From Leidyana gryllorum EB-2025a (Eukaryota > Protista > Apicomplexa): DNA of 64,000 bases. Location of the stretch: contig JBLWGC010000035.1 in the NCBI GenBank assembly GCA_048772705.1, positions 248,001 through 312,000 on the forward strand. Reading direction: 5' to 3'. Below the pieces are notes generated by a model. The model was not told the DNA's origin. It saw only the letters and a program-made list of their open reading frames with translations, and ran no database searches. Position numbers and translations under genes: made by a program. Positions 1 to 64,000 of this stretch are shown here, one piece after another. Every line of letters begins with the position of its first letter. Within the stretch, counting starts at the first letter, position 1.

Positions 1-2994
1 GGTCTTGCGGGTGCGGATGTAGTCGTGGAACTTCTTTACAGCCCACACCACTGCGAATGCTTCCTGTTCCGACGTGCTCCACCTGGTCTCCGCGTCAGTC
101 AACTTCTTACTAGCATATTCCAGGGTCACCAGCGTCCCCTCTTGGGCTTGCATCAGCACCGCCCCGACCCCTTTCTTACAGGCATCCGTGTTAATCACGA
201 ACAGCCCAGGGCCCTTAGGATAGGCCAGTAAGGCCGCTTCGGCGATTCCCTTCTTAACTAGCGCGAACGCTCGTTGCTGCTCGGGACCCCACTCGAAGGG
301 GTGACTCTGCTTGGTGAGAGACGTCAGTGGCTCCGCGATCGTGCTGTAATCCTGCACGAACTTTCTCAAGTAGCTACTCATCCCCAAGAACTCCCGTAGC
401 TCTCTCAAATTCGTGGGTGCAGGTGCGTTTACGATCCCCTGCACCTTCTTCGGACTCGGCCTGATGCCTTCCCGACTTACTCTAAACCCTAGCATGTTGA
501 CCTCTCGCCTGTACAGCTCCGTCTTCTTGAGCTTGAAGAAGAACCCTGCTTCCCTCGCCGCCGCCAGTACCTCTCGCAGCGTCGCGTCGTGTTCCTCCTT
601 CGTGTCACCCCAAATGGTGATATCGTCAATGTACCTCGTCGCGCAACGGACGGAACCGAAGGCTAGATCTAACGCGCGTTGACACTCGCTCGGAGAATTA
701 CGCACTCCGAACGGGAGCACCGTGTACTCGTAAGTGCCAGCGTGGGTGATCATCGCGGTGTACGGCATACTCCCCTCCTCTAGCCTTACGTTCCAGAAAC
801 CGTTGGCGCAATCTAGAGCCGAGTACCACTCGTGCCCGGCTGCCAATTGGCACAGGTCCCACACGTGAGGCAGGGGGTACGCGTCCGGTACCATCTGCGC
901 GTTGAGAGGGCGGTAATCTACTACAATCCGCCACTCCCCAGTCTTCTTCTTTACAAATAAGGGGCTTGCACCCCACGGGCTCTTACTCGGCCTGATTACA
1001 CCAGCCTTGAGCATACTCTGGAGTTGCTTATCCAACTCCTCCTTCAACTCCGCGGTCAGCGGTCTCAACCTTGCCCTATACGGCTTCCCGTAAACCTCGA
1101 AGCTGGCGGTGCTGACCTTAACTCGCCCCGGCACCGGGTCCAGCCAGGCATCTTTATACTCCCACCAGATGTCCCACAGCTCAGAGACCCTCTCCGGACT
1201 CAAGTGACTCGTGATCGCATGAAACGTAGCTCGAGCCTCGGCTTTCTTTTCTTCGTCGGTAGCCCCTATCTCGTAGCCTGTAACGACGTCTTTAGCCGCA
1301 TTGGCTCGCTTCTCTTCCTCCGTAAGCTCAACCATCAGCGCCTCGACCCTCCTAGGCAGTAACTGGCCCTCGAGAGGGTCCAGCAACAGCCCGCTGGTCT
1401 TCAACGCGTCCATACCTACTAGTAACTGGTCATGATGCGTCTCGACTACCCAAAACGATTGCTCAAAGCCAACCCCTCCAATCTCCAACTTTACAGGTTC
1501 GAGCTTCCGGCCCCTCGCGGTACCCAGCCCGGCGAAGTTTACCGTATCACCGGTAGCCCTTAACCCGAACTTCTTACGCAACGAAGGCCCGCAGACACTG
1601 AAAGCCGCTCCTGTGTCGACTATCGCCTCGAACTCTACTCCGTTGATCTTTACGGGCATCCGGAAAGCCTTTCCGAACCCGTTCGGCGAGCAGCGATACA
1701 CCTCTCTCTCGCCAAGGTAATCTTTGAGCAGGCGGCAGGTCTCCTCGAGGACTCCTTCATCGTCGGTCTCGCTCGACGAGTCCTCGGCCTCGCACACCTT
1801 GGCGTCCGCTTTCTCCTCTTCCGCTGCTTTCTTCTTGGCGGCCTCCTTGAGCTCTCGGTAATGCTTCGCTTTACGCTCTCTAACTTTCGCTGCTCGACTT
1901 CGCAAGATCTCCAACAGCTCTTCCGCGCTTACGATCTTCTCTTCGGCTGAATACGGCTCCTTAGACTGAAGCACGTGACCTGCCCGGGTCTCCATTACAC
2001 GAAGCTTGATCCTCTGCGACTTCGGATCGCGCTTTACTAGCGCCCTACACGTGGTCGCGGCGTGACCTTTCTTGTCGCAATGCTCGCACTTTTTCTCCTT
2101 GTACTCGCAGTCCTTCGAGTGGTGACCCTTCAACCCACACCTGAAGCAGGGAGGCTTCTCCACCTCCTTCTTGGGGGTATCGGCCGGCGCCTTGGGCGGC
2201 TCCGCCGTTTTCTCTTCCATCGACTCATCAGTCGCCGGAGGCTCTGCCGTAAACAGCGGGACACCCGTCCGCGCTCTCTTCTTAGCACACTCAGCTTCGG
2301 CGAACTCAGCCCCGTCCATTAAGGCCGTGAGCGAGTCGAGGTTGGGCATATAGCTTAATCTCTCGAGCACATCGAGGGGTAAACTTCTCTTGAAGAGCAT
2401 CCGCAACCTTCCCTCGGTGAGCAGGGAGTCGTGTTGGCGACGGTCTCTCACTCGGACGAATCTCCTGCAGACCGAACGCATCCACGCCACCGCATCCGGC
2501 ACTGTCCCCGCTCTCTTTCCCGCAGCGATCTCTAACTCGAGCTCCTCTACGTAGTCGGAGTGGCGGAAGTGTCTCTTCGCCACTCTCTCGACCATCTCCT
2601 CGTACTGGAGTCCCGCCGGTAGGCTACGGAGGGTTGCCGCTACATTCGGCGTTGCCACCAGAGCCCAGGCATCTCTGAAGAGTTCGGAGCAGAGTCCGAA
2701 TCTCTTGATTTGCGCCGCCGCTGCGTCGACCCAGTCTTCGAACGCTCTCTCGTTGGGCGGGTCGAATGGAGCGAGGTTGAGGAAGTTGAGGAACTTGGCT
2801 CTCCGATTGAGCTGTTCCACCACGTCGTCCTCATGTGGTTCTCGGGGGAACCTCTCGTCGTTAGCTAGGAACTCCAACAGCACAGCCTCGTGGTTCCCAG
2901 AACAGCCCCCAGCTGAGCCGTGTGAATGGCTCACGTTAACCTCCGAGGCTGCGGGGGTTCCTATAGGCTTACTCAACATAGGCGTGTCGCTCAT
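1..2994 (-). CDS. Gag-Pol polyprotein (3' partial; missing from the ORF track because no stop lies inside the window)
   Basis: Manual translation from ATG 2994: capsid-like helices; zinc knuckles CFRCGLKGHHSKDC and CEHCDKKGHAATTC (2047-2148); protease AIVDTGA (~1610); RT motifs SPWGASPLFVKKK, DYRPLN, LPFGVRNSP, YIDD (622-633); RNase H start FVINTDACKKGVGAVLMQ. ATG and YIDD are in the same frame. Confidence 0.93.
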   Translation of the reverse strand, partial: MSDTPMLSKPIGTPAASEVNVSHSHGSAGGCSGNHEAVLLEFLANDERFPREPHEDDVVEQLNRRAKFLNFLNLAPFDPPNERAFEDWVDAAAAQIKRFGLCSELFRDAWALVATPNVAATLRSLPAGLQYEEMVERVAKRHFRHSDYVEELELEIAAGKRAGTVPDAVAWMRSVCRRFVRVRDRRQHDSLLTEGRLRMLFKRSLPLDVLERLSYMPNLDSLTALMDGAEFAEAECAKKRARTGVPLFTAEPPATDESMEEKTAEPPKAPADTPKKEVEKPPCFRCGLKGHHSKDCEYKEKKCEHCDKKGHAATTCRALVKRDPKSQRIKLRVMETRAGHVLQSKEPYSAEEKIVSAEELLEILRSRAAKVRERKAKHYRELKEAAKKKAAEEEKADAKVCEAEDSSSETDDEGVLEETCRLLKDYLGEREVYRCSPNGFGKAFRMPVKINGVEFEAIVDTGAAFSVCGPSLRKKFGLRATGDTVNFAGLGTARGRKLEPVKLEIGGVGFEQSFWVVETHHDQLLVGMDALKTSGLLLDPLEGQLLPRRVEALMVELTEEEKRANAAKDVVTGYEIGATDEEKKAEARATFHAITSHLSPERVSELWDIWWEYKDAWLDPVPGRVKVSTASFEVYGKPYRARLRPLTAELKEELDKQLQSMLKAGVIRPSKSPWGASPLFVKKKTGEWRIVVDYRPLNAQMVPDAYPLPHVWDLCQLAAGHEWYSALDCANGFWNVRLEEGSMPYTAMITHAGTYEYTVLPFGVRNSPSECQRALDLAFGSVRCATRYIDDITIWGDTKEEHDATLREVLAAAREAGFFFKLKKTELYRREVNMLGFRVSREGIRPSPKKVQGIVNAPAPTNLRELREFLGMSSYLRKFVQDYSTIAEPLTSLTKQSHPFEWGPEQQRAFALVKKGIAEAALLAYPKGPGLFVINTDACKKGVGAVLMQAQEGTLVTLEYASKKLTDAETRWSTSEQEAFAVVWAVKKFHDYIRTRKT
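2894..2911 (-). promoter_or_regulatory. Primer binding site, probably tRNA-Pro
   Basis: Minus strand TGGGGGCTGTTCTGGGAA (18 nt, starts TGG) resembles the tRNA-Pro PBS TGGGGGCTCGTCCGGGAT. Confidence 0.7.
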
Positions 2995-3092
2995 TAGTTA
3001 TCAACTAGCTCTGATCTATTTACAAAAGACTAAAAGGATGTCGGCGACATAACATTGCCTTCGCGTTTTGCCTCACTGCGCCTGACCGCTCA
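2914..3092 (-). repeat. 5' LTR (179 bp)
   Basis: Begins TGAGC and ends GCTCA (terminal inverted repeat); followed after 2 nt by a PBS. The second LTR is outside the window, so length is unconfirmed. Confidence 0.75.
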
Positions 3093-4364
3093 CGCCCAGT
3101 GACGGAAACGGGCTTCGAGGTATTCGACATTTTCCGCCGATCTCAGGTAGCTTTGAAGTCGCCAGCGCTCTTTGGGCGTCAGCGTCTTCACAACAAAATA
3201 TCGAGTTTCCGCCATTTCGGCTAAAGACAATCGTCTCCTCTTCGAAATCGTCGAAGTTCTCTTACAGCGCCCAAAATGTCGTTTGTCATCGGTTTCTGAG
3301 GCTGAAGTGCTGTCGGTATCCGTTGACATTGTTTTACTTCTGAACTCTTTCTGGGGGCCCTCGGAAGGTTCGGCGTCCAGCAGTCCCGCTCTAACCGCAG
3401 GGACCCATCCGAGCCAAGGAGGCAACTTGTCGAAGGGCTTCAGGCGGTGCCACGGGGTGTGAGTGTAAACATAACCCCCCGCCTGTGAAGAACACAAATG
3501 GTCAATCTCACACGCTTCCGTCCCGGCTCTCTCACGACAGTATTGACAAAGTTTCAACAGATTCTGTGGAGAGAAGGCAGTGGAGTAACAGAACTGCGAG
3601 AACGCCAGCGAAGCAAAATCTTCAAGATCGCCGACTCCCCCAACCCCTTCGGTACTTTTCCAATGTGAGCGGAGACGCCGGAACTCGTCACACCATAACC
3701 CCGGTGAACTCGCTTTCGATTGAGAGCCGTTCCAGAATTCCCAGGGATTACGCAAGAACGGTACACTGCGATGGAAATACCACACAGCCCTCTCGCTCAC
3801 TTTGTTTGCCCTCAAAGCGGTGTGCGGCGCACAATTCAAGACGTCAGGAGAAGGAGGAATGGTCTTAACGGCTTCACATTGGCGTTCGCTCAAAGTTCTC
3901 AGAATCTCTTCTATGGCCGCTGAAAGTCCGACGATTGTTATCGTCTTCAGTGTGTCCGGTTTCCGACTCGTTCTCTCCAACCACTGATCGAAGCCTCCCT
4001 CGGGATCGAGTCTCCATTCGTCGATCGCATACTGATCGGCATCGGCAATCGCGGGACACTTCCTGAGTGGAACGGGACGGTGCCAAACGAGGTCGTCCCA
4101 AGTGTACTTTTCCCATGCTTGGGGGATTAGGCTGCGGGGCCGCTGAGGCAGCGAACGTCTATAAATCTCCCTCTCTCTCACAGCTCTGTCACCCAATGCC
4201 GGCAATAAATGAACCCTTTTCACTTCGATCACTAAATGTCGGGATGTGAATATATCCCTCAAAGCGGCTAACGTCTGCTTGGAGACCCGTCTCACTTTAC
4301 AGACTTCACCGATTCGCAGAAAGTCGAAAACCTGAGCCCAAAAGATTGGGCGGAGGTCGGGCAT
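3090..4364 (-). pseudogene. F-box-like gene, copy 1, truncated by the retrotransposon
   Basis: Near-identical to the 5' two-thirds of 5000-6997; ends RFRHWA* where the TGA is supplied by the first LTR bases. Confidence 0.85.
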
Positions 4365-4999
4365 TGTTGAGGGCCAAAAAAATATAATCCGACCGCAATC
4401 TAAAATTCTACTCGACCCGACCCCGTCAGCAATCTCACTCGGATGCCAGAGTCCTTCAGTCTTGATCTATCAGCATTAGCTACTCGATCTGGATGTTGGG
4501 CCCCCCGTTCACCCCCCAGTTAAGCTCAGTTAAGCTGTATGTCTCCTGCCGGTCCGTAGGAGACAGACACAGACACGTGTGTGCTCTACGTAAATTGAAT
4601 TAGACGATGGTCAAAAAGGGAACTAAAAATCCACTACTGATACCGTTAGATGAGGAACATTCACACAGGGCGAATTGAATACGCCTACCAGTCGTCATCC
4701 CACTATGGATGAGTTTTCAGATCAAGTCTTGTCGCAGTGCCGAACCACCTCACCTCCCACGTCCTGATCGAAGGCATCGACACTGGACGCGGCAACAGAT
4801 CAATTGCCCTCCGGCGAGCCCGCCTTCGAATACCGACAACTCTGTTCGTTCAGAATCGCTCGATATCTTTGATTAAAATGCAGACTGATTTGAGGGTGAG
4901 CGCTCCGGCAATGACACGACTCCAAAGCCGAGCTTTCCAACCGCCTTCCGGCTGGGTGGCATCACCTGTTGTTCCATCTTTGGAAATGTTCTCAGCTCC

Positions 5000-6997
5000 T
5001 CAGCCCTCGAACGCCACTAATTTCTGCAGTCTTCGCCAGAAGACGGCAGTTGTGGCATAAATGGAGACGGGCGTATCCGTCCAAATCTTCCACGACTCTA
5101 ACGTGTCGTGGTCACCTGCCAACACCCGCTCCAAATACCACATATCATAGAGACTGAACCACCCGACGGGTCCTTTAAGGGATTTGAAGCTTTTCACGGG
5201 GCGCCTCAGAGTATCCTGCGCTGAGATCAAAGATGTCCACCACTCATTGAACCGCTGTAGTTTCTCGCCCTCGATACGGCCGACTATCTCTCCCGGGTGT
5301 AACCGTTCATCCACCGCTTCCCGCAGAGTCTCCCACACTGCGGCAGTTTCCGCTTCCAAATTCCAGAGATCGTTGCTGATGGGCGCCCCGATGTGCTGCA
5401 ACACTTTGTATAATGTCTCCCGATGGCACTGTCCAGACACCAATTCCAGCAGAACTGTCGTCCAGGGCTCCTCCAGGAAGGCTATTCCGTGCAATCCCAA
5501 TCTCACAGAACGTCCGGTGAGGAGTTGGACTTCGTGGAGGACCAAATAAGTCCACAATATGTCTCTCGGATGTGTCACCAAATCCGTCACAATCTGAGAG
5601 ATTTGGTGTTTTATGATTACCTCCTTAAGTCGCAATGCCTTCTCCATGTTGGAGGGCAGATGCTTCATGCGACAGCTTCGGACGCATTTCTCGGGTAACA
5701 GTGCGGAGTCCTGCGGGTCGATGATCGCCCAGTGACGGAAACGGGCTTCGAGGTATTCGACATTTTCCGCCGATCTCAGGTAGCTTTGAAGTCGCCAGCG
5801 CTCTTTGGGCGTCAGCGTTTTCACAACAAAATATCGAGTTTCCGCCATTTCGGCTAAAGACAATCGTCTCCTCTTCGAAATCGTCGAAGTTCTCTTACAG
5901 TGCCCAAAATGTCGTTTGTCATCGGTTTCTGAGGCTGAAGTGCTGTCGCTATCCGTTGACATTGTTTTACTTCTGAACTCTTTCTGGGGGCCCTCGGAAG
6001 GTTCGGCGTCCAGCAGTCCCGCTCTAACCGCAGGGACCCATCCGAGCCAAGGAGGCAACTTGTCGAAGGGCTTCAGGCGGTGCCACGGGGTGTGAGTGTA
6101 GACATAACCCCCCGCCTGTGAAGAACACAAATGGTCAATCTCACACGCTTCCGTCCCGGCTCTCTCACGACAGTATTGACAAAGTTTCAACAGATTCTGT
6201 GGAGAGAAGGCAGTGGAGTAACAGAACTGCGAGAACGCCAGCGAAGCAAAATCTTCAAGATCGCCGACTCCCCCAACCCCTTCGGTACTTTTCCAATGTG
6301 AGCGGAGACGCCGGAACTCGTCACACCATAACCCCGGTGAACTCGCTTTCGATTGAGAGCCGTTCCAGAATTCCCAGGGATTACGCAAGAACGGTACACT
6401 GCGATGGAAATACCACACAGCGCTCTCGCTCACTTTGTTTGCCCTCAAAGCGGTGTGCGGCGCACAATTCAAGACGTCAGGAGAAGGAGGAATGGTCTTA
6501 ACGGCTTCACATTGGCGTTCGCTCAAAGTTCTCAGAATCTCTTCTACGGCCGCTGAAAGTCCGACGATTGTTATCGTCTTCAGTGTGTCCGGTTTCCGAC
6601 TCGTTCTCTCCAACCACTGATCGAAGCCTCCCTCGGGATCGAGTCTCCATTCGTCGATCGCATACTGATCGGCATCGGCAATCGCGGGACACTTCCTGAG
6701 TGGAACGGGACGGTGCCAAACGAGGTCGTCCCAAGTGTACTTTTCCCATGCTTGGGGGATTAGGCTGCGGGGCCGCTGAGGCAGCGAACGTCTATAAATC
6801 TCCCTCTCTCTCACAGCTCTGTCACCCAATCCCGGCAATAAATAAACCCTCTTCACTTCGATCACCAAATGACGGGATGTGAATATATCCCTCAAAGCGG
6901 CTAACGTCTGCTTGGAGACCCGTCTCACTTTACAGACTTCACCGATTCGCAGAAAGTCGAAAACCTGAGCCCAAAAGATTGGGCGGAGGTCGGGCAT
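5000..6997 (-). CDS. Hypothetical ~665 aa protein with N-terminal F-box-like motif (intact copy 2)
   Basis: Long intronless ORF; PDLRPIFWAQVFDFLRIGEVCKVRRVSK fits the F-box pattern; basic KRRRL possible NLS; remainder unrecognised. Confidence 0.65.
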   Translation of the reverse strand: MPDLRPIFWAQVFDFLRIGEVCKVRRVSKQTLAALRDIFTSRHLVIEVKRVYLLPGLGDRAVREREIYRRSLPQRPRSLIPQAWEKYTWDDLVWHRPVPLRKCPAIADADQYAIDEWRLDPEGGFDQWLERTSRKPDTLKTITIVGLSAAVEEILRTLSERQCEAVKTIPPSPDVLNCAPHTALRANKVSESAVWYFHRSVPFLRNPWEFWNGSQSKASSPGLWCDEFRRLRSHWKSTEGVGGVGDLEDFASLAFSQFCYSTAFSPQNLLKLCQYCRERAGTEACEIDHLCSSQAGGYVYTHTPWHRLKPFDKLPPWLGWVPAVRAGLLDAEPSEGPQKEFRSKTMSTDSDSTSASETDDKRHFGHCKRTSTISKRRRLSLAEMAETRYFVVKTLTPKERWRLQSYLRSAENVEYLEARFRHWAIIDPQDSALLPEKCVRSCRMKHLPSNMEKALRLKEVIIKHQISQIVTDLVTHPRDILWTYLVLHEVQLLTGRSVRLGLHGIAFLEEPWTTVLLELVSGQCHRETLYKVLQHIGAPISNDLWNLEAETAAVWETLREAVDERLHPGEIVGRIEGEKLQRFNEWWTSLISAQDTLRRPVKSFKSLKGPVGWFSLYDMWYLERVLAGDHDTLESWKIWTDTPVSIYATTAVFWRRLQKLVAFEG

Positions 6998-7598
6998 TGT
7001 TGAGGGCCAAAAAATCCAATCCGACCGCAATCTAAAATTCTACTCGATCCGACCCGACCCTGTTGGCAATCTCACTCGGATGCCAGAGTCCTTCAGTCTT
7101 GATCTATCAGGATTAGCTAGTCGATCTGGATGTTGGGCCCCGTCCCCAGTTAAGCTGTATGTCTCCTGCCGGTCCATACGAGACATTGGAGACCGGCCTG
7201 GTAGACACAGACACGTGTGTGCTCTACGTTAATTGAATTAGACGATAGTCAAAAAGGGAACTAAAAATCCACTACTGATACCATTAGATGAGGAACATTC
7301 ACACAGGGCGAATTGACTACGCCTACAAGTCGTCATCCCACTATGGATGAGTTTCCAGATCAAGTCTTGTCGCAGCGCCGAACCACCTCACCGCTAATTT
7401 CCTGATCGAAGGTATCGACACTGGACGCGGCAACAGATCAATTGCCCTCCGGCGAACCCGCCTTCGAATACCGACAACTCTGTTCGTTCAGAATCGCTCG
7501 ATATCTCTGATTAAAATCCAGATTGATTTGAGGGTGAGAGCTCCGGCAATGACACGACTCCAAAGCCGAGCTCTCCTACTACCGCCTTCCGGCTGGGT

Positions 7599-8194
7599 GC
7601 TGTCCAGACACCAATTCCAGCAGAAATGTCGTCCAGGGCTCCTCCAGGAAGGCTATTCCGTGCAATCCCAATCTCACAGAACGTCCGGTGAGGAGTTGGA
7701 CTTCGTGGAGGACCAAATAAGTCCACAATATGTCTCTCGGATGTGTCACCAAATCCGTCACAATCTGAGAGATTTGGTGTTTTATGATTACTTCCTTAAA
7801 TCGCAATGCCGTCTCCATGTTGGAGGGCAGATGCTTCATGCGACAGCTTCGGACGCATTCCTCGGGTAACAGTGCGGAGTCCTGCGGGTCGATGATCGCC
7901 CAGTGACGGAAACGGGGTTCGAGATTTTCCGCCGATCTCAGGTAGCTTTGAAGTCGCCAGCGCTCTTTGGGCGTCAGCGTTTTCACAACAAAATATCGAG
8001 TTTCCGCCATTTCGGCTAAAGACAATCGTCTCCTCTTCGAAGCCGTCGAAGTTCTCTTACAGTGCCCAAAATGTCGTTTGTCATTGGTGTCGGAGTCTGA
8101 AGTGATGTCGCTATCCGTTGATCTGAACTCTTTCTGGGGGCCCTCGGAAGGTTCGGCGTCCAGCAGTCCCGCTCTAACCGCAGGGACCCATCCG
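7599..8194 (-). pseudogene. F-box-like gene, copy 3, internal fragment
   Basis: Matches ~5429-6044 with small in-frame deletions; lacks the 5' end, and a ~470 bp deletion removes the 3' end. Confidence 0.8.
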
Positions 8195-8399
8195 CGCGAG
8201 AACGTGGGAGAAGCAGAATCTTCGCGCCTGAATTCCCCTCGATTCCGAGATGTTCGCACCCGCGCGACTTGTATGGCCGCCCTCGTAGAAACGGTAACGG
8301 GCTTTTCCCCTTTCCCCAGGTTCCATACCTCAGGCTCCATACCTCACAAACCTTCATACCAAACATTGATTTACTCTCTAACCGGACTTTGCTGAAAGA

Positions 8400-9812
8400 A
8401 TGAAGAGCATTATCTGCTTTGCCCACGACTCCTCCTCCATTGTTTCAGGATTGAAAACAACCACCGGACGCCCCAGGGTATCAACTATTACAATTGATAA
8501 ATTCAATTGTGAACTCGTTTTGACCGATGGGGCGTCGGCACTGCTGAAAATCCCGTACCTCCTCGAAGACAAGGGTGTTGATAACAGAGTATCGGTGATC
8601 AACCACCAATCAAATGTCTTTGTGCGCGTTCAACTCTCTTCCCGCGTCATGTGTTTAGAGAGGCAGGAGCTGTTGGGACTCATATTGAGAGCAGTTTCAC
8701 TCGAAACTGCTGCCACTCCCTCCTCCTCCTCTCCGCCGTCGAAGAGACCTCGACAGTGCGCGCCCTCGGAGAGAACAACAAGGAATGGCTTCCTCAGTCA
8801 GGTTCCCCGCCAGGCCAACTTTCTCGTGCACAGCTCGGTGCCCACCACTGAGGCACTCTCAATCTTCGACAGCGCACACTACGCTGGCTTTACTGAAGTC
8901 CGTCTTCACTCGGAGATGGCCGCAGCCATTTTGGGCTGCTGCTCCAATGGAACCGCTTTGGATGACCAGCGGTCCGTCGTGTACTTTCGAGTTGGCGAGA
9001 CCTCCAGCTGTCTGGAGGTCGCGCTATGGGATGGACAAGCCTTGACAATAAAGGCTTCGGCCTCGGTTTCAGAGGGGTGGCGAGATTTGTTCATTCGGCA
9101 CAATCATGTCCTCCAAAGATCTCGGGACCCCCTGGCTGCTCTTCGCAGGCTGGAGGACCAGATCTTCAGCAGATATGTCGACGAAACTGGTCGGAGTGAG
9201 GAGTCCTTGACACTTCATCTGAAAGATATGGAGGCGGACGTCATCCGCAACTTGGAGACGATGCATCAAGAAGTCTCAGATGAAACGGGGAATATTGGTT
9301 TGGTGGTTTTGCGCGGAGAGAGTTTGAGACGCTCGAGTGTACTCCAGAAGATCAGCGATCTTTATTCATCGGCACCTGTCAAATGGTGTAGCGATGATCT
9401 CCTCATGAGGGGAGGAATATTCGTGGCCGAGCTTGAGAGTGGCGCCGCCGAGGGTGTTTCGATCGTTGGATTGAAAAGGTCGAATCCGCAGAGGCGACCG
9501 CGAACGATGTTCCGTCGACTGCCATACTTTCTCGTCCAATGTTCTGACGTCGAAAGCATTCGATTGGTCAGTTCCGAACTCCCCGATCGACGAACGAAAA
9601 AGTCATCAGGGCGGCGGACTCCAAAGGTGGAAGACTGTGATGATCTGAGTACTCTTGAACAGCAACGACTCTTCTTCGAGATGCTTAAAGAGGATCCGAC
9701 AGGAATGGCACATCTGTCTCTGACTGATTGCTCTTTCGATGATGATTGGATTTACAGATACGCGTCGCACCGGGAGACCTTGCGACAGAGTGAATCAGAA
9801 ACGGAGACATAG
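8400..9812 (+). CDS. Highly divergent Hsp70-NBD-like (actin-fold) protein
   Basis: 470 aa ORF; IFDSAHYAGFTEVRLHSEMAAAILG, VVYFRVGETSSCLEV and IGLVVLRGESLRRSSVLQKISDLY are colinear with Hsp70 TKDAG-IAGL-VLRIINEPTAAAIAY, LIFDLGGGTFDVS and IVLVGGSTRIPKIQ. Confidence 0.6.
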   Translation: MKSIICFAHDSSSIVSGLKTTTGRPRVSTITIDKFNCELVLTDGASALLKIPYLLEDKGVDNRVSVINHQSNVFVRVQLSSRVMCLERQELLGLILRAVSLETAATPSSSSPPSKRPRQCAPSERTTRNGFLSQVPRQANFLVHSSVPTTEALSIFDSAHYAGFTEVRLHSEMAAAILGCCSNGTALDDQRSVVYFRVGETSSCLEVALWDGQALTIKASASVSEGWRDLFIRHNHVLQRSRDPLAALRRLEDQIFSRYVDETGRSEESLTLHLKDMEADVIRNLETMHQEVSDETGNIGLVVLRGESLRRSSVLQKISDLYSSAPVKWCSDDLLMRGGIFVAELESGAAEGVSIVGLKRSNPQRRPRTMFRRLPYFLVQCSDVESIRLVSSELPDRRTKKSSGRRTPKVEDCDDLSTLEQQRLFFEMLKEDPTGMAHLSLTDCSFDDDWIYRYASHRETLRQSESETET

Positions 9813-10030
9813 TATAGCTTATTTGCATTTTCCCACCATCGACATGTGTTGTCTTATTCCTATTTCAACCCAATAAAAATGTCACATATCCTTACAAATG
9901 ATTGAAGCCCGTAACACAGTCTTTTGAGCGACTCATCGTAAAAGCGGCACGGCTGCCAAGTTTTGGAGTCGTCTTACTTTTAGTTGGAGGCAATTTCGAC
10001 TACGAAAGTGGCGACTCTGACCGTTTTTGT

Positions 10031-10917
10031 TCAAACTACAATAGGATCTTCGGCAGTCGTCGTCGCTATCAGCTGTGCCAATTCTCCAGCGGGGCCTTGG
10101 GATTTGAGCACTTGTTGTTGATAGTTCACGAGTCCTTCGATAAAATTGGTCCAATTGAGTCCTCTGGGTACATAAAGGCACGGAACTCCAAGCTTCTCTG
10201 CCGTTCGAATATTGCGTCCCTCATTATCGTAAAAGAGAATTTCCGAGAGAGAGCAATGGGCGTCGGCAGCAATCCTGCGAAGATGTGTTGCCTTGTCTCC
10301 GGGATAGATTTCCGCAAAGTGGGCCAGTTTGAGCAGATTGACTCCCTGTGAGCCATCAGCGCAATTGGGGAGTCGGAGTATAGAGAGTATCTGGCGCATC
10401 CACTTTGGGTCGTCTGACCGAGAAGCATAAGCGACTCGCGTGTGGGGTGGAATAGAATCGAGGCCGTGCTGCGGCTCTGCCGTCAAAGGAGCCTCCGTGC
10501 CCTTCCGAATAGCATTTTGATGATCAGTCAGTCTCAAATCGAATTGCTGCTGATAACGTAACCAGTGCAGAACGGACATGGCTTGGGGGAAAGGTCTGAG
10601 AGGGAAGATATCAGGTCACGTAGCGTTCAGGTTCTCACCCGATGGACATTCCGCCATTCTTGTCAGTGCACGATGCAATGGAGCCGTCGGCCTCCTCTCT
10701 TTCTTGTCGGAAAGGGGGCCCACTAAAATATGAGCAATCGCCGTCGAGGCTGCAAGAGATATTTGTATGGTGGACGGATAGGCTCTACGTACATTGTGTC
10801 ATCAACATCGAAGACCACCACTCTCGGCAAGATAAATATCGAGTTGAGTTTGTCCTGCAGGTCAGCATTGCCGTTAAGGGCCTTTTTGTACGAGAAAGAG
10901 GAGTAATCAGTTGGCAT
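10031..10917 (-). CDS. MDP1: Magnesium-dependent phosphatase 1 (HAD family), 3 exons
   Basis: VVVFDVDDT (DxD), AYASRS, EIYPGDKATH, ILFYDNEGRNI, LGVPCLYVPRGL; two short GT-AG introns restore the frame. Confidence 0.88.
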
Positions 10918-10969
10918 TGTCTATTTTGTACAAATAATTGGTTTGATTGCCACTTTCACAACAAGTTGC

Positions 10970-11796
10970 TCAGAGTTTGACAAAAGACATGACTGAAACA
11001 CTCTTGACCAGACACTCATCCTCCTCATCAAAGTCGATGCCCTGATCGATTGCCTCGTTACGAGCCTTGGCCAATTCCGCACTCAGACCCACGCACATAA
11101 TGGCCCGGTTGATGTCCTCCAAGGCAACCAGCTCATCGATAATGATGCATCCCATGATGAGCGCACTCAAACCATAGAAGAGCGACTTGACCTCCCAAGA
11201 CTTCACCCACTGCAAGCCCTCAATCTCAATAGCTTGGATTTGCTTCGCCAAATCGTCCAAATTGATATCACTAGAAGTAGCGCGGATTTCGAGCGTCACG
11301 GTAGACTTGGCCACAATCTCCTTCTTGGGCTTCTTAGCCGCCTCGGCTTTCTGTTTCGCCTCGGCAGCCTTCTTCTTGAACTCCTCCGCAGCCTTAGCGT
11401 CCTCTTCGTCATCGCCTGAACACGAGTGATGATACCAGGAACTTAAATCCCCTACTTACTGCCGAAAAGGTCGTCGTCCGACTCCTCTTTAGCTGGGGCG
11501 GGAGCGGCGGCTTTTTGTTTGCAGCACTCCTTGGCACCGCAGGGGCTAGCCGCGGGCTTGGTGACCGTAGAGGCAAAGTTCTGGCGCTCCTCAGTGGTGT
11601 AAGAAGCGATAGTCTTGTACCAACGAGCGGCATAAGGGTACTTGGCCGCGTTAGGAGCACCAATCATCTTGGAAAAGGTAGCAGCGTCCTGCGACGAGGG
11701 CTGACCACCCTCAACGAAGGTGTGCTCAAGCATGTGGGCATTGAGCTTAGCCAATCCAACATCGGATTTCACGTTACCAAAATCAACAACAGCCAT
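10970..11796 (-). CDS. EEF1B: Translation elongation factor 1-beta, 2 exons (intron 11416-11459)
   Basis: LAKLNAHM, YPYAARWY, SDDDLFGS, AKSTVTLEI, IEIEGLQW, VKSVSVMSFVKL. Confidence 0.95.
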
Positions 11797-11952
11797 GGTC
11801 GAAGAGAGTGACTTAGTCTCTGTGCAGCCAGAAATTGGAGCTTTTTTTCGGAGGCGACTCGCCCCAGTCCGACGAAACAAAACACTTCTCGACGTGTCAA
11901 GGATGGTTGTTGAAGTCGCACAATAGCTATAGCTCAAGTTAATATAATTGGA

Positions 11953-13466
11953 ATGGCCGACAATCCTCCCCATGATTCCACTCGCAATTCGATGGACGTA
12001 AGCAGCCAGACGCGTCGGACACACACAGATTTCTACCGTTGAACATAAACAGTCGTCAGCGGAACCGTCATCCTCTGGTGACCCTGGCAGCAGCAACAGC
12101 TCCCAACAACAGCCGCCGCCGGCTCAGGAGTCGTTAACGCGGACTTTTACACGTCGTCATCGAAACGAGGACACTACCGGTCCAGCACTACTACGGCGAA
12201 CGATTAACCGCTGCATCAATAGGCTAACTACTGAAACCTTCCAACGTATCGGCGACGAGATTGTCGGTTACGAACAACGTCTTGCGTCGCCGGAAGAATT
12301 ACAGCTGGTCATCGATGTCATTCTCGACGCCGCCATCTCCGTAACACCCACATATGTCACCCCTACCGAGATGTTCTCCGATCTTCTGATGGTAACCGAC
12401 GATTGTTGTTTGGTGTGTGGATGTTCGTATCTCCTGGATTGCGATTCTTTGCCTTTGTGCGTGCACGAGTAATGAAACTTGACGCTTTTTGGCAGCTACT
12501 GAGATATCGGTGCCCCTTTCTATCGACTCCAACAAACCCTGAAGACCCATCGCCACTCCATGTCGCCCTTTCCCAAAAGCTGGCCCAGGAATACGCACAG
12601 TAAGGAAGCTTTCACAAACATGATTAGTGCTGTCGTGCAGCCTGCCCCTCTCCTTGGATGACCCTGTACAGAGAACTTCGCCCTTGGATTCCGAGGAGGA
12701 GGCTCGAGATAAACGCAAACGCCGTGTATACGGGCTCTTCCTCACGACCGGGCATCTGTTCAACCGATCTCTCGTTAATTCCACGCTACTACGCGAAGTG
12801 GTATTCGAGCATTTAAGAGGCTCGGAACGTCGTCCACTCCGCCAAGGAGTCCCCACTGACGAATATATAGAATGCATTTGTTCTCTACTATCTACCATAG
12901 GTGAGAGGCGAGAGGGTTGCCTTTGTCGGCTGATTACTAGCTTCCACAAGTAGGCCCTTATTTAGAATCCAGGCCAATGGGTCTCGGATTCGTGGCGGAT
13001 GCTGTAGACATTCTCCGGGATCTGCGTCCACAGATACCTGGTCGCGTTGGATTTGTTGTAGACGTAAGGGTTTGGCTCAACATGTTCCCCTGTGAAAACA
13101 CGCCGCTCTCTCTCCTCCAGGACTTATTGGAGCTGAGAGCGAGGAATTGGCAACCGGAACGGCGGCTTACTCGTACTACGAGCGATATTGACGGATATGC
13201 GCCCAAGGAAGACTTAGGAGTACGGCCGGGCCCGTATGCCAACTTTTTGCGACGGAGTTACACGATGTCAATTCCGGTAAGTTGTTCGACTTTGTTGTTC
13301 GTCTTGCTTTCGCTAATCACGGTCCCTCAAGCAAGAATCTCTTGCAGGGGTCAAAGTTGGTCGACACGGTGCAGAGCTTCGCAGCAGGCGGCGATCCATC
13401 CCATCTGTTGAGTGCGGCCCGCGTCCCCCGCCTGGTCCACAAGAGGTTTGCCAGGGGACAGTGTAG
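11953..13466 (+). CDS. MIF4G-domain (eIF4G-like) protein, multi-exon; 3' end approximate
   Basis: INRCINRLTTETFQRI, LVIDVILDAA, KRRVYGLFLTTGHLF, EYIECICSLLSTIG, DLLELRARNW match MIF4G helices. Confidence 0.75.
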
Positions 13467-13911
13467 CGACGACACTTACTCTTCTTGTTCAAACGACCAA
13501 TGGCTTTCGATGTTCAGAGTCCGGCATACGCTGATTACCTGATCACACAGGAGCGTCAGTGGGGCGCGGGCCTGGAGGGTCGGGTTTGCTCGTAAGTCTT
13601 CGCTGATTGGATTTGACTTGCGAATGTTAGTTTTTAGCTTCGCATACAGAGGAGAACGGCATATAGTGGTTTCATTTTCATCCCCGGAGATCGATCAACG
13701 ACACCTTTACAATCCCCTGGACCCCCCCAACGCAGCTTCGATGTCGTTATCACGATCATTGAGCGAAGATGAAGACATGCTGGGGCCGCCACGCAGCCCT
13801 ACTGCGGCTACTTTGTCCCCTGTTCGTCGTCCACAGACGCCCTATGTTCGCCCACCACGTGGATCTTTTGAGACAGATGATGAGTTCCAATGTCACGAGG
13901 AAGATGAGCAT

Positions 13912-14266
13912 TTATAGCTGGTCGTCGGCCGCTGCACGCATCAGTTTGAGGCACTCCATCGCCGCTGAGCCACTGAGTCGGCGGGCTGGTCTGAGCTCAG
14001 GAACGTACTCAGCACGAGCCATGGGTGTCAGTACCACTATGGGTTCATTCGCGGAAGCTTGAGGCGGAGGTGGAGGTGCAGGCGGCGGACTGGCATCTGA
14101 CGGCCTATAATTGCTCGGCCACATCTCAGTCAACAGTTCCAGCGGGTGCTTGTCAGCTGGCATATAGTTGGCAATCCTGTGAAGAAGGTTCACACTCATC
14201 ATGGCGAAATGGCACCTACCTGGGATCGCATTCCATTGAGGGCGGAGCAGGCGGACGCCGATTCAT
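13912..14266 (-). CDS. Small Pro-rich hypothetical protein, 2 exons (intron 14177-14219)
   Basis: ATG 14266 plus a canonical 43 nt intron gives a continuous 103 aa frame; TGCATGCA immediately upstream (14269-14276). No homology recognised. Confidence 0.45.
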
Positions 14267-14653
14267 AATGCATGCAATGTGGCAGCAGCAGGCAGCAGCG
14301 TGTTTGCTTTGATGCTCTCACTTGTCTCTCCCAGTACCATTGGGTGGGTCGCTCCATCGTTCGGTCACTTCTTACACATATCTGCACACTCCTACCCGTC
14401 TATAACTATATATATACACCATATTGATTCTGTACCATCCTTTTTGTTGAGCAATTGATCTCCAACGCCTGTAGAATTCTTTCTGCCTGTAGTCCGTAGG
14501 CCGTTATTGTTCGACGGGGAGGCTGATTGTGTCTGAAGAGTGGAGACGGACTGAGAGATCTGAACAACATCAACTCTATGCTTTGTGGCAGCTGCACGAA
14601 ATAGTTTGGGAGGGTGAAGGCGCGTGTGAGTTAACACAGGTTGCTTTTTCTTA

Positions 14654-15721
14654 TCAGAGCTCATCTGCGGGCGAGTCTGCCCACTTGCGTCTCCAATATG
14701 CAGAATTGACTGAATGCTTGAGGATGAGTTGTTTGAGGGACAACGGTGTTAGATCTTCGGGTTTGTGCGACAAAGGAATGGGATTATCATAGCCGTGTTT
14801 GGGCGTAAAGAAATGGATCTGTGGAACGCGATCGACTTTTAGGGGCGGCCAATGTATGTCATTCTTGGTGGCGTCGACTATGTAGTAGGCGAGTTTGCCA
14901 GGGGCTGCAGTTTGGTCCGCCATATGTGTCAATGCTTTTTGGACACGACGGCAGTGGCCACACCATGGGGCATAGAAGAAGACGAAGAACTCGTCCGGAG
15001 TGGCGCCGGGGAGGCCTTTGTTGACGCCTGTTTGGTGCCGTACCATAGCATGGAATCTTTGAGAGTTGATAGGATGCAGGGAGGAGTCGCTATATAACTG
15101 ATCAACGGGTTGATTCCGCAAGTAGGGCGTCAGAGTACCATTAAAGTAAGGACCAATGAGGTGGAATATCATACTCTTCTGAAACTCTTCTCTCTTTTCC
15201 TGAATATCGGCTTCCGGATCATTCAGTATATCAGCGAGAGGGAGCACATAGCGATTGAAACCGCCGAAAACGTCGAACAGTACCGCGGCAGGATACAATG
15301 TAGTCTCAAAGTCTTCGCCAATGACTGACCCGAAGCCATCCAGGAACTCTGGCTTTCCGACAGAAATGAAACTGAAACTGTTGGGATATGACGCCCGACT
15401 CAGCAATTCCAAAGTGGGAGAAACGACCTCGCCATGTTTCTCCGACTCGTGGAAGACAAAGAGAAAGCGCCCCAGGCGACTCTGCTTGAGATATTCCGAG
15501 CGAGCACCTTCCCATTCGTGGAATTCCGACCGGCCTCGCAACCTAATCACTCCCGGACCGATCGCACCCCAAGGGTGACGTGCCCCCACCTTTGACTCAA
15601 ATGCCGATTTCTTCGGGCCCTCCGTGGACCCCCATAGGAAATGCCGCACCAACAGATAACATAGCCCCAGAACGCAGATAACACGAATAGCAATATTAGC
15701 CGCTGCCTTGGGGCCCTTCAT
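14654..15721 (-). CDS. Protein disulfide isomerase family protein
   Basis: N-terminal hydrophobic segment, FFVFFYAPWCGHC active site, C-terminal ADEL ER-retention-like signal; start taken as MKGPK. Confidence 0.88.
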   Translation of the reverse strand: MKGPKAAANIAIRVICVLGLCYLLVRHFLWGSTEGPKKSAFESKVGARHPWGAIGPGVIRLRGRSEFHEWEGARSEYLKQSRLGRFLFVFHESEKHGEVVSPTLELLSRASYPNSFSFISVGKPEFLDGFGSVIGEDFETTLYPAAVLFDVFGGFNRYVLPLADILNDPEADIQEKREEFQKSMIFHLIGPYFNGTLTPYLRNQPVDQLYSDSSLHPINSQRFHAMVRHQTGVNKGLPGATPDEFFVFFYAPWCGHCRRVQKALTHMADQTAAPGKLAYYIVDATKNDIHWPPLKVDRVPQIHFFTPKHGYDNPIPLSHKPEDLTPLSLKQLILKHSVNSAYWRRKWADSPADEL

Positions 15722-15805
15722 TCGCGACCAGTCACCGAGTAGAAATTTGCACGGTATTCTCCTCCCGAGATTCCGCCACGATGCCGATTTGCTCTTCAAA
15801 CCAGA

Positions 15806-17482
15806 ATGGGCTGTAAGTGTTCAAAGGACGTGCGGAACCACCGGAAGGGAGGAGGGGTCCGAGATGTTTACAGGTAGGCAGTGGCAGTGCCTCTCTCATA
15901 ATCAATGACCCGCTCGCCAGAATTGGGAAACTGCTCGGCTCCGGAGCCTTCGGGTAAGCTTTCATCCCTCCCTCTGCCCCCTTTGAGGATCAATGCCTCG
16001 GTGCTGTCTCTCATCCATCCCTCACCACACCCTTGGCTCATCCCGTGCCCTCGTCCTGGCGGGTGTCGCCTCCGCTCCCCACCACCTCCCCCCCCGCCCC
16101 CTTTCCCGGAGTTTTGCAACCGGCGACTCACTGCTCTGCTCTATCCCGCAGGGAGGTCCGTGAATGTATGCGGCGGGATACTAAAGAGGTCTACGCCATG
16201 AAGATCATGCAGAAGACGCGCTCAGAGAATGAGCATTGGAGTAACGAAAATATGTTCAAACGCGAAGTCCAGGTGCTAAGCTTACTAGGTGAGATCCCGC
16301 TTGCAGCCGGCATGAGAAATCGACTGCTCGGTCAGACCATCCCAATATCGTCCATTACTATGACTTTTACGAGGATCGTGATTTCTTGTACATGGTGATG
16401 GAAAAGTGCGAGGGAGGGGAATTATTCGAGTCTATATTGCGCTTGCGCACCTTTCCCGAGAAGCGAGCAGCTCATCTCTGCTATCAAATGTTGCAAGCAC
16501 TAGCTTACGTTCATTCACAAGGGGTTGTGCATCGTGACATCAAGGCTGAGAACTTTTTGTTTAAGGTGAGCACGCACTCTCAGTCATGAAGGGTAATTCA
16601 CACTTCTTCACAGACAAACCTGCCGGACTCTCCGCTCAAATTGATCGATTTCGGAATGTCTGCTCGGGTAAGTCAAACAGATCATGCCAGAAAGTCAGGC
16701 TTTACCGCCATCCCATAGATCGCAGAAGACGAAACATTGACTGATGTATGTGGTTCTCCGCACTATTTATCGCCAGAGCTCATCAGGTGAGGTCCTCCCC
16801 GCCCTCTTCTCTCCTCACGCCCACATCAGGAGGCGGTACAGCTTCAAAGCTGATGTTTGGGCTTTGGGTGTACTTATTTATCTCATGCTGTATGGACGAT
16901 ATCCATTCGACGGCAACAATACCAGTGCAATAGTGGTAAGACATTCGTTAAACTCAGCCACGCCCGCTCCACGCTCATCTTCGCGGGACGATCGATCGAT
17001 TGATCGATCGCAAGTCGGGAAAACGGCAACAATGCTGATTTGGGCCGGCGCGTCTCTGTGTGTTTGTATATGTGTGCGTGTGTCTTGCGGCGCAGTAGTT
17101 CATCTCACTGTCCTCTTACATCAACCTCGTTGTGTCTTGCAGAAGGTCATATGCAGCAAAAAGGTGGAATGGCAAGTCGGAGATATTAGGGTCTCTGATC
17201 GGGCCATCAGCTTCATGAAATTGCTTTTGCATCGCAACCCCGATAAAAGACCCACAGCAGCGGAGGGTAAGTGTTGAGAGTGAGCAGTGAAGAAATGGTT
17301 GTGATTCTGCAGCGGCGCAACATGAGTGGTTGGCTAGCGCACGGAAGCGCCACGAGTCGATGGATCCCCCTGGGCTCTTACCTAAGCTCGCGAGTCAGCG
17401 CCGAAGTTCTGAGCGGTCGAATGGGGGGAACAAGTACGAGGCAGTGGAAGGAAAAGGGAAGCAACAAGTGAAAGTGCAGTAA
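15806..17482 (+). CDS. CAMK/CDPK-related Ser/Thr kinase without EF-hands, multi-exon
   Basis: MGCKC N-terminus (acylation-like), LGSGAFG, YAMK, CEGGELF, HRDIKAEN, LKLIDFG, CGSPHYLSPE, DVWALG. Confidence 0.92.
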
Positions 17483-17891
17483 TTCTCGGCTGAATTCTGC
17501 TTGAATCGCTACTCACACGATCTGATTATACATACGAATATAGCAGCACCCCGCCGCCTCCAGCCCCCTACCAAATGACCGTACTCTCTCCACTCATTCA
17601 CACGCGCTTCATCTCACTCTGCTACCCCCTCCTCTCATCCCCACCTTTTCACTCTCATCTCATTTCTCTCCGCCTCTGTCTCCGTCTGTCTTTATTCGCA
17701 CACACTGGCTGTCTGGTGGTCACGCATGATATATATTCCAGAGTGCGTGTCTGTCTTTCTTCCTTTCTGTCTGTCTATCTCGCCTCTATGTCTATCGATC
17801 GTTCCATCTGTTCCCATCTACAACGTCCGAATAATCGGCTGATTGGTCGTCGGTTGGAGCGTATCGTGTGTGTCACCGAAGATGGATAGTA

Positions 17892-18601
17892 TTACGCTGA
17901 CGGCTGTGTGGCTGCTGCGCGCCTGCGTTCTTGAGCTTCTTTCCTCTTCCTGGCTGCGGCAGCTTTGCGATCCTCCACATTGGCTGGTTGTTGGCTGTCG
18001 GGGAGCAAAGGTATAAAATCGTTCTTGTATTTCTCGATCCAAGTCTGGCGCCATGTTTCCACTATCGGGCCACCTGTGGATTGAAAGCGAGCGATTCGGC
18101 GGCCCAGCGCGGCCAGTTCAACTGGTTCCTCAAACACCATCTGTGTGGTAGAATTTGCTGTCCGAGAAATGCTTCATACCTGCAGGAAACTCCTGTACAT
18201 TTGTAAAACTCGGTCATACCACTCCAATTGGACCTCCTCCATAACCACTACCAACCAATCAATCAACAACTCACTCACTCACAATCACAAACCAAAACGT
18301 GCACGCAACACAAATACACGGTGGAACACGCCCGCCAACAACCAGCCGGTACACATTCGGAAGCGACAGTGAGTCAGCCGGATGACAGACACAGACACAC
18401 ACAGAGAGAGAGAGAGAGAGAGAAAGAAGGGAGATACACAACATAGAGAATGAGAGAGAGCGAGCAGCATGATGAGAATTTCGCAGTGAAAAGAGATCGT
18501 TCCCCCAAGCGATCAACTACTGATCGACCTCGGGTATGATCGATCCATTATGCTTCTCGCCCAACATTACAAAGCTGCAGCGCTCAACGAACAACCCACA
18601 T

Positions 18602-18632
<31 letters not shown>

Positions 18633-19206
18633 CTTCTACCCCAGCGGCTTCCCGCTCACGTGCCATATCATCAACAGTGGGGAACTTGGCGACATTGTGA
18701 AGGAAGAATTGCCACAAACTCTTGTCGTGGTCTGACTTTTCCGGATTGTATAACAAGTCCAAAGCTCTTTGGCTCTTGCTCTCTTTCTTGCCAACCTCAT
18801 CGGCTGGAGGATCTGCAGCAGGTTCTGGTTCGGCATCGCCCTCATCTGTTGGGCCACCGCCGCTCGTCGGTTGGAAGTCTTCTCCGTCATCCATAGCCCT
18901 TAAAGTCGGTCAGATGGAAGGTTAGATTCGCTTTGCTTTGCGTGACGAAAAGGAAAAGAGGGGGGAATATATATCTGTAGACAGAGAGACAGACTGTAAC
19001 TACAGTATTCTGGACTTCAGTCGAAAGTATGCCTGGAGTTTCTCCTCCCGTTCATAGCGATGCACAATGCGACACATCAACCTCACCGCCTGAGCTCGTG
19101 TCCGGTCCACTAACCGCTTCCGTTCACTTTGTAGTACCGATACAAGCAAAGCCACGTTCCTCACCCCTGAAGGAGTGACTGTAAACACCTCCTCACTCGT
19201 AGCCAT
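17892..19206 (-). CDS. Multi-exon hypothetical protein (exon structure uncertain)
   Basis: Co-oriented coding-like segments (19000-19206, ~18660-18894, ~18180-18243, 17892-18140) separated by GT-AG or microsatellite-rich spacers. Confidence 0.45.
18403..18422. repeat. (AG)10 microsatellite
   Basis: Directly visible. Confidence 0.9.
18602..18629. repeat. (CA)14 microsatellite
   Basis: Directly visible. Confidence 0.9.
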
Positions 19207-19232
19207 TGTGTGTTACCAGCACTCGATAAAAA

Positions 19233-20834
19233 ATGGGCTCAGCCATATCCTGCCATACGTCCTCCAAAGACAGCCCACAACACAACCGCGTCGACAACAA
19301 CCCCCCTCGCCCACGTACACTACAAACACTCTTAGACTCGATCAAAGACACACAAACTCACGAATGGCTCGCTGCCCTCCTATCTCCAGACTCCCTTACC
19401 ACCCCTCTCGGTGAGTTTAGCTCATTCGCCTTGGGAGCCTATCATCAGTGCGACTGTCCGATCATTGCAGGAAATTGGTTGGCTACGACTTCCACGGCCG
19501 CGCTGCTCGATAGACTCGCAGACATCACTTCCCCTTCCAACTTTCGAGCACTATACTCTCTCTACACCCAGGCAGGCGTATTTCGAGATGTTTACATCTC
19601 AGACCCCAACGAATGGCAGTATGTATTGCTCAACGTCAACGCCTATCCACTATATCAACATCAGAACCTTCCCCAAAGTGCCTGCCAAGATTGTCCAGCT
19701 GCTCCCCGTGCTCACTGACCCCGGCACCGGGCTGGTCGCCACTCTCAGCAAAAACGTCAGCCGAGTGGAAGGGGACGTGACCCTCACACCCCGCCCAACA
19801 CCCCCCCTCAAAACCAAGACTCTTAATAACTCCATGCTATTCATGGTATGAAATCCCATTCACCAACTTCGGCCCACCCACTGCCACATAGCTTTCGCTC
19901 GCCTCCCTGAACCTTCAGAGCGCTCTCATCGGTGCAGAACCGGTACTACTATTTTCAATTGACCTCTGCGGTAAAGCCTCAGGAATACTGTACATCCGTT
20001 GCCAACCCTCTCCTTCAGGTCATAGCTGGATCCGATTTGTTGATGCCATCGACTGCTACCCGGCTCCAGTCCTCCTCGCTCTCAAATCCAAAGCATTAGA
20101 GAGTCACCCAGCCAACATCTTCGGTGCATATATCCCGGGGTAAGGCGCAATATTGACAGCATCCGACGACCCTCTCTCCTCTCCAGAGGAATACAAGAAA
20201 CCGCCACTAAGTATGGAGGAGCTGCTGAGACCTTCCTGTGGGGTTTCCAGCCTGAACTCAACGTCTGCCAGTGAGCGAACATGTCTGAGACCACCAAATG
20301 ATCACTTGAACGCAGTACTTCGGGTCTGAGCTCCAAATATGTCATGCTCAACAAGCAGTCACAGTTTGCTCCGACGGGGTTGGGCTTCGGTGGCCAGCCG
20401 GGAACATTCAGACTCTACCTCTCAGCTGATCTACACAATTCGACCATTTGTATCAGTGATGCCACGTACAAAGCCGGAGCTATTGTTGACATGACTGACC
20501 AGGAATATGGTGACGACTCCTTTCAAAAGGTGTTACCCATCGAAGAAGTCGAAGTTTGGGGGCTTGGCACAGAGGCAGATCTACAAGAGCAACAATACGC
20601 AAAACAGCGGGATGAAGAAGTGAGTAAATGAGTTCTGCACAACCTTTGAGAGTATTTCATGGCAAATTTGGACAGATTCGCGAAGACAGAAGAAAAGTTG
20701 ATCGAGCCCGTATGGCTGACAATGCATTTGATCGCGAGTATCTGCTGGGACATGGTGGTAAAGGCGGTGAGCGCGAGGGAGAGGTGCAAGCAATCTTGGA
20801 AGAAAGACGAAGGGGCAAAGGCAATGCAGAGTGA
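19233..20834 (+). CDS. TLDc-domain protein (MEAK7/TLDC1-like), multi-exon
   Basis: MG start; GHSWIRF, NIFGAY, YGGAAETFLW, GLGFGGQPGTFRLYLSADL, IEEVEVWGLG. Confidence 0.85.
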
Positions 20835-20889
20835 ACAGACAGACTATCAGACAGACCCATTGATTGAGATCCTTCCTACTGCCCCATTC

Positions 20890-21780
20890 CTAACCCAGGA
20901 TATCGAGACGTTTCTTCAGTACGGGCAGCGTACTGCCAGCCGGAGGTCCCAATCTATTGCCACTGCAGATGGGCGAAACCAATGTGGTTCGAATCTCCCG
21001 GCGGCGAGTCGGATATTCTTCTTCGGCTTGGCTCTTCCGTAAACACTTGTGTCGGCGTTGACGATCACAGTCTCCTGCCGTCGGAGCGTCCAAGTGCACT
21101 CTGTGCGATCTTGCTAGGCTAGGCGGAAGGGCCGGGGGCAGTCCTGGCACAGTCTTGGACACTGTGGAGCCTGTGGAGGCCGAGGAAGCTACCTCCGTTG
21201 GTCTCAGGAAGCTAGCCTGACGAGCAATATATTGTTTTTCGGCTTGCGTCGCCTTCTTGAAAAGCTGGGCCACACTTATGGTGCCATCTATGGCATCAGC
21301 CTGCAAGACGGTGGAGACCGAGGGAGGAAGAAGATGAATGTACGCCCTGCAAGTGATCTGGTGCATGAAGGGGTCTTCAAGCAACCATCTGTAGTTCACT
21401 GTTCCAGTCGGCTGGTCGCGGTTGGCTGCCATACTCAATGCATCGGTGAATTCCAGAATGTACTTGTTTGCTTCCTTCACTGATCGCATGGGAGGTCTGT
21501 TGAACACTTCAGCCACATATAGAGCCAGAAAACTCTGAGTTCCGAACCAATCTCTAAAGAAACTATCGCGTACGTCTCTGTAGGATTTGCCCTGGTAGCT
21601 GAATCGATTGGACATGATACGCGACAGAGGCAGATGCTTGATAAGCTGTGCAATTCGTTCTTCATCAGAATGGATGTCTGCATCACTCAGCGCACGTTCA
21701 AAGCGTAGTAACCATACATCTGTCTCGAATGGGGTCTGCACAGTGAGTGGATCCGTCAAAAGAGCGTGCTGCTTGGTCAT
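20890..21780 (-). CDS. Stand-alone retrotransposon Gag capsid-like protein
   Basis: Intact intronless 296 aa ORF whose first ~185 aa are colinear by eye with the Gag of the element at 1-2994; no zinc knuckle, protease, RT or LTR. Confidence 0.65.
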   Translation of the reverse strand: MTKQHALLTDPLTVQTPFETDVWLLRFERALSDADIHSDEERIAQLIKHLPLSRIMSNRFSYQGKSYRDVRDSFFRDWFGTQSFLALYVAEVFNRPPMRSVKEANKYILEFTDALSMAANRDQPTGTVNYRWLLEDPFMHQITCRAYIHLLPPSVSTVLQADAIDGTISVAQLFKKATQAEKQYIARQASFLRPTEVASSASTGSTVSKTVPGLPPALPPSLARSHRVHLDAPTAGDCDRQRRHKCLRKSQAEEEYPTRRREIRTTLVSPICSGNRLGPPAGSTLPVLKKRLDILG

Positions 21781-21879
21781 GAAGGCTGTCTGGGATCAAG
21801 CACACGTGTTCGATAGCATTAGTATAGGGAGCGCAGAGTGTGGGTGTGGGGAAAAATTTGGTGGCGCCCTCGCGGGATA

Positions 21880-24800
21880 ATGTTGGACACCACCTGCTCT
21901 TTCTACATAAGCAATGCTGCTTACGATGAGGATGTGGACAGTTTGGTAGCCCCGAGCGTGCAGGATATTCAGAAACAGCTGGAAAGCAGCAATGACCAAT
22001 CCAAGATGAAGGTATGAGTGGTTCACCGACACTATGATGCTGGTCAGGGTATGAAAGATCTGCTGTTGTGGAGCCGTAATGCTCCGTTGGACCAAGTGCA
22101 AGCATACCAGCGGTTGTTCATCACTGTCATTCGATTTGTCGCGCCCAGTCGTAACCATCAAGTGCGCAAGCTCGTTCAGTTGTATTGGGAAACAATCGAG
22201 CAAGTGGACGACAAGGGGGAACCCCGGCCCGAAATGATATTGGTCAGGTAGGGGATGCTCAGTAACCACGGCAAATCGCGTGTATCACAGCAACTTCATT
22301 CGAAATGATCTGTTGCACTCCAATGAATATGTGCGTGGAAATTCCCTACGAAGCTTGGCTAAGATGTGTACCGTGAGTCTGCTGAACACCGTTTCGGACT
22401 GCCTACCGGAGAATTTGGTGAGAAGATATCAGATCGCCGAGTGGCATCTCACTAATGTTTGCATTTAGACCCATTCTTACACCTACGTACGACGAAACGC
22501 AGCAATGTGTATTGCTGCCATAGTACAACGACTCGGGCCAGTTTTGCCCCAAACTGTTCCGGAGTTGGAGAAGATGGCTATATCAGAGGAGAACGTGGCA
22601 ACTCAACGTGCAGGCATTTTAGCACTGATCGAGTGTGACCCTGTTCGCGCAACCGAGTTATTCCTGCTGGATGACAGAAACTGCAGCCACTTGGGAGAGA
22701 TGTGCTTGTTGGCGATTGTGCATTTGGTGAAGGTGGTGTACAAGGCGATCTGCCAGACCTTCCCTCCGACACAAGTGTCTATAGCCCTGAACCAAATCAT
22801 CACAAGGGAGCTTCTGATCAGGTGAGATTTGAGAGAGGATGCGCATTCATTTTCACTCCAGTCGTTTGGTTGAGCTTTTGGACGAGAGTACATCCGATGC
22901 ATTGACTTTGGAAGCTGCGACTGCTTTGCTGTGGGTTGGCGGTTATAGTCCGAGTGTGGCGAAGGCTTCGTGCAAAGCGTTAGTGAAGGTTTTGTTGTCT
23001 CAGAAAGACATCAACATCCGGATGGCTGTAATTGACAAATTGATAGCTGTCAGTCGGAAGTGCGTCGGACTGTTGGATGAGTACGTTATTGACATTTTGA
23101 GAGTGTTGTCAAGTCCCTCGGCTGAGCTATGCCAGAAGGTACTTGTCTGTACACTGCCTGTCATCCGCAAGACCAACGTGGCGGCAGCCGTTGGAGTCAT
23201 CAAGGCAGAATTGGTCAAATCGATGGATTTGGCTGCGGAGACGGCGAAGAAAGGCGATACTCAGAAACAACTTGTGAGAGCCATGCGGTACCTGAGTGGC
23301 AAATTCCCCGAGATTGCTGACTCTGTGATCGACCTTCTCCTGGATAGCCTAAGTAAGATTCGCTCGGGATGAACACTAAAGTCGTGCATTCTTAACAGCG
23401 GACACTGACCGTGAAGCTGTGAATCGTGTAGCCCTCTTGGTGCGTGAGTTGGTGGTGACCAACGAGCAACTGCGTCCACGTATCATGGAGAGTTTGATCG
23501 AGGGACTCCCAGAAATGTACTCTGGACGGGCCTTACGACTCGCCATTTGGATCATTGGAGAGCTTTGCAATGATTCCAAGATGAGAGTGAGTAGCTGAAA
23601 CTCGTTGTTTCGCGAATGGCTCTGATTGCAGGCGGATCTCATCGATGCGTTGTACACGATGCTGGCTCCATATCCCTGGAAGAGTCGTCCAGCCGATGCT
23701 GTTCTTTCGGATGGAGAGGATGAGGAGGAAGAAGAGACCCCGGCCGCGCAGGTGGAGGTTACTGTCCGTACTGTCATCCTGCCAGATGGGGCTTATGGAA
23801 CCGAGAATGTGATAGAGTCGGCTCCAACGGGTGGCATACCGCCCACCACTTCGGGGTCCAGTGGCGCTGCCAACGGGAACAGCAATGGGCTGAGACATAT
23901 CATTTGCGACACTACAGAGACACTGTCGGCGTCGGTTGTGGGAGTGGCTCTGACCAAATTAAGCGCCCGTAAAATGAGTGGTGCACCCTATTCGGCCTCG
24001 GAGTACAACAAAGTTTTATTAATGTTGGGTTCAATGATCAAATTCTTCAAGGACGACCCCTACTTTGGGCCCTCAAGTGACGTCGCTCTGCGACTCACTC
24101 AGTGTCTCCGTATCGTTATGCAGAGTTGGGTCGCAGGTGGTACCGCCAAGGTTCCAGAGATGATTCCGATTGATCTTGTCAAGGTGATTGAGGGTGAGAG
24201 GGAGTCCACCATACAAGAAGGACTCAACCTGACTACCGACGGGACGCTTATTGACAACAATCTCGAGAACGCTCTCGGACCAGATGAGGAGATTGCTGAA
24301 CTCGTGAGTGAATCGATAGCTCTGCTCCGCCTTTTACGACTTGGATCCACTCTCAGATGCAATCTAATGTATACGATGTTCTGAGTTTCCGAACACTGAG
24401 TGGGTCGGATGAGGTCATTCCTTCAGAGGCCGCTGTATTCTCGCCTGGACTCAGTACTGAAGACGGCATTCCTTTGGACTACAGTTCCAGTATTGAGCTG
24501 GCTGTCAAGGGAACAAAGTGCGTGGGTGACGTGGCCAAACTATTGTTGAGCCTGTCCCGACCAAACAAGGCTGAGCGTCTGACGGGCAGCAGCGACCCCA
24601 TATATGTTGAGGCGGTGCTTCAGAACAACCATCTGGATGTCATCATGGAGCTTCTCTTGGTCAATCAGACTGATGAGACGCTTCAGAACGTTCAAATATA
24701 TTTGTGTGTGAACGGCGACATCAAGATCATCGAGCGGCCACCTACTGTCACTCTCGACGCTTGGGAAGAGACCACAGTATTCGCCAGTCTCCGTCTGGCG

Positions 24801-25545
24801 AGCACCGAGGTCGGTAAAGTGTTTGGCTACATAGGGTTCGAACGTGGTCGCCATGCGGCAAATAAGGAATATATTACTCTGAGTGTTCTCCCCATCGATC
24901 TCGTGGTGAGTTATGCCGGCAGTGCGGGGCAATGTAATCATCTCTGCCTTCAACAGAGTTGCATCCAACGGGCTTACATTGGTGCTGGAACATTCCGGGC
25001 TTTGTGGCCGGCTTTGGAGTGGGAGAACAAGTTTGTGGTGGAGTTGGATAATGAGGACATGATGGGCTTCCTCCTCCAACTCTTAAAGACGACGAAGATG
25101 ACCGTCGTCGGGTTGTTTGGCGATAGTTCCACTGCGCGACAATTAGCTCAGCTCAAAGGACATAAGTCTATGGATCTCCTCGAAGGTGAGATATCGGGAC
25201 GTTTAGATTCGGAAAGATCCATCTCATTAATGACTCAGACGCAGAGGCCGTAGCCACGGAGAGATACCTGAAGGCTGTGGCTGAGGACAGGAATTTGCAG
25301 CAAATGGCTCAGAGCAAAGTGTTTGCAGTAAATCTCTGTGCTCGCACTCGATTCGGTATGTCAGTTTTGGGGATTCCAGCATACGTCTGATAGGAGAAGA
25401 TGCACTAATGAACCTGTCACTGGAGACCTCTGATGAGGGGAAGGTATCCGGATGCGTTCGGATACGGGCGCGCAAGCAGGGGATTATTGTGAATTTGGGT
25501 AATCTGGTTGCTGCATCTCAGTGTACACAAACTGTGATGGCCTAG
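21880..25545 (+). CDS. COPB1: Coatomer subunit beta, multi-exon
   Basis: EMILV, RNDLLHSNEYVRG, YVRRNA, ILPDGAYGTE, LTGSSDPIYVEA, WPALEWENK, GEDALMNLSLE, VRIRARKQG. Confidence 0.95.
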
Positions 25546-27001
25546 AGCTCTTCTTTGGACTCAGTAGTAGGAGTCGCCTTTTCTGGTGCAGCTGCTGTTG
25601 CAGCGGGAGGACTACGCTTTTCGAATGCTGGAACCTTATTGCCCTTTATCACAGTGAATCGTCCATCACCACTCTCGATCTTCTCTAAGAAGCGAACAAT
25701 GTTCTCACGCGTCGCCGTCTGTCGTCGGATGAGAGGAATAATTACACGGCGAAGGACTCACCTCGTCAAATGGCAGTCTGGAGAATCTCAAACGCTTGTG
25801 AGGATTTATAACCACCAAACTCGGTAAAGTTCGGGTTTCAGAGTCCTCAGTCAGCTTGAACAACTTGGCAAAATTTGGTTCTCGGTCGACATCCATCCAA
25901 CTCCAGTGGAATCCCAGTTTCCGCTCGGCCGGAAACTGATCACTCAAGTCCTCCAGCATTGTGCGTTCGCTGTCCTTCAACTCCCCGCCCGTTGTGAGAT
26001 ACACAGCGCACAATCCCTTGTTCTTCTTGAAGCATACATCATTGTGAGACCCTTTCATCATCTCAGGCACTCGCTGGGTCAGCCTACGAAGGGGAAGAAA
26101 CATTGGATGGACGGCCACTCTGTTTCTCAAGACAACTCACCAAGGACGAGTCTCGGTCAGATTCTGCGGCTCGGGTTCTTTCTCAGTCAGGAAGCCCCCT
26201 CCCTTTACGAACGTCTCTGAATGGACGTTGAGCCACTCGAAAATGTCGTCGAACTTCATCGCTCCTCGATACGTCTCCACATTCTTCAAGCTCATGGTGA
26301 GATCACCTCTCTTTTTGAGAAGAAGAGTGGGCATCTGCTTTACGCGGAACTTTTTGTGCAAAGGATCGCCCAACGCGCCGGAAACGATCGCAAAATTCAT
26401 CCGATCCTAAAGGGTGGTGAGTACAGGTCACACTTGTGTTCGAGCATACCGAGAAGGTGTGTGCGATGGCATTGAACATGGGCGACGCCTTGACTCTCTC
26501 GGTGAAAAGAATTACTTTGGGAATGGAGGGATGATCGCCGACGAAACGAGCCATCTCAGCTTCCTCCTTGACAAGTTGGACCTTGGCTGGCGGAATCATT
26601 TTGGTGACTTGTGTTACAATCTTCTGACGTTCCAAAGGCCCATCATAGCTACGTGCGGGCATTGGTAGCGGTGGGTATAGGCGGACAACATAGTTGGTCT
26701 TATCGTCGAGTTCTGCATCTTCCTTTTTACAGAAAGCCCTGAACTCAGTGCAGTCAACTCCTCCAATATGAACCATTCCCTTGAGCGACTTGGCAACGCC
26801 ATCCCATTCACCGTTGATGAACGTCTTGGCGGCTTTATTGTTCTTATAGAACAGAATTGCTGCCGGGAATCGATCCCGATATTTTGATATCGAAGAGTCA
26901 AAGTTCTTCGGAGTGATTATCTTAATGTCATGTTTCAGTGAGTCGACCAGACTCTCGCGGGCGCAGACGACACTGAGAAGCAATCCCAGCACCCACCGCA
27001 T
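25542..27001 (-). CDS. ER-luminal multi-thioredoxin-fold (PDI-like) protein lacking CxxC, 4 exons
   Basis: Signal peptide; ITPKNFD, GMVHIGGVDC, PKVILFTE; C-terminal KEEL. Confidence 0.8.
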
Positions 27002-27166
27002 CACCAAGACTTTGTAAAAACAGCCCCAATTTTTATCGCACAAACGCGATCAAATTGGCCATGCGATCGCACAGTGTGTGATCTCACGTCAACTGTCATT
27101 CGTGCACAGTCTGCACACATTACCAAAGTGGGAGGTGGGGATTGTACGTGCATATTTTTGTGAGTC

Positions 27167-29638
27167 ATGCGCTTCATTCGATCTCTGTCGGTGCTCTTAC
27201 TCTCGGGGGGCAGCCTGCCAATCTGCTCGTCGACCTCTCTCAGGTTTGACGCCCCTTTTTTGGTATCATGGGTCAATGAGCGAACGAGGGAGGCGGTGCT
27301 ACAGGTCCGAGTGACTAACACTGCCGCCGAGCCTGTGGACGTTGCTTTGAGTTTCAATCAGACTTTTTCCACTGATTCAAGTGCCGTTCCTTCGCCGGGA
27401 GCTTCCGCCTATGTGGAGAGCTCTCGCAGCGTGTCGGCCTTTAGTGCAACTCCTCAGCTCGACTCGGCGGCGGTGGACTCGGCCATTGCCTCCCTCTTTA
27501 CAACCTCGCGAACTTTCGGTGGACCCAAGACGCTTTTGATCCCTATTGCTGAGAATAAGGATGCGATTGCTCAATACGCCCCGCAAGTGATGGACTGTCT
27601 TCGGGAACACGGCGCGCAATGTCAATACACGGCTTGGAGAGCAAACTCAGAATGTCGTCCGGGCGTACGTATCATGCAGTATGTCGGTCTGATCGCTCTG
27701 GACTACGATTGGATTATCTCCAAGTGTTCCCCGGAAGATGTGGCAGCTGACGTGGCTTTCTTGGGGAAATACTTTACTCTCTTAGACGTCGAGCTCGACG
27801 AGCCAGAACCTGAAGATCCTCCCGAGGAGACCACCGAGCGACGCTCTGAGGTCACCGACATGATGGTTGCTCCTTTCGCTGACGCCCGAGCCACCACCCC
27901 GAATGATCCTGACTATAGCCTCCAGTGGCATTTGCAGTATCTGTGAGTCAAACTCATCTCTCTCACGACTCACTCGGAATCGCCCCTCCCTCTGCAGCAA
28001 TATTACTGAGACCTGGAAAGAGATCGGGGAATGGCCCAAGTACTTCAAGCCGTTCGTTGTAGTGGTGGATAGTGGCGTACACTGGGATCATCCCGATTTG
28101 CAAGGCAACTTGTGGGTTAATGAAGCAGAATTAAATGGGAGACCCGGAGTCGATGACGATGGCAATGGGCACGTCGATGATATTTATGGTTGGGTCGCTC
28201 AAGCAGACGGCTCACGCAAGCCAATCGATGCAACTGGACACGGAACACATGTATTGGGACTTATCAGTGCAGTTACGAACAACAACATCGGTGTCTCCAG
28301 TGTTGCCGGACCCCATGTGACAACTGCAATGTGCCGCAGAAGAAATTGGGCCGGCGACGGGTCCAGTTCACACGCGGCCGAATGCAAAAACTGGGCCATG
28401 GCGGTGGGAGCCCACTTTACCACCAACTCGTAAGTGATCCTTCACAAGGCTTTGTGAACATCAAGCCATGGGCCTTCAGGTACGGCTCTTTCTACGACGC
28501 ACCGTACTCAATCTCGAGCACAAAGAGGAGAGTCTACAACGCCATGATGGCACGCAAACAGGTATATCTGACTTCTGCCGGGAATAAGGGAAAGGACTTG
28601 GGGCCGAGGAGAGTGCGGGGATACGCTTACGATTCTTGCTACAATTACCCCTTCATGGTTTCTGTTGCAATGACCACCAAGGACGGTGTTCTCCACGAGA
28701 AGTCCAACTATGGCGAGAACTGTGTGACTTTGGGTGCTCCAGGCCGAAGATTGTGGGCAACAGCCAATCCCGGCCACACATCGGGTGATCTATATGTCTC
28801 CAAGACCGGTACTTCCATGGCCACTCCTGTCGTGGCTGGCATCCTGGCGCTTTGGCTCAATGTCAACCCCTACTTGGATGCCTTTGAGCACAAACGATTG
28901 TTACGCGAATCCACTGTCCCACTCAAGGCTCTCGCCAGACCAGTTACCCTCTTCGGAGGAATACCCAGTCCGCTGGAAGGAGTCAGACTTTTGCGCCCTC
29001 AGACGCTCAGACCCCAAGACGGCAGCCGCTGGGATGACTATCGTTTCAACCTGAGACGTCTGCAGCCGGGCCAATCCACCATATACTATCTGAAAGGACA
29101 ACTTGGAGCGAAGGATGGACCCATCTTGGGAGAAATGATTGCTTACAATGTCGACTTTGCTAAGAATTACGCTGTCAAAGATTTCGCCAAGGTGGCTATT
29201 TCGACTCGCACCACCAAGGAGTCTTTTGATCAGCTCACCGTGGATCATTTCAACCCGACTTGGAATGGTCTGACCACAACGACCACAACGCCTGCGACCA
29301 CTCCCACAACAACCACAACGCCTGCGACCACTCCCACAACAACCACAACGCCTGCGACCACTCCCACAACGACCACAACGCCTGCGACCATTCCCACAAC
29401 GACCACAACGCCTGCGACCATTCCCACAACAACCACAACGCCTGCGACCATTCCCACAACAACCACAACGCCTGCGACCATTCCCACAACAACCACAACG
29501 CCTGCGACCATTCCCACAACAACAGTAGCGACCACGACAACGCCTACACCTACATCTCTCACTACAAAAACGCCTTCCGGAGCCTGCCGCTGTCGAGCGA
29601 GGCCCCAGGAGCGCTCAGTATTCTCTGTCGGTCTGTGA
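27167..29638 (+). CDS. Subtilisin-like (S8) protease, paralog 1 (introns 27943-27997, 28430-28479)
   Basis: Signal peptide; VVVVDSGV, GVDDDGNGHVDDIYGW, HGTH, SAGN, GTSMATP; Thr/Pro-rich tail. Confidence 0.93.
29281..29520 (+). repeat. 30 bp coding tandem repeat x8 (TTTTTPAT[T/I]P mucin-like stalk)
   Basis: Unit (a/g)accacaacgcctgcgacca(c/t)tcccacaac visible eight times. Confidence 0.95.
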
Positions 29639-29802
29639 GTTTAGGGTGCGACAGGAGACACAAGTTTATTTAGTGTGCACACAAATCGAGTATTGAGGTA
29701 GTGGCTAACGTATTTTTGCCGCATTCAAAGACACCCAAATTAGTTGATCTGTGAGGTGATCAGTCCGTGCCCACCGGAGTCGTGTCTCCTTGTAATATTT
29801 CG

Positions 29803-31942
29803 ATGAGGTCCTTTCGGTTTCGGTCGTTATTCGTGGTGCTATCGTGTGCACTCATTCCTAGATGTTCAGCCAGAACACTGCAATTTGACGCACCGTTTCT
29901 GATTGCTTGGGTCAATGAGCAGACCAAGGAGGCGGTACTGCAGGTGCGGGTGACCAACCCAACCACCGAGATACTAGACATCGCCCTCAGCTTCAATGCC
30001 ACTTTTCCATCCGACGCGACGGCAGTGCCGTCACCAGGAGACTCTTCATATGAAGAGACATCTAGAACCGCAGTTCGCACCAGTGACAAACTATTGGACT
30101 CTGGAACAGTGGATGAGGTTATTGCGACCCTGTTCCGGAACGCTCGCAGCGCCACCGCACTGAAAACACTTGTAATTCCAGTTGAGGAAAACGTGGAAGC
30201 GATAGCGAAATCTGCGGAAACAGTTCTTAAGTGTCTGAAAGAACACGGCTCCGATTGCAGATACCATGGCTGGCGCAAGAACTCAAAGTGTCGGCCAGGT
30301 GTCCGTATCATGCGCAACATAGGTCTCATTGCCCTTGATTACGATACGGTGATCTCTGATTGCACCCATGAAGACGTAGCAGGAGATATAGCCCTATTGC
30401 AAGAGTATTTTACATTGTTGGATGTCGAATTGGATGAGGAGGAATTCGACGATGAGCCGGTCAGTCCCGTGCGGAAGCTCGAGACGGATCCGGTTGCGCC
30501 TTTTGCGGGGAAGGCCGGTACGACCCCTAATGATCCGTTCTTCCGTGCCCAGTGGCACTTGAATTATCTGTGAGTATACACCCAATATGCAATCGAGTTG
30601 ACACGACTTCTTTTTTCCCTCACTTGCAGGAATATCACCGAGACTTTTGCAGAGATCGGCCGATGGCCGGGCTACTTCAAGCCCCTCGTGGTGGTTATCG
30701 ACAGTGGGGTGGATTATGACCATCCGGACTTGCGAGAGAACCTCTATCTCAACGAAATCGAGTTCAATGGGAAACCGGGTGTCGACGACGATGGCAACGG
30801 GCATATCGACGACATCTATGGTTGGGTCGCCAAGTCAGACGGTTCTCAGAAGCCGATCGACGCTAACGGCCATGGTACCCATGTTTTGGGTATTGTTGGC
30901 GCAACGACCGGCAACAGCGTTGGTGTCGCGAGTGTGGCAGGCCCGCATGTGACCACTGCTATGTGCCGTAGGAGAGACTGGACTGGCAGCGGGACCAGCT
31001 CCAACGCCCAAGAGTGCAAGGAATGGGCCATGGCCATTAATGCCCATTTCACCACGAATTCGTAAGTTTGAGAGAATTGGTGATCGGTTTGACGAGACTC
31101 ACAGGTATGGCTCGTCATACGACGAGCCGAGAAAGATCAGCAGTGCGAAGAAACGAGTGTATGACGAGATGATGAAGCGCAAACAGGTGTATCTCACCTC
31201 GGCAGGCAATAACGGTCGTGATCTCGGGCCAGAGAAGATCGAGGGATACTACTACGACCCGTGTCATAACTATCCTTTCATGGTTGGGGTGGCGTACATG
31301 AACGAGGAGGAAGAGTTGGCAAATAAGAGCAATTATGGCGAGAACTGTGTCACGCTGGCAGCGCCAGGCTCTGAGGTATTATCGACCGCAGATCCGGACT
31401 CTACCCTGGGTGAGCAATATGTGTTCCAGAGTGGAACCTCAATGGCTACGCCCGTGGTGGCTGGTATCCTGGCTTTGTGGCTCAACGTTAATCCCTATCT
31501 GGACGCGTACGAGCACAAGAGACTGCTGCGCGAGTCTATTGTACCGCTGCCTGCTGCCGCCCGCCCCAAAACCCTATTTGGAGGTGTGCCCAGCCCGTTG
31601 GCAGGGGTCAGACTACTTCGGCCCACCACGCTGAAGCCTGAGGACGGAAGTCGTTGGGATGACTTGCGCTTCAATCTTAGACGACTGTTGCCGGGCCAAT
31701 CTACGACTTACTATCTGAACGGAAAAATAGAGGATGTCGATGCTAATCTTGGCGAGATCATTGCATACAATGTTGACTTTTGGAGCAACTACCGTATCAA
31801 AGACTTCTCCACAGTCCCAATTCAAGTCCGCGTAACCAACAATACGTTGAGAAATCTCAGCATCGATGAGTTTAATCCCACTGTTGTTGATCTGAGAGTG
31901 GGCTCCCAGATCGCGGCCAAGAAGTCTCTCAGATCCCAATGA
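29803..31942 (+). CDS. Subtilisin paralog 2 (introns 30570-30629, 31062-31104); no hydrophobic C-tail seen
   Basis: VVVIDSGV, HGTH, SAGN, GTSMATP. Confidence 0.92.
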
Positions 31943-32130
31943 CAGCCCGCAATCTTAGTGACCACGCAGATGTCCCACTTACACCATCAATGATTTTGGA
32001 GAAGTGCCGCAGAGTACTGTGCTCAAGTTTCGACCTTCAATCCAAGCAATGAGACTTTCGTAAGAGTCCCCAACCTCTTTCTGTGTGTCTAAGTTTGTGT
32101 CATCCGTGCTCCCAGGCCCTAACACTTTGT

Positions 32131-32145
32131 TGAGGGGGCTGCATG
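32131..32145 (+). promoter_or_regulatory. G-run + TGCATG element upstream of subtilisin 3
   Basis: TGAGGGGGCTGCATG; shared with paralogs 4-7 at similar distance from the ATG. Confidence 0.6.
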
Positions 32146-32162
32146 TGTGTTGCTGCACGACG

Positions 32163-34440
32163 ATGTGGTGGACCCAACTGTTGTCAATTGCTTTGCTTTC
32201 GGCAAGGAGGTCATCGGCTCTCGAGTTTGACTCGAGAGCACTCATCACTTGGGTCAACCCACTGACTCGAAATGCCGTGCTCCAAGTTCGGGTCACCAAC
32301 AGAGACGCAGAACCGATCGACGTAGCACTCAGCTTCAATCAGACATTCCCGTCAGACGCTACCGCCATTCCTTCCCCAGGATCGTCTGTTCTCGCTGCGA
32401 GTGCTATGCAGTTCAACATCAGAACTGATCTGGACAAACATCGCCCTTCAGCCGTCGATGCACTCTTCTTGAAAAGTCGCAGCACAGCACCAAAAACACT
32501 GATTATCCCCATCGCAGAAAACAAGGAGGAGATTGCCAGATATGCTGCCAGAATTGTCGAGTGTCTCAAGGAACACGGACCCGCCTGTGCCTACACAGCC
32601 TGGAGAGCTGAATCTGAATGCCGCCCCAATGTCCGTATAATGAGACACGTCGGACTGATCGCCCTGGATTATGGACATATCTTGGCAAAGTGCACTCCGG
32701 AAGACGTCGGAGCTGATGTAGCTTTCCTGTCCAAATACTTCACAGTCCTCGATGTAGAACCCGATGAGGATGAGCCTGATGACCCCATTGAAGAGATCAG
32801 TCAGTATCGCGAGGATGTCAGTCCCATCCACGCTTTCACTCGGTCAGACATGACTCCCAACGACCCCGACTATGGACTTCAGTGGTATTTGCCGTATTTG
32901 TAAGTCTCACCTCTCGCCACCAGACAGCGTGTCTCCACCGCAGGAACATCACCGAAGCTTGGAAGCTCGTTGGTGAGTGGCCCAAGACCTTCAAACCCTT
33001 CGTCGTCGTCATCGACAGTGGCGTTCACTATGATCATCCCGATCTCGCTGGCAACATATATCGGAACGAGATAGAGTACAGGGGTCTTCCCGGGGTCGAC
33101 GATGATGGGAACGGACATGTTGACGATATCTACGGTTGGGTCGCTCAAGGGGACGGCTCTTTGAAGCCCATTGATAGCACTGGGCATGGCACCCACTGTC
33201 TCGGTCTGATAGGTGCTGTTAACAATAATAACATTGGTGTATCGAGTGTGGCTGGCTCGCACGTCACCGTGGCGATGTGTCGACGCCGAAGTTGGGCAGG
33301 CGAGTCCCCGAGTTCCAACTCTCAGGAGTGCAAGAATTGGGCTATGGCTGCCGGAGCGCACTTTACCTCTAACTCGTGAGTTCGATCCACATTTGAATTA
33401 TGTCTTTCATTGCTGATGCGTAGTTACGGATCCACCTACAATTCTCCCTACGCAATTTCGAGTGCCAAGAAGAGGGTTTACAATGCGATGATGGAAGCTA
33501 AGCAAGTGTATGTGACTTCGGCGGGGAACAAAAAGACAGATTTGGGACCTCCCAAGGTTGAGGGTTATGCCTATGATGGGTGTTACAACTACCCATTCAT
33601 GGTCAATGTAGCCATGAGCACCCAGAAGGGCAAACTCGTGTCGGGTTCCAATTATGGCGAGAACTGTGTCACTTTGGGAGCGCCTGGGTACCAAATGTGG
33701 TCCACTGGCGATCCGGACAACGCGAAGGGAAAGCTGTACGTCTACAAGACCGGGACATCTATGGCAACTCCGGTGGTCGCGGGAATCCTCGCTCTGTGGC
33801 TCAATGTTAACCCCTATCTGGATGCGTATGAGCATAAACGACTTTTACGCGAGTCTATTGTACCCACTGATGGTCTCGCCCGCCCCACTACTTTGTTCGG
33901 CGGTGTCCCCAGTCCTGTGAAGGGCATTCAAATGCTGAGACCCGAGAATCTCAAACCTCAGGACGGAAGCCGATGGGACGACTACCGCTTCAACCTGCGG
34001 AGGCTGCAACCGGGGCAATCAACCATATATTATCTGCGCGGTACTGTCAGTGATCCCAATACTGCAGTCTTGGGGGACATGGTCGCCTACAGCGTTGACC
34101 AGGCGAATAACTACAAAGTCAAAAAGTCAGTTAAGGCTATGGTCACTGTTCATCACAGTACCGAGAATCTCGATGATCTCATCGTTGATCACTTCAACCC
34201 CGATTGGGATGGTGTTGTCACCAGCACAACTACACCCTGGCCAGATGTTGTCGATACGCCGTCGGGGGGCGTGGATGGCACCATCACGGAACCGGCTGAA
34301 TCTGGTGAGTGACAGAGGCGTCGTGACACCCCTATGTAACTCCTATTTCAGGTATTGACGGCAAAGAGGTCCTTTCATCTTCCACAAAAGTCTCGGTGGT
34401 CATTATGGCCGCATGGCTCTTCAAGGAGTTGATCTTCTGA
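32163..34440 (+). CDS. Subtilisin paralog 3 (introns 32900-32943, 33376-33423, probable 34305-34351)
   Basis: Triad motifs intact; the third intron adds a hydrophobic tail VSVVIMAAWLFKELIF. Confidence 0.9.
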
Positions 34441-34758
34441 GCATCAACAGATTAAACCTCGCCACACCTGTGATGATGATTTACTCCTACTGCACCAATG
34501 ATGCCAAATGTTCCTGCGAAACACCTCGATGTGTCGGTAATGTATCAATGTCATCTTCTCTGTGTTAGTTGATCGCTGTATGACGAGAGTCCGCATCATC
34601 ACGGAGCCCGCCTCTCTACACACGCGTCACTCGCATATTGGGCCAAATTCTGCAAGCTCAACAAGAGTTTTCGTGTCTCTGCGCGACGACCGAAGAGCCT
34701 CTGTGAGATTGGGAAGCCTATGAATTAGTCTGGGACGAGCCAATCATTTCCAGCCGTC

Positions 34759-34775
34759 TGAGGGGGGCTGCATGC
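34759..34775 (+). promoter_or_regulatory. G-run + TGCATG element upstream of subtilisin 4
   Basis: TGAGGGGGGCTGCATGC. Confidence 0.6.
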
Positions 34776-34785
34776 CAGACTCATC

Positions 34786-36946
34786 ATGTTCCGCTTATTC
34801 ACCTTCTTGACCTTGGCTCTGCCGTTGTGCTCGTCCCTGAGCTTAGACTCTAATACACTGTGGACATGGGTGGACGAGACCACTCATCGAGCGGTACTTC
34901 AAGTCCGCGTCACCAACACCACCCCACTCCCAATCCAGGTGGCCTTGAGTTTCAACCAGACATTCGCTTCGGATGCCACGGCCGTTCCGTCACCGGGAGC
35001 GTCTGAAGCCCGAGCGGCTGCGCCTACTGTATCGGCAGAGGCCGGCTCCGACCACCCTCGGGCCATTCAAGAGCTCTTCTCGCGAGCGCGCAGCGTTGCT
35101 CCGAAATCGCTTCTGATACCCATTGCCGAAAACAAAGACCAGATCGCCAAAGTTGGCCTGAAAGTCATCAAATGCTTGTCGGAACACGGACTCGACTGTG
35201 AGTATACTGGCTGGCGAGCAGACTCGAAATGTCTACCCCACGTCCGAGTCCTTCAATACGTCGGTGTGATCATTTTGGACTATCACGCTGTGCTCGCGGA
35301 GTGTGACGAGGACGATGTCTCCTCGGACGTTGCTTTCCTCAAGAAGTTCTTCACGGTCCTGGATGTGACTTTGGATCAGCCCGGAGGTGAAGATGATGGT
35401 GAAAGTGTGATAGAAGCAGTGTCGTCACCACTGCTGACACGGAACGGAGGCCTGACAAAGGAAGTCTCTTCTGGAAGTGGTACCACTCCGAACGATCCTC
35501 TGTTCGAGAAGCAGTGGCACTTGGCGTACATGTGAGCCAAGTCATCACACTCGACGTCTCACCACTCATCTCTCATTCTTTATCGCAGGAACATTAGTGA
35601 GGCTTGGGCAGAAATTGGTGAATGGCCCAAGAACTTTAAGCCTTTGATCGCTGTCATCGACAGTGGGGTCGAATATGACCATCCTGACCTGCAACAGAAT
35701 CTATGGCGAAATGATGCAGAGTACTTTGGACAGAAGGGTGTGGATGACGATGGCAACGGCTATGTTGACGATATCTATGGATGGGTGGCTGGCAGTGATG
35801 GATCTCGGCATCCAGCTGACTTCAATGGTCATGGAACCCACTGTTTGGGCATTATATCCGCCACTCCCAACAATGGATTGGGAGTCTCGAGTGTGGCGGG
35901 GCCGAACGTGGTGACAGCGGTATGTAGACGGCGAGACTGGAGTGGGGGATCCACTCAAGGGAACAATTCTGAGTGTCGAGACTTTGCCTTAGCCATCAAG
36001 GCCCACATCGTGTCAAATTCGTAAGCTACCCAGACACGTCTGTCGTCATACTCTCGTCAGCTATGGAGTCTTTTCCGAGATGTCCATGGGTCTTGTGGAT
36101 GTTACCCGAAGGGTAATGGACGCAGCCCTGAAGGCCAATCAGTTATATTTGGGATCCGCTGGGAACGAGAAGAGTAGTTTTGGGCCGCCGGGAACTCCAG
36201 CGTTTGCTTACGACTCTTGTTGGAACTATCCAAATTGGGTCAGTGTGGTTAACATTGACAATGAGGAGAAGGTTTACAGATCCAGCAATTACGGAGAAAA
36301 CTGTGCCACTCTGGGAGCCCCAGGCCGCAAGATTCTGGCAACAGGCGATACCGCTTATAATGATGAATTCGCCTACAAGACTGGCACCTCCATGGCAGCC
36401 CCAATTGTGGCTGGTGTTGTGGCTCTGTGGCTGAATGTTAATCCATTCCTCGATGCGTTCGAAGCCAAACGTCTACTGAGAGAGACCATTGTGCCTCTGC
36501 CTTCGCTCGCTCGACCCGTGACCCTTTTTGGCGGAGTGCCAAATGCGGTCGCAGGGATCAGATTGCTCCGCCCTGAGATCCTAAAACCGGCGGGGGGTTT
36601 GAGGTGGGATGATTATCGCTTCAATCTGCGCGAGCTCCAGCCCGGACAATCGACCATTTATTCACTGGAGGGCGAAGTTCACGACAGTCATCATGCAAGA
36701 ATTGGGAATATCGTTGCTTACAGCGCAGATCGCTACAACAACTATGTTGTGCAAAGCCGTGTCTCCGCTGATGTGATTGTTCATCACACTAGCGACAATC
36801 TCGAAGGTCTTTGTGTAGACCATTTCAATCCAAACTGGGATGGCGTGATGACTAGCAGCACAACTTGGGCACCGAGTGGCGCTGCGGCCACCATCTCGGC
36901 AGCTTTGACTCTGATGGTATCAGCCATCATCTTTGCGGTCCTCTAA
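34786..36946 (+). CDS. Subtilisin paralog 4 (introns 35532-35588, 36021-36060), GPI-type tail
   Basis: Triad motifs intact; ends PSGAAATISAALTLMVSAIIFAVL. Confidence 0.93.
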
Positions 36947-36991
36947 ACGAAGGCTACCGGTGTCGAAAGGAGTCGGCAGACCTCCCGACGT

Positions 36992-37010
36992 TGTGGGCTC
37001 CGCATGCATG
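36992..37010 (+). promoter_or_regulatory. G-run + GCATGCATG element upstream of subtilisin 5
   Basis: TGTGGGCTCCGCATGCATG. Confidence 0.55.
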
Positions 37011-37023
37011 ATTCTGTGCCGGG

Positions 37024-39298
37024 ATGATCGGCTGGAAACCACTGGCATATCTGTCTCTCCTCCTGGTGTGTGCGAGCGCACAGACCCTCGACAACACGAA
37101 ACTGCTGACATGGGTCAATCCCACGACTCGAAAGGCTCAGTTGCAAGTCCGCGTCACGAACACGTCGGATAGGAAGATTGATGTGGCTCTCAGCTTCAAT
37201 CAAACCTTCTCCACAGACGCGACTGCAGTTCCTTCTCCTGGCGCGTCTTCCGCCCCTCGGTCATCGCTTTCGGAAGATTCTGCTCGGCAGTCGGATCATT
37301 CAGCGGTCATTCAAGGCTTATTGAAACGTACGCGGAGTGACGAGCCAAAGTCTCTCATAATCCCGATTGCCGAGAATCGGGATCAGATCGATCTCATCGC
37401 CTCCACAGTCAAGAAGTGTATCGAAGAACATGACTCCAGTTGAAGACATGAGTCTTGAAGGCCCCAGTCAAAGTGTCTGCCCAGAATAAGGATTCTACGA
37501 TTCGTTGGCCTCGTTGTCCTGGACTATGCCAATTGTCTTGACAGAGTGTACGGAAGATGACATTGCGGCCGACATTGCGTATTTGCAGAAAGCTTTCACA
37601 CTTCAGGCCGTGGAACTGGATGAACCGGGCGACGAAGATGATGTGCCCGTGCAAGTCGAGCCAGCAACACCTGAATTAGACGCACAAGCCGCGGAGACGG
37701 CAGCAAAGTTCTCGAGTGGAAAGTCAGTCGCAACTCCGAACGACGAGTATTATTCGCGCCAATGGCATCTACCCTACATGTAAGTGAACGTTGCGAAAGC
37801 CTTTCCGATCTTCACGTTTCTCTGCAGGAACATCAGCGAAGCGTGGGCTGAGATTGGCACTTGGCCTAAGAACTTCAAACCAGTGATTGTGGTCATTGAC
37901 AGTGGAGTGGTTTATGATCATCCTGATCTACAGCAGAACCTCTGGCGGAATGAAGTTGAGTATAACGGGCGACCCGGTGTCGATGACGACGGGAATGGTT
38001 ACGTCGATGACATCTACGGCTGGGCGGTCACCTCCGGTGGATCGAACAAACCTGCTGACCACAGTGGACATGGTACTGTTTGTTTGGGTACCATCAGTGC
38101 GACCCCCAACAACCGAATCGGCGTGTCAAGCATAGCTGGACCCAATGTTGTGACCGCTATTTGTCGCCGACGAAACTCGAGCGGGGCTACCAGCTCCGCC
38201 TACAATGCGGAATGTAGAGACTTTGGTCTCGCCATCAAAGCACACATCGCCTCCCAATCGTGAGTCTTTGCCGCCCTCCTTCGAGTGAATCAAATCTTCC
38301 TTTAGATACGGACGGTGGGCCGCGACGGCAGAGACAATCTCCACAACCACCAGACGAAGTTATGATGCACTTCTTCAGGCCAAGCAGCTCATATTGAACT
38401 CTGCTGGAAATGCGTCAGGTGCAATGGGGCCCCCGGGTACTCCCGGCTTCGCTTACCCCTCGTGCTACAATTATCCCAATTTCGTCGATGTGGTGAATAT
38501 GATGGAGGACGAGACGCTGCATGAGACGAGTAATTACGGCGAGAACTGTGCAACGCTGGGAGCTCCCGGCACACGAATCTATGTACGGGTAGCGTCGAAC
38601 ACCACGGGTCGGAGTATGCGTATCGATCAGGAACCTCATTGTCAGCCCCCTTAGTGGCTGGGGTCGTGGCTCTGTGGTTGAATGTGCATCCGTATCTGGA
38701 TGCTTTTGAGTCCAAACGGCTGCTGAGAGAGTCTATTGTGCCGCTGAGAGCACTTGCCCGACCTGTCACACTCTTTGGAGGGGTGCCTAACCCGGTGGCT
38801 GGCATCAGATTGCTTCGGCCTCAGAGCTTGAAGCCGGCGGACGGAAAGCGATGGGACGATTACCGATTGGATTTGAGGAGTCTCCAACCGGGAGAGTCGA
38901 CAACTTATATCTTAGATGGCCAAGTAGCTCAGTCGGATGGCACACGTCTTGGGAACATTGTGGCCTACAGTGTCGACTTTGCGGATAATTACGCTGTATT
39001 GGGTCAGTCATCGGCTGATGTGATTGTTCATCACAACTCGAGTGATGAGGATCTCACCTCTGATCACTTCAACCCCGACTGGGATGGTGTGAGAACTACG
39101 ACCACTACGCGAGCTACAACAGGCGGTGGGTCTGGGGTTTACCCGACTGGGGGAGGGTCGACGTCGACGTCGGAGTCGGAGTTTACGTCGGAGTCAACAC
39201 TGGGTTCAGACGAGGACAATGCTGTGACTTCATACTTATCGATAGCAGCGATGTCGCTGGTTCTGCCGCTATCTTTGATCTTTCTCCATATGCGTTGA
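37024..39298 (+). pseudogene. Subtilisin paralog 5, disrupted (introns 37780-37827, 38260-38305)
   Basis: In-frame TGA at 37441 and 37456, +1 frameshift ~37533 and -1 frameshift ~38583 relative to paralogs. Confidence 0.85.
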
Positions 39299-39341
39299 TT
39301 GACGAGCTTTGCATCTATTCTTTGGTGTGAGCATATCGCTT

Positions 39342-39359
39342 TGTGGGGGAGTTGCATGC
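39342..39359 (+). promoter_or_regulatory. G-run + TGCATG element upstream of subtilisin 6
   Basis: TGTGGGGGAGTTGCATGC. Confidence 0.6.
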
Positions 39360-39375
39360 CCGTATTGTTGCAGCA

Positions 39376-41691
39376 ATGACAGGCTGGCGTCTCTTGGCTC
39401 TTATATCGTGCATCGTGATTGCAGCAGCCCAGCGGTTCGACAACACAAGACTTTTGGCTTGGGTTGACTCCCGAACGCGTCGAGCTGTGCTGCAAGTCCG
39501 TGTCACCAACACTCTGAGTCACAAAATCAACGTTGCCTTGAGCTTCAATCAAACCTTCTCCACTGATGCCACAGCTATCCCGTCTCCAGGGACGTCTGCA
39601 GCGAGATCGGCAGCTCCAACAGTGTCAGCTGAAGCAAACTCTGAATATCCTTCAGCGATTGGGAGTTTGTTTAAGGCTACTCGAGGAGAAGGCCGACAGA
39701 CTCTGCTGATTCCCATCGCCGAAAACAAGGATCAGATCGCTCGGGTTGGTCCTTCGGTAGCCAACTGTCTGAAAGCTCATGGAACTGAGTGCGAATATAT
39801 CGCTTGGAGACGCAACTCCAAGTGCTTTCCTGACGTCAGGGTGCTTCGCCATGTGGGCATCATCATTCTCAACTACGCATCAGTCATATCAGATTGTACG
39901 GAAGAGGATGTCGCGGCTGATATTGCATACCTTCGGCGATTTTTCACCATTCTGGATGTGGCACTCGACGGACCCGGAGGCAATGACGATCTCCAAGCGC
40001 GAGTCGATCGTCCTGCGGAGTTGGCTCCCGACTCTGTTCCACTCCGTCGCTCTGTTTCACGGCCCAACGATGAACACTACTCGAAGCAGTGGCATTTGCC
40101 TTACATGTGAGGTCTCAGATGTTGTTGTTATCATTGACATGGCTGAACCACAGGAATATTAGTGAAGCCTGGGCTGAGATAGGCACATGGCCCAAGCATT
40201 TCAAGCCGTTGATTGCTGTCATTGATAGTGGCGTCCAATACGACCACCCTGATTTGCAGCAAAACTTGTGGCGAAACGATGCTGAGTACTACGGACAGAA
40301 AGGGGTTGACGATGATGGCAATGGGTATGTGGATGATATCTACGGGTGGGTCGCTCAGTCTGATGGATCGAAAATGGCTGACGAGAATGGACACGGCACC
40401 CACTGTCTGGGTATCATTAGTGCCACCCCCAACAATCACATCGGCGTGTCGAGTGTTGCTGGTCCAAACGTCAAAACAGCAATGTGCAGACGTCGGAATT
40501 GGAGCGGCAGTGGATCGCAAGCCATGAACTCAGAGTGTCGAGATTTCGCACTCGCCATTAAAGCGCACATTGCATCCAACTCGTAAGAATAGGTGTGAGA
40601 CAGTCTCCGATTGAGCCATTCTTTGCAGCTATGGTCTCGTTCAGAACTATCCAGGCTCGCTGGTCACTGTGACAAAGAATGTTATGGACGCCGCACTGCG
40701 GGCAAAACAGATCCACTTTGGCTCAGCAGGGAATGAGGGTATCAGTATGGGACCTCCTGGCAATCCGTATTATGCCTATGACTCGTGTTGGAATTACCCA
40801 AATTGGGTCAGTGTGGTCAACTTGCAGAGCAACTCGGGACTGTATCATGAGAGTAACCGAGGCGAAAACTGTGCCACTCTTGGGGCTCCTGGAACCGGAA
40901 TCCTGGCGACCGGCGATACCCATTATTGGAACCAGTACGAATACTATACGGGCACTTCCATGGCAGCTCCTCTGGTGGCGGGTATAGTGGCACTGTGGCT
41001 CAATGTAAATCCGTACCTGGATGCTTTTGAGTCCAAGCGGTTGTTGCGAGAGTCCATCGTTCCGGTGGCTTCCATAGCTCGACCCATCACTCTTTTCGGA
41101 GGCGTCCCGAGCCCCGTTGCGGGTATTAAACTTCTCCGCCCGCAGAACCTCAAACCCGCTGATGGAAAGCGATGGGACGATTACCGATTCGACTTGCGTT
41201 CCCTGGACCCTGGAGCTTCCACCATTTATTACTTGGACGGTCAAGTGTCTGAGACAGGCGAAACGAGACTGGGCAACATGGTCTCGTATGTGGTTGACTT
41301 TGACGACAACTACGCGGTTCTCAATCAGATAAGTGCCGACGTCATTGTAAAGCAAACTGAAGATAGCCTGGATGATCTCACGGTGGACCACTTCAACCCA
41401 GATTGGACCCCTGGTGCGAGCACCGAGGCGCCGACTATCCCACCGACTACTACCACCGGGGGAGGGTGGGCGACTGACCCGGCTGGCAGTACATATTGGT
41501 CGACTTATACGGTGGCAACCACTACGACAGGAGGGATTTGGGCTACTGACCCGGCGGGTAGTACATTTTGGTCCACATTCACGGACCCGCCGTCCGAGGA
41601 GGAGCCAGACAAAACTTCTGCCAAGGCTCTGACAGCAGTCACCCTTCTGACCGTATCGCTTTTTGCGTTCTTTTGTACTCTTGTGATGTGA
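39376..41691 (+). CDS. Subtilisin paralog 6 (introns 40107-40153, 40583-40628), GPI/TM-type tail
   Basis: Triad motifs intact; Thr-rich stalk; hydrophobic C-terminus. Confidence 0.93.
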
Positions 41692-41761
41692 CCGTCATAG
41701 TCTCGTCGCCTTCTTAATGACGCTATTACGTGCGAGAGGTTATTCAAGCTGCGCTTCGCTC

Positions 41762-41780
41762 TGTGGGGGTGATTGCATGC
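41762..41780 (+). promoter_or_regulatory. G-run + TGCATG element upstream of subtilisin 7
   Basis: TGTGGGGGTGATTGCATGC. Confidence 0.6.
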
Positions 41781-41796
41781 TCAAGTATCTTCTGAG

Positions 41797-44080
41797 ATGA
41801 GGCTGTGCACATCATGGGGGCTTGCACTGCTGTTAACAGCATCAAAGGCACAACAGTTTGATAGTCCGCAGTTGCTCGCGTGGGTGAACCAAAGTACACG
41901 AAAAGCCGCGCTGCAAGTGCGGGTTACCAACACTGGCAGTCAAGCAATTGAGATCGCTCTCAACTTCAATCAGACCTTCAGCACTGATGCCACAGCAATT
42001 CCATCACCGGGAAATCCCCCGCCAGCGCCGCTTGCAGCTGTTGCTCAACTCGACCGGGCCTCCTTGCAGAGCAAGCGCGAGGCAGTGGTGAAGGCTTTGT
42101 TTGCCAGCGCTCGCGATACTCGACAACCCAAGACCATCATACTTCCTCTGGAAGATACCGTTGAGCAAATTGCAAAGTACGCGAGTATGACAAAGCTGTG
42201 TCTGGAACATCACGGATCGGAGTGTCCCGCCACCGCAGCCAGAATTGCGTCCAAGTGTCTGCCGAAGGTCCGTGTTATGAAACACGTTGGACTCATTGCT
42301 ATCGACTATGCCCAAGTTTTGAGTGACTGTACCCCCGAGGATGTCAATCTGGATATTGATTTCCTCTATAAGATCTTTGCTGTCAAATTTGTCGATCTCG
42401 ATGCCGAGGTGCCACTGGATAAGATCCCAAAGATCAAAACTTCTACCACTCGAGAGGCAGAGGTGGATCTGTCTTCCACCTCCCTGAGTCGGAGCACCGT
42501 GCCCATCCCCAATGACGAATTCTACAAAGAGCAATGGTTCATGCCTTACGGGTGAGTCACTTCTCCTCTCGAAGACGTATCTCAATTCTGCAGCAAAATA
42601 CCTGAGGCTTGGCAGAAGATCGGTGGGTGGCCCAAGAATTTCAAACCGGTCATTTCTGTCATTGATCATGGGATCTATTATGATCACCCCGATCTCACAG
42701 CGAATCTGTGGCTCAATCAAAAGGAACTCAATGGCATTCCCAATTTTGACGATGACGGCAATGGATATGCTGACGACATATACGGATGGGTCGCGGGTGC
42801 CGATGGATCCAAGAAGCCCACAGACTGGGATGGACACGGCACCTTCTGTTTGGGAATCATCAGTGCGGTGACGAATAATACCCGCGGTGTCGCGAGTGTA
42901 GCGGGACCCAATGTGGTGACTCCAGTGTGCAGAAGAATCGACTGGGATGGTCAGTCTACGGTGGCGAACAATGCAGAATGTCTGGATTGGTCAGTGGCAA
43001 TCGAGTCACATCTGTCATCCAACTCGTAAGTCATAAAGCCTCACGTGCCCATTTTTATCTCGCCCACACAGATATAGCATTTTCCACACCTCTCCCGTGG
43101 CGGCAAGTGATCTGAAGCGGCATGTCTACCATCGATTGTTGGGTCAGAAGCATCTCATCCTGACATCTGTGGGGAATGAGGGCACTGATTTGGGTCCTCC
43201 ATCCCCCAAAGCATATAGTTACGACGAGTGCTATAACTTTCCCAACTTTGTTGGGGTGGCCAACACTGACGAGAAAGGAGGTCTTTATGAAGAGTCCAAT
43301 TATGGAGAGAACTGTGTAACGATGGCGGCTCCAGGAACATCTCTATACACTGTATGTGATCCCTTCACGTACAACGGGTGGGACTATATCTACGCCACTG
43401 GAACCTCGCTATCCACCCCTTACATTGCTGGAGTTTTGGCTCTCTGGTTGAACGTGAACCCTTATCTCGACCTTTGGGAGCATAAGCGACTCCTGCGAGA
43501 AGCCACCATTCCTCTGTCATCTGTGGCTCGTCCCAAGACATTGTTTGGCGGCATCCCTGACGTTCTCAAGGGTATCGATTTGTTGAGACCAACAAATCTG
43601 AAGCCTGAAGATGGCAGTCGTTGGGACGATTGGCGGTTCAATCTGAGGCGACTGGAGCCCGGGCAGTTCACCATATACTATTTGGACGGCTCAGTCACCG
43701 AGAACGATGACGTCCGTCTGGGAGACATAGTGGTCTACAGCGTCGACCAAAACAACAACTACGCGGTTTTCAACTCTCGCAAAACAGAGATTCGGGTGCG
43801 TACTACCACTGGGTCCCTGGATGACCTCACCATTGACCACTTCAACCCCACTTGGGACTCTTCGTCCACAACCACAACTCTCGCCGGTGCTCAGGTCACC
43901 ACCGGCCCAGGCGGTGCCACTCAGACAAGTGGCACTTCTGCCACTGGTCCGGGGATCGGCACTGGCACTGGCACTGACGGAACAGGAGAGGGTGATGAGA
44001 CTGGCGATGAGAGTGGATGTGGTCAACTGTTCCATATTGGTGTCCTCGCTTCTCTTGTGACGGGCTATTTGCTTTGGTGA
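41797..44080 (+). CDS. Subtilisin paralog 7, most divergent (introns 42552-42593, 43026-43071)
   Basis: VIDHGI, HGTF, SVGN, GTSLSTP; Gly/Thr stalk; hydrophobic C-terminus. Confidence 0.92.
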
Positions 44081-44164
44081 TACATTATTTGAGCGCGAAC
44101 TGCAAGATGCACTACAGTACCTCTCTCCGCGTCAAAGCGGTGTAAAAAAAAACCCGTGTTTTGC

Positions 44165-47100
44165 ATGGCCCGTCAACGGCAGGTGAAGCGACGCGCTGCG
44201 CCGCCGGCAGGTGGGAAAGCGCAGTCCAATAAGAGGTTCAAGCCAGAGGCTGAGCAGCCGAGTCAAACGCAGCAAGTTCCAACTGATGGTTTCACAAACA
44301 CCCAATTGGGGAAGCTTATAGCTTGGGCCTTAGAACGGGGAAAGGAGGAACAATGGTGGACTATAAAAGATGAGTTGACAGAGGAGATTGTCGCAGCGGC
44401 GGCTAAGAGAAGTGATTCTGACAAGTTGAAAGTATTCAAAACCGAAAGCGAGGCCCTGGAGACCCTTCTAACACGCGGGTCCAATGCTTTGGAACGAACT
44501 AAATTTCATGTTGTTCGCCATGAAGAGAAAGAGACGGATTTTGCCTGGGCTCGCAAACTGGCCAGAGAAGGAACACTCAATGATCGTTTCACTGCTATCA
44601 CGGCGTTGATTGAACGCTCGGCTTTCGTGCACTATGCCGATGTTGAAGCTCTTTTCGCCTCGACCGCTAAGAAAAACCGCACTGAAGTTCTTCAAGCCAT
44701 GGGATTCGCTCGTGATCTCTTGAGTTCCAGTTTCCTCCTTCCGGGATCTCGTCATCTCGAGTCCTTTGAAACTGAAGAGGGAGTTGTCAAGAAATGCTTT
44801 TTGCGCACTCATACGAACGGCTTTGCAGTCGACTTGGAGCCTTTGGAGCGCGACTGCGCAGAAATGCGTCTGTTGATCATCTGTGCCTTTGAGCACAAAT
44901 TAAAGCAACTCATCCGCACTTTCATATCCGAGACACTTACCACCCTCACAAAGGATCATATCGAACACGTGCGACGTCACTCCTACATTTGTGCATTCGA
45001 ACTCCTCATTGCCAAACCTGAAGGCGAAGATATGCTTCTCCACATGTTGGTCAGAGGTCTGGGCGATCTCGCACCACGTATCAGCAGTCTCGTAACTCGC
45101 AAGCTCGCAGAGCTGCTCACTCTTCATCCGACCCTCAAGCCTGTGGTCTGCAAGAAGGTTGAGGAGTTGGTGTGGATGCAGAAAGTCCCACTGGCCGCCA
45201 TTCCGTTACGTGATGGGGACAAAAAGACGGGTCTCCAAGTCCGGCGGCGCAGAAAAGAGAAACAGCGGGTTCTCGAATTGCGGATGCAGAAGGAGACGGC
45301 TGGTGCTTCCACCAAGGTCAAAACCAAGAGCGAAGACGAGGCTGAAGGGGAAGATGCCATGGAGGACACTGTGACGACGGAATTAGAAGCGGCCAAAGCA
45401 AACGCTGAGAAGGTGGCGAAGATTGCACTATCCACCCGTCGAGCCCACACTGCCGTACAGAACGCGGTGCTCTTCCTGTCTGAGCTCAAATACACTCCGA
45501 CTAAAGACCCCAAGGATCTCGTTGGCCGTAATCTCGGTACTTTCGTTCGTTTACTGACGGTCTTCATGCGACCATTGGACGGCTTGAAGGACAATCTGAA
45601 ACGGAGCGAAAGACGACGAGCCAAAGCAAAGAGGCGCGGGGAGAGCGGAACAGTCATTGACCGAGACGACCTGATATCGTACAGTCACGGATTGGCCCAC
45701 ACCGTTGAAGGATCGGCTATTCTGCGTAATCTCCTCACTGGGATCCGAAGAGTGCTCCCTTATCTCAACGAGAAGCATATAAACAAATACTTTGGGTCAC
45801 CAACACTCAAAACCGTCAAAGAAGCTCTCGATGATGCTGAGGCCAAGGAGAAGCCCCACCAGGACACTGCCACAGAGACGACTCTCCCGAAACAGAAGAA
45901 GGGGAAGACGACAGTGGAGACTGAAACGAAACCCCCCAAGGTGGAAGTCAAATCGGAAGCCGGCAGTGAGGCAACTGTCTCCCACTCAGGAGCTCCACTC
46001 ATCGAGCACGACCCTGTTGACCTGACGAAGCAACTCTTCACTCTGGTCCACAAAGTGGATGGCTGGGCCACCCGCATTCATGGCTGGGATTTGCTCTATC
46101 GCATTCTCAAGAAGACTGGGTAAGTCACCACCGGATGCTTTATTGATATATGCGGTTCTGCAGGCGTTTGACACCGACTTTCTTCGGCAACTTTTATGCT
46201 CAGCTCAAAGAGGTGGATGTGTTGGACAATCGCGCAACGGAACTCTTATTCGTTCTGATTTCGGCTATCGTAATGGATTCAGAGAATCTGAACGTGGCTG
46301 GCCGAGCTGCTTTTGTGAAACGCCTTCTTGGAGTAAGTCACTCATTCCCAGTCGACTTTTATATGTGTACTCGTGCTGTTCTGCAGATGGTAGCTGTCTT
46401 TGGAGCTCCGCCCAGCCGTGCCCTCAGTCTGCTGGATTGTGTCGAGTTCGCCGCCTCTCGCGACGAATTGGTTCGTTCTTGGATCCAGAAACAGAGAGAG
46501 ACTGCTTTCGGAGATGATATGACTGAGCAAACGACGACTTCAAAGCCTCTTCCTCTTCCAACTCCGTCCAAGTCCAAGTCGAAATCCAAATCCAAGAATA
46601 AAGAAGCTCCCCGACCCGCCGCGGAGGTGAAGGATGAGAAGAAGGGAATCACAGTGTCGGACTGCGGTGGATATAGCCTGATGGAATACAACCCTGCCAA
46701 GTCAAATGCTGACAACTCCCCGATCTGGGAGCTCGGATTATTGTCAGCTTCAATGTATCCCACTCTGCGAGATGCAGCTGAGGGTGTGAGGGACTCTGAA
46801 TATCACAAGATGGATGATGACGCCGACCTCGATGACATTAGTGAGGCTCTGAAAGCCTGGGAAGGGTTGGTACCGATGGGCGATGATGATGACGATGTCA
46901 GTCGGAAGAGTGCGCTGCGAGAGTTGAGGAGACATGCGTCTTCGTCGATCAACTTGCGGTGTTTGGTACGCTTGATGCACAGTCAGAGTATCCGACAAGC
47001 ATTGGGAGTCGAAGCGGCTGATGACATTCAAATTAAACTGCCAAAGAAGGGTCAAACTGAGGTCGATGTGAACTTGGATATGGAGGATGACGCCAACGAT

Positions 47101-47340
47101 CTCTTGTTGGGCGGCGGAGAGGGAGAGAAATTCCAGGATGTCTGGAGCCTTCCGTTGGGTTCCAAGGCAGTTTGGCGTTCAGACATCAAGTTTGTCTTCA
47201 AGGAATTGCTCGAGCCGTTCTATCACACTAGAATAGCGGAGGGCAAATACCGCAACGCAAAGGTATTGGATGAAGATGAAGAAGAAGCAGAGATTGACCG
47301 CATAGCGGAGGACACTCTCCTCGAAGGAATTGATGTATGA
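44165..47340 (+). CDS. MAK21: CBF/Mak21 family ribosome biogenesis protein (Noc1/CEBPZ), intron ~46120-46163
   Basis: EGTLNDRFTAITALI, LLIAKPEGEDMLLHMLVRGLGD, NLLTGIRRVLPY, RAAFVKRLL, NPAKSNADNSPIWEL; 3' end could extend. Confidence 0.85.
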
Positions 47341-47388
47341 TCTGCTCGCTGTTGTCGCGTGATTAACCAAAAAAAGTCGTGTGATGTG

Positions 47389-50300
47389 ATGGACCAACAA
47401 AAGCGGCCCCGCAAACGGGCCCGTGTAGACACAACCACCGGTGCAACGATCACAGGAACACCCACAACTGAACAAGCAATCCCTCCCGTCTCAACCGCAG
47501 AAGCCGTATCCGATTGCTTCGTCGATATTGCGAGCTCCTTCCCTCCAAGTGAACAATGTACTGCCGACCCCACCTCAATACTGAATACCATCAATGCATG
47601 CTATCGTCACCTGGAAGAAGACCCTCCAAGTCTTCTCAGTGACCATCAGACTCTGTCGTGAGCTATAAAGACATTCTCGGCACGATGTTGACATCCGGGC
47701 CTTTTCAGAACCATTCGATCCGCCTTGCAAGTGGCGCCTGCTCTGTGGTCCGAACAGAGCATAGTCAAGGTAACGAGAGCTTGTCTCGCTCATTCGCGTC
47801 TACCTATGTCTTCCCTCTCTGCAGGCCTTTCAGACCTTCACTGCTCGCTTCGCTCACCTCTTCGAGACGCTCGAGACCCCAAGGTGGGTTTCAGGGAAGT
47901 TGGCAATGTCCACATCGATGTAGTGAAATAGGTCATCTAATTGGATGGCTAACCGTCTTTACCTCCTTTCGGGTTCATAAGAGTCCAGCCCTGCATCCCA
48001 CGTGTCTGCGATTCCTCTTGGACGCCCTTCGACGGTACCTAACCACTACAATATACGAGCCCATCACAAGACGCCGGACTACCGCTAGTCTCCACGCAGA
48101 GACAACTCACCGAGGCCGACAAGTTCCCCACCCAGTCCATCCGAGACTGCCGTCTCCCCTCACTGCGGAAGGATGGGACCAATTACAACGTCTCTTAGAC
48201 ACTCTGCGCTTGGCGATTGAAGCTCGACAAATCGGCCGTTCCGAGCTCACTCCTGTACTGCATCTCTTTTGCACTCTCTACTTGCTCTCTGACGATGAGA
48301 TTGATGATCTCGGTGCAAACGCTGCCAACGAGACTCAGGTCTTGGCTGTGGAAGGCCTCCTACAGGTAAGAGACGGCTCGCTCTCCTCACTTTTCGACGT
48401 CTGCCCATCGTCCACGAGGGGCATAACGGCATCACACCCACGCACGCTATCCCATCCCTTCGATTCTCGTCTTACTATGCCTCGCAGGTTGTGCGGAGTG
48501 GAGTGGCAAATTTGGACGACATCATCGAGTTGGTGGTCGAACGTGTCGTTCTGCACGAGCTTCCGTATACCTCAGTGAATGGAAGTCGCACAGGGGGCTC
48601 GGCCAGCAAGTTTGTGGCCTCCGATGGGACGAAAGTCCACCGAGTGACAGCGTTGTTGAGCGGGTAAGCAGTAGGCTGACTCAACGGACGAGCTGGTCAC
48701 AATGTTTATCCACTCTTTGTTCAGATTGATGGTGGCCAGCGTATCGTCATCGCGGCGGCCTCCCCCAACAAGCGTAGATCTCCCTCGTAAAGCGCGGAAG
48801 AGTTTGCAGAGTGTGTTGCAATTGGGCACTTGGCCCGGACCACCGTCATTATCGCCGGTCTCATCTCATCTATGGCGTCTCTGCGACTTGAAGAGTTGGT
48901 GGCACAGCTTGAAGAAGAAAGCAGAGAATCTGTCTGATCAACTGTTCGCCATCATGTTGCCTCAAATCGGCGGTGGTATGCAGACATCTGAGGCACAAAC
49001 CTTCTTCAAGGGGCGTGCAGCGATGGTGCGGACATACCTCCACGATTTGGCTCAATCGGCGTCGTCCCCGTGCCATCCAATCAATCACCACCTCATTCTC
49101 GCCGCCTTAGATACGTTGGCGAGACTGAGCTATCACGAGCAGCCAAAGTCGCTGTCTGTCCTGAGTCAATGTTATACCGAGTTAGCTAGAGAGAGTTACG
49201 GTATCGCTTCCAATCTGCAAGAGACATTGAGGCGTCAGAAGATCCCTCAACTCCGCGGCAGTTCTACTTGCTATTGTGGTCTGGCAGCAGACCACTCTGC
49301 GATCAGTCTGGCCTCCGGACCACAACCGATACTGCGGTGCACCACCTGCGGACAAATTGCGCATCTTTCTTGCGTCCCTCGCGAAGAGGCCTCACCCCGA
49401 TGGGTGTGTTTGTTATGTCAGCTGATTGTGAACGGTCGTTTGGCTGGCGAACTCGTGCTGAACGACTTTGCGTCACGATTCTGGGATAAGCGTCCTCGTC
49501 TTGGGACTCTCTTGCGAAGACTGAGTACCGACACCACCACAACTGCTGTTGAAGTGTTTGGCGCTGCTACGTTCCCCGAAGACGCCATCCGCCACGAGTG
49601 GTGGCTATTGGTCAATCTCTTGAGCCTCTTGCCCACCACACTCACCCGCGAGGCGATACTGTCCATCATGACCAACAGCATCCCAGAGATTAGCGCAGCT
49701 GAACCTGACCCTGTCCCCGAGCCCCCGCCTCGTCCAGAAGAACGACCTCCATCGCCACCGGTAGAGGCAGTCGCAACAAGACGTAGCAGTCGGAAACGGC
49801 GACGAGTACCAGCGGGGAATGAAGAAGACCCTCAAGAACCGGCTGTTAAACGAGAACGACGGGAAAGTCATGTGGCGGAAGCCATGGTCAAGAGTGAGAT
49901 GCTCGGGGCCGCTTTCGATGCCGATGATCGAGGGGTGTGTGTGCCGCTCGAGGACATCGGAGAGGATCTTCTGAGATACAGCGTCATCTGTTATGATGCC
50001 GGCTGCGACATCTCGGCCCTCATAGTCCTGCCGCCACATCGAGCTTCGCAAATATGGCTGACGTGCCTGGATCTGCCCGGGTCTGACCTAAGTGTGAAAC
50101 TCGAGATAGCTAAGAAACGCTTCATGAACATAGTATTGGCCAAGTTATTCTCAACTCTGAGCGCAGCAGCCCACCTATCGCAGGCTCGGCTCGCCGAGAC
50201 TCTCGTCCACAGTTTGACAGATATGATGATATCCGTAAAAGGATCTTCCCTGAAAGAGATACGTGTTGAGCTGAAGAATCTGTATGAAGAGTTCCTCTCT

Positions 50301-53300
50301 GGTCCGAAAGCGGGTCCTCTCGTGAAACGCGCGCTGATCAATTCATTGATCAAATTTCTACAGAAAGAGGCTTTGTCAATCTTTCATCCCACCCGAGAGA
50401 AATGTTTCGGTGGGGTCAGCGTCCCGCCCAGTCTCTTCCCATATCTCCCCTCGGCGGATGGCGGACCGGGGCTGGAATGGCCGCTTATGCATTCGGAGGG
50501 CGAGATTACGGCACCGAATCCCGTTAAAGAGGACGAATGGCGCCGTTTCGTCGAGTTTGTCACATGGGCTACACGGGTGTGTCTCGCTCGAGCGGTGCAA
50601 CGAAGCTCCATAACGGTCCGGTCCGCTGCCTGGCGCCTTATCAGCCTAAGTCTGTACTGTCTGCCCTTCGAGAAGGCGGTGAGAGGTTTATTGGAGCGCC
50701 TTCTGGTCAACATCAACAACGAGGACTCAGGGGCGGTCCGCGATTCCAATCTCCACACTCTACGGATGCTCACTGTGTCAGAAGCTTCGCAATCCTTCGT
50801 CGACGAGCTCAGAGAACTCATGCCTGCGCCTGAATGGCAGGCAGGAGACACTGTCCCCTCGCTTGAAGGGAGTGATCTCATGATGCCACCCCCCACTGAT
50901 GCAGGGGATAGTGTGAGCGTAGTTACAGCGACAGCTGTGACAGGTGGTAGCGGAAGCGCCACTGGCACCACCGAGTGGCCTCTTCTCTACCAATACTGTC
51001 ACACAATCGTATCATTGGCGCTTTTGGGCGAGAAACACGAAGTCAGTGTCATTCAAGATGACGGGACTGAGCTGACGCTTTTGGGGGCGTTGGTGGGATC
51101 TCACGGAAAGGAGGTGTCTTCTGAGAATGTCAAGGAGTTAATCGGCTTATTGATAACATTCTTTGCATTCTGCAAGAATGTGCCCAACACTCGCCGATGT
51201 CAGCGTTATGCGTTAAAGATGATCCAAGCTTTCCAGAAGGCAGCACCGGCGGGGGCTATATTACAGGTTGTCCCCTTCGCATTACCGTATGTCGCCAGTG
51301 TCCCAGCGAATGCTGCAGCGGGTCAACTGACAGCCGAAATCTGCGATTTGTTGGCGAAAGTATTGGAAAACAGTCCCGGAGTTCTGGGTACAGCACAAGG
51401 GGTTCGACGGAGACTGCAGTCTGAAATTCTCAAACTCACGCGCGTGCGGGGTATCTGCGGGCGCTCAGCAGTATGTCTCTTATGTAAAATATTGTCGACT
51501 GTCACTGGAGACTATGCTACAGTCCTTCCTGCTCTCATTAGCAAAGACGTGTGCATTCTCACCCGGAGTTTACATCAAAACGCGCAGGCGTTGGCTGTTA
51601 TAGCGCCAGATGCCAGCCCGAGCTCGAAGATTCGGGTCATAAAGTGCTTACTGGACTCTCCTCTCTTTGTTGATCGGAACACTGAAGTACTGAAGCATGG
51701 ATTATTACGCTTGGGTGGAGTTCTCGAATCATTAGATTTGCCCTCTGTCATTGGGACAACATCTTCGGTCAATGGAAGTGATAGTGAGGGACACCAATTG
51801 GCTTCAATCGCTGAGGGGTCTCCCAGCAATCAGCCAGTTCGGACTCCCATCCGCGCCGGAGTGGAGGGCAGCGGCCAAGGGAAACTGCTTCCAGTGGAGC
51901 TTGTAAGCGAGTGGATGACTCCCGAGCCGGGTGTGAGCTTGATGCCTCTGCCGTCCAATGGTACACATGCGTTGATCGCCATTTACGATATGTTATGTGA
52001 TATATTCCTCGAAATCCGCGAGCTGCGGGAGCACACTGATGCTGTGCTCCTCAGTTCGTCGACTTTCGAGGCGTCCGGTTCAAGGCTCCCTTCCACGCCG
52101 GATATCCATTCACTGAGCGATCATATATTGGCGCTGGAGAAACGATTGGGTCCATACCTCCTCGACTGCATCACTTCCATCATTGGACGCCATCACGATT
52201 TGGTCAGCAGTTCTCGCTTAGCTCGGATGCTCGAGTTTGCCCTCGATCGTACCAGATCCGACCAAGTCCGGATTGCGGGTCTCTCGTTGATGGTATCAGC
52301 CGTCAAAGTCCCCCCTCCAGGAACAGCAGCTGCCTCGCTGCTTGTCGGGTCCTCACGAGGTACCACTCCGGCAACATTGGGTGTCAAGTCTACCTCCATG
52401 TTGAGTGGGCCGACAGGAACCCGACAAAACCGCGCCCAGGTCACTCAACCATTGGTTCAGCACCTTCCAGCGGTGGCAGCCGGGCTGCTGCATCTCCATT
52501 CCGTTCCACTGTTGCCGATGACGCTGGCGACAACTGTATCCCAACCATTGGATGAGAACACCGCCAACTGCAGTTCCGTAGCTATAAAGTCTTTGGAGTT
52601 TCTGTCAGAAGTCATAGCTCAAGGGCTGGTCTCCGTCAGTGACCTGTTCCAATACGTCAGTCCAGCTTTCGTTGTGGGTCCATGGCAAGTGGAAACCAAA
52701 GCTCGACATTTGGCCTCCGTAAGCAAATCCGTTTCAGTCACCCACACACTCACAATTGTTTGCAGAGAGTGCTCAGCTCCACAAAGGATCCCGCGGCAGT
52801 GATTCGGAGGAAGATGGGATTCGCCTGTTTCAGCGGATTTGTTGTCTTCTCCAGACGATACGAGAGGACGACACAGCTCGAAGAAAGCTGGGCGTTGACC
52901 GACATTGATTATCTGACCGTATTCCGTACCTTGGGGCTGTGGTACGAAGAATTCGCCCGGCGCAAAGTGGTGCTACGGTCAGCCTTTCTCGAAAGCGTGG
53001 TGTGCAGTTGGAACAAATTGGTCAATCTCAACGAGGTGTCGACATTGGTGTCGAGCCTTATTGAAGATCGCGAGCGCATACTCGATTTCCGACCAAAAGT
53101 CAATCCTACGCCGCCCCAACGCACACTGGATCTTCTCCTCTTTGTCGCCTCTTACAGCGCCTATCTCGGGTCCCTGCTGATGGCTTTGCCATATGGACAC
53201 CTCGGGGAGGTTCAGGAAGTTCTGATCGCAGTTGACGCAGTCTTGGCTCCACTGAGAGTCCAACTCCGGTGCGAAGATGTTGGAGATTGGAAAGGGGATG

Positions 53301-54007
53301 ATGTGGAGGAAGGCGGCCAGAGTGATAACGAGGCGGAGACGGGGAAGGAGGATCGGGTTGAAGGCGACAGCGCGGGTGAGGGGAAAGCAGCTAATCGCAG
53401 TCGGCGAGACTCTCTCACTGGAGGAGAAGAGGGGGCGACTGATTGGAATCTACAATTCAAGAAACTGTCTCTTGCCGTTTTGGGGGCAGCCGGGTGCTTC
53501 CTGAAACGCGATCTCATGAAGGCTTTCAGAATCAGTGATTTGAAGGAGCTGCAGAAGAAGAAACTCACAAACAAAGAGGGCGAGGGCAAACAATTCTATT
53601 ACGATGGAGGTGACTCGAGTGGTTCTGGCTATGTGAACTCTCAGGACCGATGTTTCTCAATTATCGACTTCACACGCGCTATCAGTCCGATTCTGGATGC
53701 TGTCAATGAAGATTTATTGGCATCGGAGGACGGCCTGAACACGCTGCAGGTGGACGGTATCATAAACACCCAAGTTCTGCCCCTGATGCAGTCAGATCAC
53801 TATCGCGATACTGTAGTCCCAACGAGTCGGGCCACCAGTCGCGGGGCCCGACAACGCCCGAAAGCCAAGTCTCGCGCCGCCCAGCCAGTGAGGAGACGGC
53901 AACACAAAGATACCGATAACGAAGACGGCAGCAGCAGCCAGTCCGATCCACTAAACTTTCTGGAAGATGACAACTCTGGTGGTGGCTCCTCTGATATGGC
54001 CGACTGA
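47389..54007 (+). CDS. SCC2: Cohesin loader Scc2/NIPBL-like HEAT protein with internal PHD finger, multi-exon
   Basis: SITVRSAAW, EDSGAVRDS, LSEVIAQGLV, LMALPYGHLGEVQEVL, FLKRDLMKAFRISD resemble Nipped-B_C motifs; C4HC3 at 49269-49418. 5' exon structure uncertain. Confidence 0.72.
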
Positions 54008-54069
54008 AAGAGAGAGCGCGCGACGGAGAGATGGATGGATACCATACCAGCAGCAGCCAGTATATTGAT

Positions 54070-56960
54070 TCAAGAGGAGACTACCACCATACTTCGATCT
54101 TTGTTCAGCGTGATTGAATTTGAGATGGGATCTTTATTGGGGCTAATGCTGACACTTGAGAGTGGATAATTGCTCTGCCGTCGCTGGCGAGTGCTTCCTT
54201 TGGGCGTCCGCATCTTGATGTCAATCAACAAACCTGTCCAAGGCACCTGCTGCATCGAGGTGTCATAGAGGGGCAGCCACCGAAGTCTGCGAGCGAGTAT
54301 TGGAGAACAAAGAGGAATGACCGACCCTGTTCGAATATGTGTCACCGGCACAGCATTGCAAGCCATCAACTGAGGCTTGACTCCGTCATGTAACAGAACC
54401 TCAATGACCAACGTCGAGACTGCTGGGTTCTGTACACAGAATCTGTTGGAGAGGGAGGGAGAGTGAGTGAGTCAGTCGGTCGGTCCTTGGTCCAAGAAGA
54501 GACTTACACCAGAGGTTCTTGTGCACACCAGTCGCAGCCGCCTAGGTCAGGCTTGGCTACTTTGGTCTCGAGTACTTTGAGCTCTCGATCACTCCTCAAT
54601 GACACACTCAGATAGGGCGAAACGGAATCGATTCCTCTTCGCTTTGGAACTTGGCGGCCGTATACGAACTGAGATGGCCATTTAAGGCGAAGAAGGGCGA
54701 AGGAGGGGGCTTACCTTGAATTGGAGATCCACAGGCTGATGTTTGCTATCCTGACCCAGCAGCTGTGATGGCTTGAGAACATAGCCAGTTCCACCATTTT
54801 CGGCGAATCGAGCATTACTGATCAATTTTCCCATACCGTGCAGAAAGTGGGGAACACTACAAATCTGGACTCCTGCCGCCCAATATTCAGTCGGATCCAA
54901 ATCTTTGCAATAGATTCCCGCTTCATTAGGAATCACAATTGACATTGTCGTCCGGTGTGCTTCCACCACATCGCTCTGCTTGCCTATGATTTCGCTCATT
55001 TGGGGGGCTGTTGTCACTCCAATGGATCGTTCTCGAGAGGGAACACTCGCAGCTGCAAAGCATTTTGTCGGCAAACCGACCATTTCTTCATATTGGGCCG
55101 CCTCTCCACTCAGCGGAGCGCGTCGTAACAATCCCTTGACGGGTGAATCTGGCGCCTTTCGGTTAGCCAACAAACGGGGCGATAGAGGGTGCACTGGCGG
55201 CTGCAACGCGGGAAGGGGGTCCCAAATCTCGGCAACCCCCTTTTCCATTTGAACCTGCTGCTTCCGAAACTGAAATCGCAACGGCTCATGTTTGGCAGCC
55301 CGCCACTGATGCCTCCTCACCGAATGCTCCTCATTGGCAGCGACGGTCACTAACGGCTGAAATTCGGCCATCACCATCGGTGCAATTACCACCACCCGGC
55401 GCTGTAAAGACAGCGGCGTCCAATTTAGATTCAATTCGTCCTTGGTGACCAGCATCGCCTTGAAGACACGCATCGTCACCGACGCAGTTCGTGCCCTCAG
55501 AATAGCCGAGCAATCAATAGAGTATTGTAGAAATATGGGAAATGGATTATGCTGTATTTGTAGTGTAATTCGTAAAACCGGGGCACACCACAAAGTCTCT
55601 CACCTGGAACCCTTGATCTCTAATGAGTTTCAGAATACTTTCTAATGGAGTTCTCAGCGGGGAGTGAGGTTCTTGAGACACTTCCGGTTCCGAATTCTCG
55701 TCCTCTGTGATCTCAAAGTGAAAATGGCGGACACCGCTGCTCAAAAGATCTTTGACACATGCGACTGGTGATAGGCACTGCCCGATTGGTGTGCAGCTGA
55801 TCCCAGCTTTGAACGCCCCGGATATCCAGTAATGTGTGAGGGGTTGATCCATATCTTGATACTGTGTCAATTTGTCGGGTTTGATACAGCTGTTGACACT
55901 GCTCGTTGCTAAGAGACAGAAGCCGAGGAAGGTGACTTTGGTGTTCTCCCGGAATACGGCTGGCAGATGGGGAATTGCCTCTTCCCATCTGCGAACTTCC
56001 GCATCATCGGCGTGTTGGAAGTCTTTCAAGAAGCTCGAGAGCTCATCTGTGTCCAGATATCCGGTCTGTTCGGTCTGATATTCTTCGAAATTTGTCGCGA
56101 GTTCGGGCACAGCGATAATGGAATTCAGCAGCTGCATGAAGGAGACGGGTGTTTGCGAGGGAGACGGCGCGCGGGGGTACTTTTCAACGTACAGTGCAGA
56201 AGTCAGCATATACCAAGTTGTATGAGCCGTCTCGATTGCAGAACTCAAAGACGTCTCGAATATAACGAACGTCTGCTTTGATCCCCATTCTCTCCAAAAT
56301 CCGAATGGCTTGGATAAAGGTCATTGTGCCGGCCTCTGTGAGTGGGGCGTGCGACCACATTTCTCGGGACCCTGGATGTTCAATAACTGCACTCTCCGAT
56401 CCGACTAAACTTGCAGCTTTTGACTGTGCATACGTCAGTCCTCTGAACCACAATCGCCAGTCTTCCTTTTTCTCGCAGACAAGTCGTAGCTTCCGCGAGC
56501 CTCCAATGATTTCTATGCCCAATTCTTGCTCACTTTCATCCTTGTCCTGCGCGGGCAATGTGACACGAATTCCACTTCCACAGTGCCGTCAACGGCGGGC
56601 TCACCTTGAAGAACGGAGAGTCCTCTCCCTTGAGTATCTCTTTGACGTCGGCGAGGACAATCTTTGTTTTGTGAGGGGGGCGCTTAGGGCTATCCCAGAC
56701 CAGGAATAGCGAATTGAAGTCCACACGGAAAGGCCTGACATGAACCTGTGTGTATTAGAGCGACCTGGCGGCGAGGTGTCAGGGCAGGGGCAACTCACCG
56801 ATCGCCATGGCCTCCTCTTTGTGTATTTCTTCAGGTCCCCGCCTGCACGAACATAGGCGACGGCCACTTTGAGGTCGGGCTCTACATCGTGGGTGGTTAA
56901 AGCGGTGGTAAGTAGACTGATTGGAGGTGCGGGGTCATCGCCGCTCACAGAAGCTACCAT
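54070..56960 (-). CDS. PI-phospholipase C delta-like protein (PH, EF-hand, X, Y, C2), catalytic residues apparently lost; multi-exon
   Basis: PH (LVWDS...WRLWFRGL), QDMDQPLTHYWIS, PFPIFLQYSIDCS, FAENGGTGYVLKP, C2 end HIRTG...IPL. Confidence 0.85.
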
Positions 56961-56986
56961 TCATCAAGGTTTTTTTCAAGAACACC

Positions 56987-57006
56987 ATCAATCAATCAAT
57001 CAATCA
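56987..57006. repeat. (ATCA)5 microsatellite at the NOP56 stop
   Basis: Directly visible. Confidence 0.85.
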
Positions 57007-58439
57007 ATGTACGGACGCAGCTGCCAACTGCATCACAGCAATATTTGTTCTGGGAACAACGCCGTCTGCCAAGAACTTCAGCCGCTCTTCCACCTGCTCC
57101 TTCATCAAATGGCCATAAGCAGCGCGTCTGGCCTGGTCATCGGTACTGGTGAAAGCGTCTATTCTTGCGGCCATAGCGATCTTGTTGGCCAGATAACGAG
57201 AGATACGGCCCTTGTTTTTGGTCGAAGCCCGGCCAATGAACGAGGACTGGAACAACAGACCATATTTCGGCGTTGGACCACGAGCCTTGAGAGCACGGAA
57301 CAGGGCCTTCTCGGCACCCAGAATTTGTACAGTGCTGCTGGGAGCCTTGGCGAGGTTTGTGAGACCTCCCGCTTGAGTGATCAAACGAGCAGCCAGAGTT
57401 TCACCCGTGAGAGCCTTGAGATTCGGGGCCACCAACTCCATCTTATCGGACAGATACTCTCCCAAATTACGTCTCTGGTCGGCCACCTTGATGACTTGCT
57501 GGGCAAAATTGCGAATGTTAATCATATCTGCCTCGTAAATGTCCTGACCCATCGTCGTCTTGAGCGCCTGCTCAATTTGGTCGACCAAATCCTCGTTTCC
57601 GTCCAATATTTCCACCAGTTTGTCCTTGTTGGCGGCGAAATCAAACTCGTCACGGACACCAATCAGAAGAGCGCACTGAGCGAATTTGGCATTATCATTG
57701 ACAATCTTGAGAAGCTCGGGGAAATGCCAGCCATACCACTCGCGAACACGCATGGCGAACTTGTTGACGGCCTTCTCGATCATATCGATCAGGGCGATTG
57801 CTTGTTGGGCGTTCTTGTCTTGACGAGCGGGATCAGACTTTATCTTGGAGCGAGAGTAGGCGTGGCCAAGACCAACTTGGTAAATGCGCGATGTCTTGGC
57901 ATCAATGGCCGGCACGAGACTGCAACAACGAAAAATGAACCCAAATCACACGAAGATTCAACACATCACTCTCAAAGTCGAACTCTACTCACCGGTCGAA
58001 ATGCATACGGCAGCAGCGGACTACTTCGTGGACATCCTTCCCATGGAAGACGGGGAACTCAGCCTTCTTGGCGATGTATTTGGCGAGATCCGAATCGGCA
58101 ATCCCCAGTTGATACTTTTTGGCCTTACGAGGCAGAGTCTGAGTCAGAAAGGCAAGCAGGAGGTCCGTGGCCTCCCCATCCCGCACAGCATTGATGTTCT
58201 CCAGCGCTTCCTCTGCGTTCTTGAACGGAAGCCAGCCCTTACTGGTCAAAGCTTCGGCAAAACTGATACCATCATATACATACGCCACCAATCAATACTT
58301 ACGCAGACGCATCAGCAAGAGCCTTCTGTACGCGGTCAACATCCTGCGCGATCACATCCCACTCTTTCACCAAAGCCACGCAGTATCCAGCTGCGTGCTC
58401 GAGCAAGATGTAAGTCTCCTTCGATGCTGACTTGGGCAT
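57004..58439 (-). CDS. NOP56: Box C/D snoRNP protein Nop56, 3 exons
   Basis: PFKNAEEALENINAV, GLGHAYSR, MRVREWYGWHFPEL, STVQILGAEKALFRALK, GRISRYLANK. Confidence 0.93.
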
Positions 58440-58487
58440 CGCCGGGTTGAGGGATTTTTTATTTTGCGTTTTTGACGCAGTACCGGT

Positions 58488-59404
58488 TTAGAACTCGTCT
58501 TCCAAGTCCACAACCCTCACCTTCTCAGATTCTTTTCCTTGAACACTCCCCCGCAAAGCTTCATTGTTGTTACTATCAGTCTTAGTCTCCGATGCCACGT
58601 CTTCATTACCACCACCTCCACCACTTGTACCAGGATCACTCACCCCCGACTGTTGTGGACTGGGCACCTTCTCGGCAATCTCCTCCGCATCTCCTTTGCT
58701 CGCACTCTCCCGGGCTTTGCGCGCCTCTTGCCGCTCTGCTGCCCCTGCGTTAGCTTTCCGGATAGCCCGATTCACTTTCCGCCTATTCCGTTTCTCCGCT
58801 TTCTTCACTTGACGCTGAAGATTGGCTTGGATACGCGCCTCTCGTCTGAAATCACGTCATAGATCAGTTCTTGTCCTTCCATCAGACATATGCACACTAA
58901 CATCACGCACATAGCACAGGCACGACCCCATTCCCTTTCCGCCGCCCGCATGACCTTCATGGACACCGCGTGGTGGTAAGTACGGCCAGACGCCAAGAGA
59001 CACCAGCACGCGCGCACACGCACATCAGATATGGCTTTTGATATCCCAGATACCACACATACTTCATATAATCCTCGTAAAGGCAAGTAGAGTGTGAGCA
59101 CTTACTGTTTCTGGAAAGCTCGGGCTTCCTCTAATTCTTGCCAATCCTTCTCCATTGCTTCAACGCGGGCCATTTCTCGAGCCCGCTGTTTTCTATATAC
59201 ATGAAAGAAGTCCGAGCCAGCGCCGGCTGTGGATCCCCAAGCCGAACGAACTTTCTCAAGGAGATGGAACCCTTTGTCAGACGGGTTCGTCGGGTCGTTT
59301 CCTATGTTATCATCATCATCAGCTACTAGTCGAGGGGCATGCACTCTTGAACCATCAGGGAGTGTCACCCATTCCAGAGCTCTTCGCTCATGTTCTTCCT
59401 CCAT
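58488..59404 (-). CDS. PRKRIP1: PRKR-interacting protein 1 homolog (DUF1168), intron 58846-59105
   Basis: WGSTAGAGSDFFHVYRKQRAREMAR; splicing gives a continuous 219 aa frame. Confidence 0.88.
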
Positions 59405-59415
59405 TGAATTTTTTA

Positions 59416-59799
59416 CTATCGACCTCGAATCCTACGGGCTAGCTGGATGTCCTTCACCATCAATGTCACTCGTCTTGCATGTAACGCACACAACATAGAG
59501 TCTTCCATCAGTGCTGTCAGATACGCCTCGGCAGCTGTCTGCAAGGTCAACAAACTCTCAGCCGTAAACCGAAGCGAGTTGTTCGGAATCAAACGTAGCG
59601 AGACCTCTCGCACCAAACGAGCAAATGGCAACTTGGGTATCATCAGATCCGTTGAGTTCTGATACTTACGAATCTCCTGAACACCAATCACGCATTTTAG
59701 TTCGGACAACAACCTTTCCCTCACCCGCAACGCCCGCTGCCCGGGCTTCATACGCCTTCGACGTGTCACAGACCCTGCGGTATCCTTTGGGGGGGCCAT
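59416..59799 (-). CDS. CENH3: Centromeric histone H3 variant (48 nt in-frame intron 59677-59724)
   Basis: H3 fold with PFARLVRE (H3 Q68 replaced by A), loop 1 two residues longer, RFT instead of RFQ, MEDSMLC, non-H3 N-tail. Confidence 0.85.
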
Positions 59800-59812
59800 A
59801 ATTCACAAATAA

Positions 59813-60307
59813 ATGCTAGCTTCAGACATCCTCAATCGCTTTCTTCGCAGAAGACACCGTGCCAAGAAACACAACAACCCATCACTGCCCTCCCCACTCC
59901 AACCCCACATGCTGCCGCTCCTGGTACAGACAACACCCGACAATGTTCAAGTGATCTCAGCCATCGTCGACACGGGAAGCACACACTCCTGCTTGCCCTC
60001 GTCGTTGCTGTCAACACTCACTGAAACTTCTCCCCACCGTGTAAAACTCAGAGCCTTTGACGATCGACTCGTTCATCTACCCACTGTCAGACTCAGATGC
60101 ACCTACCTCGATCTCCCCAACTCCCCACCATTCACTATCAACAACTTCGTTGTTAGTACTAATGATGCTATCATTGGACTGGATCTCATCCTCAAACTTA
60201 ATCTCCACATCACATCGAAGGGCGTCATTAACCCTTCCACACATAACTGCGTCTCTATTACAAAAGCGGATGATGTTGATCTACAACAACTTCTAATAAA
60301 TTCTTGA
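59813..60307 (+). CDS. Stand-alone retropepsin-like (A2-type) aspartic protease; true start may be ATG 59909
   Basis: SAIVDTGSTHS and DAIIGLDLI motifs with retropepsin spacing; intronless. Confidence 0.7.
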   Translation: MLASDILNRFLRRRHRAKKHNNPSLPSPLQPHMLPLLVQTTPDNVQVISAIVDTGSTHSCLPSSLLSTLTETSPHRVKLRAFDDRLVHLPTVRLRCTYLDLPNSPPFTINNFVVSTNDAIIGLDLILKLNLHITSKGVINPSTHNCVSITKADDVDLQQLLINS

Positions 60308-61866
60308 CAAATCAAAACGAAGGCACGAAATGAAACCTCCGACTTAGAACTAACTATAGCTCACATATCCGGACAAAAATGGGAGGACTCTCCTGAGGAT
60401 CTTTTCGTCCCCTCAATTTCTTCCTCCTTATCTTCACATTTCTTATTTCTTCCCCGCCTATTTTTGGTACACAAACCGCACCACTCGCTCGCTAGATCCC
60501 ATCCGAGCAAACTAGTTGACTTCCTGAATAGGTCCTCATCTAAACTTCTTCTCGTAATGCTAGACATTCCGCTTGGGCTCGCCTGTGCGGCAGCCAGTGG
60601 TCGTTCAGACATTGATAGGTGCTATGTCATTGTGGCAGACAATTGTGACTGTGCGAAACTCAATAGTGATTCGTCAGATTCAGTTTCGTCAGTCATTTCT
60701 AGCTATCTAAGATAGGCACACTTCGAGCAAACTCAGCCTCCTGTACTGGACAAGACAGCACGATACTGCCACACACAACACAGACATCTACCAATCTCGA
60801 AAGAGATCGATTGTCACCGATTCATGCACTGTGCTTCGACCTCTTGAAGAAGAAGTAGCACACAGCATTCACGACTCCGAATCCCTTGCGATTGTGTACA
60901 ATGTCGGACGATGCAGGAGTTGTGCGCTCCTACTTCGTACAGAGATGGCCGACACTCTCTTTGGGGACTCGAAGGGTGGCAGCTAGATTTCTTCATGCAG
61001 GAGAAGTGCGAAGATCGAAGGTAGGCCTTCAAACTCCGCCTGCAATGTGGCGGACGGTGAGATCACAAATGACCAATGAATAGACGGCAGCTTTCACCGA
61101 CATCTTTCCAAGCAGTAGTGACGCATCTCAATGATGAGGTCTGTGCTTCGCCGTATTTCAAGCAAACATGTGCCTGGAACGTCACCGCCACTCGTGTTCC
61201 GGCACAAAGTTGAACGTTGCTCTCCCTTGTCGAGATGAACTCTGTCAACTGGACAGTGATCCTGGTAGACCTCTTGCACACATCGTGAAGTGCTCGTAAA
61301 GTCAACACAGACCTGACTCCATCTGCTCGATTGAGTGCACCATGGGTTGACCGATAACACTTGTCTTTTCAATCGATCGAGAAAATATTCTTGCGGCTTT
61401 AGATTTCCTTATCTGTAGCACCAGCGACGGATTTGAAGAGCAGCGAATTGGCACGGATGGATTTGGATTTGGATGAGGGCGAGGTTTGAGGGGGTGATCT
61501 TGCAGACTGGGAGGGGTGAAGACTGCGTAGAATCTGCGATTCACACAACAGTTTCGGCCAATAAGAACGTGAAATGGAGGGGAGGTAGTCCACGGAGCAA
61601 TAATGAGGAAGAAATGTCGCTTGTTACGACACCCTCCTTGACTTGGCTTATATAACAAATCGATGTATCGGGGAAAATCAGATCAGTCGATATTTTCATC
61701 GATCTTGTCTGTCCCCGGGCATTGTAGATCGGAGCCCTCTTTGGGTCACTTAGCTGCCAAACACGACTTGGATACGAAACCACGTTCGTCTCCAAGTAAT
61801 ATCTGAGCGATCATTGATGATAGTAATCGATCCTCCTCCAATGCCACGAAACCTCCGTCACCCTCT

Positions 61867-63285
61867 CTAACTCCAGTCGAACAAGCCCCATTTGGTGTAA
61901 TACCTCTCGAGAACACGACTCTGTAAAGACAAGCAGGATTTCATTTTGATGGCGGCTTGAACAAGACTTACCCTCTCTGGTTTGTTCCTCAAGAGCTGGG
62001 CAAGACCCCGGATGCCTGGCTTCAGATCCTCGATGGTGAAACCGGTGTAAGTAACCAACCTCTCCGGCCAGAACTCGAACTTCTCGAAGCAAGCATCCGT
62101 GTTAATGACCTTAACTGCGAGCGCAAGAGCGGCAGCGGCCAGCTTTGAGTTTGGCATCCCTTTCAACGGATTGTCATGTCCTTGAGCGAAGAGCGCCATG
62201 CCGAGAAGGAAAGATCCGAGTTCTGTATACGCCTCTTTGTACATCGGCCAGTTACCCACAGCGACATATCGCTCAAGGAACTCGGGCGCACAAGGTGGGT
62301 TGGGAGGGTCGACAAGAACCTTCAACGACTGACTTTCCAGATCGTTTATCCTCTTGACCGACTTATCCGGAACCACTTCGCTCATGTACACGGCGGAACG
62401 CCACACATGTAGAGGATCAAAGCGGAAGCGCTCGGATTTCTCCCAGCATTCTTCGACCTTGATGGCATGACGGAGGGCGGTGATCACCGTGGACGCAAAG
62501 ATCTCGCTTGTGAGCTCCTTCTCGCGATTCTTGACGCGGTCAAGGATCAGACGGTTGACATTGAGCAGACAGAGGTGGATGGTCTTTTCATGTAGCGTGT
62601 GCGACACGGCGTAGTTGAAGACACTCTGAACAGCCATCTGTCTGAACTTCTCCATCGGACTGTCCACCGGATAACTCAGTGCGAACACCTCAGCATCAAG
62701 CTTCTTCTCGCTGACGAGCCATTCTTGGTACATGTTCTCAGCGTAGTTTTGAACGGCTGCCATGCGAGGATTTGCACGTCCAATGAGATGAGCGTCGAAT
62801 GAGGAAATGAAGTCATTCATGTCGATTCGATGACGCCCCGGGGTGACGATGTAGTCGCTGCCACCAGGACTTTTCCACAACTCGGCTTTCGGTACTGTTG
62901 TCGGTGGCGCACTCAAAAACGGAGTTGCTGCTGGGTTCAAGCTACCCGAGTTCAGTCTGCATAGCTCAGCTGAGGGGCATGGAGCTTGCGGGGCAGCTCC
63001 TGGGATTCTGGACTCGCGTTCAATGCCGAACTTGAGTCTTCGGCGTCGACCAGCGGTGTTGCGTTCCCCTTTGGGAGAGATGATGCTGGGTTTGGTAGTA
63101 CGCTTGTGAACCTTGACTTTGCCGGAACTTGACTGTCCAGGCGAACAGGAAGCGGTGGTGGAACGGGACCATACTCTTTGATGAGGAAGGGTGTTGTTGG
63201 TGATTGTGAGGGAGTGTTGCTTCATTCCAGGGACGGGGTTGATGAGGTAGGATGCTTCAGCTGCCTTGCGAGTGCGTCCTGCCAT
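61867..63285 (-). CDS. Divergent A/B-type cyclin (51 nt in-frame intron 61921-61971)
   Basis: NYAENMY, AIKVEE, LESQSLKVL, PEFLERY, PNSKLAAAALALA, WPERLVTYTGFTIEDL. Confidence 0.8.
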   Translation of the reverse strand: MAGRTRKAAEASYLINPVPGMKQHSLTITNNTLPHQRVWSRSTTASCSPGQSSSGKVKVHKRTTKPSIISPKGERNTAGRRRRLKFGIERESRIPGAAPQAPCPSAELCRLNSGSLNPAATPFLSAPPTTVPKAELWKSPGGSDYIVTPGRHRIDMNDFISSFDAHLIGRANPRMAAVQNYAENMYQEWLVSEKKLDAEVFALSYPVDSPMEKFRQMAVQSVFNYAVSHTLHEKTIHLCLLNVNRLILDRVKNREKELTSEIFASTVITALRHAIKVEECWEKSERFRFDPLHVWRSAVYMSEVVPDKSVKRINDLESQSLKVLVDPPNPPCAPEFLERYVAVGNWPMYKEAYTELGSFLLGMALFAQGHDNPLKGMPNSKLAAAALALAVKVINTDACFEKFEFWPERLVTYTGFTIEDLKPGIRGLAQLLRNKPERVSLVQAAIKMKSCLSLQSRVLERYYTKWGLFDWS

Positions 63286-63635
63286 CCTAAGAAGTGGTAA
63301 GATAAGAATGAATGTCTATTCGAGTAGGAAAAGTGTCTTCCAGGGGGACATAAGTGTGCGACGCGTCTCTGCACACACGCAATTTAAACACAGCCGGCCT
63401 TGGGGTTTACGTTCGGCCGGACCGAAAAGGATTGGATATAATTTATCGGTCTCAGTCCCTCAACGATCTATTTGAAATGTATCTTAAGTGCCAAGATCCC
63501 AGGTGCAAGTCGGCCTTCAAAAAGGAAGTAATGAGCCTAGTTACATCGGGCGCTTGCTTGACGAGTTATCGGGAGCTGGTATTTGAGACATCAGGATGAG
63601 TGGAGGGCTGGGGCTGAATGCTGAGTGCTGAGTGC

Positions 63636-64000
63636 TCAATATGTGCGAGGTCCTAAACGGTTTGCTAAAAAATCAAGGGTTGCTAGTGGGGAGCTGGGCG
63701 ACGAATCGACTTTTCGCCATGCTGGATTTGGCTGGAATGGGTGTGTACGACCTGAATCAAACACTGGTGACTCACTTGGGCGAAGAAGTCTGTTCCAGTC
63801 GGCCGGACTGCCGACGGCGTTTTCATTGGGGTTATTATTGACTGGTGGGGAAGTACCTCGATATCTCGGGGGTGCTTTGATGGGAGTAGGCGTTCGCTGA
63901 TGGCTCAAAGATCGATCGTGGGCACCTGTAGTGGTCAAGAGTGGTTTCAGAAAGGCTCTAGCTCGGCTAAGGCGCTGTTGCCACGGAGGTTGATGGGGTG
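63636..64000 (-). CDS. Possible 3' end of a low-complexity gene entering from the right edge
   Basis: Frame open from the window end to the stop at 63636; Pro/Ser-rich; no homology recognised. Confidence 0.3.
   Translation of the reverse strand, partial: PHQPPWQQRLSRARAFLKPLLTTTGAHDRSLSHQRTPTPIKAPPRYRGTSPPVNNNPNENAVGSPADWNRLLRPSESPVFDSGRTHPFQPNPAWRKVDSSPSSPLATLDFLANRLGPRTY

What the first reader, a model, noticed from the sequence alone, without database searches (positions are those of the whole stretch)
20890..21780. Candidate domesticated Gag capsid gene (Arc/PEG10-like) in a protist
Seen: intact 296 aa ORF that aligns by eye to the Gag of the Gypsy element in this window (AFEDW/ETDVW; GLQYEEM/GKSYRDV; HF..SDYV...LEI/WF..QSFL...AEV; TVPDAVAWM/SVKEANKYI; SLPLDV...L/LLPPSV...L; SLTALMDGAEFAE/SVAQLFKKATQAE). 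It has no zinc knuckle or pol and fills the gap between TLDc (55 bp away) and COPB1 (99 bp, head-to-head), leaving no room for LTRs. The shared upstream region holds GTGGGG (21846) and TGGCGCC (21862). Known: Ty3/Gypsy gag domestication produced Arc, PEG10 and PNMA in animals. Inference: a host-co-opted capsid acting as an RNA carrier or a dominant-negative restriction factor against the resident retroelement.
Basis: partly seen in the sequence, partly recalled or inferred. Interest (0 to 1): 0.8.

Follow-up and report, generated by a model that had tools for sequence, protein, structure and literature searches.

The report
Probable gag-derived gene beside COPB1
A solitary 296-codon gene wedged between two housekeeping genes of a probable protist looks like a very diverged copy of a retrotransposon capsid (Gag) protein; if related genomes confirm this, it would be the first such host-captured capsid gene reported outside animals, plants and fungi.

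Summary
The ORF (20890-21780, minus strand, 296 aa) is real. It is the only coding-like frame at its locus. It lies 99 bp head-to-head with COPB1 and 55-258 bp from a TLDc gene, with no LTR, pol or zinc knuckle. No relative was found in Pfam, the word search or the 1.84-billion-protein search.

Local comparisons with the window's Gypsy Gag are at chance (BLASTP E>7; hhalign probability 3-6%). It beats 24,519 shuffles, 394 real-protein decoys and 19 Gags of other Gypsy clusters, and shows no signal against protease or RT profiles.

Two single-sequence AlphaFold models are poor (pLDDT 52-59). Their best PDB matches are nonetheless retroelement capsids (Copia, Arc, MLV, PEG10, PNMA2), none significant on its own.

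Verdict: probably a real gene (about 0.85), probably gag-derived (about 0.7-0.75) and plausibly co-opted (about 0.5). Synteny, selection, genomic copy number, expression and function could not be tested. The two promoter motifs occur at chance frequency.

The parts
20890..21780 (-). Intact single-exon ORF, 296 aa plus TAG stop; candidate gag-derived gene
   Evidence: Only 5 in-frame codons separate the ATG from the upstream stop (stop-to-stop 20893-21795). The codon log-likelihood is positive only in this frame of six (0.116-0.128, within the 0.045-0.31 range of the window's genes).
21376..21735 (-). aa 16-135: helical N half (possible capsid N-lobe); low model confidence before aa 85
Evidence: AF2 helices H19-33, H39-49, H67-94 and H101-119. 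Glocal score to the resident Gag family is reached by 3 of 1000 shuffles and 4 of 546 decoys.
21196..21375 (-). aa 136-195: helical C half (possible capsid C-lobe); best-modelled part
Evidence: pLDDT 63-88. The best single-domain Foldseek hits are MLV CA-CTD (TM 0.51 normalised to the target, 97 columns), Ty1 CA-CTD (0.50) and PEG10 CA-like CTD (0.39). P152, A177 and E181 are invariant across the ORF and six Gags.
20893..21195 (-). aa 196-296: predicted disordered, basic (pI 10.6), Pro/Ser/Arg-rich tail without a zinc knuckle
   Evidence: pLDDT below 50. Composition. No similarity to the Gag profile (z 0-0.7). Coding signal is weaker but still best in this frame (0.063-0.071).
21781..21879 (.). 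99-bp divergent intergenic spacer shared with COPB1; holds GTGGGG (21846) and TGGCGCC (21862)
   Evidence: Both motifs occur at chance frequency in the window (35 and 9 times).
21880..25253 (+). Neighbour: COPB1 (coatomer beta), multi-exon; exon 1 is 21880-22011
   Evidence: Pfam Adaptin_N, Coatamer_beta_C and Coatomer_b_Cpla on separate exons. PDB coatomer beta. ATG and first donor.
19233..20834 (+). Neighbour: TLDc-domain gene, convergent with the ORF (TLD domain 20344-20628; possible 56-nt intron 20620-20675 and stop at 20832-20834)
   Evidence: Pfam TLD E 1.4e-5. The splice is inferred from the sequence only. The start at 19233 is an assumption: the 19233-19715 ORF has no Pfam hit and its coding signal is weak (0.033).
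1..2994 (-). Comparison partner: resident Ty3/Gypsy gag-pol ORF, open for 998 codons and cut by the window edge; its Gag family gives the only profile the ORF resembles
   Evidence: Gag-region relatives P0004, P0002, P0006, P0003 and P0007 at 1e-23 to 1e-48.

Best explanation
The ORF is a real, single-copy-looking, intron-less protein-coding gene. Its first ~195 residues are an all-helical, two-part domain descended from the capsid (CA) region of a Ty3/Gypsy Gag of the same lineage as the element still present in this window. It has diverged to about 14% identity and has lost the zinc knuckles, protease, pol and LTRs. Because a sequence this diverged would not stay open for 296 codons without selection, it is most likely a host-co-opted gag.

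Inferred mechanism, not shown: the CA-like domain still self-associates or binds retroelement Gag lattices, and the basic disordered tail supplies non-specific nucleic-acid binding. The protein would then interfere with assembly of resident Gypsy particles, as Fv1 and Ty1 p22 do, or less likely form its own RNA-carrying particles, as Arc and PEG10 do.

Shown: ORF integrity, coding-like codon usage, the position between host genes without TE hallmarks, weak collinear similarity specific to the Gag profile, and capsid-dominated fold hits. Inferred: homology, co-option and any function.
For: 1. Coding. A 296-aa ORF whose frame is the only positive one of six. The known shadow ORFs of Nop56 and a subtilase score about 0.

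2. Sequence. The glocal score of aa 16-195 against the resident Gag family PSSM is -43.6. Shuffles give -83.3+-7.4 (0 of 24,519), 394 real-protein decoys give -86.6+-8.8 (0 reach it), and the reversed ORF gives -68.4. The result is unchanged when the resident element is left out of the profile. The ORF scores better than all 19 bona fide Gags of other Gypsy clusters. There is no signal against protease or RT profiles of the same proteins (z 0-1), and a weaker one against Gag cluster C (z 2.2-2.7). Both halves contribute and the tail does not. hhalign -glob gives 14.0 against shuffles 2.3+-2.2 (0 of 200) and decoys at most 8.9.

3. Fold. For the aa 1-200 model the top six of 350,542 PDB chains are Copia CA, Arc CTD, MLV CA (three entries) and Arc CA. 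PEG10 CA-like CTD is #12, PNMA2 capsid #13, and HIV, BLV and SIV CA follow. For the full-length model the top three are MLV CA, with Arc, HIV, Copia and Ty1 CA lower. In BFVD the two highest-probability hits are a caulimovirid coat protein and a lentiviral Gag.

4. Context. No LTR-like repeats, no pol remnants and no second copy in the window.

5. Sequence negatives weigh little. The resident Gag family profile itself hits no solved capsid and no Pfam gag family. True Gags of different clusters often give hhalign probabilities below 5% against each other.
Against: No local method gives significant similarity. Pfam gives nothing at E<=10. All Foldseek E-values are >=0.3, whole-domain TM-scores are 0.26-0.37, and the best single-domain value is 0.51. 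Both models come from a single sequence, have low confidence and are unreliable before aa 85.

The N-half register differs between glocal DP and hhalign or MAFFT.

No homologue exists in 1.84 billion representative proteins, so conservation, the core of any domestication claim, is unshown. Only 99 bp are available for a divergent promoter and two 5' UTRs. Copy number in the rest of the genome is unknown.
Confidence: 0.5

Rival explanations
1. A lineage-specific orphan gene encoding a helical protein with no evolutionary link to Gag. The collinear similarity and the capsid fold hits would be coincidences of helical periodicity and small helical bundles.
For: No significant local similarity and no Pfam family. 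No homologues at all. Foldseek E>=0.3 on low-confidence models. BFVD hits are mostly noise. The N-half register is unstable.
Against: The glocal score beats 24,519 shuffles, 394 decoys and the reversed sequence, and is specific to the Gag profile, not to PR or RT profiles. A blind fold search returned the predicted class as its top six hits.
Confidence: 0.2
2. A gag-only remnant or retro-copy of an unsampled Gypsy family of this genome that is not co-opted. It would be young enough to be still open by chance, or part of a non-autonomous element.
For: The genome carries an intact-looking Gypsy. The rest of the genome could not be searched, so a closer source family cannot be excluded. There is no evidence of conservation.
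Against: Flanks of 55-258 bp and 99 bp to host genes hold no LTR, PBS-like repeat or pol trace. Identity to the only detectable Gag family is about 14%. After neutral drift to that level an open 296-codon frame is very unlikely: my estimate from stop-codon frequency at 52% GC is an expected 0.01 such ORFs per window. Codon usage is host-like, although the Gypsy's is as well.
Confidence: 0.15
3. Not a gene: a chance or antisense open frame in the TLDc-COPB1 intergenic and UTR region.
For: Long shadow ORFs exist in this window: 441 aa antisense to Nop56 and 277-328 aa antisense to a subtilase. One shadow ORF reaches the same codon score, 0.128. The protein was not found in the protein collection. 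The space for a promoter is tiny.
Against: No frame on the opposite strand looks coding (all five other frames score -0.10 to -0.48), so it is not a shadow of another gene. The expected number of chance ORFs of this length per window is about 0.01 (my estimate). AF2 places confident helices at aa 85-200. There is a Gag-specific similarity signal.
Confidence: 0.1

Closest known systems
Co-opted Ty3/Gypsy gag genes of animals (Arc, dArc, PEG10/RTL, PNMA, SCAN, Drosophila Gagr) and the Crtg genes of plants and fungi (Wang & Han 2021, PMC8321522)
   Same: A solitary gag-like ORF without pol or LTRs at a host locus, with a two-lobed helical CA-like domain. Arc CTD, Arc CA, PEG10 CA-like CTD and PNMA2 capsid are among the best fold matches. 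Loss of the zinc knuckle is also seen in Arc (established knowledge).
   Different: No sequence relation to any of them, so any co-option would be an independent event. The host is probably a protist, where that survey of 2,011 eukaryotes found none. The defining evidence for those genes (orthologues, synteny, purifying selection, expression) is missing here.
Gag-derived restriction factors: Fv1 (ERV-L gag, mouse), enJS56A1 (sheep), Ty1 p22 (yeast)
   Same: A gag-only protein in a genome that still holds an apparently intact element of the lineage it most resembles. A CA-like domain is what those factors use to bind or poison capsid lattices (established knowledge).
   Different: About 14% identity to the resident Gag makes co-assembly doubtful. 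Ty1 p22 is encoded inside the element, whereas this ORF is a separate locus. No functional data exist.
Gag of the resident Gypsy family (window 1-2994; relatives P0002, P0003, P0004, P0006, P0007, P0008, P0010)
   Same: End-to-end collinear similarity over about 180 residues with few indels. Shared positions include LP..V...L and SV..LF..A...E in the C half.
   Different: No knuckles, PR, RT or IN. BLASTP E>7 and hhalign probability 3-6%. The ORF carries insertions of about 11 and 10 residues and lacks stretches of about 6 and 10 family columns in its N half.

Membership tests
LTR-retroelement Gag / capsid (Pfam Retrotrans_gag and related; CA fold) | Significant sequence match to a curated gag family or a solved capsid | tested here: not met
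   Pfam gives 0 families at E<=10. PDB phmmer gives only a spurious XPA hit at E 0.4. The bona fide resident Gag also fails this test, so it has low power in this lineage.
LTR-retroelement Gag / capsid (Pfam Retrotrans_gag and related; CA fold) | Similarity to a bona fide Gag family above chance | tested here: inconclusive
   Local methods are negative (hhalign probability 3-6%). The glocal profile alignment is positive and specific: 0 of 24,519 shuffles and 0 of 394 decoys reach it, and PR and RT profiles give no signal. The P value needs discounting for selection of the ORF and for multiple tests.
LTR-retroelement Gag / capsid (Pfam Retrotrans_gag and related; CA fold) | Two-lobed all-alpha CA fold (N-lobe plus C-lobe) | tested here: inconclusive
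   The models show 10-11 helices, of which 9-10 lie within aa 18-191, at mean pLDDT 52-59. The top PDB hits are capsids, but E>=0.3, TM is 0.26-0.37 for the whole domain and 0.51 for the CTD alone.
LTR-retroelement Gag / capsid (Pfam Retrotrans_gag and related; CA fold) | CCHC zinc knuckle (nucleocapsid) | tested here: not met
   None is present. The only C..C pair (aa 238-246) lacks knuckle spacing. Several co-opted gags also lack it, so this does not exclude gag descent.
Co-opted (domesticated) gag gene | No LTR, pol or other TE hallmarks; fixed position between host genes | tested here: met
   This holds within the window only.
Co-opted (domesticated) gag gene | Single or low copy in the genome, not a dispersed family | not testable with these tools
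   Only the 64-kb window is available, and it holds no second copy.
Co-opted (domesticated) gag gene | Orthologues in the syntenic position in related species, under purifying selection | not testable with these tools
   No relatives of the ORF were found. No relative of the COPB1 exon was found in metagenome contigs. The window's proteins were not found by exact look-up in the collection.
Co-opted (domesticated) gag gene | Expression as mRNA and protein | not testable with these tools
   No transcript data are available. The only indirect support is coding-like codon usage.
Arc / PEG10 / PNMA families (orthology) | Sequence membership in those animal families | tested here: not met
   No Pfam, PDB or database hit. 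There is resemblance only at the level of weak fold matches.
Capsid-forming or restriction activity | Self-assembly into particles, RNA binding, or inhibition of retrotransposition | not testable with these tools
   This needs bench work.

The most novel reading that the evidence does not exclude
This would be the first host-co-opted Ty3/Gypsy capsid gene in a protist (probably an alveolate-like lineage). It would have been captured from the same Gag lineage as an element still intact in the genome. It would keep a working CA-like assembly domain plus a basic RNA-binding tail, and act either as a capsid-targeting restriction factor or as a particle-forming RNA carrier.
Probability: 0.3. Interest if true: 0.75.

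Novelty: new member of a known kind. Interest (0 to 1): 0.55.

Why it matters
Gag co-option has produced important animal genes such as Arc, PEG10, PNMA and Fv1. A survey of 2,011 eukaryotes found only 14 deep events, all in animals, plants and fungi, and its authors noted that protists may be under-sampled (PMC8321522). A confirmed case in a protist would show that capsid capture is a general eukaryotic route to new genes. It would also offer a simple, intron-less, unicellular system with the presumed source element still next door, in which to ask what a captured capsid does.

There is a methodological point as well. Neither this ORF nor the bona fide resident Gag is recognised by Pfam or by sequence search against solved capsids. 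Surveys based on such searches would therefore miss this class in divergent lineages.

Tried and rejected
1. **Local sequence comparison of the ORF with the resident Gag.** BLASTP, Smith-Waterman and PSSM-SW are at or barely above chance.

2. **hhalign of the ORF against Gag profiles.** Against four Gag cluster profiles the probability is at most 3%. This is not usable as proof. True Gags of different clusters often score no better.

3. **Overlap alignment with free ends.** It picks trivial end overlaps and is the wrong test. Cyclic shifts keep collinearity and are a poor null.

4. **Searches for relatives of the ORF.** The word search found none, the 1.84-billion-protein phmmer search found none, the exact look-up was absent, and the metagenome DNA scan found none.

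5. **Synteny through neighbours.** The COPB1 exon scan of metagenome contigs found none. The word searches were exhausted. COPB1 and TLDc were searched exon by exon, by reference only.

6. **Word search with the Gag region of the resident element.** None found. The family was reached only through the Pol region.

7. **Source organism.** Rfam found nothing in the window.

8. **BFVD fold search.** Mostly noise, because the full-length model carries a disordered tail.

9. **The aa 238-246 Cys/His stretch as a decayed knuckle.** The spacing does not fit, so I rejected it.

10. **GTGGGG and TGGCGCC as promoter elements.** Chance frequency, so I rejected them.

11. **A 60,000-shuffle parallel run.** It timed out and was replaced by 24,519 shuffles.

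The window was not taken for human.

Full report
**1. What is there**

The window holds an ATG-to-TAG open frame of 296 codons at 20890-21780 on the minus strand. Only five in-frame codons separate the ATG from the upstream stop.

On its 5' side the ATG of a coatomer-beta gene lies 99 bp away on the other strand, at 21880. Exon 1 runs to 22011 and is followed by GTATGAGT. Separate exons match Adaptin_N, Coatamer_beta_C and Coatomer_b_Cpla, and PDB coatomer beta.

On its 3' side a convergent TLDc gene ends either at 20631 or at 20834.

COPB1 and TLDc were examined exon by exon, by reference. I built no joined spliced model. The window is not human-like. A Nop56 piece is about equally similar to human, Chaetomium and yeast (305, 293 and 290 bits). 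This fits a eukaryote outside animals and fungi, so 'protist' is plausible but unproven.

**2. Is it a gene?**

I trained a codon log-likelihood on Pfam-confirmed ORFs of the window.
- The ORF scores +0.13 per codon: +0.16 for aa 1-200 and +0.06 for the tail.
- Pfam-confirmed genes score 0.09-0.31.
- All five other frames at the locus are negative.

Known shadow ORFs, such as the 441-aa frame antisense to Nop56, score about 0. One shadow reaches 0.128, so the test is supportive and not decisive.

From stop-codon frequency at 52% GC, I estimate an expected 0.01 chance ORFs of this length per window. I put 'real coding gene' at about 0.85.

**3. No transposon hallmarks**

- No direct or inverted repeats beyond short chance matches flank the ORF.
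- tblastn with five Gypsy polyproteins finds no pol trace outside 1-3000.
- There is no second copy in the window.
- No CCHC knuckle is present.

**4. Relatives**

Nothing was found:
- Pfam, even at E<=10
- PDB sequences
- the word search
- phmmer against 1.84 billion representative proteins
- JGI metagenome contigs

The window's own proteins were not found by exact look-up in the collection. It is therefore unknown whether close relatives of this organism were searchable at all.

**5. The Gypsy element and its Gag family**

The window's left end (1-2994, minus strand) is an open gag-pol frame with two knuckles, protease, RT and RNase H. Its Gag matches no Pfam gag family.

A search with the Pol region found 85 relatives. 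Five of them (P0004, P0002, P0006, P0003, P0007) share the Gag region at 1e-23 to 1e-48. P0008 and P0010 join the same cluster. P0007 carries an accession cited in a paper on agamococcidian apicomplexans.

A profile of this Gag family finds no solved capsid by sequence. Bona fide Gags of different Gypsy clusters often give each other hhalign probabilities below 5%. Negative sequence results therefore say little about gag descent in this lineage.

**6.

Local methods fail:
- BLASTP E>7
- Smith-Waterman 35 against shuffles 34.7+-5.2
- PSSM-SW at or barely above chance
- hhalign probability 3-6%, on a different N-terminal block

I therefore forced residues 16-195 to align end to end within the family profile (gap open 11, extend 1).

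| Comparison | Score | Times reaching the ORF's score |
|---|---|---|
| ORF aa 16-195 | -43.6 | n/a |
| Shuffles | -83.3+-7.4, maximum -44.0 | 0 of 24,519 |
| Real-protein decoys | -86.6+-8.8 | 0 of 394 |
| Reversed ORF | -68.4 | n/a |
| 19 true Gags of other Gypsy clusters | all lower | 0 of 19 |

- Leaving the resident element out of the profile gives the same result.
- The signal is specific. Protease and RT profiles of the same proteins give z of 0-1, Gag cluster C gives z of 2.2-2.7, and clusters A and D give none.
- Both halves contribute: the N half at about 0.003-0.007 and the C half at about 0.02. The tail contributes nothing.
- hhalign in global mode agrees: 14.0 against shuffles 2.3+-2.2, with decoys at most 8.9.

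There are caveats:
- The empirical P is about 4e-5 against shuffles.
- MAFFT and hhalign place the N half in another register. Only the C half is stable across methods, with P152, A177 and E181 invariant.
- Identity to the resident Gag is 26 of 181.

**7. Fold**

With no homologues, AlphaFold ran on the single sequence. Mean pLDDT was 51.8 for the full length and 59.2 for aa 1-200. Residues 85-200 are reasonably confident, and the models have 10-11 helices.

No Foldseek hit is significant (E>=0.3), but the ranking is striking.
- **aa 1-200 model:** the top six of 350,542 PDB chains are Copia capsid, Arc CTD, immature MLV CA, MLV CA-CTD, mature MLV CA and Arc CA. PEG10 CA-like CTD is #12 and PNMA2 capsid is #13, with HIV, BLV and SIV CA below.
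- **Full-length model:** the top three hits are MLV capsids, with Arc, HIV, Copia and Ty1 CA following.
- **TM-scores:** the domain-level score, normalised to the target, reaches 0.51 (MLV CTD). Whole-domain scores are only 0.26-0.37, as expected if the two lobes are oriented differently or the model is poor.
- **BFVD:** the two highest-probability hits are a caulimovirid coat protein and a lentiviral Gag fragment, within an otherwise noisy list.

**8. Synthesis**

Two independent and individually weak lines point the same way: a Gag-profile-specific collinear similarity, and capsid-dominated fold matches. I put gag descent at about 0.7-0.75.

If that is right, about 14% identity to the nearest Gag family implies long divergence. 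An intact, coding-like 296-codon frame after that much change implies selection, which means co-option. This step is an inference. Copy number, synteny, dN/dS and expression could not be tested here. I put overall confidence in 'co-opted gag-derived gene' at about 0.5.

Function is open. The neutral helical domain (pI 7.0) followed by a basic disordered tail (pI 10.6) fits a lattice-binding or self-assembling module with non-specific nucleic-acid affinity. A restriction role against the resident lineage is my preferred guess, and a particle-forming carrier is the alternative.

**9. Novelty**

In the held literature, the systematic survey of gag co-option lists 14 deep events in animals, plants and fungi and none in protists (PMC8321522). 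Further searches found no protist case. If confirmed, this is a new member of a known kind and an independent event, not a relative of Arc, PEG10 or PNMA.

Noticed in passing
window 3093-8194: There are large direct repeats immediately upstream (minus-strand sense) of the Gypsy gag start. 3093-4958 matches 5726-7599 (95.7% over 1886 bp), 5429-6044 matches 7600-8194 (94.5%), and 3123-3411 matches 7918-8194. They carry long minus-strand ORFs (424, 676 and 253 aa) with no Pfam match. The 424-aa ORF ends only about 95 bp before the gag ATG, which leaves no room for a normal 5' LTR unless the repeat itself is the LTR or part of the element. It is unclear whether these are LTR-like repeats, tandem gene duplicates or another mobile element.
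   Followed up: partly
window 27164-44080 (+): A tandem array of at least six subtilase (Peptidase_S8) coding units, 70-75% identical at the DNA level with a period of about 2.3-2.6 kb.
   Followed up: partly
window 56869-58194 (+) and 57007-57915 (-): A 441-aa plus-strand ORF is a shadow of the real Nop56 gene on the minus strand (Pfam Nop E 4e-77; codon score -0.03 against +0.29 to +0.31). Long antisense ORFs therefore occur in this genome and ORF length alone is weak evidence of a gene.
   Followed up: yes
window 1-2994 (-); loci L001, L002: The resident Gypsy gag-pol is open for 998 codons up to the window edge. Its closest relatives are only 61% identical (Logan run ERR10900103) and 44% identical (ENA assembly ERZ25039484, a 30-kb contig packed with Gypsy copies). 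The nearest named relative carries an accession cited in a paper on agamococcidian apicomplexans. Its Gag matches no Pfam gag family and no solved capsid by sequence.
   Followed up: partly
window 20620-20675 (+): A candidate 56-nt phase-0 intron (GTGAGT...CAG) at the end of the TLD domain would extend the TLDc protein by about 52 residues, to a stop at 20832-20834. The 3' ends of the TLDc gene and the ORF would then lie within 55 bp of each other, so their 3' UTRs would probably overlap.
   Followed up: partly
window 48702-52802 (+), 52682-54007 (+), 44156-47340 (+): ORFs of 1366 aa and 441 aa have no Pfam match. The 655-aa and 396-aa ORFs at 44156-47340 together look like one CBF/Mak21 (NOC1-type) gene. 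A cyclin lies at 61867-63285 (-). A thioredoxin-domain ORF lies at 14654-15799 (-) and a PI-PLC Y-domain ORF at 54682-55593 (-).
   Followed up: no
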